Shown in pieces: positions 1 through 64,000 of a stretch of DNA of 64,000 nt; positions within the stretch are counted from its first letter, which is position 1, and each line of letters opens with the position of its first letter. Below the pieces are notes generated by a model. It worked only from the letters and a program-made list of their open reading frames with translations, did not search any database and was not told the DNA's origin. Source of the stretch: Eledone cirrhosa (Eukaryota); contig OZ024757.1 of assembly GCA_964016885.1 (NCBI GenBank), positions 12,276,001-12,340,000 on the forward strand. The letters are read 5' to 3'. The position numbers and the translations under genes were made by a program.

Positions 1-232
1 TAACCAGTGCAGTTTTTATCCCCAGCATCCTCTTTTGTTATAACATTCGGGTTATCGTTATGTTTTCTTAACTTCATAAGGCATATTGTTGGTTGAGGGA
101 ATATTAATCAAAAACACCACATGCAAGTCTGCACAGTAGACACTACAGTTTTTAAGCCAAAAAAGAAACTTAACATTGTAACTTTAACACAGCTACTGAG
201 CGACCCCGAGCAACGCCGGGCTTTACTGCTAG
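1..232 (+). mobile_element. Helitron 3' end (5' part outside window)
   Basis: GC hairpin CCCCGAGCAACGCCGGG (about 204-220) followed by CTAG (229-232) then T. Near-identical end at 45422-45450. Confidence 0.7.
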
Positions 233-699
233 TATACTATATAATTATATAATTAATAATCTCCGGTTAATTTGCACAAACTATAAATATTACAATAACA
301 CTATAATAACAATATTATAAAATATTGGCATATAACTTAACAAATCATATAGAGTTACAGACAGGGTGAGAACAAATATCATACAGAACTAAATTGTGTT
401 GAAAAGATTATGCTGGAAAAATATCTATACCGTTGCAAGAAAACAGATGGAGGTCAAGTTTTTATACAATTGGTGTAAATAAATATTATCTAAACATTAC
501 AAAAATTATAAAAATATAAACATATTACAGAATTTACAAAATTTAACATAAGGGTACATCTAATAATCGGTAAATATTTAAGATCAATAGTACGTTTACA
601 AAGAGTGATATGATATAACAACTTCAATATCAAATAATTATTCACTTCCTTAGCAATTTTTACTTGATAATTTTTACTCGATAATTTTCCTATATTTTA

Positions 700-956
700 A
701 TGTATGTATACTCCATATTCTTCTGAGCTTTTGGCTTGTATTGGCCGATAGTGCTTCTTATAGCTTTACTTGCTCTGACGAGTCCTTAATAGGACGAAAC
801 ATTGTTGGCTAATAAAGACTTTTGATGTATTGAAGGATTCTTTGGTTTATTTTCATAATTCTTCGGCTCTGTTTAATTACATTGAGCTATACCTTTACTG
901 GCATTTCTATAATACGAAGAGGGTGTTTAACTCCAATACACTCTAGTATTTTAATT

Positions 957-958
<2 letters not shown>
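700..958 (+). mobile_element. Solo PLE 3' end (pseudo-LTR/tail) ending in (TA)n
   Basis: Hammerhead core, AATAAA, bulged hairpin (865-888) and tail are colinear with the element at 10400-10642 (-). 5' boundary approximate. Confidence 0.7.
771..810 (+). ncRNA. Type I minimal hammerhead ribozyme
   Basis: gct-CTGACGA-GTCC ttaata GGAC-GAAAC-att-GTT-ggc, followed by AATAAA. Stem I weakened relative to the copy at 10548-10592. Confidence 0.75.

Positions 959-1012
<54 letters not shown>
959..1012. repeat. (TA)n microsatellite
   Basis: Direct read. Confidence 0.98.
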
Positions 1013-1019
<7 letters not shown>

Positions 1020-1151
1020 GTGAGGGTTTTTTTACAAATTGAAAAATAACCGAGGTGTCCTACACGAGTGAAAGCATAAAGAAAAAGAGATGAAATCGAA
1101 AATGAAACTGGAGTCTTATTTTTTTTTTTAAATATATATATTTATTTGATT

Positions 1152-1189
1152 CCTTTACCGGTTTCGCAGTTCTTCTGCTTTTCAAAAGG
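1152..1189 (-). ncRNA. Variant hammerhead (U3-A8 core), mirror copy
   Basis: Reverse complement of 1262-1299. Confidence 0.7.
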
Positions 1190-1261
1190 TGAGTTGAGAT
1201 GGAGGGTCTGTGGTTTTTCTCACAGATGTGAGAAAAACCACACACCCTCCATCTCAACTCA

Positions 1262-1299
1262 CCTTTTGAAAAGCAGAAGAACTGCGAAACCGGTAAAGG
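1262..1299 (+). ncRNA. Variant hammerhead (U3-A8 core)
   Basis: CCTT-TTGAAAA-GCAG aagaa CTGC-GAAAC-CG-GTA-AAGG. Palindromic ACCGGT stem III, AATAAA at 1305-1310. Confidence 0.75.
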
Positions 1300-1367
1300 A
1301 ATCAAATAAATATATATATTTTTAAAAAAAAATAAGACTCCAGTTGCATTTTCGATTTCATCTCTTT

Positions 1368-1435
<68 letters not shown>

Positions 1436-2129
1436 TCACACTTACAGATACAGAGGAGCTGTTGGCCAAATAACTTTAGATATCAATGGGTTAAAGACAT
1501 ATGTAAAATCAATTAGAGGTCAGTTCTTCAGTCTAAAGTCCCTTGGAGAATGTCACCAAGTAATGTGTGTACAAGTTGAAAACATGTATTTATACATATC
1601 TATAAATCTCTATATATGTACATATACACACATACACCCACTCCCAGATATATATATTGAGTGAGTGTGAAAGACCAAAGGTCATTATTGAAAGTCTCTG
1701 GATGTGTATATTTCACAAGTTATTTTATATTTTTTATTGGAGAAGATAAGACCAGTCACTTGCACACTCTACTCTAAATAACAGTGTTGTACATTCACAA
1801 TTATTTAAAATTACAATCATAACATTCTGTATTAACATTTAGTATTACTGTATACTGCTAGTAATATGTACTATATATATACACTTTATTTAGTAAAAAA
1901 AACATTTTTCCTGCAAAAATTTGATTGCACTGTTTTGTTTTCACTTATGTATTTTTTGAAAATGTAATTTATTCATCATAAAAATTAAATGATAGCATTC
2001 TATATGTGGGTGGGCACCTTTTATCTCCTGGCAACCAATATTTTTAGACCTAGTCCACCACTCTATCTCTCTCTCTCTCCCTCTCTCTCTATATATATAT
2101 ATATCGTCAGTCGATCGACTTTCATCAAA

Positions 2130-3344
2130 TTGGACCGAGGAAACATTATTTCCAATTACTAATACTATCTAAAGCTCCTTGGACATGAGATGAACCCATC
2201 CAAGTGTGAGGCAACAAACGTCAGCTACAGAGAAGCTGAATTCCACAATGCCATACTCAGCACCCATCCTGTCCTGTCCGGGCCCTGGCTAACACCCAAA
2301 GACCTCGCATGCATTCTCACCTCTCCATTTCTCTCAAAAGCCATAAGAGAATACTTGGGGAACTGCTTCGCCCTCCCCAAATTTATGTTCATGCTGCGCG
2401 GTGCACCTTGCCACCCACGCACGGATCTTCTTGGAGAACTTGACGCCACCATCCAATGTTGTGCAGAACTCATCTGCAATGTCAGTTTCAACAGCACCGA
2501 CTGGCAACAGGCAAAGATCCTAGTGAGGTTTGTTGCCCTCGCCTCCAATCAGCTTTCGATCTGGCTCTACCTGCGTACCATTCCTCAATCTCCTCCAGTC
2601 GTGTTCTCATCAACCAGGTTCTCAGCCAGATGACCAAACCAGATGTGGTCCCAGGGATTGAACAGGCTCTGGCCGACTGGACAGGCGAAGGCTCCTCTGC
2701 CCCCAAGTATACAAATATCCAACGCAACTAGGACGACATCAAATGTAGGTGTACTTTCAGTCTGGCTTAGACAAACACCACCTCACCTGCTTCCACTCCG
2801 CCTCACAGCCAAAAATCAGAGTGTGTCTCAATTCGGTGCCCTCCTCATAAACTGGTACACTTCGTGGTGACAAGTGCACTCACATCAGAAAGGCACAATG
2901 CCTCGGCTTCTGCGTGTATGTGTTACACAAATGCCGTTGTAGGGCAGTCATAGTCAAGCTCTGCATGCATCCACTGTGTTGCTGCCAGAGTACAGGCTGG
3001 TTCCCCCAACATACCGCTCTCAACGACATATTGAGAAGGAACCTGGACGGAACTGACTTCTCATCACAACTGGAGTCAGCGGGCCTTGACCACGGAGATA
3101 GCAAGTGCCGTGATGGAATCAGCCTCTTCCCATTCGAAGGAGGTAGATCCCTCATTAACACCGTGCCCTAGTCCCAGACCCTAATCACCTTCCCCATTCT
3201 TCTGTGACTCTAGAGCCCTTCGGTTTCCCTTTCTTTGCCATTTAAAAAAAATATTTTCTTATTTTACATTCCATTCTTTCTTCTCAATCTAAATTGTTTT
3301 ATTCATTTTCGATGTCGACGATTGAACAGATCTTATAAAATAAA

Positions 3345-3350
<6 letters not shown>
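2130..3350 (+). mobile_element. Decayed CRE-like non-LTR retrotransposon (RT C-terminus and restriction-like endonuclease)
   Basis: Frameshifted ORFs containing WQQAKILVRF, DLALPAYHSS, CRC..HPLCC, HTALNDILRR, LESAGLDHGDSKCRDG. Confidence 0.65.
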
Positions 3351-3602
<252 letters not shown>

Positions 3603-3604
3603 TA

Positions 3605-4246
3605 AGTATATTTCATTTTAATCAAAGATTTCCCCGGGGGCACAAACCCCGCTGAAAATCTTTTCCTTCGATTTATATGAAATTTAAACCATAGGTAAAT
3701 GACAAGATATAATGTCTATTCACAAAATTTCAGCAAATTTCAATAACATTAGGACACCCTAACGGGGGTTAAACCCCCTATTGTGGAAATTTTGGAAGCC
3801 CATAACTTGAGTATTGGAACCTCTATTATCACGGTTTTTCTATTAATTAAACGAAAATCAACAAAAAAGCACACCCCTTTTACGTTGTTTACCCTGAAGT
3901 TCTTCATTAGGACGAAGTATGAAATATATTTTCATGTATTTATTATGCTATAAAATAAATAATTAAACTTTGAATTTCTAATTTGAAAATAATGCTTTAC
4001 ACAAAAATGAAATACACAACTTTTGAATTGATATTTTGAAAAAAATTATTTACAAGAAACAACATAAGAATAAGATTTAATAATGTAATTTTGATTTGTT
4101 TTCCAATGTTTCATACATTACATTTTACATGAAGTAATATTGAAATGCAGAGTTTTTCTCCATAAATTATATCACTCATCAATCAATCATCATTTTCTTA
4201 CAAAAGAAATGTGTGAAACGCAGCAAGGCACGGGTAATTCAGCTAG
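3605..4246 (+). mobile_element. Probable non-autonomous Helitron
   Basis: 3' end GCAAGGCACGGGTAATTCAG-CTAG(T) at about 4223-4246. 5' boundary uncertain. Confidence 0.5.
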
Positions 4247-4277
4247 TATATATATATATGTGTGTGTATATATATAT

Positions 4278-4311
<34 letters not shown>

Positions 4312-4315
<4 letters not shown>

Positions 4316-5832
4316 ATTTTACCAGTTCCAAACTATGCAAAATTGAGTAAAATGTTACGTTTCAGAGGCAGTCCTGGGTGCAAGGGAGTGGACTAAAAAA
4401 AATTATTGTTTTTGCTGGGGTTGTCCGCTCCCTTGTGAACTTCAGAACTTCCCGACAGCTCAGCGTAGATACAGAGGTGTGGGAAGTTGACCACTTAACC
4501 ACCACCCAGATTACTACTACCATAGGTGATTCTCCCCAGCCACCAGTCCCCCACCATCTTAGCTGGCAATATGATACGGTCACAGAGATTTCAATTCAGC
4601 CACAGATTTGTTGTTTACTGCTATAGCTTCGGTGTTCGGCAGAATTCTGTGTTTGGGTGTGTGTGTCCCCATCTTCCATATATGGCGGGAGAATATACCG
4701 ACCAATAACCACAAAGGGAGAATATAATTTAAAGCTATGAGTAATATTAATTATCATTAGAAAGTGAAATTACAGATCAAACATTTTTAATTTAAAACTT
4801 CAAAATTCTAAAAATTCAAAAATTTTTAATTTAAGAAATTAAAAATTAGAAATCTAGAAATTTAGATATTAGTCGAATATAGTAAGAATAATATCTAACT
4901 GGTTGTTGTGTATATTCATAATAGGAATTGGGTTCAAAATTGGATATTAAATGTTGGTCATGATGCAGGGAATAGCCTATTAATTTGTTATGACTCCATA
5001 CTAGAAAAAAAATCGGCATCTTAATGAAAATGACAGGTGAAATTTAAAGTATAGAAGGTAATAATTAGATAATGATATAGTTGGTATCTGAGTCATTCTA
5101 GTAGGGATAAATAAGAATACATGTATCAGGAAAATGTAAGGAAAAGTACATAGAAGAAAAGATAAAAGGGAAAAAGGAATCATAAAGAAAATAAAGGAAA
5201 AAATATGTGAAAAATGTCCGAATGGAAAGAAATTATAGAGTCCAATTATATTCAGTGCTTTGGATGTTCTGGTCAGTCTAGTCACAGCCGGGTACAAATA
5301 GACTTCTCTGGCTGTCCATAGTTAGGTGAGCTAGAATGGGACATAGTAGGAGATCTTGTTTCCAGGGTTTAGTGTGAGGAAAAAGGTGATGCAGGAAAAT
5401 AAGGGGTTATCGATGCTTTTGGTTCTCTCATTAATCTGGTCGAAAGTTGGTTCATAGTTAAATTTCTGTCAACTGTTAGAGATGTCCAACAGTTTCTGGG
5501 TGTAGCCTAAATTTCTAGATTTCTAACTTTTAATTTTTGAAATTTGAAATGTTTAAATATTTAGATTTTTGAAGTTTTAAATTTATAATTTTCGATCTGT
5601 AATTTTATTTTCTAATGATAATTAATATTAACGATAGCATTAACCCTTTAGCATTTACATTACTATTATATTTTCATGGTAAAGACTTTATCTCACATAA
5701 TTATCTCACATAATATAGAATCTACAAGATTTTAATTATGTCATTATTTATTTCTCACTTTGTGGTGATTGGTCAGTATATTCTCCCTCCATAAACAGAT
5801 GGTGGGGAAGTACACACCCAAACACAGAATTG
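4312..5832. mobile_element. Older unclassified element with inverted arms (about 4643-4865 vs 5507-5832)
   Basis: Divergent inverted repeat. Right arm is interrupted at about 5640-5750 and ends in the (GTG)n array. Left arm runs on to (TA)n. Confidence 0.55.
5640..5750 (+). mobile_element. piggyBac-like MITE terminus fragment
   Basis: TTAA-CCCTTTAGCATTT begins an insertion that interrupts the inverted arm. Confidence 0.4.
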
Positions 5833-7035
5833 TGGTGGTGGTGGTGGCAGTGCTGGTGATAGTGGTGGTGGTAATAATGGTAGTGGTGGTGGCAGTGGTG
5901 GTGATAGCGGTGGCGGTGGTGGTGATAATGGTAGTGGTGGTGGCAGTGGTGGTAGTAGTGGTGGTGGTGGTGGTGATAGTGGTGGTGGCAGTGGTGGTGA
6001 TAGTGGTGATAGTGGTGGTGGTGGTGGTGATAGTCGTGGTGGCAGTGGTGGTGATAGTGGTGGTGATAGTGGTGTGGTGGTGGTGATAATGGTAGTGGTG
6101 GTGGCAGTGGAAGTAGTGGTGGTGGTGGTGGTGGTTATAATGGTAGTGGTGGTGGAGATACTAGTGATAGTGGTAGTGGTGGTAGTGATGGTGGTGATGG
6201 GTGTGGTAGTAGTTGTGGTAGTGATAGTGGTGGTGGGTGTGGTAGTGGTGGTGGTGGGGATGGTGGTGGTGGTAGTTTAGCAGGTGGTGGTGGTGGTGGT
6301 AGCACTGGGTGTGGTGTTGGTAGTGGTTGTAGTAGTAGTAGTTGTAGTAGTAATAGTATTGGTAGAAGTGGTAGTAGTAGTGATAGTGGTAGTGGTGTTA
6401 GTAGTAGTAGTGGTGTTAGTAGTAGTAGTGGTGTTGGTAGATGTAGTAGTAGTAGTAGCAGTAGTAGTAGTAGTGGTTGTAGTAGTGATAGTGGTGGAGG
6501 TGGTAGTAGTGGTGGTAACAACAGTAGTAGTAGTGGTAGATGTAGTAGTGATAGTGGTGGTGGTGGTAGTAGTGGTGGTAAAAGTAGTAGTAGTGCAAGT
6601 AGCTGTACTAGTAGTAATGGTGGTGGTGGTGTTGGTAGTATTAGTAGTAATGGTGGTGGTAGTAGTAGTAGTGGTAGTAGTAGTGGTAGTGGTGGTGGTG
6701 GTAATAGCAGTAGTAGTAATGGTGGTAGTAGTAGCAGTAGTAGTAGTAGTAATGTTGGTAGTAGTAGCAGTAGTAGTAGTAGTAATGGTGGTAGTAGTAT
6801 TAGTAGCAGTAGTAGTAGTAGTAATGTTGGTAGTAGTAGCAGTAGTAGTAGGAGTAATGGTGGTAGTAGTAGCAGTAGCAATATCAGTAGTAGTAGTAGC
6901 AGTAGCAGTAGTAGTAATGGTGGTAGTAGTAGCAGTAGCAGTAGTAGTAGTAATGGTGGTGGTAGTAGTAGCAGTAGTAGTAATGGTGGTAGTAGTAGCA
7001 GTAGCAGTAGTAGCAATGGTAGCAGCAGTAGTGGG
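5832..7035. repeat. Compound (GTG)n/(GTA)n/(GCA)n trinucleotide array
   Basis: Direct read. Source of the poly-V/L/P ORFs. Confidence 0.97.
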
Positions 7036-7246
7036 AAGAGGAAGAGGAAGAGGAGGTCATTCTAGACAAACCCTCCCAGTCATTCCAAAAGGAAATAAGT
7101 GATGAAATCTGAGCCTGTTTGAAAAGAATCAACACTTTGGACTCTCCACAAAGATGAGGGCAGACCTTGGTAGAGGTGAAAAATCAGAGCTGTTCACCCT
7201 GAATCTATTAAGTCTTGAGGATGGAACACTTCCTGTAGATTGAAAA

Positions 7247-7405
7247 GGGCAGTGGATTGGCAGTATTGGTAGAGAGTCAGACGCCATGCTTTGAGGCATA
7301 GAGTTACAACCCTTTATGGTTTGAGTTTAAATCCCGCCAAGGTTAATTTTGCCTTTCATCCTTACGGGGTCGATAGAATAAAACACCAGCAATGCACTAG
7401 GGCAT
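7247..7405 (+). mobile_element. tRNA-derived SINE (Nin/Deu-domain-like)
   Basis: A/B-box-like head and TTTGCCTTTCATCC..GGGGTCGATA..AAA core. Related copies at about 27895-28016 (+), 56865-57045 (-) and 58360-58660 (+). Confidence 0.7.
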
Positions 7406-7559
7406 TGTTTCCCAAAGTGGGCAGTACCACCCCTCACCCCTGGGGCCCCCTGTGCTTTGATATCGGGGTGCGGTTGGGCGGTGACAGTGTAGTATTAAAA
7501 AAAAGAAAAAAAAGCTATTTATTGTTTTATTCTTTTTTTTACAAATATATTGCATATGT

Positions 7560-8846
7560 ATATTAAAGACATATAGACATCTATATTAAAGACATATAGA
7601 CATCTATATTAAAGATATATAGACATATATAATAGAGGCATATAGACATCTATAATAAAGACATCTAGACATCTATAATAAAGACATATAGACATCTATA
7701 ATATAGACATATAGACATCTATAATATAGACATATAGACATCTATAATATAGACATATAGACATCTATAATATAGACATATAGACATCTATAATATATAC
7801 ACATAGACATCTATAATATAGACATATATACATCTATAATAGAGGCATCTAGACATCTATAATATATACATATAGACATCTATAATAAAGACATCTAAAC
7901 ATCTATAATAGAGGCATATAGACATCTATAATATAGACATATAGACATCTATAATAAAGACATATAGACATCTATAATAAAGACATATAGACATCTATAA
8001 TAAAGACATATAGACATCTATATTAAAGACGTATAGACATCTATAATAGAGGCATATAGACATCTATAATATAGACATATAGACATCTATAATATATACA
8101 TATAGACATCTATAATAAAGACATATAGACATCTATAATAGAGGCATATAGACATCTATAATATAGACATATAGACATCTATGATAAAGACATATAGACA
8201 TCTATAATAAAGACATATAGACATCTATAATAAAGACATATAGACATCTACAATAAAGACATATAGACATCTACAATAAAGACATATAGACATCTACAAT
8301 AAAGACATATAGACATCTACAATAAAGACATCTAGACATCTATAATAAAGACATATAGACATCTATAATAAAGACATATAGACATCTATAATAAAGACAT
8401 ATAGACATCTATAATATAGACATATAGACATCTATAATATAGACATCTAGACATCTATAATATAGACATATAGACATCTATAATATAGACATAGACATCT
8501 ATAATAAAGACATATAGACACCTATAATAAAGACATCTAGACATCTATAATATAGACATCTAGACATCTATAATATAGACATATAGACATCTATAATAAA
8601 GACATATAGACATCTATAATAAAGACATATAGACTTCTAGACATATAGACATCCATATTAAAGACATATAGACATCTATAATAAAGACATATAGACATCT
8701 ATAATATAGACATACAGACATCTATAATAAAGACATATAGACATCTATTATATAGACATATAGACATCTATAATAAAGACATATAGACATCTATAATAAA
8801 GACATCTATAATAAAGACATATAGACATCTATAACATAGACATCTA
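7560..8846 (+). repeat. 23-bp minisatellite AGACATATAGACATCTATAATA(A/T), about 55 copies
   Basis: Direct read. Confidence 0.95.
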
Positions 8847-9130
8847 TGAGACTGTGTAGATTCTAGACAATCTCATAGATGTCTTCTCCTTATTGGCAAA
8901 ATCGCATTCTTTTTACATCTACGTTACTAATGATAAACTAACATCATCACCATCATTGTTTTATGTCCACTTTTTCTGCTAGTAAGCTTTGGATGTGTCA
9001 TCATAGACTGATGGTGGTTGTCGCTGAGGGTATTGCCTGTGGGGAGGCGGTGGGCCCAAAAGTTTGAGAATCTCTACACTAGGGTAATTACTGGCCTTGT
9101 GCCAAAAGTAGAAACAATACATCTATCTAT

Positions 9131-9773
9131 GTAAATTTTATAAAAGGTGGGTGAATATGGCAAAGATGGCCCGAGTGGTTGGGCTTTCTCTCTATATAAG
9201 CCTGTAGGTTGAGGAAAAAGAGGAAGGGAGTACTCACTCTTGGTGCTCCTAGAGATGAGGGTTGTACATTTTTGGGGGGGGTGTACAACCCCTGCGTAAT
9301 ACCTCCCCACTATTGGGGATTTCAATTGTAATTTGTTATTGTATTAATAGTTTTATTTTCATATAACTGTATGTAAACTTCCCATTTGTATTTTTCCCCT
9401 TCTTTTGTGCCCTTGTGGCTAATAAAGAAATATATCTATCTAACTATGCTGTCGAGTATGGGACAAATCCAGTTGACTGTCGAGTCCATAGTAAGGATCA
9501 AACCGCCAGCCTCTTTCCAAAACGAAAGAGAGGCGGTTGTCCTCTGTACGGTGGCTATGGTGAAAGAAGTTATATGGTGGACGACATTGAGAGGACTGAG
9601 GACAGATGCCTTTCTCTCCTGACAACAATTGATTCCCTTCTTTAAGTATCACTTTAGAAGGAGAATCAGGGCGGAGAGAGAGGCACTGCACCCCAGTAAA
9701 TTTACTGAAAGCTGGGGGAATGTAGCAAAAATGGCCCGAGTGAATGGGCCTTCTCTGAATATAAACTTGTAGG

Positions 9774-9774
<1 letters not shown>
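9131..9774 (+). mobile_element. Non-coding element with about 79-bp terminal direct repeats (9131-9209, 9696-9774)
   Basis: Divergent direct repeat at a period of about 565 bp, AATAAA at 9421, ends in (TA)n. Confidence 0.55.
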
Positions 9775-9817
<43 letters not shown>

Positions 9818-9820
<3 letters not shown>

Positions 9821-10336
9821 AAAATTAAGATAGATTAAAAAGAATTCAATCAGAATCAAAATTGTGGGTGTCATTCCTTAACGGAATGCGCCATATCGCC
9901 CGGAAAATAAGCTCTAGGACCTTGTAGGTACGAGCATTTTATAATAATAACTAGGAATTGATCAACATATGTATATAAATAAATATAAACATGAAAAATC
10001 ACAGGAGATAATTTTTACAAGCGTGTAACCATGCATGGCTAGTAGGTAACAAATAAATAAAGTTAACTAGAACTTCAAAAATATATACCTTTTAATGATT
10101 AATCTTCCCTGTATATATTTCATTAAAGAAATATATTTCACCAGAAATATATTTCTTTAATGAAATATATACAGGGAAGATTAATCATTAAAAGGTATAT
10201 ATTTTTGAAGTTCTAGTTAACTTTATTTATTTGTTACCTACTAGCCATGCGTGGTTACACGCTTGTAAAAATTATCTCCTGTGATTTTTCATGTTTATAT
10301 TTATTTATATATATATGTTGATCAATTCCTAGTTAT

Positions 10337-10342
<6 letters not shown>
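9818..10342. mobile_element. Head-to-head palindrome (9941-10139 / 10144-10342) with left tail 9818-9940, probable PLE end
   Basis: Near-perfect 200-bp arms, ACCA spacer, flanking (TA)n, bulged hairpin at 9911-9935 (-). No intact hammerhead seen. Confidence 0.7.
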
Positions 10343-10399
<57 letters not shown>

Positions 10400-10400
<1 letters not shown>

Positions 10401-10639
10401 ACGATAAAAATATTTGAGTGCATTAGAGTTAAACACACTCGTCGTATTAGAGAAATGACAGTATAAGATATAGCTCAATGTTATCAAACAGAGCCGAAAA
10501 ATTATATAAATTAACAAACAAGCCTTTAATACATTGAAAATCTTTATTTGCTGACAATGTTTCGTCCCATTAATTAGCACTCATCAGAGCAAGGAAAAGA
10601 CAAGAAATATCATCGGCTAGAACAAGCCAAAATTCAGAA

Positions 10640-10642
<3 letters not shown>
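10400..10642 (-). mobile_element. Solo PLE 3' end of about 245 bp between (TA)n arrays
   Basis: Colinear with 700-958. Contains hammerhead, AATAAA and bulged hairpin (10472-10495). Confidence 0.75.
10548..10592 (-). ncRNA. Type I minimal hammerhead ribozyme
   Basis: TTGCT-CTGATGA-gtgctaattaatgggac-GAAAC-att-GTC-AGCAA then AATAAA. Canonical core, GUC triplet, 5-bp stem I, one mismatch in stem II. Confidence 0.85.
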
Positions 10643-10699
<57 letters not shown>

Positions 10700-10926
10700 A
10701 TATATATATATATATGTATATATATGTGTATGTATATATATATATATATGTGTATGTATATATATATATATATGTATATGTATGTATATATATGTATATA
10801 TATGAATATATATATATACATATATATATATGTGTATGTATATATATATATATATATGTATATGTATGTGTATATATATATGTGTATGTATATATATATA
10901 TATGTATATGTATGTATATATATATG

Positions 10927-10957
<31 letters not shown>

Positions 10958-10962
10958 GTATA

Positions 10963-11017
<55 letters not shown>

Positions 11018-11098
11018 GTATATGTATGTATATATATGTATATATATATATATGTATATGTATGTATATGTATATATATATATATATGTAAATGTATG

Positions 11099-11155
<57 letters not shown>

Positions 11156-11235
11156 ATGTATGTATATATATATATATGTATATATATGTGTATATATATT
11201 TATATATGTGTATATATATATATGTATATATATAT
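10643..11235. repeat. (TA)n/(TATG)n array
   Basis: Direct read. Confidence 0.97.
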
Positions 11236-11275
11236 ATGAAATATAAGAATCAAAGAACTGTTCAAAACATTATTG

Positions 11276-11322
11276 TGCTTACAGCTGTTTCCTCCAAACC
11301 GAGGTTTGGATTCTTCGGAGCA
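11276..11322 (-). ncRNA. Variant hammerhead (CCGAAGA core), family A
   Basis: TGCT-CCGAAGA-aTCCAAAC ctcg GTTTGGAg-GAAAC-agct-GTA-AGCA. Confidence 0.7.
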
Positions 11323-12772
11323 ATTTATTAATGCATGGACAGTTATATGACCTCCTTTTCAGCCAAGAGACATACCGATACATATGCAAATATTGTGGGT
11401 CAACATTCATTACAGAATTTAGAGTGGCAGTACACACTTCGAGATTACATTCATATTAAGAGGTACAATCAAAAATCAAAAATACAGGTTAAAATACAAC
11501 ATGAAGATAAGCGGTTATATAGTGCAAATGTTATATGTGTGGCACGCATGTGCGTCTTGTTTATATAGTGTGGCAGAGAGATATGTGTGGTAGAGGCACT
11601 TAGGTAGGTAAACAAGAGTGTTAGGTTGGTAGATCTGGTGGCAAATTCTTTATATGATTGATATAGTCTGTGTGTGGAGAAATGTTATAAGCATTAAAAA
11701 TAGTGCAAGCATTAAAAGTGTTAAAAGTATTGGAGATGCACAGCGAAGGGATGTCAAGTATTTCATGTACTTCGACATTTTCATGGTCAGGGGAGTGTAT
11801 TTTTCGATTATATGCCCCTCACATAATCCACGACAATTCGATATTGAGCGTTTGACAATCCAGTTAGAGAATCGTAGTCTGGTGTTCATTAGTTCAATAC
11901 AGGAGGCTGTTACGTTTCGAGAAACGCCATTGAATACCTCCCGGAAGTGTGTGTGTGGCTAAGGGGAGTTAATGCATGCGGGGAGGTAACTCCGGGGTTT
12001 CTATACCTAGCTATTAAAATGTGTCACAATGTAGACCCTAATTTCTATGGTGATGCGCATCCTCCAAAAAAATGTTTAAAGCATAAAGTGTATTAACTAT
12101 AGAGTAGTTTAATTAAGTTATGCTGAAGGTGTTCATATTATTATGGTGGATTAACCCCCATCGTAAGATGCCACAAATGGATATTATAGATGATGAGCGA
12201 GGATTCTAAATTAATGATCTCTGTGGTTGTAGTCTACTCATAGGACCAGGCGCGGTGATTGCAGGAATGCTTCAGGACCCAATGATCTCTGGTAAGTTCT
12301 GGGTCATCGCTTGCTACATTGGATGTCGAAAGATAATCATCTCCAGGCCGGCCAGAGGTCAATCCGCAGTCCTCGCGACCCCTCTCTGACCGCCAGATCA
12401 TCCATATATGTACAACCCGCACGCCAGTTGCAATGCATTCACTCACTGCGCTCAGCATCCTGGTCCTACTGCTCAACAGCGTTACTAGATTAAATCGTTT
12501 TTCATCTGTCTAAGGAAGGTGCTTCCTCTTCACAACACTATCAAACCCATTAATTCATGCTTAAATTACCTATAGAGCGGTGTAGTGCAGTTCAAGTGGG
12601 TGGATGTTGTCAAACCTGACGTAGAGGTATAAATAGGTATTCTCCCTGCGAAGGGTTCCAGATGGATGTCGTTGTTTGTGTTATATTAGATCAGTTAGTG
12701 TTGGGTATGTAGTATAAGGTGTGCCTCTGGTGTTTGATGCTAGATGTGGTGTTAGGTTCCAGTCCGACATTG

Positions 12773-13081
12773 CTATATATTGGGCTTAAAGTTTTGGAAG
12801 GAATGTCTGAAGCGGTGCTGGCAAGTTGCAAACACCTCAGATTTTTTGTTAAGTAGGTTACGGTTGGAGAAGATAATATTGTGTGTCTCTAGTATACAGA
12901 GGTTACAAAATTTATTAGGTGGTTTGTACGAGGTCGCGCTGCCTATCACTTCCCATTTGAGTGTGTATGGTTTATTTTTAGTTTTTAGATAGTGTATGTA
13001 GCTAGAAAGTGAGGTGGAGTTTGCTAGGCTGTGCTTTTTGAACGAGTGGATGTGTGAATTATATCTGATTTTGAAGCAGTT
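12773..13081 (-). pseudogene. GIY-YIG endonuclease C-terminal fragment, PLE family A
   Basis: CFKIRYNSH...CNLC.LE...LLNKKSE...CQHR, identical to the end of ORF 38106-39059. Confidence 0.85.
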
Positions 13082-14172
13082 GTACATATATGGATGATCT
13101 GGCGGTCAGAGAGGGGTCGCGAGGACTGCGGATTGACCTCTGGCCGGCCTGGAGATGATTATCTTTCGACATCCAATGTAGCAAGCGATGACCCAGAACT
13201 TACCAGAGATCATTGGGTCCTGAAGCATTCCTGCAATCACCGCGCCTGGTCCTATGAGTAGACTACAACCACAGAGATCATTAATTTAGAATCCTCGCTC
13301 ATCATCTATAATATCCATTTGTGGCACCTTACGATTGGGGTTAATCCACCATAATAATATGAACACCTTCAGCATAACTTAATTAAACTACTCTATAGTT
13401 AATACACTTTATGCTTTAAACATTTTTTTGGAGGATGCGCATCACCATAGAAATTAGGGTCTACATTGTGACACATTTTAATAGCTAGGTATAGAAACCC
13501 CGGAGTTACCTCCCCGCATGCATTAACTCCCCTTAGCCACACACACACTTCCGGGTGGTATTCAATGGCGTTTCTCGAAACGTAACAGCCTCCTGTATTG
13601 AACTAATGAACACCAGACTACGATTCTCTAACTGGATTGTCAAACGCTCAATATCGAATTGTCGTGGATTATGTGAGGGGCATATAATCGAAAAATACAC
13701 TCCCCTGACCATGAAAATGTCGAAGTACATGAAATACTTGACATCCCTTCGCTGTGCATCTCCAATACTTTTAACACTTTTAATGCTTGCACTATTTTTA
13801 ATGCTTATAACATTTCTCCACACACAGACTATATCAATCATATAAAGAATTTGCCACCAGATCTACCAACCTAACACTCTTGTTTACCTACCTAAGTGCC
13901 TCTACCACACATATCTCTCTGCCACACTATATAAACAAGACGCACATGCGTGCCACACATATAACATTTGCACTATATAACCGCTTATCTTCATGTTGTA
14001 TTTTAACCTGTATTTTTGATTTTTGATTGTACCTCTTAATATGAATGTAATCTCGAAGTGTGTACTGCCACTCTAAATTCTGTAATGAATGTTGACCCAC
14101 AATATTTGCATATGTATCGGTATGTCTCTTGGCTGAAAAGGAGGTCATATAACTGTCCATGCATTAATAAAT

Positions 14173-14219
14173 TGCTCCGAAGAATCCAAACCTCGGTTCG
14201 GAGGAAACAGCTGTAAGCA
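14173..14219 (+). ncRNA. Variant hammerhead (CCGAAGA core), family A
   Basis: Mirror copy of 11276-11322 with one stem II substitution. Confidence 0.7.
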
Positions 14220-14421
14220 CAATAATGTTTTGAACAGTGCTTTGATTCTTATATTTCATATAACTGCTCTGTAAATCATCTGATGTTTTTACATTGAGCT
14301 ACTTAACTTACTGGTAATAAGGTAGTAATACATTACTGCCTACCACTATTTAGGGTGTATATAAAAATACTTATAACTGCATAAGATTTTGTATTTACAT
14401 AACCGTAAATAGTATAACTAA

Positions 14422-14940
<519 letters not shown>

Positions 14941-15524
14941 GCGGCGATGAATTAGTTTTGCGAGGTTTTTTATATGAAATCGTGTGTCGAAACAGATATT
15001 GTTATATTTGGGGAGGGTCATATTTGCGTAATATTGCCAGAATTAATAACAGAACACACTCACTGTTTGGTTGGTTTTCGCTTCTCGCTGTCTTTTATAT
15101 ATATATATCTGCGATCTAACTTACTCGGTCCTCAATGTTGCCATTGACTGACCGGCGGTCAAAAATAATACAGATACAATATAGACAAACACATATATAT
15201 ATAGTTTACATAAATCTTTCGTTGCACATCTGCAACATCGTCAGTGGTGTTATATTCATTGTTCCTCCTGTTGTGTTGTATGTCTACGCCATTTTTTTTT
15301 TTGTTCAGTCTGTCTATATATTTATTTATTTATTTGCTTGTTTGTTTATCTTATTTTATTTTGTCTTCTTTGCGCATGCGTTTGCGTGTGTGTATAGTGT
15401 TATGTGTGATGTGTGATGTGTGACTAGTGTGTATAGTGTTGTCTGCTGGGTGACTAGTGTGTGTTTATGTGCTTGTGTATGTATTTATTTATCTTATTTT
15501 ATTTAATTTAATTTACTTATTTAT

Positions 15525-16604
15525 TTATACTTCTCTTAGGTCAGTGTTGTTTGTTTGGGTGTTGTTGTTGTTCCACTCATTCTTTCTGTTTAGCTTTGGT
15601 CTTCTAATTTCTATTTCACTGGCCTCTCTGATTTGCCTATCTGCTGGGTCATTCCTATGTTTAGATATTATTCTAATTTCTATGTTGTCTATGTTACCGT
15701 CATGATGTTGTCTAGCATGTTCGTATAGTACTGACCCGTTTTTTCGTCCTTTTAGTTCCCCCCAGTGTTGGTCTATCCTTTCACCTATGCTACGAGCTGT
15801 CTCACCTATGTATGTTGTTGTCGTGTTTCTGCAAGTACCCTCTGTACATCTTATGCTATAGACTACGTTTCTAGTTTTACAGTTTATCCGGGGGTTCACC
15901 TTACATATGATACATTTCCTATTGGTACAGTGGGTTTTCTTAAAAGGGTAGGTTTTGCTGATCAGGGATTTTATGGTGGTTCCTGGCTTTTCTACCACCT
16001 TTATTTTTAAGTGGGTCTTTCTCAGGGCCTTTCTACACTGGTTAGCTAATTTCCCTCCAGGGGTGGCGTCCACAAACATGACACTCTGATATCTCTGGTT
16101 GTCGTACCATGATGTGGCCTTCCCTATCTTATGTCTAGCCCTATCTAAGCTATTCCATGATTTGCTCCTGTATAGTGGGCAAATTCCTTTCATGTCCAGT
16201 TCTATGAGGGTCTTATACTTTTCCATGGCTCCTTCGTATACTCTGACTCTGTCTCTTTGGTTGTAGCCAGAGAACTGCATGCGGTTGATGAAGTGTTGGA
16301 TGTGTCCTTCCATTTCTGTTGGGTCGCACATGCTGGACACATTCTTCATCACTCGTACCAAATCTGCGATCAGAATATTAAACTTAGCACTACTGGACAT
16401 TGCTGAGTTTTTGAGTATCAGGTATTTGGAGGCCATGGGTTTAGCATAGTGTGAGTGGAGAATTTGGGCTCTCTCGTCTATAGTGTTAATCCAGAGTTCT
16501 GTGTCTAATACAGGTAGTCTATTGTTAGGGTGTTTGGAAGGGAAGTCTATAGTTACAGTTATACTCTGGTGTATGGAATTAGCTATCTGCTGGATGCTTT
16601 CCAT
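15525..16604 (-). CDS. 5'-truncated PLE ORF: RT C-terminus/thumb and GIY-YIG endonuclease (left arm)
   Basis: LPVLD, HYAKPMAS, CTNRKCIIC, NVVYSIRC...YIGET.R.I.ER..QH, EASEI, LN motifs. Confidence 0.85.
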   Translation of the reverse strand: MESIQQIANSIHQSITVTIDFPSKHPNNRLPVLDTELWINTIDERAQILHSHYAKPMASKYLILKNSAMSSSAKFNILIADLVRVMKNVSSMCDPTEMEGHIQHFINRMQFSGYNQRDRVRVYEGAMEKYKTLIELDMKGICPLYRSKSWNSLDRARHKIGKATSWYDNQRYQSVMFVDATPGGKLANQCRKALRKTHLKIKVVEKPGTTIKSLISKTYPFKKTHCTNRKCIICKVNPRINCKTRNVVYSIRCTEGTCRNTTTTYIGETARSIGERIDQHWGELKGRKNGSVLYEHARQHHDGNIDNIEIRIISKHRNDPADRQIREASEIEIRRPKLNRKNEWNNNNTQTNNTDLREV

Positions 16605-16619
16605 CGTGCGGGTGTTCTT

Positions 16620-17759
16620 ATAACTATATTGATATCCCCACTAGAGAGCACTAACAAGTTTGATTTAGAACGTAGCACGATGGAAAGCATCCAGCAGATA
16701 GCTAATTCCATACACCAGAGTATAACTGTAACTATAGACTTCCCTTCCAAACACCCTAACAATAGACTACCTGTATTAGACACAGAACTCTGGATTAACA
16801 CTATAGACGAGAGAGCCCAAATTCTCCACTCACACTATGCTAAACCCATGGCCTCCAAATACCTGATACTCAAAAACTCAGCAATGTCCAGTAGTGCTAA
16901 GTTTAATATTCTGATCGCAGATTTGGTACGAGTGATGAAGAATGTGTCCAGCATGTGCGACCCAACAGAAATGGAAGGACACATCCAACACTTCATCAAC
17001 CGCATGCAGTTCTCTGGCTACAACCAAAGAGACAGAGTCAGAGTATACGAAGGAGCCATGGAAAAGTATAAGACCCTCATAGAACTGGACATGAAAGGAA
17101 TTTGCCCACTATACAGGAGCAAATCATGGAATAGCTTAGATAGGGCTAGACATAAGATAGGGAAGGCCACATCATGGTACGACAACCAGAGATATCAGAG
17201 TGTCATGTTTGTGGACGCCACCCCTGGAGGGAAATTAGCTAACCAGTGTAGAAAGGCCCTGAGAAAGACCCACTTAAAAATAAAGGTGGTAGAAAAGCCA
17301 GGAACCACCATAAAATCCCTGATCAGCAAAACCTACCCTTTTAAGAAAACCCACTGTACCAATAGGAAATGTATCATATGTAAGGTGAACCCCCGGATAA
17401 ACTGTAAAACTAGAAACGTAGTCTATAGCATAAGATGTACAGAGGGTACTTGCAGAAACACGACAACAACATACATAGGTGAGACAGCTCGTAGCATAGG
17501 TGAAAGGATAGACCAACACTGGGGGGAACTAAAAGGACGAAAAAACGGGTCAGTACTATACGAACATGCTAGACAACATCATGACGGTAACATAGACAAC
17601 ATAGAAATTAGAATAATATCTAAACATAGGAATGACCCAGCAGATAGGCAAATCAGAGAGGCCAGTGAAATAGAAATTAGAAGACCAAAGCTAAACAGAA
17701 AGAATGAGTGGAACAACAACAACACCCAAACAAACAACACTGACCTAAGAGAAGTATAA
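16620..17759 (+). CDS. 5'-truncated PLE ORF: RT C-terminus/thumb and GIY-YIG endonuclease (right arm)
   Basis: Same protein as the left arm. Appears truncated just after the YxDD motif (inferred). The N-terminus of track ORF 16530 is antisense read-through. Confidence 0.85.
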   Translation: MTILISPLESTNKFDLERSTMESIQQIANSIHQSITVTIDFPSKHPNNRLPVLDTELWINTIDERAQILHSHYAKPMASKYLILKNSAMSSSAKFNILIADLVRVMKNVSSMCDPTEMEGHIQHFINRMQFSGYNQRDRVRVYEGAMEKYKTLIELDMKGICPLYRSKSWNSLDRARHKIGKATSWYDNQRYQSVMFVDATPGGKLANQCRKALRKTHLKIKVVEKPGTTIKSLISKTYPFKKTHCTNRKCIICKVNPRINCKTRNVVYSIRCTEGTCRNTTTTYIGETARSIGERIDQHWGELKGRKNGSVLYEHARQHHDGNIDNIEIRIISKHRNDPADRQIREASEIEIRRPKLNRKNEWNNNNTQTNNTDLREV

Positions 17760-18279
17760 ATAAATAAGTAAATTAAATTAAATAAAATAAGATAAATAAA
17801 TACATACACAAGCACATAAACACACACTAGTCACCCAGCAGACAACACTATACACACTAGTCACACATCACACATCACACATAACACTATACACACACGC
17901 AAACGCATGCGCAAAGAAGACAAAATAAAATAAGATAAACAAACAAGCAAATAAATAAATAAATATATAGACAGACTGAACAAAAAAAAAATGGCGTAGA
18001 CATACAACACAACAGGAGGAACAATGAATATAACACCACTGACGATGTTGCAGATGTGCAACGAAAGATTTATGTAAACTATATATATATGTGTTTGTCT
18101 ATATTGTATCTGTATTATTTTTGACCGCCGGTCAGTCAATGGCAACATTGAGGACCGAGTAAGTTAGATCGCAGATATATATATATAAAAGACAGCGAGA
18201 AGCGAAAACCAACCAAACAGTGAGTGTGTTCTGTTATTAATTCTGGCAATATTACGCAAATATGACCCTCCCCAAATAT

Positions 18280-18698
<419 letters not shown>

Positions 18699-21600
18699 CT
18701 GTTGAGGGTCTTTGCCACAAGTGAAGTCAGTGAGATCCCCCGGTAGTTGTTGGTGTTAGAGAGATCTCCCTTCTTTGGCACTGGGACGATGTTACTGATC
18801 CTCCACTGATTCGGGGCAACTCCTTTCTCCAGTGCCCCGTTACAGAACCCCAGGATGATATCATCAAAATCACACTTCTTCATCACCTCTGATGCCACTC
18901 CATCTTCTCCATGAGCCTTGCCCTCCTTGATCTTCTTCTTGGCTCTCTGAAGCTCCTCTCTGGTGAATGGCTCTGTCTCAACATCCAGTTCGTCAAACAG
19001 CCGCCTGATCTCCCCAGTGCTCTGGGCTGTGGAGGGTGGCTCTCCTAGTAGGGTCCTAAAATGGTCTAGCCATTTCCTCTTCCTATCCTCCGGCCCCGTT
19101 CCCTGGATCTGACTCGAACACCTTTTCTTCCTCCCTGTGATCTCGTTGATGATCATCCAGCTCTCCTTACATCCAGATCTGTCAACCGCTCTCTCCACAC
19201 TTCTGATCTTCTCTATCAGTGCCTCCTCTCTGACCTCAGTGTAAGCGGTACAGAGCTCTTCCCTCATCACCTCCACAGTCTCCATCCTCTCCTCCGTAGG
19301 ATCAGCATAGAATTGGTCCCTGGCAGCTTTCAGGTGTTCTCTGGCTGCACACACTTTTGGGTTTGCAGAGCTGACGTGCTTCCCTTTGTTCTTTTTCCTC
19401 GGCACCAGGGTTTCACTTGCTTTCGCCACTGCATTGGTGAAGTGCCCGTACCTCCTCGTCACACTCTCCTCAGTCCATCCAATCTCTCTCTCCTCTGACA
19501 CAGAGCACTAAACCTGTTTCTCACTTCCACTGTGAACCTCTCCTGTAGCTTATCATCTTCCTTGAAAGCTCCCCAGTCATAGATTGTTCTCCGGGGCTGA
19601 GCCTTGCTCTTTCTTAAGCTCACGCGGACCTCACTCATAACAAGCCGGTGGTCACTACCCAGTGTACTGAAATAGCTGTATGGTTCCGTGTTCAGAACAC
19701 TATTCCGCCACTTTTTCCTCACCAGAATGAAATCAATCTGGGACTTGGACAGGTGCATATCTGAGATGTAGGTCCACATCTTCCCCAGATTCTTCCTAAA
19801 CCTTAGGTTGGTCGCCATCAAGTTCGCCTCCAGCAGGGTGTCTCTCAGTAGTCTTCCATTTCGGTTGGTGTTGTTATGGAAGTACCAGCAAGGATCTTCA
19901 CTGCCCTCCTTACTCGGATGTGCATTGAAGTCCCCCAAAATAAGCAGGATATTGTGTGCCTGAGTGGTGTTGACAGCTCTGCACACCTCCTCATGGAACT
20001 CCTCGGCATTCACATCACTGTCCCCCTAGGCTGAGATGACTGTCAGTCTTGGGTTTCCATTGAAGGTCACCCTCAACACTCGCGGGGAGATAGGCATTAT
20101 TTCCCTCACCAACAGATTGGTTTTTGCACTGAACACAAAACCCACTCCTCCTACTGCAGCATTTGTTGTGTTCTTCACTGCCGATGTAGTGATGAGCTGG
20201 CTCTTCCTCCCGATCATGACACTCCTCACGGGCTCATCGTGTAGAATCCTGTGTTCTTGGATCGCAAGTATCTGTATACCACTCTCCTCGAACAGATGTC
20301 CCAACTCCTCTCTCTTCTCCAGCGTTCGAATAGTCCTCACATTCAAAGTGCCCATTTTGATGGCTCTTCTGCAGGACAAAACTGCATTCTTTATATTTGT
20401 CTCAGAGACAGCTGATCCATCATCCACTGGCCCTCTCTGTGGCTCTAAGCCAGCAGAGTCATAACGACCAGGCTGCTCCTTGACAGTGTAATTAGGGGTT
20501 CTAACCCTAGTCTAACCCAGCCTGAGATGGAGAAGAAGCTCAGGGACAACCAGAACGGCTTCAGAGAGGGTAGATCAACCACCAGTCACATCCTGATGCT
20601 GAGGAGGATATTAGAGGGAGCTAGAGCAAAGTGCCTTCCTGCGGTCATGGTTTTCATTGACTTTAGCAAGGCCTTTGATTCTCTGGACCGTTACTGCCTG
20701 ATGAAGATCTTACAGGCTTATGGAATCCCTAAGAGGATAGTGGACCTGATATCACTGCTCTACACCAACACCAAAGCCCAAGTCATTACACCTGATGGGA
20801 TGACAGAGTTCTTTGAGATACTGGCTGGAGTGCTCCAGGGAGATACATTGGCTCCCTACCTTTTTATCATCGTAGTGGACTATTGTATGCGCCTTGCACT
20901 GGAGAAACACCAGGACTCTGGCTTTACTGTAGCACCGGCTCAGAGCAGGAGAGTTAGGGCGAAAAAGGTATCGGATGCTGAATTTGCCGACGACATAGTT
21001 TTGGTGACAAATACAGTGAAGGAGGCAGAGGATTTGATGCGGGAGGTTGAGACTGTGTCGATGAGTGTGGGGCTGAGAATGAATGAGACTAAAACAAAAT
21101 ATCTGGTAGAGAATGTTGAGAAGCCAGAGGGGATCACTAATGTAGGCGGGAAGCCGCTGGAATTGGTTGAGGACTTCCTGTATTTGGGAGCAAAGATTGG
21201 GAATACGGAAGATGATGTGGTTGAGAGGAAGAGCAAGGCCTGGGCGGCGTGTCACAGCTTGAGATCGGTGTGGAAGTCGGACCTTCGTAGAGACCTGAAA
21301 ATCCGCCTCTTCATTGCTGTAGTGGAGTCTGTGCTGCTGTATGGGTCTGAGACTTGGACACTGACCAAGAGACTCACTCAGCTGGTGGATGGGTGCTACA
21401 CGAGAATGCTGAGGATGGCTCTGAACATTAATCAGTATACACTGAGGATGAAAAACTCAGAGCTGTATGGGAGCATCCCAAAAGTCAGCTCAAAAGTGAC
21501 ACAGAGGAGACTGAGGTTGGCTGGACATGCTCACTGACATCCAGAGTTGACATTGCACTCAGTGCTCCTTTGGGAGCCCCTACATGGACACACTAGAAGA

Positions 21601-21755
21601 GGAAGACCAAGGTTAACATATGTTGCTGCCCTAAGGACAGACACTGGTCTGTTGGAGATGCAGGATATGGCAGCGATAATGAGGGACAGAGACCGCTGGA
21701 GAGAACTCGTCCATGGATCTCGGGCATTTTACCCGCCTTAGATAGATAGATAGAT
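18699..21755. mobile_element. Near full-length RTE-like LINE with 5' inversion: APE and RT N-terminus on - (18699-20510), RT C-terminus on + (20517-21741), (GATA)n tail
   Basis: GTLNVRT, LAIQEHR, LGDFNA, QIDFIL, SDH (APE). PKKGD..NYRGISL, QNGFR, FIDFSKAFD, GVLQG, FADD, YLG (RT). Stops at about 20026 and 21535, frameshift at about 19500. Confidence 0.92.
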
Positions 21756-21908
21756 ATATATATATATTAATATGTATGCGTATGTATATATATATATTAA
21801 TATGTATGTGTATGTATATATATATATTAATATGTATATATATATATATTAATATGTATGTATATATATATATATGTGTGTGTATGTATATATATATATA
21901 TTAATATG

Positions 21909-21997
<89 letters not shown>

Positions 21998-22002
21998 GTA
22001 TG

Positions 22003-22089
<87 letters not shown>
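21756..22089. repeat. (TA)n-rich array
   Basis: Direct read. Confidence 0.97.
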
Positions 22090-22092
<3 letters not shown>

Positions 22093-22100
22093 CGAGTAGG

Positions 22101-22196
22101 ACCCCGACGGCTGAGCTCAAGCCGTTTCGACGGCTAATTCGGGACTAAGTGAACATTTTTATCCTGGTATTTGAATAGCCGAGCTTCTCAGGGGGT
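22101..22196 (-). ncRNA. Hammerhead-like RNA with long stem II and near-palindromic stem III (family D), damaged mirror at 24194-24289 (+)
   Basis: ACCCC-CTGAGAAGCT-CGGCTA..TAGCCG-TC-GAAA-CGGCT tgagctc AGCCG-TC-GGGGT. Confidence 0.6.
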
Positions 22197-23339
22197 AATT
22201 CCATATATGGTAAAATTGATTGTTACAAGGATTGGTCAAAAGTTTGTTGTTGAGACATAATAATTCTATCATGGCAATTTGTGGACGGAAGGGGTAGCTG
22301 AACCTGCCAGTAGAAGAAAGAGGGAGAAGGGGTGGAAGAAACCCAGTCGTGCGTTGATAGTGCCAACTACGGCTGGGCAGGAGGTAAAAAAAAGATACTA
22401 GGAGGGGGGAGTCGAAACAATAAGTAAAACAATATGGGGTAAATATATAGAAAAATACCGGGAGTGTTAAAAAACAATTAAGTGTAAAGAAAAAAACAAT
22501 TTCTGGTTACTATAACCTAAGGACAGCTATCAAGTCTCTCACTGGTACTGCTAGACTAAAGAAAGGTTTACCAGGTGGGACGGAATTATAAGAGGTATAA
22601 GTAAACAACCGAATATATCTTACGGTGACGGATCAACAAGTGGGTGGCCAAAATACTAAACAAACTACCACGAAATAATAAATCAGATTCCCGAGACCAG
22701 TACGAAATAAAGGATTCTACCCCAGGCACAACGCCAGCAACAACCCAGTGCAAAAAAAAAAAACTAATACGAAATAATAATTCAGAATCCCGAAAAAGAA
22801 TACTAATACTATCTCTAAGGGTGCCGCCACGCTACAAAAATTCTAGTACAAACTACATAAATTCTCGTACGAAGTAGATGTAAAATTTGATACGGAAAAT
22901 TAATTCAGAATCCCCCCTCCCCCCAAAAAATACTGATATACGAGAAATTAAAGCAAATGTACCACTAATAAATATAGAAAGCACGGGAAAAGGTGCGGCC
23001 ATCGGATAAGAAGGCTAGTATCCGGGGTCTAACACATCTGCTATAAAAAGCGGAGTCGGCCAAATGTATCATAGATTAGGGAAAGGGGGTGGTGGTACTG
23101 AGGCTACAAGGGACCGAGGGGCTGCCTCGGGTGGGCGAGAAAGTAAAAGGACGACGACAAAGAAAGAGGACTGGGGTGGAAGGACTAGGGAGGGATGGGG
23201 TGAAGAAGGAAATATAGAGGAAGTGATAAAAGGATATAGAAGAAGATATTAGGTCTACCTTTGCAAGCAGGGGTTACCCGATACAAAATCGGCAAGTCGG
23301 GTGTTATAGCCCCAGTCTACCCCCCCACCCCCGCGGGTC

Positions 23340-23666
23340 ATTATGGGGTTTGAGGGCGAGGTAAGTCCTACGCAATCGGTGTTTACATGCAGTTACCAGT
23401 TCATCTTTCTTGTTTAGGAGTTGGTCCGTCGAGAACAGCATTTGTAAAGTTTCCTCCGAGCATAAATTGCACGGACGGTGTCCTCCCGTGTAAGAGTTTG
23501 CTCTGGACAGTAAGCTCCAAGTGAGATCATAGGTAATATTGTTATCCTTGTGGTCCCATATGTGGCCCGAAAGTGTAGTGGCGTGACGCCGGGCCGGGTT
23601 TCGGAAGGTATGTCTGTGTTGGTATAGCGGGGTCTTGAAGTCACATGCGGTTAATCCTATATAGGT
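23340..23666 (-). pseudogene. GIY-YIG endonuclease C-terminal half (absent from ORF track, no start codon)
   Basis: Manual translation: TYIGLTACDFKT...HRHTFRN...TTLSGHIWD...WSLL...CNLCSEE...LLNKKDELVTACKHR, homologous to families A and C. Confidence 0.8.
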
Positions 23667-24396
23667 CTGGTCTCGGGACTCTGATTTATTATTTCGTGGT
23701 AGTTTCTTTAGTATTTTGGCCCCCCACTTGTTGACCCGTCACCGTAAGATATATTCGGTTGTTTACGTATACCTCTTAAAAGGGTCTCATTATAATTCCG
23801 TCCACCTAGTAAACCTTTCTTTAGTCTAGCAGTACCAGTGAGAGACTTGATAGCTGTTCTTAGGTTATAGTAACCAGAAATTGTTTTTTTCTTTACACTT
23901 AATTGTTTTTTAACACTCCCGGTATTTTTCTATATATTTACCCCATATTGTTTTACCTATTGTTTCGACTTCCTCCCCTCCCCCCTCCCCTAGTATCTTC
24001 TCTGACCTCCTGCCCAGCCGTAGTTGGCACTATCAACGCACGACTGGGTTTCTTCCACCCCTTCTCCCGTTTTCTTCTACTGGCAGTTTCAGTTACCCCT
24101 TCCGTCCACAAATTGCCATGATAGAATCATTATGTCTCAACAACAAACTTTTGACCAATCCTTGTGACAATCACTTTTACCATATATGGAATTACCCCCC
24201 GAGAAGCTCGGCTATTCAAATACCAGGATAAAAATGTTCACTTAGTCTCGAATTAGCCGTCGAAACGGCTTGAGCTCAGCCGTCGGGGTCCTACTCGTTC
24301 CTATTACCCACTCTACTACTCTAAGTATTGAGTACTTTGGTGTGTTATGGTCCACCTTGTTCCTTACCACATTTCCTTCGTTATATATATATATAT

Positions 24397-24742
24397 GGAT
24401 GGAGGCACATGGCTTAGTGGTTAGAGCATTGGCCTTGCAATCGAAAGGTTGTGAGTTCATTTCTCAGACCGGGTGATGTGTTGTTTCCTTGAGCAAGGCA
24501 CTTTATTTCACATTGCTCCAGTGTACTCAGCTGTAGAAATGAGATGATAGGGACTAGGGTCCCTATCATTCCACTGCAAAGTCGTCGTGGAGGTGCCACG
24601 GCAAAAAAAACCACCCAGCACTCACTGTAAATGAGGTTGGTGTTAGGAAGGGCATCCAGCTGTAGAATTCAAGCCAGAATCAGTTCCCGCCCCACCCTTG
24701 CAAGCAGGGAAAAGCGGATGTAAAATGAAATGATGATGATGA
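24397..24742 (+). mobile_element. tRNA-derived SINE with RTE-derived 3' tail
   Basis: TGGCTTAGTGG A box, GAGTTCA B-box-like, CCTTGAGCAAGGCACTT core, tail CCCTTGCAAGCAGGGAAAAG..(ATG)n. Second copy at 62985-63305 (-). Confidence 0.8.
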
Positions 24743-24744
24743 TA

Positions 24745-25092
24745 TATGCTCTGTTGGATGTGCAATGTCAATGTGCGGGAACGACCAAGCATGAGAGAGA
24801 AACTGGGTATAAGAGGGATAAGTTGTGGTGTGCAGGAGAGGAGACTGAGATGGTATGGACATGTGATGCTCATGGAAGATGACCGCTGGGTAAAGAAGTG
24901 CCAGGAGATCCCAATAGAAGGAAGACCACAAAAAACACGAGTAGAGGTGGTGAGAGCAGACCTCAGATCGCTGAAACTCAGCGAGGAGATGACGAAGGAC
25001 TGTGACAAATGGAGAGATGATGTGCTGAATAGGACCCTTCCCACCCTTGCAAGCAGGGAAAAGTGGACGTAAAATGATGATGATGATGATGA
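24745..25092 (+). mobile_element. RTE LINE 3' fragment
   Basis: MLCWMCNV..RRLRWYGHV..GRP, with the same 3' tail and (ATG)n as the SINE. Confidence 0.8.
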
Positions 25093-25118
25093 TATATATA
25101 TTTATATTTAATATAGAC

Positions 25119-25385
25119 ATGGCTTCTACAGCACTAGACTTGATTCATTCGGGAGAAATCATCAGGAAGCTTCCTGATTAGAAGCCATTTCTATATTAAA
25201 TATTCATACTCTGCTATGTATTGAGTACCGTACTTACTGTGGTTACCCCAGATTGAACCTGGGATAAACATACATATATATATGTGTGTGTGTGTGAGAG
25301 ATGAGACAAACATATATATTTGTGTGTGTATGTGAGATCCTGAGTGAAATCGGGATAACCACAGCATATAAGGCACTCAATACAT
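25119..25385. mobile_element. Two short PLE-type tails in tail-to-tail orientation (25119-25268 + and about 25333-25385 -)
   Basis: Hammerhead-topology stems with a degenerate core (25119-25188) and hairpin TACTC-TGC-tat-GTA-TT-GAGTA (25207-25227). Inverted related copy follows. Confidence 0.55.
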
Positions 25386-26949
25386 ATATATATATATATA
25401 TAAATACACACAATATACGTAAAATGTGGAAAGTAATATAAGACTAATCAATGTAAAATAGACGAAAAAGTAAGTTACCTGGTAATCTTTGTCTTGTTTT
25501 TTTTTGTTGTTGCTGTTGTGTTGGTTTTCTGCTGGCATGTGTAGTGTGTATATTGATATTATACACAAATATACATACATGTAGATATGATACCTCAAAT
25601 AAAATTGTATTTGACAATATCCACAAAAATTGAAGAGAGCGTGTTACACTTTCTTCTGTAATCAGTAAAGTAATCCATGATACATTTAAAAAAGATGATA
25701 TTATATATAAACTGCATCCTGGTGAAATTTCATGAAAACGAAAAAGGAGAAAATTAGTGTCGGAAATATAAGCAAATTGATATAGTGTCCATTATATCGT
25801 AGCCGGAAGTATTGACAATTGAAAATTTTAAAAGAACAGAATCTTGAAATAAGCAGGAAAAGATAATGATGGAAACAAGTTTACCTCTGTTATTTCGAAC
25901 TTTTGATATGCCCAGTCCCGAAGTATGATGTTTTCTATGACAAAAAGTGCATTATATTTTGACTCACCCTTGTCATTTCATCATTATCATCATTTCATTT
26001 TACGTCCGCTTTTTCCCTGCTTGCAAGGGTGGGACAGTAACTGATTTTGGCTTGATTTCTACAGCTGGATGCCCTTCCTAACACCAACCTCATTTACAGT
26101 GAGTGCTGTATGTATATATATCCTCATCCTCATCATCTTCGTTTAACGTCCATTTGCCATGCTAGCATGGGTTAGACAGGAGTTGTCCCACTTGAGGGAA
26201 GGTTGGTCGGGTGACCATGTCTCGCTCATATAGGACTATCTGGCAGGTTTTTCTACGGCTGGATGCGCTTCCTAAGACCAACCACATTTACAGTGTGGAA
26301 CTGGGAACTTTTTACCGTGTTACCTACACGACCACATTACAGCGTGGACTGTATATATATATATATATATATTGGAACATGTGTGAGATCCTTGGTACTG
26401 TTAGGTTTATTTTAAGAAAAGGAAAAGAATGACTTCACATGTAGTGTTTAAAAATATTTGATTTAATTTTTAATAATATGAGTTGGTTCTTTGTTAACTT
26501 CGGTGGGAAGAATTTTATAGATTCCTGGTTAACTTGGGTGTATATATATATACAAACATATACATATATATGTATATATATATATACACATCTATATATA
26601 TCTTATACACACATACACACTAAACATACATATATATTATACATATCTTGTACATACACATATATATATCACATACATATATTTTATATGCATACATATA
26701 TATATATATAATCTCCTATACATACATATACATATATTTCATACACATACATATATATACACACCACATATACACATATCTATTTTCTACATACATATAT
26801 ATATATCGTATACACACACCATATATATTTTTTTTGCACATATACCATACATACATTTTATATACACACTATATATATATCCTATACATATATATAGACT
26901 CACATATTTTCTACATACATATATATATATATCCTATACACACATATAT

Positions 26950-27895
26950 CATCATCATCATCAACATTTAACGTAGATCTTCCATGCTAGCATGGGTTAG
27001 ATGGTAATTGTCCCACTTGAGGCAAGATTGATCAGGTGACCTTGTCTTGCTGATATAGGACATCGGGAAGGTGGGTCTTCTGTATTACTGTGTGGCGCCA
27101 AAATCTCGATCCAGTGACATTGTCTTAGAGAGGTCTAAATATACAAGGTCAGATCATGTCGTCCCAGGTTTTTCTGGGGCTACCTACTCCGTAACTTCTA
27201 TCAATTTTGATCGCCCTGCACTTTGTTATACAGCTGTCATCTTTCATGTGCATCACATCACCATACCAACGTAGTCTTCTCTCAAGTAAACAGCATCTGA
27301 TTCCTCTAATCCTAATTTCTCACTTAGTTCGTTTATGTTTTACTGTTCATGTATATTACTATTAAACTTCCAACGGAGCATCCATGCTTCGTTCCTTTCC
27401 AATCTGGGCATGTCCTCTGCACACAATGCCCATGTCTCTATAGAACCATCTACATTCTTAGATAGCTTGCCTGTGATCCCACTACATCTTTTATGTACCC
27501 ATAGTTTGCATTTGGGGCATAGAATGGAATTTCTACCTACTCCTTTCCTACACACTGAGCATGGTCATTTCCCTGTGGGCACCTGTGCCCTATTTTCCTT
27601 TCTACGTACCAGAACTTTAGTCTTAGATAAGTTATCTTTAAGGTCTTTTGATTCTAGGCCATGCTTCCATGTTTGGAATTTGTTCTCTAGTTCAGCCATA
27701 GATTCATCTAAGAGAGTTAGATAATTTGCATATAGAAGTTCCCATGGGCAGCCAGTCTTAAACCCCTCTGTTATAGCCTGAAGGGAAATAACAATCAGGA
27801 GGGGGCTAAGGACGGAGCTTTGATGAACACTTACTTTTATGCTAAATTCTTCAGTTAATATTTACTGTTAATATTAACCTTGCTGACTGTTCCTT
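26950..27895 (-). mobile_element. Decayed RTE LINE (RT C-terminal part)
   Basis: CRKGVGRNSILCPKCKLWVHKRCSG, ETWAL, MLRW, and PWELLYA-like remnants. Confidence 0.75.
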
Positions 27896-28424
27896 TATGG
27901 TCTGAGTTCAAATCCCATCGGGGTTAGCTTTGCCTTTCATCCTTACGTGGTCGATAAAATAAAGTACCTGTAATGAACTGGGGTAATTGCTGGCCTTGTG
28001 CCAAAAGTAGAAACAATTATTAAAAAGTGTGAGATAGTAAATAATAAATTAGAAAGGTATATATATATATATTGATTCGGTCTGTAAGAAGACAGTAGCT
28101 TTTATTAAATATTGGGTTGGTCTGTAACAATCCATCCAACCTATCCAGCACAGAAATACACATGTATGATGGTGATGATGATAATATCAGTTTTATATTC
28201 ATAATTTCTTTTTTTCGCTATTTACAACTTATTTTTGAGACTTTACTTACATTTATGTAAAAATAAAAATGTTTTTATCAATAATATTCCATTATTTCAG
28301 ATTCCCAATTACCAGTTTCTAATACAAAACCAATGAAATCGACGAAAGTGATTATAAAATACGTAAGTTAAATGTACTATTTTATTAGGTCCATACAATA
28401 TTATATATACTGTATATACTCATA

Positions 28425-29615
28425 TATTTTGTTGACCTTCAGAAGGCATATGACTACGTTCCTTGGCCACCTGCTGTGGTAGGCTGTGCAGGAGTATGTG
28501 ATTGATAGTCAACTTCTTGCTGCCCTGATGTCTCTATATCAATGCCTGAGTATCTATGTTGGGATAAATGGTCTTAAATCGAAACCATTCAATGTGGGAG
28601 TTGGACTCCACCAAGGGTGTATACTGTCAACTCTCCTGTTTGTTATTTACATGAACAAGATTGATATACGCAGCTGGGTTGGAAGTGGTATCATGACTGG
28701 CGGCTGTGAAATCACTTGGCTGGAATTTGATGATGACATGGTGTTATTTAACTCGACAGAAGATGATATTTGACCTGCACTTGATAGGTTTGTTGCCGAG
28801 TGCTGCATGGCTGGAATGAAAATCAGTACTGTGAAAACTGAGACACTTGTCCTCTCATGGAAGCCAGTGCAGTGTACTCTACATGTGAATGGAGTTCCAC
28901 TGAAGCAGGTATAGAAGTTCAAGTATCTTGGGGCCATGTTCACGAGCGATGGTAGGAAGGAGGCTGAATTAAGTGTAAGAATTACAAAGGCTGGTACAGT
29001 AATATGCCAGCTTCATTAATCAGGAGGTAGGAAGAAGTAAAAGCCAAACTCACTGTTTCAATTCGACATTCATGCCAACCCTTACCTAGGGTCATGAATC
29101 ATGGATAATGACCAAAAAAATACAATCGTGAATGGGGTTCCTCCGAAGGGTCTTTGTAGTATTGTTACTCGATAGAGTGTGTAGCTCAGAGATCAGAAAG
29201 TCACTCCGAGTAGAGCTGCTACTTCTCTGAATTGAGAGATCACAGCTCCGATACTATAGGCATGGGGCTAGAATGGGATACTTCCGAAGGGTCTTTTGAA
29301 TAACGTTACTCGATAAAGTGCATAGCTTAGAGATCAGTTATTGCAGGTAGAGCAACTACTTCTCTGAATTGAGAGATCACAGCGTCAATATTCTGGGCAT
29401 GAGGTTAGAATGTCTCAGGAAAGAATCGCTGGACAGATGTTATGGGTAAAACAACCAGCAAAAGACCCAGGGGTAGATCCCGAATAAGACGTGCTTGGGC
29501 ATGCAGCTGGATCAGTTGGAGATGGTTGCTTCTGACAGGACCCACTGGAAGGAGAGTTTGAGGACTCTACATCCTGACCCTATCAGGAATAAGTGGGCAA
29601 AGAAGAAAACAGATG
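28425..29615 (+). mobile_element. Decayed RTE LINE RT fragment
   Basis: FVDLQKAYD, GLHQGCILS.LLFVIYM, FDDDMV, FKYLG remnants. Confidence 0.8.
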
Positions 29616-29814
29616 AAATGGTAAAATATCATTACGTAATGGAGTTGTGAAACAAAAACTATATTCTAAAAGACACTTAAAACATTTTAAAGATTAAAAT
29701 ACTAAAACTTCATAAATATATTTTATACTCATGAGAATTTCAAAGCCACACCACCTAAACTTGTGTTGATTAGCTGCCTTGGCTTACAAATGGGGTTTAT
29801 AATATATATATTCT

Positions 29815-30680
29815 TCTTTGCTGATATTTTCCTGGGAGGGGGGCAGTGCGGGCAGATTTCTCAAGTACTCCTTTCAATGGGTCCTGTCAGAAGCAACTAT
29901 CTCCAACTGATCCAGCTGAATGCCCAAGTGAAACCAGCCAAGCTCATGGATGTTATCCAACCATCTTGCTCAGGGTCTACCCCAGGTACTACTGATGGTT
30001 GGCTTTGCTCATAAAATTTTTTCAGCAATTCTTTCCTGAGACATTCTAACCTCATGTCTGTAGTATCAGAGTTGAGATCTCACAATTCGGAGAAGTAGCG
30101 GCTCTACCTGGAGTGACTCTCTGATCTCCGTGTTACTCATTCTATTGAGTAACATTGCTCCAAAGACCCTTCAAAGGATCCCCATTTCAGCCAATAGTAT
30201 TTGCAATCATATTCTTTCGATCATTAAACAAGATTCATGACGATAGTTAAGGGTTGGCACCTAAACAAATTGAAGATATCGAGTTCAGCTTTCACACATA
30301 CCTCCTTTCTTCTAATCACCAAATGCTGAATCTGACACGTTACTGCACCAGTTCCTGTAATTCTTACACTAAATTCAGCCTCCTACCTTCCATCACTCAT
30401 GAACATATCTCTGAGATACTTGAACTCTTCCACCTGCTTCAGTGTAACTCTATTCTCTTGTGGAGTGCACTAAACAGGCTTCCTTGAGAGGATGAGTGTC
30501 TCAGTCTTTGCATCACTGATTTTCATTCCTGCCGTGCAGCACTTGGCATCAAATCTGTCAAATGCATATCAGAGATCACCTTCTCTTGAGTTAAGTAGTA
30601 CGATGACGTCTGCAAAATCAGCCGACTGATCTTACACTCACCAGTCTTGATACCTCTTCCAACTTGGCTGTGCATGAGCC
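29815..30680 (-). mobile_element. Decayed RTE LINE, same family as 28425-29615, opposite orientation
   Basis: Reverse-complement similarity to 28670-29600. Confidence 0.7.
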
Positions 30681-33600
30681 CATAATTATTTGTTGATCTG
30701 AAGTTGGATTCCAGCTTAACCCCAAATATTTTCCGTGTCTTAATTTTAGACACCTGACTGTCGTCTCTGCTGTGACTTTTCATGCCTGCTTGTCCTGCAA
30801 GTGCAAGAAGAAGGACTTATTTCCAAGCCACCGTCTTTGTTTGAATGGCATGTGTGACCACTTGAGCACCAAGGGGTGCTCCAAGTTGGCAATACTTCTT
30901 ATATATATTCATTGGCAATACTTATATTCTGTGTAACTACATTTTCTCACTAGGACTGTCTTCATACAATACATGTAATATCATATTTTTCTCGTTAACA
31001 TTTATTTTTAGTGATTATTCTCATTGTTGGTCATATTTGCCAAATAAACAGCTGGATTTAATATATTTAGAGAAAATGATGTTTTCTTATTAATCCATTT
31101 ATTCGAAAAACTAATATTTTCACAAAACTAATCAATATTTCTTTTTCCTATATTTCATTTTAGATTTGGTAAATTTATCTGAAAATCTTGAAATTGTGAA
31201 GGTGTTTGGAATTACATTCATACACATAACACATATACACACACACATATATATACATATATATAACCAGTTGTAGAAGTAGAGAAAAACAATGGAGGCT
31301 GCAGAAATAGATATTGTAGAAGACCAAATTATAAGTACACAGTTACCCCAAGTAGCATATGACAGGGATGATTTGGTGATTCCACTACAAAAGACTATTA
31401 GTGAAAATAAATCTAAGGTAAAAGTGTTAACTGAAATCCCCTTGAAGAAAGATATCACAGTACCATGCCAAATATTATATAAACCTGTTCCTCCAGTAGT
31501 AAACACTGTAAAAGTTACTGTAGAAGACACTGTAGAAGATTACCCTCTACCATTAAAATATATTGTACCTATAATGAATGGTACTATGAGCTATATCCCA
31601 CGTATATTAACACTAAAGTACACACCACCAACTGGCTGTTGTCGTATGGTACTCTGTCAATCAGTGGTCACTGATATCGATAGGTTTAACCAAAATGTGG
31701 TAATTGCCACATTACCATTTGACAATCAAATTCTGTTCTTCTCACCCTCTAGTGTTGCAATAAAAACTCTTGAAGTCGGCTTTCATAAAATTTCATATTA
31801 TAAAGATAGTAGATTCCTAGGTTTTAAATTATTAGAAAAAAAAATATATATGGTAAATTGGATTGAAAAAACATATACTGAGCAATTTGAGGTGAAACAT
31901 GAGCCGAGAAGTATAGCCATAGGGCCAGACGATCGTGTTTTAGTAATATTTTATAATTTAACCGTTATAATCTGTTATGATCTGAATGGTCATAAATTAT
32001 TTCAATTTCACCTCCATTCTAAGGACATTCCTGCTGACATCACCGTTTTCAGGAATTATTTTTATGTATTTCAAGGGCAGGTTATTTATAAGATCTCCTC
32101 AATAGGTGGCATCTCTCAAAAGGATATTGGGATAAACACTCAACATATTACATTTGACTTAAATAATATGTTTGTATCTGATGTTTCTGGTCAGATATAT
32201 TGTTTTAAGACAAAAAGGTTTTGGCCAAAGATGTCTTATTATCAAAAGACCCAAACACCCTGCCTGAATGACAAAATTAATATAGAGTACCCTAACAAGA
32301 TATGTGAGATTCTGCCTATGTCACGATCTTCTGTATTAGTTGTATACAGGGATCTGAAAGCTATACTATACACTTACAGTGGGACAGAATTGTGTAGAGG
32401 TAAGGAATTAATATTTAAGTCCAAACCATCTAGATTTTGCAGAATAGACTCCAGCAAATTTCTGGTTCTATTCAATAAAACTAGAACTATACAACATATT
32501 ACATGTCCTGAACTAAAAGAAGGTAATCGCTATTGTTTAGATAAGAATTACATTCAAATATGTCATGTAGTATTAGATAGGTTTATGGCTTTGACCACTT
32601 GTGGAATGAATGAGGTCCATAAATTAAAGATTGAGGAAGACAAGGTAGAATGTGAAATACTAAAGTCATTAGAACATGGTGATGTCAGTATAGCTACAAC
32701 TCCAACTTATTTTGTTATTTTAGATAAGAAATATCGTAAATTAATATTTCATTCTAGTTTCGGTGAAGAAGAACTTTTCGAAACATATTTTGATTTTAAC
32801 AGCCGTCCCTATCATATCTACTCAGACACTTTTTACTTGTATGTTGTCTTCCCTACACTCTCTATTATGGCATGTTATGATATTTATGGAGAATATAAAT
32901 GGAAATTAAAACTTCCGGTAGCTTCTCGCTTTTGTAATGGTATTTGTGAAGGAACTATATATCTATTTGACCATAACCTAGGGAGTATTCTTGTTTACAA
33001 TTGTGAATCATCCATTTGTCATTTAAAAAAGTTAAATCCTTATATCAGAAATCCAACGATACGACACAAAGAAAAGGATGATAATAAAATTGCGATTGCT
33101 GAAACATGTTATCTACCCAACGGACAGTTGGTGGTGTCTGACATAAATAATTCTTGCTTATTATACATTTCTAAGAAAGAAGGAGAAGAAATAAAAGTGC
33201 TATCTACATTATATCTGCCATCTGTAGCTACAGATATATGTAGATGGGGTTCTAGTCAATTGGCTGTCACATTACCCATAGAGAAAGAATTAAGGCTTAT
33301 TGGAAACCTATCAAAAACAGTTAGAATGATATCATTAAACCACCCTTATGTACAGATACGGAAGTTTTGTGAGGGTAGAATTGTTGGTTATTGTGACAAC
33401 AAACCAAACTATATAGACATTGTATCTGTTCAAAAACATAACCAGGGTGAAGTAATGTCTAGGGTCCCTATTCCATGTCAAATAAACTCATTAGCAATAG
33501 ACAATGATACATTAAATATATTTATGGTGGCTAAGAAAAAAAATATTTATGTACGAAACTATATCAAAAAAGGGTCAACGAGGTATTTTAAGTGGTCCCA

Positions 33601-35756
33601 GCCCTATTTCGGAGCCCAACTTTAAACCACTTTCTGATCTATATGGTGGATGTATTGATAACACTTGTCATTATCTGATAGACAAATATGGTGTGTTGGC
33701 TATAAATAGACATAACTCTGTGATGGTAGATCTGGTGACAAGGAAACAGTCTAACATGTTTATTGACATGGTAGATGTATTTTCTAGAAACATGTGTTAG
33801 TGAAATGTTTTCTTCTACATTATATCTGCAGGATCTGACAGTTTCTGATAAAGCTAAGAAATGTTCACCTCCTCCTTGTTTGGAATACACAGAACCAGTG
33901 GGTTGTTATGGTGGTCGTGGTCGTGGTCGTTATGGTGAGAAGGAGAAGAAGTGTTTGGTTGTTGTTACTGAAAATAACCTGATTGCATTATATGACGACA
34001 ATAACAACAACATTAAAATATTAACATTTGATGGTCAAATTGTTGACTTTATCAAATTAAATAACAATCTCCCTAAACATATATGTCGTTGGGGGTCAAA
34101 CACACTGGTCATTACCACTGATACTGACAAGCTGTTAACTTTAGAAGTGGAGTTTCCATTGTATTTGGTAAGTTATAAGACAGACCATAGCTATTATGGT
34201 ATAGCTTCTTTGTTAGACAACCAACTAGTGTGTAGTAGTGTAGAGAGATATAGATATATATATAGAGGTAGAGATAGATATATAGGTAGACATAGATTGT
34301 TTGTCATTGATATTGATGAAATACATTCAACTGTGGATGTAAAGAAAGAAATAAACATACCTGAGTTCATCAAAGACATAGAATATAGATATGATAGAAA
34401 TCCCACCTCTGATATTGTAGTTAATGTTAAGAATGATATTATATTTCACAATAGTAGATATATCACTTTCTTCAGATATAAAACTGGTTATTTACATTCA
34501 CACAGACAATATTATTATGACACACCACCAAACACCTGTATAACAACAGATGACAATTATGTGTACATTTATGGACAGTGGAGATTATATAACTACTACA
34601 ATGATGACAGAGATTCCCAGATTGTTTGTTTGTCACAGACTGGTAAATACAGGGAAATAATTTTAAATAAAAGAAATTATAGACATCACATATATTTCAC
34701 CAGTATTAACTGTAAAGGTCCAAGGTTTGTTGGATATGACTGGAAGAGAAAGTGTTTATATGTTGAAGGTTTATATGAACTTAATAGGGAAACATTCCCT
34801 GTTTGTCGTGTAAAAACAGACCAAAGCTCTAGTGAAATAAACGATATGGATATCACTGATGATGGACAAGCAGTTGTCTATGAAATAACCAATTATGGTA
34901 ACGTTAAAATATTTCAGAGAGATGGGGAACTGTTATGTCACAGAAATTTTGAAACTTTAGTTGGTGGGGTCTGTTTTACAGAAGAAGGAGGATTTATTAT
35001 GGTTACACTGCCTAATGAATATCAATTAATTCAACTAAAGAAGGAAGATTTGACAGAATATCATGTTTGGTCCAGTTCTCTACCTTATGGTGTTATATCG
35101 AGGATAAAAGAAAATATTTACTTCTGTCGACATATCAACTTGACAGAATATCATATGATAAAGATTGATGACAACAAACTGAATGTTCTGGGACATGGGA
35201 CATTACATCTGGATTATCATCTGCCTCAAGCAAGATGTACTACTACTACTTCAGCTGAAATAATTAACAATTTACTAGAGGTGAGACGTGGTAATTACAA
35301 GGCAGAGTGTATCTCAGGAAATGATGAAATATCAGTGAGATTTTTACCACATGTTATGAACATATCTTATATTTCCTATCCCATGTATTCTGATATATCT
35401 AAATATACTGAGAGATGTCAGGTTTATGATGAGGAATATTTTAAGGAATATCAGAGGGACATGATCAACTACAGTAAACTAATTATGTTACATGACAATG
35501 TGGCAGTGTTCATGTTGAGGAATATTCTCACAGTAACAACAACAGAAGGTAAAATAATCCATGGCAAAATATTACCAGAAACACCAATAGACATTTGCAG
35601 ATGGTCAGATAATTGTTTTATTCTCCTTTACTATCATAAAATGGTGATTTACAGAGAAAATATTTCTCACATTAAAAAGGTGAAACTTGAGAAATACTAC
35701 AACCATATCTATAAAAAGAATGGCAACCAACTTGTGTGTAGTTGATGGTGTTAGAC

Positions 35757-36002
35757 ATATGTTTAAATATAACAGTGAGGTATATGGTGGTGATGATGAT
35801 GATATGTTTAAATATAACAGTGAGGTACATGGTGGTGATGGTGGTGGTATGTTTAAATATAACAGTGAGGTATATGGTGGTGGTGGTATATTTAAATATA
35901 ACAGTGAGGTATATGGTGGTGGTGGTGGTGGTATGTTTAAATATAACAGTGAGGTATATGGTGATGGTGGTGGTGGTGTTGGTGGTAGTATGTTTAAATA
36001 TG
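35757..36002 (+). repeat. Coding minisatellite ATGTTTAAATATAACAGTGAGGTATAT(GGT)n (MFKYNSEVYG-rich), 5 copies plus a partial
   Basis: Direct read. Spacers vary in whole codons. Confidence 0.9.
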
Positions 36003-36084
36003 ACCCTGGGGACTCTCCTTATGTAGATATAGTTGATATCTACAGTGGAACAGTGAAATACAGTGTTGAAGTGTCTGTTAGAGA

Positions 36085-36470
36085 CGAGGAGAAGGTGGAG
36101 GAGTTGAGGAGGGTGGTGGGGGAGTTGTTGAGGGTGGTGGAGGAGAGGAGGAGGGTGGAGGAGGAGAGGGAGAAGGTGGAGGGGGAGTTGGGGAGGGTGG
36201 AGGGTGAGATGGAGAGGTTGAGGAGGGACAATGAGAAGATGAAGGAGGTCCATGACAGGTTAAAGAAGGACTATGACAGGTTAAAGAAGGAGGATGACAG
36301 GTTAAAGAAGGAGGTAGACAGGTGAAAGAAGGAGGTAGACAGGTTAAAGAAGGAGGTAGATAGGTTAGAGGAGGAGGAAGACAGGTTAAAGAAGGAGGTA
36401 GACAGGTTAAAGAAGGAGGTAGACAAGTTAAAGAAGGAGGTAGACAGGTTAGAGAAGGAGGGAGACATGT
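36085..36470 (+). repeat. 21-bp coding repeat (heptad coiled coil, DRLKKEV)
   Basis: GACAGGTTAAAGAAGGAGGTA units. One unit has TTA>TGA. Confidence 0.9.
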
Positions 36471-36906
36471 TAGAGCAGGAGGTAGTGTGGGCGGAGAGAG
36501 TCTCAGCAGTTGGTGTCACATCAAGTGAAGACATTGTTGTTGTCAAGTTAGAGAAGAGGTGGTGGGGGTCGCACACTTATATCTGTTGGTACAGAGAAGA
36601 ACAGTTAGTCAGGACATTAGAAACACCACAACTACCACATAATATATATAACAGACTATATCTCACAACACATAGTCAAAATATTTATATATCACCACCA
36701 CCAGACAATAGAGACCCTACCAATATCTACCAAGTATCTGTAGACAGTAACCTCCAAGTAATTCTCAGTGAAGAAGATTCTGGAGTTTACTTCGTTAATG
36801 GCCTCCAAATCTCTGACAAGTTTATCACAGTTTTTGGACATCTTGCACAGAGGAACATTTTGTTTTCTTTCAATATGAGAGATAAATATTTTCATACTTT
36901 ACACAC

Positions 36907-36909
36907 TTG

Positions 36910-36941
<32 letters not shown>

Positions 36942-37700
36942 GGTTGTGGTGGTGGTGGCGGTGGTGGTGGTGGTGGTGGTGGTGGTGGTGGTGTGGTGGT
37001 GATGATGGTGGTGGTGGTAGTGGTGGTGGTGGTGTGGTGGTGTGGTGGTGATGGTGGTGGTGTTGTTGTTGATGGTGGTGGTGGTGTTAGTGTTGGTGGT
37101 GGTGGTGTTGTTGGTGGTGGTGTGGTGGTGGTGGTGTTGTTGGTGGTGGTGGTGTTGTTGTTGGTGGTGTTGTTGTTGGTGGTGGTGTTGTTGGTGGTGT
37201 GGTGGTGTTGTTGGTGGTGTGGTGGTGTTGGTGGTGATGGTGGTAGTGGTGGTGGTGGTGATGGTGGTGGTGTTGTTGTTGGTGGTGGTGGTGTTGGTGT
37301 TGGTGGTGTTGTTGTTGGTGATGGTGGTGGTGGGGTTTTATTTTTGGTGGTGGTGTTGTTGTTATTCCAGTTGTTGTTGTTGTTCCAGTTGTTGTTATTC
37401 CAGTTGTTGTTGTTGTTATTCCAGTTGTTGTTGTTGTTATTCCAGTTGTTGTTGTTGTTATTCCAGTTGTTTTTGTTGTTCCAGTTGTTGTTATTCCAGT
37501 TGTTGTTATTCCGGTGTTGTTGTTGTTGTTCCAGTTGTTATTCCAGTTGTTGTTGTTATTCCAGTTGTTGTTATTCCAGTTGTTGTTGTTATTCCAGTTG
37601 TTGTTGTTGTTATTCCAGTTGTTGTTATTCCAGTTGTTGTTGTTATTCCAGTTGTTGTTGTTATTCCAGTTGTTGTTGTTTTATTCCAGTTGTTGTTGTC
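36907..37700. repeat. (GGT)n/(GTT)n array, then TTCCA(GTT)nA minisatellite
   Basis: Direct read. Confidence 0.95.
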
Positions 37701-38149
37701 TTGTCTCTAAAAACTACTCAAGGTAGAAATCAGACAATAAAATCGAGACTTAATCATTATAAGACAGTCAGTGAAATATATCCATCACAGATAAGTGTAC
37801 ATTAAGATATATCAAAGGTTAAGACTACAGACAATCTACACTGAATGTAAGATTACAGAATTCGTTGAGAATCTAATTAAATTTAATAAAAAATTAAACC
37901 AAAGTCGCTGATAAAGATCGATATATTTCCCTCCTATGTCTTCTCCACCAAATCAGAATATATTTCACCAGATAACAGCGAAATTAGGTATTTTGGGACA
38001 GATCGTCAGTGAGGGGATTTCAAATTACCTTATCTCACTCAATACACGGTTGAAAGTGGACAAACTCATGTATATATATATTTATATATTTATATATATA
38101 CATATATGTGTGTGTGTGTGTATATGTATATATATTGTTATATATGTTT

Positions 38150-40706
38150 CTTCCTAAGGCACTACGGTAGTGCCTTAGGAAGAAACAACACCCCAGACAC
38201 TAAAAACAAAAATAGAAGAAGAAATAATACATTTTTCAACCCTCCTTTCAACCTAAATGTCTCCACCAACATACCTAGGGCTTTCTTCTCACTACTAGAT
38301 AAAAACTTCCCTCTAGGACACAAGTACCACAACCTTTTAAACAAAAACACTATTAAAATATCATACTCTACGACGCCTAACTTAGCATACCACATAGCTA
38401 GCAGCAATAAAAGTAAAATTAATTCTTACTTCCAACAAACGAAATCACAACAGGAGGTAAACCTTCTAAATACCTATGTAGCAAGCGACCAAAGTAACGG
38501 CAGTAACAATAGAAATAACACTAGTATAAGAAATAGAACCGGGGTCGACAACCCGAATGTCCAAAATCCTATAGCTACCACCCAGACTTCTGCAATGCAT
38601 TATAACCAGCAGACTAACACACAGGATAATTGTAACTGTAGAGCTAATAGAACCTGCCCTTTAGATAAAAAATGCCTAACCAAGGATATCATATACTCTT
38701 GCACCGTCACAACTAGTAACTCTTCAGAAACCTATGTAGGCTCCACTTCTAACTGCTTCAAAATCAGATATAATTCGCACATCCACTCGTTCAAGAAGCA
38801 CAGTCTAGCCAACTCCACCTCACTATCTAGCTACATACACTATCTAAAAACTAAAAATAAACCTTACACACTCAAATGGGAAGTGATAGGTAGCGCGACT
38901 TCGTACAAACCACCTAATAAATTTTGTAACCTCTGTATACTAGAGACCCACAATATTATCTTCTCTAACCGTAACCTACTTAACAAAAAATCTGAAGTGT
39001 TTGCAACTTGCCAGCACCGCTTCAGACATTCCTTCCAAAACTTTAAGCCCAATATATAGCAATGTCGGACTTGAACCAAACACCAGGGGCACACCTTATA
39101 CCACATACCCAACACTAACTGATCAAATATAACACAAACAGCGACATCCCTCTAGAACCCTTCGCAGGGGAATACCCATTTGTACCTCTACTTTAGGTGT
39201 GACAACATCCACCCACTTGAACTGCACTACACCGCTCTATAGGTAATTTAAGCATGAATTGATTGTCTTGTTAGTGTTGTGCGGAGGAAGTGCCATCGTT
39301 GGACAGATGAAAAACCAATTAATCTAGTAACGCTGATGAGCAGTATGACCGGTACGCTGAGTGCAGGAAATGAATGTATTGCAAGTGGCGTATGGGTTGT
39401 ACATATATGGATGATTTGATGGTCAGATTGGGGTCATGAGGACTGCGGATTGACCTTTGGTCGGCCCTGGTGATGATTATCTTTCGACATCCAATGTAGC
39501 AAGCGATGACCCAGAACTTACCAGAGATCATTGTGTGTTGAAGTGATTCTGCGCCTGGTCCTTTGAGTAGACTACAACCACAGAGATCATTAATTTAGAA
39601 TCCTCGCTCGTCGTCTATAATATTCATTTGTGGAACTCTACGATGGGGGTTAATCACCATAATAATACGAACACCTTCAGCACAACTTAATAGACTACTC
39701 TATAGTTAAAACACTTTAAATTTTAGAATTTTTTTAGAAATTGCGCATAACCATAGAAGTTAGGGTCTATTTTGAAACACATTTCAATAGTTAGTAATGG
39801 AAACCTCGGAGTTATCTCCCCTCATGCATTAACTCCCCTTAGCCACACACACACTTCCGGGTAGTATTTCGATGTCGATTCTCGAAACGTAACATCCTCC
39901 TGTATTGAACTAAAGAACATCAGACTACGATTCTCTAACTGGATTGTCAAACGCTCAATATCGAATCGTCGTGGATTATGTGAGGGGCATATAATCTGAA
40001 AAATACACTCCCCAGACTATGAAAATGTCGAAGTACATGAAGTCCATATCATCCCTTCGCTGCGCATTTCCAATATTTTTAATATTTTTAATGCTTGCAC
40101 TATTTTTAATGCTTATATTATTTCTCCACACATAGACTATAACAATCATATAAAGAATTTGTCACCAGATCAACCAACCTAACACTCTTGTTTACCTACT
40201 TAAGTGCTTCTACTACACGTAACTCTCTGCCACACTATATAAACAAGACGCACGTGCTTGCCACACATATAACCTTTGCACTTTATAACCGCTTATTTTC
40301 ATGTTGTATTTTAACCCGTATTTTTGATTGTATCTTTTAATATGAATGTAATCTCTAAGTGTGTACTGCCACTCTAAATGCTGTAATGAATGTTGACCTA
40401 CAATATTTGCATATGTATCTGTATGTCTCTTGGGTGAAAAGGAGGTCATATAAGTGTTCATTCATTAATAAATTGATCCGAAGAATCCAAACCTCGGTTT
40501 GGAGGAAACAGTTGTAAGCATAAACATGTTTTGAACAGTTCTTTGATTCTTATTTTTCATATAACTGCTCTGTAAATCATCTGATGTTTTTACATTGAGC
40601 TACTTAACTTACTGGTAATAAGGTAGTAATATATTACTGCCTACCACTATTTAGGGTTTGTATAAAAATATATATAACTGCAAAAGGTTTTTGTATTTAC
40701 ATAACC
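38150..40706 (+). mobile_element. PLE family A, 5'-truncated single copy with long 3' UTR, hammerhead (40474-40520) and tail
   Basis: Colinear with 11233-14425 and ends at the same tail terminus into (TA)n. Confidence 0.9.
38157..39059 (+). CDS. PLE ORF C-terminus (linker and GIY-YIG endonuclease), 5'-truncated
   Basis: FFNPPF, CNCR..CPL..CL, IIY..YVGST, CNLC.LE, LLN. The first codons of the track ORF are microsatellite. Confidence 0.85.
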   Translation, partial: RHYGSALGRNNTPDTKNKNRRRNNTFFNPPFNLNVSTNIPRAFFSLLDKNFPLGHKYHNLLNKNTIKISYSTTPNLAYHIASSNKSKINSYFQQTKSQQEVNLLNTYVASDQSNGSNNRNNTSIRNRTGVDNPNVQNPIATTQTSAMHYNQQTNTQDNCNCRANRTCPLDKKCLTKDIIYSCTVTTSNSSETYVGSTSNCFKIRYNSHIHSFKKHSLANSTSLSSYIHYLKTKNKPYTLKWEVIGSATSYKPPNKFCNLCILETHNIIFSNRNLLNKKSEVFATCQHRFRHSFQNFKPNI

Positions 40707-40737
40707 ATAAATAGTATAATTAATACTATATATATAC

Positions 40738-40770
<33 letters not shown>

Positions 40771-40789
40771 CATATGTAGAGAGAGGCAT

Positions 40790-40822
<33 letters not shown>

Positions 40823-40927
40823 CATACACATATATACACATATATACATACATGTACACATAAACACATACAGACACATACACACATATACATACATATA
40901 CACATACATATATCTATATATATATAT

Positions 40928-40959
<32 letters not shown>

Positions 40960-41237
40960 ATACATACACATACACATATATACATACATATATATATATA
41001 TACATATATACATACATCTACATACATACATACATATACACATACAGAAACATACACATATGTGCACACATATATACATATATGCACATACATACACACA
41101 CACACATATATATAGGTACATACATATACATACACACACACATAAACATATATATCTATCTATATATATATATATATCTATATATATATATACACACATA
41201 TATATATACAAACATACACATACATATACATATACCT

Positions 41238-41270
<33 letters not shown>

Positions 41271-41395
41271 CACACACACATACAAACATACACACATCCA
41301 TACATATATATACACACACACATGCACACACCCACATACATATATACCCACACGTACATACATCCATACATACCTACACACATATATGTGTGTGT
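40707..41395. repeat. (TA)/(CA)/(TACA) compound microsatellite
   Basis: Direct read. Confidence 0.95.
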
Positions 41396-41474
41396 CTCAC
41401 CGTTCACTCAGATATTCATGTGTATACATGAGAAGATGGGGGGGGTAGTGAAATGGAATTTTACCTCCAAGTGT

Positions 41475-42767
41475 TAATTCATTTTTTCGTGTTCAGTAGT
41501 GGTTTAAATTTTTCAATGAAGAATTCTTCTTTATATCTGCGGAAATGTTCGTTATCCGACCATATCTTGAAGAGAGGGAAGATTGTGAATTTTCCCTTCC
41601 CGCATGATGCAAAGTGTGCGCTACATGTGGTATTTCTGACTGTGGGGTCTTTAATTTGTTGTTTATGTACCCGGACTCTATCATGTAATCCCGTTCCGGT
41701 TTCCCCAATGTAATACTCTTTACACTGTGGACATGTTGCGCGATATATTAGGTTTTTCGTTTTGCAGTTCATGTTAGCATTGACCTTGAAATTATCATGG
41801 TTTTTGAAGGTTTGCCCTCTTCGATGAGTTCACAGGTTCCACATCTAGGGTCCCCGCATTTCGTCACTTGCATTGATTCTATGTTGGTCGTAAATTTTGC
41901 CTTGGTAATTAGTTTTTTAAGGTTGGGTGCTTGGCGTCTGCTATAAATTATCTGTGTGTTTTTTAAGAGTGCATTCATTTTGGTAGATTGCTGTAGAATC
42001 GGGAAATACTGCTTAGCAGTTTTCTCAATGTTGATGTTCCCTGGGTTGTGAGTGATGACAAAAGAGATAGCAGGGTTTTCTTTTTTATGTTGTGGGTTTG
42101 GTTTTCTCAGTGTTGTTATTGGGATGTTCTTAGCCTTGGAGATGGCTGCGTTGATGAGTTTCATCGGGTATTCTTGTTTTTTAAGGAATTTTTTCAGGTC
42201 ACATAATCTTTTTTCTTGTAGTACGGGGTGTGTTGCTATAGTGCAGATGCGCCTTGCCATGTTGAAGGGAATGTTCCTTTTCGTATGTGAGGGGTGTGCT
42301 GACCGGAAATTTAAGTATTGGTGTGTGTCAGTGGGTTTGCAAAATAGGTCCGTTATGATATTTTCCCCTTCTTTAATGATGAGGATATCTAGAAAGGGCA
42401 GTTCCTTTTCGTTACATTCCATAGTGAATTGTATAGCTTCATGAAGCCTGTTTAGGATCGAATAAAATGTTTGTAGGTCTGTTTGGCTTCTGTTCCAGAA
42501 GATGAAGCAGTCATCTAGGTAACGTTTCCAGTTTTTATTAATGTAGAAGGCGAAGTCGTGACTGAATGTTATCTATAGTTGGGAATATAATTTTGCCTCT
42601 AAGTGACCCATAACGAGCGTTGCATATGTAGGGGCCACTTTGGTACCCATGGCTGTTCCTTTTATTTGTAGATAAATTTCGTTGTCAAAGAGGAAGTGGT
42701 TGTTTTCCAATACTAATTTAAGTCCTTCCAAGATGAATTATTTGGGGAATCTTTCTGAAATGTGAAG
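41475..42767 (-). mobile_element. Disrupted PLE (Neptune-like): RT and GIY-YIG
   Basis: GTAMGT, RYLDD, LPFLD, KPTDTHQYL..S.HP, CGDPRCGTC, LIY..CPQC..YIGET. Internal stops and a frameshift at about 41770-41810. Clade call is tentative. Confidence 0.85.
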
Positions 42768-43388
<621 letters not shown>

Positions 43389-44229
43389 GAACAAAGGACT
43401 AATTTTGGGATGGACGTAGAAAAATTCTTCAGAAAAAAAGAAAAAAATAATTATTTACGAACTTGGCAGGTGCGATTTTCCTGTGACCATTCTCAACACA
43501 AAAGGAATACTAAAAGCTTTTTCCCCTGAATAAAGGAATTTTTCGAGAATGACCGGGGCAGGCCGCACTTGCTACATTTCTCCCCACCGAACCCTACACA
43601 CCGTCTCAACTCATTACTGCTATTAACACTTTTTCATCACACCTACACACATACACTTATTAAAGGGGGAGAAAAGAAACCCCCACCACACCACAGACAT
43701 GTTAAATCCCTATATATAGAACAACACACCACATTCACATCAGTTTGACAAGCGCACCTCAGCGTGAAGGGTCGTTCTAAAAACGAAACAATACCTCCTA
43801 CGTTAACCAAGAACTCCTAAAACCTAACCAACAACCAACAACTTAATTTATAAAATAATTTTTTTTAAGAAAAAAATTTTTTCTAATCCGGAGAAATATT
43901 CTTTTTGGATTTTGTGAAGAAAATAAATTTGTTGAAAGCACAAGTGAAGCCATTTTTTCTTCCCCCCTGTCTTAATATACTTAACTGTACCAAGGATTAC
44001 ACACATTTTCCAATGTATATATATACGTACGTAATTATATATATATAGTTACGTATGCATATATATATATATATTATTCAAAACGAAGAATATAGTTACG
44101 TATGTATAATTGTGTGTCTGTAACTATATATATATATATTATATATATATTATATACTATATATATATATATATTATATATATATTATATATTATATATA
44201 TACGTAACTATATATATATATATATCATA

Positions 44230-45450
44230 ATCTATAAAGCTCAGTCTGTGGTCATGCTCCTTTCTTATAGAAATATACGACATAGAATTTATTCAATTGA
44301 AATTTACAATTCAGTATTCGAAATAGTTTCGATTGCGTCTTGGCACATCTCATTCTTTCAATTTCACCCACAATTACGCAAAAAATAGATAAAACTCAAT
44401 ATTTTACGATTTTTCTCTGTCATTTAAACTGCTAAACTCTTTCCACTACCATTCAAAATCTATACAACTTCATACTTCTGCTACTTTCTCTTTCCAAGCT
44501 TGATGGTGATACTGTCCGTTTTACTCTCTCATATCATCGAGTGAGAGGGAGAGAGAACGTTTATTATTACATAAAGTACCAGTAATGTACTGGGTAATTG
44601 CTGGCCTTGTGCCAAAAAAGTAGAAACAATTATTACATTTCATACGAAACGACAATTATTCAAAAGCAACAGATACATTTATTCAACAACAAGCGATAAA
44701 TCTTTTTTAAAACCTCTTTTCCAAACCATACAAACACACACTCACTTCAACAACAACAACAACAATCTGCCTTTTATAGATAATGATAAACAATAATATC
44801 CTCTTCGAGGTCACTAAACCTGCTAGAAATAGCAGCTAACTCTCCCCCATATCACACCCCTCCCTACTTTCTTAAATTTAAAAAACATATCTTCTATGAG
44901 GTCACTAAACCTGCTAGAAACAGCAGCTAACTCTCCCCCATATCACACCACTCCCTACTGTCTTAAATTTAGAAAACACATATCCTCTATGAGGTTACTA
45001 AACCTGCTAGAAACAGCAGCTAACGCTTCCCCATATCACACCCATCCCTACTGTCTTAAATTTAGAAAACATATCTTCTATGAGATCACTAAACCTGCTA
45101 GAAACAGCAGCTAACTCTCCCCCATATCACACCACTCCCTACTGTCTTAAATTTAGAAAACACAAAGACAACCATGCAGAACAACTCCATCGCAGCTCTG
45201 TTGTTCGGCTGGCATCGTCTACGCGCGTGTTGCGCAAGTACTGTGAAACAATAAATTTCAACACTTTTTTGCACAGAGATAATATCCATAGGCGAAACTA
45301 CAATTGTCACTGCTGGCGCAGCTCCTGCTTCCAGGTCTGCAATTCATTCACCCAGTGCCTGGCAGACAAAAAAGTGCTGCCATAAAATGGGTGGTGCAAC
45401 CTAACTTTGGTAACTTAATGACCCCGAGCAACGCCGGGCTTTAATGCTAG
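44230..45450 (+). mobile_element. Probable non-autonomous Helitron carrying internal repeats
   Basis: 5' A|TCTATAAAGCTCAGTCTGT and 3' CCCCGAGCAACGCCGGG...CTAG|T. Confidence 0.6.
44800..45162 (+). repeat. About 92-bp tandem repeat, 4 copies
   Basis: GAGGTCACTAAACCTGCTAGAAACAGCAGCTAAC... units. Degenerate inverted relatives at about 54030-54380. Confidence 0.9.
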
Positions 45451-45621
45451 TATTATATATATACGTAACTATATATATATATATTATATATATAGTAATA
45501 ATAATAAAATTGAAGACTAAAATCCAAAGAGGGTTCGATAAGGAAAATATATATCAAATATATAAGAACCGTAGAGCAAATATAGCGATTTTTTGCTTAA
45601 ACTTTAATCTGTTATTTTAAT

Positions 45622-45652
<31 letters not shown>

Positions 45653-45653
45653 G

Positions 45654-45705
<52 letters not shown>

Positions 45706-47399
45706 AAGTTATATTTAAAATTGTTGGGTTACAACTAGTAAATATTTATAACTGATATAAAAGCACTCGACAAATATTTGGAGTATATTTACAATATTAA
45801 ATAAATGGAAAACTATATTTATAAAACCATATTTATTTCATTATATATATTTCGGGGATATCATATTAACAATATGCTATGCCTTCATCAGACAAAATAC
45901 AATATAAACAGTTTTATAGATAAATATATTCGACATACCGTAATAAACATCAACTTCATTTGAAGAGGTTTACGCTAGCAGTGAAAATACAGAGAGAAAG
46001 AAAGAGAGAAAGAAAAGAGGGAAAAAAGAAAGAAAGAAAGACAAAACGAAGAAAAGGAAGAAAAAGAAGAAAAAGAAAAAGAAGAAATGCATGGGACAAA
46101 ATAGAGAGATGGAAAAATAGATAAAGCGAAGAGCTTCATGTAAAGAGACAGAAAGATATATATATATATAGAGAGAGAGGAAATAGAGATAGATACATAT
46201 ATATAGAGAGAAAATTAGGTAGTGGGAGGTCATTTTGAGTAAGTGTATCAATGATACATTTATTTATTTATTTATTTATTTATTAATTTATTTAGCTCAA
46301 GTATTAATGTAAGGGAGATATATAGAGAGATATAGAGAGATATAGAGAGAGAAAAAAAAATTTAAAAATAGCCAGACATATTCGAGGCGTAGAAAACCCT
46401 ATGTTTTAATGTATTAGTATTTATAAAACTTACACTATATTGTAAATATCAGTATTCCTGAATGAAACAAGTATTCACAATGTGTGAAAATTCATTATCT
46501 TATGTTTAGTTTTAAAAAATTCATATGTTTATGTGACAGCTACAAACATCAATGTGAATCCAACTGATTCACTCTGCAAACTCTAAATTACCGGAAAACA
46601 TTCTCAATGTGGTATAAAAATTTGAGCGTATTATTATTCTTGCGATTACTCTACAAGATTATCTATCAAGCAGAAATAGAGAGCAGATTTCAATATACTA
46701 ATCGAAAATATATATTATATAATATATTATATTATAAACAAAGATAACAATAATAATAATAATAAGTAAAAATATATAAAAATATAGAATAGAAAACTAA
46801 AAAAATATTACGAAAGAATATTACATAATAAAAATATTGCATATTAAAAATACTACGTATTAAAAAATATTACGTATTAAAAATTTACATATAAAAATAT
46901 TAAAAATAAAATAAAAAATAAAAATATTATAGAATACTACAATACTAAAAGAATAAAAATAAAAATAAAAATAAAAATAAAAATAAAAATAAAAATAAAA
47001 ATAAAAATAAAAATAAAAATGAAAATAAAAATAAACCACAAAGAACAACCCTTCAAAGTTAATTGACAATATATTGCCAAGTTCATTAGACGACAAAGCC
47101 AAAAATTATCTATCAAATCACATCTAGCAAAGAATATCGCAAAAAGATTATGATGTCCAATAATGTCTACATATGTTCCTATATTTAATATAGAAGTTTA
47201 TCTAGTGTAAGGTTAATTCAAAAAATTTGGAGCATCGGCTTTTAGGGTAGCTTAATTTTTCATGAGGAATGTTTAGATAAAAGTAAAAATAAATAAAATA
47301 AAATAAACAATAAAAAGAGTAAAAAGAGGGAATCAAAGATTTAGGAATCAAAAGATTTATCGGCTAGTTCTCATATAAATATAAATCAAACTAAATATA

Positions 47400-49467
47400 C
47401 TACATTTTAAATTTAAATTTATATTTAAACGTTGAGTTTAATCTATGTTTGCAACAACTGAATAAATTTGTCCGTAGGTTAAGGGAATTTTTAGATTTTA
47501 GTATAAAGAATATCTCCTCTGCGCAGAGGTCACATGTCTCAGAGGATGAATTAAAAGGAATCCCTCTTGAGACTATATTCCAAGCCGTCGAATATCTAAC
47601 GTTATCTAGCTTAAGTTGCCAGAGTACCCCTGATAGTGCCGTTGAAGATTTTTTATTTGGATCTGTGAAAGAATTCTTGTGGTTATTATAGCGAAGTTTA
47701 AATTCCGTCGATGTGGAACCGACGTAGTTAAAAGAATTAGAGTCAGTATTAACATTACAATTGTATACTATATTTTTAACTAAGCAGTTGTTATTTAACG
47801 GACATTTATATCTATCTCTACAGTTACATTTGTTAACTTGTATATTATTTATGCTATTATCAGTAGGTTTTAAGTTCCTATTATTTATTCTATTAATATT
47901 TTGTGCTAAATTTTTGGTGGATGAGTAGGTTAATTTAATTGTATGCCTATTGAAGATTGAGTGATACCTATGTGTTCTAGGGAAGCGATTATCAAGAGCT
48001 TTGAAAAATAATTTAGCGATGTGGGTTTTAATGTTTAGTGAGCAAGGGGGGGGCAAACCAAATTATGTTCCTAGTTCTATTTCTTTTTTGTCCTTTGGAA
48101 TTATTGTAATGCTTTCTATTATAGTTGTTAATGTTGTTGCCGTAATTAAAAAAGTTGTTACTTTGTTTAGTTTGTCTATCATTATCTATGTACACAATCT
48201 TATCAGCATACCCTGCCCTAGCTAGTGCATCATTATAGTATTGGGCCTTTTCGTCAAAAATCTTTCTATTCGACGAAATCCTAGAGATACGTTTTTGGAC
48301 TGAGTTTACTATAGTGTTTTTGACAGATCTGAGGTGGTTAGAGTTAAAGTTGACATAGTTTAAGTTTTCATTCAACTTGTGAAAAGGATAGTGGAGACAT
48401 GTGTTGAGATTTAATGTTATATCTAGGAAATTGACTATTCTATGGTTGTTCTCAATTTCTATTTTAAGGTTAAAGTAATTAAAAAATTTTGTAATTTGTT
48501 TACATTTTCTATTTAGTTCAGGGTTATTATTATTAATAAGTAAAAGCATGTCATCCCTATATAAACCTCCGGTAGTACCAGGTATTTTCCTATGTAGCGA
48601 ATTGATTAAAAATAAGCCCACAAGGTCAGTTACCTGAGCTGAGTCGGAAGATCCCATAGTTATGTCAAATTTGCTATCTCTATCTGCTCTGGTCCATAAT
48701 TTGTCATTAAATTCTATCAAAGTTTTCCTAGCCGATAATATAATATGCATTTCTTTGCTAGTTAGGTCCGTATGTTTGAATGCGTAATTTAGTGCCTTAT
48801 TTAGTAGACTAGGGGTAATAGAAGAATAATAGTTAGCTATATCAAGTTGAATAAACCTATTATTATTGTCATATTTAATTTGCCTAAACCACTCAACAAC
48901 CTCTCCAGTTCCCTTCCACAAGCTCAGGTTAGATACACAATCCAAGTTCTTAATTTGCAGTATCACCCTGTCAAGAATGTTTTTGCTTAATTTGCCCAGG
49001 TCCGATTTTGAAGGTGCGATCAATCTAACTGGCAGGTCATTTTCAAAATTCCTCTTGTGGTCCTTCATATTGATCTTCGGTTTCCTGGGCACGAAAGTTT
49101 GTGTTCTGTTCTCAATTTCCAACTCATGCATTATACAAGATGCTTCAACATTCATTTTCTCAAGTTCGGCCTTATCTGCTACCTTGTATTTTTTTCCTCA
49201 GCTCTTTCAGTATGAGGCCATTATACATGTCTTTCCGCACTCCATAGAGGTTGTTGGTCTTGTCAGATTTCACCAAGATCTTCTCAGTTTTCTCTAAGCT
49301 CTCAATGTTATCCTTAATGTCTTTCAGATATTCCTGGCCTTTAAAGTTTCTCTTGAATTTGACCCCTTGTATGATAGAAATTATATCGTTTTCAAAGTCA
49401 GATAAAAGTTTGTTAGGGGGTGGATTTCTTTTAGATTTGAAAACTTTGTTTAAGTCCGAGATATTTT
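47400..49467 (-). pseudogene. PLE RT and GIY-YIG ORF, left arm, frameshifted at about 48050 and about 49165
   Basis: KSDKT, KDHK, RLI.P, DI.NYY.SI, MGS, YRDD, NFLD, IVY..YVG. C8 run versus C7 in the right arm. Confidence 0.88.
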
Positions 49468-50789
49468 CTTTGATAGAATTTAATGACAAATTATGGACCA
49501 GAGCAGATAGAGATAGCAATTTTGACATAACTATGGGATCTTCCGACTCAGCTCAGGTAACTGACCTTGTGGGCTTATTTTTAATCAATTCGCTACATAG
49601 GAAAATACCTGGTACTACCGGAGGTTTATATAGGGATGACATGCTTTTACTTATTAATAATAATAACCCTGAACTAAATAGAAAATGTAAACAAATTACA
49701 AAATTTTTTAATTACTTTAACCTTAAAATAGAAATTGAGAACAACCATAGAATAGTCAATTTCCTAGATATAACATTAAATCTCAACACATGTCTCCACT
49801 ATCCTTTTCACAAGTTGAATGAAAACTTAAACTATGTCAACTTTAACTCTAACCACCCCAGATCTGTCAAAAACACTATAGTAAACTCAGTCCAAAAACG
49901 TATCTCTAGGATTTCGTCGAATAGAAAGATTTTTGACGAAAAGGCCCAATACTATAATGATGCACTAGCTAGGGCAGGGTATGCTGATAAGATTGTGTAC
50001 ATAGATAATGATAGACAAACTAAACAAAGTAACAACTTTTTTAATTACGGCAACAACATTAACAACTATAATAGAAAGCATTACAATAATTCCAAAGGAC
50101 AAAAAAGAAATAGAACTAGGAACATAATTTGGTTTGCCCCCCCTTTCTCACTAAACATTAAAACCCACATCGCTAAATTATTTTTCAAAGCTCTTGATAA
50201 TCGCTTCCCTAGAACACATAGGTATCACTCAATCTTCAATAGGCATACAATTAAATTAACCTACTCATCCACCAAAAATTTAGCACAAAATATTAATAGA
50301 ATAAATAATAGGAACTTAAAACCTACTGATAATAGCATAAATAATATACAAGTTAACAAATGTAACTGTAGAGATAGATATAAATGTCCGTTAAATAACA
50401 ACTGCTTAGTTAAAAATATAGTATACAATTGTAATGTTAATACTGACTCTAATTCTTTTAACTACGTCGGTTCCACATCGACGGAATTTAAACTTCGCTA
50501 TAATAACCACAAGAATTCTTTCACAGATCCAAATAAAAAATCTTCAACGGCACTATCAGGGGTACTCTGGCAACTTAAGCTAGATAACGTTAGATATTCG
50601 ACGGCTTGGAATATAGTCTCAAGAGGGATTCCTTTTAATTCATCCTCTGAGACATGTGACCTCTGCGCAGAGGAGATATTCTTTATACTAAAATCTAAAA
50701 ATTCCCTTAACCTACGGACAAATTTATTCAGTTGTTGCAAACATAGATTAAACTCAACGTTTAAATATAAATTTAAATTTAAAATGTAG
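49468..50789 (+). CDS. PLE RT (C-terminal half) and GIY-YIG ORF, right arm, open but 5'-truncated
   Basis: MGS, YRDD, IIWFAPPF, CNCR..CPL, IVY..YVGST, CDLC.EE. Codons upstream of 49468 are antisense of the left copy. Confidence 0.88.
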
Positions 50790-51901
50790 TATATTTAGTT
50801 TGATTTATATTTATATGAGAACTAGCCGATAAATCTTTTGATTCCTAAATCTTTGATTCCCTCTTTTTACTCTTTTTATTGTTTATTTTATTTTATTTAT
50901 TTTTATTTTTATCTAAACATTCCTCATGAAAAATTAAGCTACCCTAAAAGCCGATGCTCCAAATTTTTTGAATTAACCTTACACTAGATAAACTTCTATA
51001 TTAAATATAGGAACATATGTAGACATTATTGGACATCATAATCTTTTTGCGATATTCTTTGCTAGATGTGATTTGATAGATAATTTTTGGCTTTGTCGTC
51101 TAATGAACTTGGCAATATATTGTCAATTAACTTTGAAGGGTTGTTCTTTGTGGTTTATTTTTATTTTTATTTTTATTTTTATTTTTATTTTTATTTTTAT
51201 TTTTATTTTTATTTTTATTTTTATTTTTATTTTTATTTTTATTCTTTTAGTATTGTAGTATTCTATAATATTTTTATTTTTTATTTTATTTTTAATATTT
51301 TTATATGTAAATTTTTAATACGTAATATTTTTTAATACGTAGTATTTTTAATATGCAATATTTTTATTATGTAATATTCTTTCGTAATATTTTTTTAGTT
51401 TTCTATTCTATATTTTTATATATTTTTACTTATTATTATTATTATTGTTATCTTTGTTTATAATATAATATATTATATAATATATATTTTCGATTAGTAT
51501 ATTGAAATCTGCTCTCTATTTCTGCTTGATAGATAATCTTGTAGAGTAATCGCAAGAATAATAATACGCTCAAATTTTTATACCACATTGAGAATGTTTT
51601 CCGGTAACCTAGAGTTTGCAGAGTGAATCAGTTGGATTCACATTGATGTTTGTAGCTGTCACATAAACATATGAATTTTTTAAAACTAAACATAAGATAA
51701 TGAATTTTCACACATTGTGAATACTTGTTTCATTCAGGAATACTGATATTTACAATATAGTGTAAGTTTTATAAATACTAATACATTAAAACATAGGGTT
51801 TTCTACGCCTCGAATATGTCTGGCTATTTTTAAATTTTTTTTTTCTCTCTCTATATCTCTCTATATCTCTCTATATATCTCCCTTACATTAATACTTGAG
51901 C

Positions 51902-51932
<31 letters not shown>

Positions 51933-52294
51933 ATGTATCATTGATACACTTACTCAAAATGACCTCCCACTACCTAATTTTCTATATATATATATATGTA
52001 TCTATCTCTATTTCCTCTCTCTCTATATATATATATCTCTTTCTGTCTCTTTACATGAAGCTCTTCGCTTTATCTATTTTTCCATCTCTCTATTTTGTCC
52101 CATGCATTTCTTCTTTTTCTTTTTCTTCTTTTTCTTCCTTTTCTTCGTTTTGTCTTTCTTTCTTTCTTTTTTCCCTCTTTTCTTTCTCTCTTTCTTTCTC
52201 TCTGTATTTTCACTGCTAGCGTAAACCTCTTCAAATGAAGTTGATGTTTATTACGGTATGTCGAATATATTTATCTATAAAACTGTTTATATTG

Positions 52295-52360
52295 TATTTT
52301 GTCTGATGAAGGCATAGCATATTGTTAATATGATATCCCCGAAATATATATAATGAAATA
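52295..52360 (+). ncRNA. Type I hammerhead ribozyme (family C), mirror at about 45832-45900 (-)
   Basis: TATTTTGT-CTGATGA-(stem II CATATT gtt AATATG)-GAAA-T-atat-ATA-ATGAAATA with overlapping AATAAA. Confidence 0.72.
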
Positions 52361-52398
52361 AATATGGTTTTATAAATATAGTTTTCCATTTATTTAAT

Positions 52399-52441
<43 letters not shown>

Positions 52442-52795
52442 GAAAGGTATAGAAAACATTGTAGTAAAAAGCCAACAGTATTCCATAATATATAAGTGAC
52501 TATAGAGTCAACATGGGAAAATAGTTAACGTAAGCTGTGGGAAAAATAATTCAAACTCATCTCAAAGAGAATCAGGATATAGATTCCTCCACAGAATTTA
52601 GTGAAATCCAGGGAAGAATCAATAAAGCCTTAACTCATGATAAAATAAAGTTTAAAATACTCACCGTTTGATTTGCAAAAACTTCAAATGCTCTGTATAG
52701 TCTTAAAGACGATTTCACATATATATGTGTATGTATTTATCTATGCATATATATATATATATATATGTATTTATGTATGCATGTATGAATATATA

Positions 52796-52831
<36 letters not shown>

Positions 52832-52943
52832 TTATCTATGCATGTATGTATATATAAAATATATATATATATATATATGTATTTATCTATGCATGTATGT
52901 ATACATATATATATATATGTATGTATTTATCTATACGTGTATG

Positions 52944-52976
<33 letters not shown>

Positions 52977-53094
52977 TTATTTATCTATACATGTATGTAT
53001 ATATAAAATATTGTCATGTTTACAAAAATATTTTTCTAATATCGTGTTTAATATTTTATATTGTCGTCTGCTTCTCTTCTCACGTGGTTACTTA

Positions 53095-53278
53095 CTCTCT
53101 CATTCTCTCTCTCTTCCCCTCTCACACAGCCTCTTCTTTCTCTTTCTTTCCCCTCTCACACAGCTTCTTCTTTCTCTCTCTTTTTGCCAGTGCCTTCTCT
53201 CACACAGCCTTCTCTCTCTCTCTCTTTCCACTCTCACACAGCCTTCTCTCTCTCTCTCTTTCCACTCTCACACAGAAT

Positions 53279-53312
<34 letters not shown>

Positions 53313-53752
53313 TATCTCTCTCTCTCTCTTTCCCCTCTCACACAGTCTTCTCTCTCTCTCTTTTTCTTTCTTTCCCCTCTCACACAGCCTTCTCTCTCTC
53401 TTTCTCTTTCTCTTTCTTTCCCCTCTCACACAGCCTTCTCTCTCTCTCTCTATCTCTCTTTCTTTCCCCTCTCACACAGCCTTCTCTCTCTCTCTCTCTC
53501 TCTTTCCCCTCTCACACAGCCTTCTCTCTCTCTCTCTCTCTTTCCCCTCTCACACAGCCTTCTCTCTCTCTCTCTCTTTCTTTCCCCTCTCACACAGCCT
53601 TCTCTCTCTCTCTCTCTCTTTCTTTCCCCTCTCACACAGCATTCTCTCTCTCTCTCTCTCTCTCTATCTCTATCTTTTCCTCAAATACAACCTTCTCTCT
53701 CTCTTTCTTTCACCTCTCACACAGCCTTCTCTCTCTATCTATCTATCTCTCT
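53095..53752 (+). repeat. Pyrimidine-rich minisatellite TTTCCCCTCTCACACAGCCT(TC)n
   Basis: Direct read. Confidence 0.93.
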
Positions 53753-54769
53753 CTGGAGATTTTTTAACACAAAGTCACACAAGGATTAGAAAAATGGTGA
53801 TAATCACTGTGAAGTAACAATTATGCAATAAATAGTTGTTATTGCCACGTCTCGCATCCTCCTTTGGCAATGTGCAAAATGTTAGCGAGATCGAGTGAAC
53901 AATACACAAGTTATAATACTTTAGAGACGGGACTTATATAGTAGATGTAGCAAAATGTGTAGATTACGATTCTTGAGACGAGATTAAAATATACGATTAT
54001 GGGATATTTTAAGAAGACGAGTACATGTTTGACTAGATTTAGCTGCTTTTTCTAGCATTTTTAGTTATACTTTGAAGCAAATTTTATTTGTTACTATTAT
54101 ATTAAAAGTTATCTGGTTACGTTATTTGACTGGTATTTCTAGCATTTTACAAGGACCACGTGTGATTTTTATTTGAGGAAGATATAGTTGTTATTTCTGA
54201 TATTTACTTCCTCAAGTTAGTTGCTATTTCCTGCATCCTCTTGAAGACAAGGAATAATAATGAATTAGCTGCTGTTTCTAGTAGGTTCTATGGTAGTGAT
54301 GAGCGTGGGAGGGAGGTTTGACTGCTATTTTTAGCAGGTTCTAAGGCATTGAGGTTTATGTTTTACGAGAGATTTGGCTGTTATAATGGTGAGAGAGTAT
54401 AAGATATACAGAGAGAGGGAGTATAAGATATAGAGAGAGGGGGAAACCGCCGATGTTTACGTTGAGAAAACCTAATAAAATGTTATAAATGTGTTTATAA
54501 AGAACAGAATGAGATAAACAAGACAAAGTAAGATAAAATAAAGCAGCTGTAAGGATATTATACGATATATTTATAATATTTTAATATATTTTCCCTGGTC
54601 GTCTGCTGCCATTGATTGAGAGAGGAGTGGTGGGAGGTAGCCATAACAACTGTGGTAGCAGCACTGAGGTTTGTTTTTAAAGAAGTGAATACAAGAAAAA
54701 CAAGCAACAAATTTAATTGACTAAAATTAGTTTAAACCTCTAAATCTTAAGAATATTAAATCTCTTAAG

Positions 54770-56669
54770 TCCTTAAGATGTGTATGACGAGAAAGAAGAC
54801 GTTTTTGAGTCGTATGACATAGATGATAACTGGAATTTCTTACTTGACAACTTACTGCAGGCTACTGAAGAAACTTGTGGCTGGAGCAGAGCTCCAACCA
54901 GACAGAGAGTGACCTGGTGGTGGAACAGCACAGTAGATAAGCCATTAGAGACAAAAGACTAGCATGGAAGGCTTGGAAAAATGGTGGGAGTAGAGACCGA
55001 TACACAGCTGCTAAGAAAGAAGCTAGACGTCAGGTGTACTTAGCACGCACGGAGGCTGAGAGTAGGAGGTTTGCCAATGTTCTGTGAGGGGAAGATCAGA
55101 GGCGTGCGGTGTTCCACATTGCAAGGCAGTGTGTCAGTGTAAATCAGGATGTTGTTGGAGATAAGTGTGTCCGGAATGATGCCAGTGTACTTAGTGTTAC
55201 GACTTATCAAAAATAGGAGGCCTGGAAATGTCATTATGAGAGGCTGATGAATGTGGAGAATGAATGGGAGAGAGGGAAACTATCCCCAGTAGACCCGACA
55301 GAGGGACCAGCTATTGAGATTGGCGAATATAGTGTACAAGAGGCAATTAAAGAAATGAAGAATGGTTAGGCAGCTGGACCATCCGGGATAGTTGCTGAGA
55401 TGCTGAAGCCATCAGAAGTAGGCACTAAACTGGTTGCACACATCATATGGTGGTGTCATACCCAAAGCCTGTTGCAGCAGTATTCTCATAAATTGGTACA
55501 AAGGTAAAGGGGATGCTCTGGAGAGGAGCAATTATATGGGCATAAAGCTGATGGATCAGGTTATGAAAGTGGCAGAGAGAATATTAGCACATCAGTTGTG
55601 CTAATAGAGAAAGGGTCAAATTAGATGAGATGCAGTTTGGTTTTGTGCCTCAGAAATGTACAAAAGATGCCCTCTTCTTAGTGAGACAATTATAAGACAG
55701 GCTCTTAGAGAAGAATAAGCCACTATACTTAGCTTTTGTTGACCTAGAGAAGGCCTTTGATAGGGTACCTCGTGCTGTCATCTGGTGGTCCCTAAGGAAA
55801 CAAGGTGTAGAGGAATGGCTTGTGAGGACAGTGCAAGCTATGTTCAGGGATGCTATCAGTAAATTGAGAGTAGCAATGGGGTCTAGTGAGGAGTTCCGGA
55901 TACAAGTAGGTGTACATCAGTGTTTGGTCCATAGCCCATTCTTGTTCATTATAGTCCTCCAAGCCATAACAGAGGAGTTTAAGACTTGATACCCATGGGA
56001 ACTTCTCTATGCTGAATCTGGTTCTTATAGCAGAATCAGTAGAGGAGCTAGAGAATAAATTCTGGCTATGGAAACAGCAGTTGGAACAAGAGGACTGAGA
56101 GTGAACATAGAGGAACTGAGAGGACAATACTCTGATTCCATCAGGGAAATGGCCATGTTCGATATGCAGAAAAGGAACTGGCATAAATGCTATAAAATGT
56201 ACGTAATGCAGATCTTAGGTACACAAGAGATGTAGCGGGATAGCAGGCAAACTAACAGATAGGGAGAAATATGTATGCAGTACATATACAGGGAAATTAG
56301 ACAGTAGAAGTCGAATTGATAGACACATTTTTCCAATGCATGTGGCTCTATAGAAGTGGTTGATAGCTTCCGGTACCTAGGTGATCAGATTAGCATGGGA
56401 GGAGAGTGTTCCGAGGCCATAGTATCTAGAATAAGGACGGGTTGGAAGAAGTTTAGGGAGCTGCTTCCTCTGTTGACAAAGAAGGGTTTCTCCCTGCGTA
56501 CGAAAGGCCGGTTATATGATGCCTGTGTGAGATGTGCAATGCTGCATGGTAGTGAGACATGGGCAGCAACTACAGAGGAATTACCTACAGAGGGCTGTGA
56601 CAAGTGGAGAGATGCTGTGCTGAATAGGACCCCACCCCCTTGCAAGCAGAGAAAAGTGCACGTAAAATA

Positions 56670-56697
<28 letters not shown>
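54770..56697 (+). mobile_element. Decayed RTE LINE with internal deletion and (ATG)n tail
   Basis: TWWWN, KGKGD, FVDLEKAFD, FRYLGD, MLHGSETW remnants. 3' tail shared with the SINE. Confidence 0.85.
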
Positions 56698-56700
<3 letters not shown>

Positions 56701-57259
56701 TAAGCATAACAAAAGTCTATAAAAGCTAGTGCATGGATCAAATATAAATTTAAGAATGTAAAAATAAATTTTCAAAGTATATTTTTAATATATTTATAAT
56801 AAAAAGTTCAACTACATCTTTCAGTCTTAAGTATATAGATAATCTGTTATACTTCAAATGTAATAATTGTTTCTACATTTGGCACAAGGCCAGCAATTAC
56901 CCCAGTGCATTACTGGTACTTTATTTTATCGAACCCGTAAGGATGAAAGGCAAATTTTTCCTCGGCATGATTTCAACTCAAACAGTAAAGGGCCGTAACT
57001 CCATGCTGCAAAGCATGGTGTCCAACCCTCTACCAATCCACTGCCCTAGTCAAGGTGTAATAATAACAATAATAATATTAGGGCTAATGATTATACAACT
57101 AGAGAATTATTTTTAAAATTATTAATAATAATTTTACAATAATATATTACCAAATACAATAAAATAATTTATCAATGTAGAGTAAAAAGCTGAATATTAT
57201 TAAAATTTATAAAAAAATTAATACAAAAAATGTTATCAAAAAATGTTATTAGTAAATTA

Positions 57260-57345
57260 TATTTCAGCTCTGTATTATATTTGTTGTTTTACATTGAGCT
57301 ATTGTCATACTTGTAATTGGATAATATTTAATATTACCCACATTA
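57260..57345 (+). mobile_element. PLE-type tail remnant
   Basis: AGCTC-TGTA...TACA-TT-GAGCT (57266-57300) plus a second hairpin, then TA repeat. Confidence 0.5.
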
Positions 57346-57360
57346 TATATATGTATATAT

Positions 57361-57600
57361 CCAGGGAGTGTAACACGGAGTTACTGTAGGTTCATCTGGG
57401 TGAGCACTCCATCTTTAGGTTCACGTCTGTAGTGAAGTGTAGAGCTAGACAGAGTGTAATACAAGGTTACTCCTTCATTACTTTTATTGGTTGGTGACAC
57501 ATGTTTCGTTATTGATCAGCTCATGGTTTGATCTGTATTGATACAGATCAAACCATGAGCTGATCAATAGTGAAACGTGCGTTACCAACCAATCTAAACT
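57361..57600. mobile_element. Small head-to-head palindrome (57486-57593) of hammerhead 3' halves with left tail
   Basis: ATGA-GC..-GAAAC-nnnn-GT(C/T)-ACCAACC in both arms, AATAAA in the left arm. Confidence 0.55.
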
Positions 57601-58659
57601 ATAATAAAGGAAGACCTGCGGGACTGCGTACGGTTTTTTTTTTATACCGTTAGTGAAATAAGTTGGATTACTTTGAATAAATAATGAATGAATATTACAT
57701 AATTTATCTACTAAATTTCGTAAAAATTAATATTTAAAATAGTCTTTTCAAAGTTGCACTTCCGGTATATCGTTGCCACCACCACCACCACTTCAGCAAC
57801 CATATATATATATAGAAAGAGAGAGTGTAATGTCAACACTTCCGGTATATCGTTGCCACCACCACCACCACTTCAACTACCATATATATAGAAAGAGAGA
57901 GTGTGTGATGTCAACACTTCTGGTGGCAATCACTTCAATAAACATACTAATTTTCTGTCACTAATTTTCTCCTAATGCAGTTTATATATAATATCGTCTT
58001 TTTTAATGTATCATGGATTACGTTACTGATTAAATAAGATATTGTAACACAGTCTTCGTTCAATTTCTGTGTATTATATATTGTCAATTGCGATTTTATT
58101 TGATGTATCATATCTACATGTATATATATATATACTTGCGTATACCTGTGTATAATATCAATATACACACTACACATGCTAGCAGAAAATAATAATAATA
58201 TTAATATATATTGATGAACATTTATTATGGTGAAATATGTTGGAAATCATTCTCAGAGGTTTTGTATTGTAATCCACAAATACTCTCTGGAGGAAGTTCT
58301 ACTTCATATTATTTGTCATTAAGGTTTCTAATAGAAACACTTCATTTCATTATTGAGGCTGGTGGATTGGCAGAATCCCTTTAAAATCCTACTGAGGTTA
58401 GCTTTAATTTTCTTCCTCACAGGTTCAGTAAAATAAAGTACCAGTAATCCACTGGGGTTGATTTAATCAACTTTCTCCTATTACAATTACTGGCCTTGAG
58501 TTAAAAGTAGAAACAGTTATTTAAAGTCTATAAAACAATGGATAGAATGCCTTCTGCCATATTTGTTCTGGTTCTCTGCTCTCTGAGTTTAAATCCTGCT
58601 GAGGTCAACTTTGCCTTTCATCCATTCAAGGTTGATAAAAACAATACCAGTCTACCACT

Positions 58660-59008
58660 GTTGTCTGTTCTTCCTCTCTATATTTTTATCTCACTTCCTC
58701 CCTCTTATTCTCTCTCCTTCTCTGGAAGAAATCAACTGTTCCAACCTGGTGAGGGAATGGCTCCACCAGGCTTCAAATGTCCACAGTGACACCCCTATGA
58801 CTACATTATTAAAAAACAAAACAAAAGAATTATGTGTTTATTTTGTAAACCTTAACTGGTTTATATTTATGACAAAATATCCACATTTATGTGTAAATAT
58901 AAACAATTCTATAACTTTAATAATTGTTGGATGGTACTTTCATGACAATTCAAATTAGGACTTTTTAAAAATATAATTCACATTTGAAAATACTTTACAA
59001 CTTTCTTC
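58660..59008 (+). repeat. Unclassified interspersed repeat, inverted copy at about 63636-63997
   Basis: TTCCAACCTGGTGAG..GCTTCAAATGTCCACAGTGACACCCCTATGACT present in both orientations. Confidence 0.75.
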
Positions 59009-61310
59009 TCTTTTTCTTCAGCCATTTATTTCTGAGAGGGTTGTAGGGGTAGAGTCCTCACACACCCCTTCTAGGTCCTATGTGTGTAAAATTTCCTCTT
59101 TACAACAACACATCACTCTGCACACACACACACATACACACACCACATCAAAAGACCACAATACACACCCCCATCCCACACAATAGACACACATCATACC
59201 ACACCCCACCACATACCGCACCACAACACATACAAACCAGGTGGTTATACCAACCCAGTATCTTGGTTTTAGTGATATTTTTGTAACAAATTTCAACATC
59301 CCACACCTTAGCAAGTGGAGTGGAACTCGTCAGATTGGACATTAAATGATGAGCTGTGACATCATTGGTGTCAACCTGTTTCAGCCATACCTTTGGACAA
59401 CAATGTATATATATAGAGAAATCATATATATATATGTGTGTGTGTGTTCTAGAGACTAGGTACAGGGGTGGGTCTGCTAAATTCATTTTGAGTAAAAAAA
59501 AAGATGCTATAAACTTTTCTGGATGGGAAATGACAATCGGCTGGGTGGAGTAGGAATTATGTTAGCAGAGAAACGGGTAGATAAGGTAATTGCCATAAAG
59601 AGTAAACGACAGAATAATTAAAATAAGACTAGATCTAAATAGAACAACTATGACAATAATATCCACTTATGCACCCCAATCTGGCCTACCTGACGTAATA
59701 AAAGACAGGTTCTTTGATTTTCTAATGCTCACTTCCTCCCAAATAACAGACAGTGACTGCGTAATTATTGCTGGTGACCTAAATGGTAACATTGGACAAC
59801 ATAGTGATGGCTATGATGGAATCCATGGAGGCTATGGGTTTGGTACTAGAAATGAGGAAGGCTTCAGAATCCTGGAATTTTGTGATGCTAATAACCTAAC
59901 TATCTATAACACAAACTTCAAAAAACAAGACAATGATTTGGTCACCTATAGATCAGGGGAACACGCCAGATAGATTATATCCTTACTAGAAGACATGACA
60001 GAGTGTTTGTTGTTAACACTAAGTCCCTCCCCCGTGATGAATGCACCTCCCAACATAGCCTAGTAGTTAGTGACCTCATAGTCAGGACTAGACGTACTCG
60101 ACGACAGAGGAGTACTACCTTAAGGAGGAGATGGAAGTTGAAGACCTTAAGGAGAAGATGGAAGTTGAAGGACCTCACAGCCAGTAACAAATTTAAAAGC
60201 ATATTAGTTAATGCTTTTGACAGTAAAGAGGTGCAATTAGAGACATACAATATAGAGGAACAGTGGCAATACTTGAAAGTTAACCTGCTGAAGGCGACAG
60301 ATGAAATCTGTTGTTGGAGCAGACCTATAGGCAGGAGAAGAGTTACTTGGAGGTGGAGGAGACAATCAGGCTTGAAAAGTATTGTGGGATGGGGAAAGTA
60401 GAGAAAACTATTAGGTGGCTAGGAGACAATTGTACTTTGCAAGAATGGAAGCAGAGAATAGAAAGATCTAGCATGTTCTACAACGTAAGGTGTTCAGGAT
60501 CGCAAAACAAAGTGTCAAGGAAAACCTTGATATTGTTAGGGGGAAGTGTGTCTGTAATGATGATGGTGTACTTGCCCTCACTGATACTGATAAGAAGGTA
60601 GCTTGGAAGTGTCACTACGAGAGACTACTAAATCAGGAGTATAAATGGGAAAAAGATAGTCTGCCCCAAATCGATCCAATAGAGGGACCAGCGTTGCAAG
60701 TTAATGGTAGTATAGTAAGTAAGACAATCAAAGATATGAAGACGGGCAAGGCAGCTGGGTCTTTGGAGATAGTTGTTGAGATGTTGAAAGCATCTGGAAT
60801 GGTGGAACATACTATGGACACCAAGATAGTAAACCAAATAATACAGAATGGGGTCATACCAGATGACTGGCGTATCAGCATCATCGTTAACTGCTACAAG
60901 GGTAAAGGAGATACCCTAGATAGGGGAAACTATAGAGGAATTAAGGTAGTTGACCAGGTCATGAAGGTCACAGAAAGAGTTATGGCACAACTAATCAGAG
61001 ACCAAATTGATCTAGATGAAATGTAGTTTGGGTTCGTGTCAGGTAAAAGTACCACAGATGCTTTTTTGCTGGTACAGCAACTACAGAAGTAGCAAGCTAA
61101 AAGTAAACCCCTTATACTTAGCTTTTGTTGACTTGTAGAAAGCCTTTGACAGTCACACCCGCTCCATTATCTGGTGGGCCCTTAGAAATGTAGGAGTAGA
61201 TAAATGGCTTGTGAGAGCTATACAAGCCATGTATATAGAAACAGTCAGTAAGGTTAGAATTAACAATGAATATAGTGAAGAATTTAGTATAAAAGTAGGT
61301 GTTCAGCAAG

Positions 61311-62069
61311 ACATTCCGCGGGATAATATACATTCTCTGTGCGTTATTTGGCTCAGCCCAGCCAATGACCGGCAGCGGAGGAGAATGTATCTCTACGCGC
61401 CCTGCAAGGAAAATTCCCGCGTCAACTCGAGAAATCGCTCTCTTGCAGCTCGACAGCGCTAAGGTAAACAACTGCTTTTCTTTCACCGTGAAATCACTGA
61501 CCAATATGTAACACAACAACATAACCACGGCCTGGCAACACTTCAGCCAGTAGACCGTGCCTTCTGAAAATCTTAATTTGTTTGTTTTATCTCTCTTGGC
61601 ATGTCAGCTCTACTCAGCTCTACTCAGGTCTACTCATCTCTACTCAGCTCTACCCAGCACTACTCATCTCTACTCAGTTCTACACAGCCTTACTCAGCTC
61701 TACTTAGTTCTACATAACCTTACTCAGCTCTACACAACCTTACTCATCTCTACACAGCTCTACAGAGCTCTACTCATCTCTACACAGTCTACACAGCCTT
61801 ACTCAGCTTTACACAGCCTTACTCAGCTCTACACAGCTCTACTCAGCTCTACACAGCTCAACTTTTGTTAATAAATAATGTAAAACAAGCTAAAGTAGTT
61901 GTCAATGTTCCTACCATAACTTTCTACCGAACTAGTTACTCGTGGCGCTATATCTATTACATTACTACTTCTATAACTCTACTAAACTGGTGATTAATAA
62001 AACTGCTACAATCTAACATATATGATACACAGCACATCTTTCTGTTAAAAGTGGTGACCCCGACGTGAT
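61311..62069 (+). mobile_element. Probable LTR (with internal CTCTACTCAG minisatellite 61605-61860) followed by PBS, without internal region
   Basis: Insertion into the RTE, AATAAA signals, PBS at the 3' end. Confidence 0.55.
62052..62069 (+). promoter_or_regulatory. tRNA-Trp primer binding site TGGTGACCCCGACGTGAT
   Basis: 18-nt complement of the metazoan tRNA-Trp 3' end including CCA (recalled sequence), the primer type used by CsRn1-clade Ty3/gypsy elements. Confidence 0.75.
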
Positions 62070-62984
62070 GGACATATTTTGCTACACATATATATATGTA
62101 TATACGGTATATATATGTATATATGGTACATATATGTATATACGGTATATATATATAGTACACAAAAGATATAATGGGAAAGTGAGTAGTCTAACTGGAA
62201 GAGAGATTTTCGCATGTAGATGAGGCACAGCAGAACTTGAGAGGAAAAGTGCTACTGTTATAAACCGTTTCCAGTCACAGGAAGGATATATAGATATGGT
62301 TGATAGCTTCTGCTATCTAGGTGACCTAATCAGCAGCAGAGGAGGGTGTGCCAAGAGTAGAGTGGCTTGAATAAGGATAGGATGGAAGTTTAGTGAACCT
62401 GTCCTACTGCTGATAACATAAGGTTTCTCCCTACACACAAAAGGAAGGGTATATGAAGCCTGTGTGCGATACTCCATGGTAGAGAAACATGGGCTGTGAC
62501 TGAAGAGGACGTGATTAGACTGGAGAGAAATGACGCAACCATGTTTTGTTGGATGTGCAATATATATTTGGGAGAAAGGCAGAGCTTGGATGAGCTGAGG
62601 GAGAAGCTGGGTTTAAGGGGAATCTGAGATGGTGTACAGGAGATACAACTGCAATACTATGGACATGTGATGTACATGGACAGTGACTGAAGGGTGAAGA
62701 AATGTCAGGAAATCCTAGTGGAAGGAAGACACAGTAGAGGACGACCAAGAAAGTCAGGGGCAAATGTTGTGAGAGACGAAATCAAATCGCTAAAACTGGC
62801 AGAGATGACGAAGGAACATATCTAGTGGAGAGATGCCATGCTGAGAAGGACCTGTACAACTGTTGCAAGCATGTAAAAGAAGATATAATGATGCTACACA
62901 AAATATACACGATATATATAAATAATATGTGTATAGTGTATGTAGCACATATACACAAAATATACACTATTTTTTCATTTTTCA

Positions 62985-63305
62985 CATTTCATTTTACGTC
63001 CGCTTTTCCCTGCTTGCAAGGGTGGGACGGGAACTGATTCTGGCTTGATTTCTACAGATGGATGCCCTTCCTAACACCAACCTCATTTACAGTGAGTGCT
63101 GGGTGCTTTGTTGCCGTGGCACCTCCACGACCACTTTGCAGTGGAATGATAGGGACCCTAGTCCCTATCATCTCATTTCTACTGGAGCAATGTGAAATAA
63201 AGTCTCTTGCTCAAGGAAACAACACATCACCCGGTCTGAGAATTGAACTCACAACCTTTCGATTGCAAGACCAATGCTCTAACCACTAAGCCATGTGCCT
63301 CCTAC
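62985..63305 (-). mobile_element. tRNA-derived SINE with RTE tail
   Basis: Close reverse-complement copy of 24397-24742. Confidence 0.85.
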
Positions 63306-64000
63306 CATATATATACTGCATATACAGAGTATATGCTACATATAGACAATATATAAACTATATATATACTACATAGACATTATATATAACGTTGTCCAAG
63401 GGAATAGCTAAAACAACTTGGCACCAATGACATCATAGATCATCATTTAATGTCTACTTTCCCTGCTAGCAAGGGTGGGACAGGTCTTTACAAACCAGGG
63501 AGAAATGGGAGAACACATCACTCTTACATATGGTCCCACATTCTACTGAGTGTATTTTATTGTGGCACCAGTACTAAAGAGGTTGTCATGTCTTTTACAG
63601 AACTGAAGGGTCCTACCAAACCTTTGTTTGGCAAGAGAAGAAAGTTGTAAAGTATTTTCAAATGTGAATTATTTTTAAAAAAAGTCATAATTTCAACTGT
63701 CATGAAAGTACCATCAACAAATATTAAAGTTATAAAATTGTTTTCATTTACACATAAATATGGATATTTTGTCATAAATATGAATATAAACCAGTTAGTG
63801 TTTGTAAAATAACACATATAAACACATCAATCTTGTTTTGTTTTTCTTGCACTGATGGAGTCATAGGGGTGTCACTGTGGACATTTGAAGCTTGGTGGAG
63901 CCCTTCACTCACCAGGTTGGAACAGGTGATTTCTTCCAGAGAAGGAGAGAGAATGAGAGAGAGGAAGTGAGATAGAAATATAGAGAGGATGAACAGACCC

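Follow-up and report, generated by a model that had tools for sequence, protein, structure and literature searches.

An apparently interrupted Eledone cirrhosa member of a clustered octopod family of six-unit, NHL-type propeller proteins

The coding locus and its six units

The window, that is the whole 64-kb stretch of Eledone cirrhosa contig OZ024757.1 that was analyzed, contains at 31292..36905 (+) a genuine coding locus, the ORF of which is interrupted. The six motifs quoted in the earlier note were all found on the + strand: PSRFCRID at 32426, LPNGQLVVSD at 33113, ATDICRWG at 33227, PKHICRWG at 34072, ITDDGQAVVY at 34852 and PIDICRWS at 35584. The claim of continuous coding-like sequence did not hold: the frame shifts at three internal positions, a TGA interrupts it at 36323 and the terminal stop is out of frame, so that the longest open pieces measure 777 and 656 aa. 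These lesions were absent from the earlier note. The features are:

31138..31163, +, probable splice acceptor, a polypyrimidine tract with AG, ahead of the single coding exon (inferred from sequence)
31292..31498, +, ATG (ACAATGG context) and low-confidence N-terminal segment (AF2 pLDDT <50 for model residues 1-19)
31499..32219, +, propeller 1, six blades, 24 strands (AF2; PknD NHL Z 20.5, rmsd 3.2, 234 aligned; TRIM2 NHL Z 19.7, rmsd 3.0, 239 aligned)
32249..33005, +, propeller 2, six blades (AF2; Brat NHL Z 21.2, rmsd 3.4, 249 aligned)
33050..33835, +, propeller 3, six blades inferred (first 15 strands modelled, remainder by homology); contains frameshifts 1 and 2
33536..33543, +, frameshift 1, within a stretch of 8 A; one base fewer in the contigs of each of the 4 runs compared
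33792..33797, +, frameshift 2, within a TG repeat; two additional bases in the contigs of each of the 4 runs compared
33847..34771, +, propeller 4, six blades, long Tyr/Arg/Asp-rich loops on its top face, which varies more than any other face in the family (AF2; Brat NHL Z 21.1, rmsd 4.0, 255 aligned)
34795..35353, +, unit 5, 16 strands giving four blades, predicted to be incomplete or four-bladed (AF2; hhalign to propeller 4 94%)
35365..36880, +, propeller 6, six blades inferred (first 10 strands modelled, the others positioned by eye with the help of homologues; hhalign 96.7% with propeller 3)
35740..35743, +, frameshift 3; in X1 and X3, two runs of one sample, a loose contig end has two extra letters
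35758..35977, +, in-frame 45-bp tandem repeat, ~5 x MFKYNSEVYGGG, enlarging one propeller 6 top-face loop to 93 aa
36086..36485, +, in-frame 21-bp tandem repeats (DRLKKEV, coiled-coil-like), enlarging another propeller 6 top-face loop to 144 aa
36323..36325, +, premature TGA within one 21-bp repeat unit (from the sequence; outside the stretch covered by the read check)
36875..36885, +, homologous C-terminus (C-termini of 12 homologues; sequence), with TAA 36883-36885 2 nt out of frame behind a GA repeat

AlphaFold models and profile comparison give six tandem propeller units with 6-6-6-6-4-6 blades. Predicted propeller folds, on which the earlier note had staked its reading, were obtained, and structural comparison places propellers 1, 2 and 4 narrowly closest to NHL domains. 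The recurring divergent units described there correspond to six propeller-like units, and profile comparison shows these to be related to one another: 4 of the 15 pairs reached 94-97% probability (propellers 3-6, 4-6 and 2-4, and propeller 4 with unit 5), a fifth 90%, and 5 of 15 stayed below 11%. Propeller 3 is the most NHL-like in sequence and is conserved between paralogues, and unit 5 is almost invariant across close paralogues. Propeller 6 has variable top-face loops and is interrupted by frameshift 3 and the TGA.

Since stops occur in the ORF frame between the acceptor and the ATG, any upstream exon is probably 5' UTR. A helical-looking segment of ~85 aa, which precedes the propellers in many homologues, was not found in the window by a six-frame profile search. 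At the other end, because the terminal TAA is 2 nt out of frame, the last frame continues to 37051, into a TGG microsatellite (36926-37333). The window copy, broken or mis-assembled and without the N-terminal helical segment, is therefore a poor representative of its family.

The two propeller 6 loops that hold the 45-bp and 21-bp repeats measure only 14-39 and 8-19 aa, respectively, in 12 homologues. We rejected the two inserts as introns: they are 62-80% purine, have no pyrimidine tract, and their units are in frame. Repeat cover, computed from the window's own TE proteins, self-hits and TRF, is 13.6% inside 31292-36905 (tandem repeats only) vs 69.8% outside, and these TE proteins, used as queries, gave no match inside the locus. 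The "TE-free island" is in that sense free of TE-protein matches, but it is simply the coding exon; repeats lie ~630 bp upstream (30042-30663), and a Penelope-like ORF ~1.1 kb downstream. A transposon or virus gene was also rejected, with no IMG/VR relative, no TE-protein match in the locus, and only generic BFVD matches (6-14% identity). No ankyrin-RING exon, zinc-finger exon or second family member was found within the 64-kb window.

Origin of the lesions

Frameshifts 1 and 2 are absent from near-identical contigs of two organisms and frameshift 3 from two runs of one sample, and the near-identical counterparts keep the frame open through the first 4.4 kb. The window copy is therefore either a young pseudogene or mis-assembled. 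We regard a recently disabled allele or pseudogene as the probable explanation. The rival, which concerns the window copy only, holds that the gene is intact in the animal and that the five lesions are consensus errors of the assembly; this is a substantial, though lesser, possibility. All four indels are located in homopolymer or dinucleotide runs, as are indel differences between young inverted-repeat arms in the window; however, the runs are short, the lesions number five in 5.6 kb, and one of them is a base substitution giving TGA. The contigs that lack frameshifts 1 and 2 in all 4 runs, and frameshift 3 in 2 of 4, are 97-99% identical to the window, and conservation within propeller 6 is similar on both sides of the TGA (37-55% to ten homologues after it, 31-56% before it), which favors an intact gene. 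Several TE ORFs of 1-1.5 kb in the same window are nevertheless open, and in columns where at least 22 of 33 homologues carry either residue, the deviant residue was in the window four times and in the relative once. Over all 30 sites, 9 were window-derived, 12 relative-derived and 9 unclear.

Between the window and the near-identical contigs, 30 of 39 changed codons were non-synonymous (79.5% expected without selection), as judged from 40 of the 140 listed sites; such a high share is also the outcome of a decaying pseudogene. Against run X1, propeller 4 differed by 3 changes in 306 and 7 in 271 bases, and unit 5 by 24 in 621; propeller 4 is hence not where most change lies, a point against the reading as diversifying binders set out below.

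An octopod family of NHL-type propellers

All 46 matches of the family search came from Octopus or Argonauta, with protein lengths of ~1,700-1,900 aa, and all named homologues are octopod (family members include LOC106868082, LOC128250759 and LOC118767965). The window copy is collinear with the family over all six units (tblastn 31406-36895, in order), shows 30-61% identity per unit to Octopus cluster-type homologues, and is nested within the family tree (support 0.97-1.0). The window locus is one copy of this octopod family of cytosolic six-unit proteins of ~1,800 aa, encoded by a single coding exon, clustered and mosaic, and varying on the top face of propeller 4 and, more weakly, of propeller 6. 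The earlier description as lineage-specific and cytosolic agrees with the octopod origin of the named homologues, none of which has a signal or TM segment. "Unknown family" was apt in that the family is unnamed, although many database members exist; it is not a fragment of a well-characterised conserved gene.

Clustering, fragments, mosaic paralogues and face-specific variation also bear out the suspicion of a fast-evolving family. In O. vulgaris, a single 29.19-Mb contig carries a dense cluster of 41 gene models, of which 30 have accession numbers within a span of 143 and many are short; the family tree shows a burst in this species. The mosaic pair P0009 and P0029 is 94-95% identical in units 1, 3 and 5, vs 57% in propeller 4 and 62% in propeller 6. 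A search with the conserved copy P0050 among 4,223 candidates returned only itself and one 86% orthologue; as it missed known 31% relatives, it says little on squid, cuttlefish or nautilus. A follow-up search with P0060 for longer proteins gave nothing among 461 candidates.

The NHL/TolB-like nature of the propellers proposed earlier is sustained by fold matches, by a Pfam NHL match of propeller 3 below the curated cut-off (score 17.3 vs 20; E 0.005) and, as a lead, by mollusc NHL clusters of the ESM Atlas. TRIM-NHL domains (Brat, Mei-P26, TRIM2, TRIM71; Z 19.7-21.2) narrowly top the structural matches, with Brat at Z 21, other six-bladed folds lying within ~1 Z and propellers 3 and 6 and unit 5 being barely probed by fold searches. 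Five of the six best structural matches of propeller 4 are NHL domains of TRIM-NHL proteins, and for propeller 2 the first match is Brat. Sequence-profile comparison, too, ranks TRIM71 and Brat first, at non-significant values (E 0.065-0.19). In the ESM Atlas, propeller 3 of the paralogue P0024 scored 0.90-0.91 against mollusc NHL clusters (NHL in 24-32% of members; 169 shared features at 0.91). Foldseek on multi-domain models gave generic multi-propeller matches only.

As stated earlier, no RING, B-box, signal peptide or TM segment was detected, here in the window copy and 33 full-length homologues (regex and hydropathy, with no dedicated predictor; Pfam for domains); hydropathy maxima of 1.3-2.2 coincide with beta-strands, and there is no hydrophobic N-terminus. 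Pfam, run on five window pieces and 22 proteins, gave no match at the curated cut-off in the propellers and none to EGF spacers, NACHT, NB-ARC NTPase, death-fold or other effectors. The ~85-aa N-terminal segment of homologues belongs to no Pfam family (best Atlas score 0.81). An ankyrin-RING piece precedes the propellers in three further O. vulgaris gene models; these RING-fused models are probably chimeric. A core protein without effector domain speaks against a sensor reading.

Among known systems, the six-bladed NHL propeller of TRIM-NHL proteins (Brat, Mei-P26, TRIM2/3, TRIM71/LIN-41, NHL-2), cytosolic like the octopod family, is the best or tied-best match for propellers 1, 2 and 4. However, these proteins carry one NHL domain behind RING/B-box/coiled-coil, whereas the octopod family has six tandem units without RING or B-box, apparently no conserved basic top face (by a crude count of loop charges) and tens of fast-changing copies. 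Expanded molluscan B-box/TRIM2-3-like proteins bear a C-terminal six-bladed TolB-like propeller. Propeller 3 matches P0060, a 169-aa protein with that blade pattern (E 9e-5, a single match); the molluscan proteins nevertheless combine a single propeller with a B-box, in contrast to six units and no B-box. Bivalve expansions include a B-box orthogroup (PMC8382680).

LRP2/LRP4, teneurin, IFT-A, UTP and DDB1, which have several propellers per chain, fill the Foldseek lists at 7-11% identity and TM-scores of 0.16-0.35; they are either extracellular with EGF spacers, or seven-bladed and highly conserved. A YWTD/LDLR or teneurin-type extracellular receptor was rejected, with no signal peptide, TM helix (hydropathy) or EGF match. 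Fungal HET-E is a WD40-type STAND sensor. DED-TRADD-N-WD40 and STAND sensors join a seven-bladed WD40 propeller to a death-fold, TRADD-N or NTPase, none of which was detected in the octopod family. The DED-TRADD-N-WD40 expansions of amphioxus and oyster resemble it in their lineage-specific, variable, recombining propellers, which in the TRADD-N expansions of amphioxus are read as invader-binding modules (PMC8195603).

Variable faces and proposed role

Among 16 close paralogues, top loops differ more than bottom loops in propeller 4 (45.6% vs 11.1%) and propeller 6 (31.0% vs 19.0%), and less in propeller 3 (7.0% vs 16.8%) and unit 5 (4.7% vs 8.6%), a contrast that comes from protein sequences only and is inflated by weakly constrained long loops and by alignment error in indel-rich loops. 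A loop-level test gave p<0.0001 for propeller 4 and p 0.058 for propeller 6, which with p 0.12 in a second test is not significant. As top and bottom loops alternate every ~10 residues, conversion tracts cannot explain the propeller 4 contrast. The excess is seen again in separate clades. In propeller 4, an Argonauta pair differs at 21/109 top vs 1/45 bottom positions (top loops of propeller 3, 0/33; of unit 5, 1/75), an O. sinensis pair at 14/91 vs 0/44, and five between-species pairs pooled at 106/437 vs 12/218. Only 6 of 14 pairs show it clearly, however; the conserved copy (5/84 vs 1/42) and the sister clade of the window copy (P0022/P0075, 8/79 vs 2/44; P0034/P0078, 16/102 vs 4/44) show little or none. 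The earlier note did not mention that variation is confined to two of the six propellers.

Such a pattern might come from a structural or scaffolding protein with drifting copies, in which exposed loops are unconstrained and gene conversion homogenises the rest. The single conserved copy diverges evenly over all faces, and the top loops of propellers 4 and 6 are long and accept repeat expansions, as in the window copy. Nevertheless, the top loops of unit 5, although as long in total as those of propeller 4 (mean of 88 aligned positions, against 89), differ by just 4.7%, and in near-identical pairs nearly all changes fall on the propeller 4 and 6 top faces, other exposed loops being unchanged; we judge drift unlikely.

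The top faces of NHL propellers, defined as the b-c and d-a loops, are the ligand-binding surface, and those of TRIM-NHL proteins are electropositive (PMC4015489). Multivalent regulators that bind RNA in the manner of Brat, Mei-P26 or TRIM71, with top faces that recognise other RNAs (host mRNA, transposon, viral) in each paralogue, would fit the TRIM-NHL matches of propellers 2 and 4 and the composition of the window propeller 4 top loops (Tyr 13%, Arg/Lys 20%, net +6). However, by a crude count of loops only, top-loop net charge flips sign between paralogues (propeller 4, -26 to +11, median -1; propeller 6, median -5), and the 6 conserved top positions of propeller 4 include no Arg and no aromatic except one His. 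There is little chance, in our view, that RNA binding is the common role.

We lean toward a birth-and-death family of cytosolic diversifying binders, which would probably be defensive. The family may have arisen when an NHL-type propeller of the TRIM-NHL or mollusc kind, without RING or B-box, was multiplied in tandem. Propellers 4 and 6 would present putative variable ligand-binding faces that keep up with changing targets, and these targets would most likely be proteins from intracellular pathogens or from selfish elements. Propellers 2 and 3 and unit 5 would be the constant scaffold, which hands what has been bound on to an invariant host partner, perhaps a trans-acting ubiquitin ligase, and turnover would proceed by birth and death with recombination between copies.

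An arms race inside the genome or among individuals (defence of the germline against selfish elements, meiotic drive, self/non-self recognition) would likewise lead to clustered copies that vary on particular faces. Some O. vulgaris gene models fuse family members to C2H2 zinc-finger arrays, which suggests that the two adjoin and favors this possibility; cell-surface recognition, on the other hand, agrees poorly with proteins that have no signal and TM segments. We consider such a conflict an improbable source of the family.

Returning to diversifying binders, we more tentatively propose a germline-encoded octopod intracellular receptor repertoire made from the NHL propeller, with a scaffold of propellers 2 and 3 and unit 5 and with hypervariable Tyr-rich faces on propellers 4 and 6 that would be reshuffled across tens of clustered copies. 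These proteins might hand targets to neighbouring ankyrin-RING ligases, as a split, multiplied analogue of TRIM restriction factors. Six NHL-type propellers in one chain, two of them with variable faces and the others forming a constant frame, are an architecture that matched none of the solved structures compared.

Among papers outside subscription, we found none that treats the family: six LOC ids are absent from all main texts searched and from the searched supplements of PMC9712504 (3 files) and PMC13230822 (1 file). The family is nearly invisible to Pfam, which would explain its absence from domain-based surveys. The octopod expansions that one genome paper discusses concern protocadherins, C2H2 zinc fingers and GPCRs (PMC9795677); the immunity of octopuses is called poorly understood elsewhere (PMC13230822). 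If the sensor repertoire is real, the family would be a defined candidate for octopus recognition of intracellular invaders, with its variable faces already mapped.

Fold and affinities of the propeller chain

Computation predicts a cytosolic family protein in which six NHL-type units are chained; one part is constant, and one or two faces are variable and of the ligand type. For the member found at 31292-36905 (+), hereafter the window copy, AlphaFold2 models of its long open pieces A (33 sequences, pLDDT 79) and C (35 sequences, pLDDT 70) showed almost pure beta structure, arranged in four-stranded blades. Of the propeller units P1 to P6, P1, P2 and P4 have 24 strands each and P5 has 16; for P3 and P6, where 24 are inferred, 15 and 10 strands were modelled, respectively. 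The window copy would thus consist of six units of 6-6-6-6-4-6 blades, P3 and P6 being modelled in part and completed by inference. This is in line with the multi-beta-propeller of about six units proposed in the earlier note, and the six motifs quoted there were all recovered in the window copy.

In a structure comparison against 48,161 chains, propeller 4 was best matched by the NHL domain of Brat (Z 21.1, rmsd 4.0, 255 aligned). TRIM-NHL domains occupied five of the six top rows, the enzyme EupfF tied at Z 20.6, and rank 50 still reached 16.8. Structure comparison also matched propeller 2 with Brat (Z 21.2, rmsd 3.4, 249 aligned) and propeller 1 with PknD NHL (Z 20.5, rmsd 3.2, 234 aligned). 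Sequence matches were weak (Pfam NHL, E 0.005; TRIM71/Brat, E 0.065-0.19), and mollusc NHL clusters in the ESM Atlas scored 0.91, a level attained by 4-10% of shuffled proteins. The NHL-like nature suspected earlier from sequence is supported by these structural matches to Brat and PknD and by the weak profile matches. Unit-versus-unit profile comparison gave probabilities up to 96.7%, with values under 11% in 5 of 15 pairs; the six units are most simply explained as internal duplicates of a single NHL-type propeller.

In structure, the family resembles the substrate or ligand module of TRIM-NHL proteins, present several times over. However, as the earlier note had observed for the window copy, no RING, B-box, signal or transmembrane segment was found, here in 34 sequences, and since the RING and B-box tests were negative the family should not be filed as TRIM. 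A MIB2-like ankyrin-RING piece does precede a family member at the same junction (DDHYMQIP) in three O. vulgaris gene models from two contigs (P0059, P0064, P0074). For the cluster of these ankyrin-RING fusions, the O. sinensis models have different starts, and further models join a family member to C2H2 arrays (P0016, P0055) or to a TE-like protein (P0025); for these reasons the ankyrin-RING models are more likely chimeras of neighbours. The fused models suggest that expanded families (ankyrin-RING, C2H2, propeller) lie next to each other. Also, a conserved N-terminal segment of about 85 aa, helical-looking and of no known family, lies at residues about 60-150 of the homologue P0011; it is shared by many homologues in several sequence classes and is missing from the window copy.

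A clustered, recombining family with variable faces

The family is clustered and, as judged by computation, recombining, with probable evolution by birth and death. A search with piece C gave 46 protein matches among 4,758 candidates (1,164-2,526 aa; 34-46% identity). Every match is named as an uncharacterised protein and comes from Octopus vulgaris, O. sinensis, O. bimaculoides or Argonauta hians; one 29.19-Mb O. vulgaris contig carries 23 of them. Piece A, searched against 1.84 billion representatives, gave 20 matches, and the 16 looked up comprised 14 named octopod and 2 unnamed sequences. Cluster look-ups brought the family gene models on the 29.19-Mb contig to 41, many of only 150-500 aa; 30 of them fell inside 143 consecutive accession numbers, which indicates clustering on the assumption that accession order is positional order. 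A few dispersed copies are kept in all three Octopus species (the groups of P0050 and P0034). One of them (P0050, P0061, P0062, P0076) evolves slowly and occurs as a single copy, placed in the three species on their largest chromosome-scale contigs; it has an unnamed orthologue 86% identical and may have founded the family.

When 33 homologues (1,550-2,150 aa) were placed in a tree with the window copy, the P0050 group being taken as root, a single recent burst comprised 15 O. vulgaris copies. The window copy sat on a long branch, grouped with P0034, P0022 and P0075. Given this placement, its octopod would be without close counterpart among those annotated proteins. The family is real and apparently undescribed, the window copy being a damaged representative; no description was found in the literature searched, nor in the supplements of PMC9712504 and PMC13230822.

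Over 87 paralogue pairs, chosen by propeller 3 identity over 85% and therefore favouring P3 (P5 was not selected for), mean identity was 81% for P1, 92% for P2, 92% for P3, 75% for P4, 96% for P5 and 78% for P6. Two P1 classes, about 65% alike, assort independently of P4 and P6, and the copies are therefore mosaics. Loops were assigned by the standard rule for NHL propellers, in which the b-c and d-a loops make up the top surface (PMC4015489). Sixteen copies (15 from O. vulgaris, one from O. bimaculoides) have a P5 more than 90% identical to that of the homologue P0009; their top versus bottom loop differences were as follows.
P1: 24.2 versus 24.6%
P2: 11.9 versus 14.5%
P3: 7.0 versus 16.8%
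P4: 45.6 versus 11.1%
P5: 4.7 versus 8.6%
P6: 31.0 versus 19.0%

At the level of loops, P4 alone was significant (p<0.0001; P6, 0.058). A clear P4 top excess was seen in 6 of 14 close pairs, two of these six sharing P0014, with top versus bottom changes of 21/109 versus 1/45 in the Argonauta pair and 14/91 versus 0/44 in an O. sinensis pair. Five pooled between-species pairs gave 24.3 versus 5.5% for P4 and 15.3 versus 10.6% for P6 (not significant), with P5 reversed, bottom above top. The conserved single copy and the sister clade of the window copy showed little or no P4 top excess. Drift of loose loops is an improbable explanation of this variation. Tyrosine makes up 7-8% of P4 and P6 top loops versus 2-4% of other tops, and the net charge of P4 and P6 top loops switches sign between copies. 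In the window copy, both repeat expansions fall in top loops of P6.

On balance, we favour the view that the variable propeller faces would bind changing foreign targets and that the constant part would link the bound target to a fixed host pathway. We consider it unlikely that the proteins are RNA-binding regulators, and give a similarly low weight to a germline or self-recognition conflict. The variable-propeller expansions treated in PMC8195603 are a parallel to the octopod family without homology, and are interpreted there as invader sensors.

State of the window copy

The sequence at 31292-36905 (+) is coding-like and starts with an ATG in good context. Two TAG codons precede this ATG immediately, in the ORF frame (31272-31282); the second is absent from contigs of runs X1 and X3. 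The continuity described earlier was not confirmed: the sequence yields two long open pieces (31292-33625, 777 aa; 33775-35745, 656 aa), a short one that bridges, and two more that are distal. Homologues are collinear over the window copy, with frame switches near 33540, 33795 and 35740 (frameshifts 1-3), and the TGA at 36323 breaks its 21-bp repeat. In the 12 homologues compared the C-terminus lies within two residues of the position matching about 36880, and the TAA of the window copy (36883-36885) is two bases out of frame.

All four indels sit in simple runs, as expected from slippage and from long-read error alike. The window copy is probably a pseudogene or null allele; it is quite possible that its lesions are assembly errors. 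Contigs from four sequencing runs (at most three samples, two studies, two organisms), compared over 31280-35757 and thus for frameshifts 1-3 only, were 97-99% identical to the window copy on long pieces. Frameshifts 1 and 2 were absent in all four runs. At frameshift 3, a loose contig end was two letters longer in X1 and X3, which are one sample. The remaining indels of the main contigs were in frame (9 and 3 bases), and one minor contig had a 4-base gap. X1 and X3 differ in the two letters at 33792, and in X1, X3 and X4 minor contigs of low depth that skip 18-206 bases resemble diverged paralogues.

Between window and contigs, 30 of 39 codons had an altered residue versus 79.5% expected without selection, a ratio of about 0.86, from the 40 of 140 substitutions listed. 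Nine changes were assigned to the window and 12 to the relative, 9 being unclear; in strongly conserved columns the deviant residue was in the window four times and in the relative once. RNA editing is a feature of cephalopods. A>G versus T>C differences were 29:6 (X1), 31:6 (X3) and 28:8 (X4) (p 0.003 or less, base-corrected), in runs of one study with library types not on record, where alleles can mimic editing; the excess was absent in the DNA-like X5 (3:2). This strand-biased excess hints at transcription and would fit A-to-I editing of a + strand transcript.

Surroundings of the gene

Repeat cover, from the TE proteins of the window, self-hits and TRF, was 69.8% outside the gene versus 13.6% inside, with no TE-protein match inside; a gene free of TE insertions in a TE-saturated window, as noted earlier, is thus confirmed. 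No second host gene turned up when 18 and 112 further window ORFs were scanned against Pfam; the matches were to RT, endonuclease, GIY-YIG and a single PHD fragment. The following features surround the gene.
14588-18657: 4-kb near-perfect palindrome, two tail-out Penelope-like ORF copies (15525-16640, -; 16518-17759, +)
45784-52410: inverted pair, 2.94-kb arms, 99% identical, another Penelope-like element
38013-41233, 10642-14927, 41482-42572, 23343-23693: more Penelope-like GIY-YIG pieces
18164-21537, 28483-30663, 55100-56571, 60472-61309: LINE-type RT and endonuclease fragments
27343-27564 (-): PHD-finger fragment, perhaps a retroelement ORF1 piece
63236-63293 (-): tRNA match, weak (30.5 bits), possibly the head of a SINE
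1076-1375, 9940-10343: two 300-400-bp hairpins around TA microsatellites

The Penelope-like ORFs of the palindrome end in a GIY-YIG-like region, and its arms show no mismatch and one T-run indel across about 1.36 kb. The arms at 45784-52410 differ by 11 mismatches and 5 indels, one of which, in a G run, breaks the left ORF. The 3' end of the element at 38013 is repeated as the inverted pair at 10642-14927.
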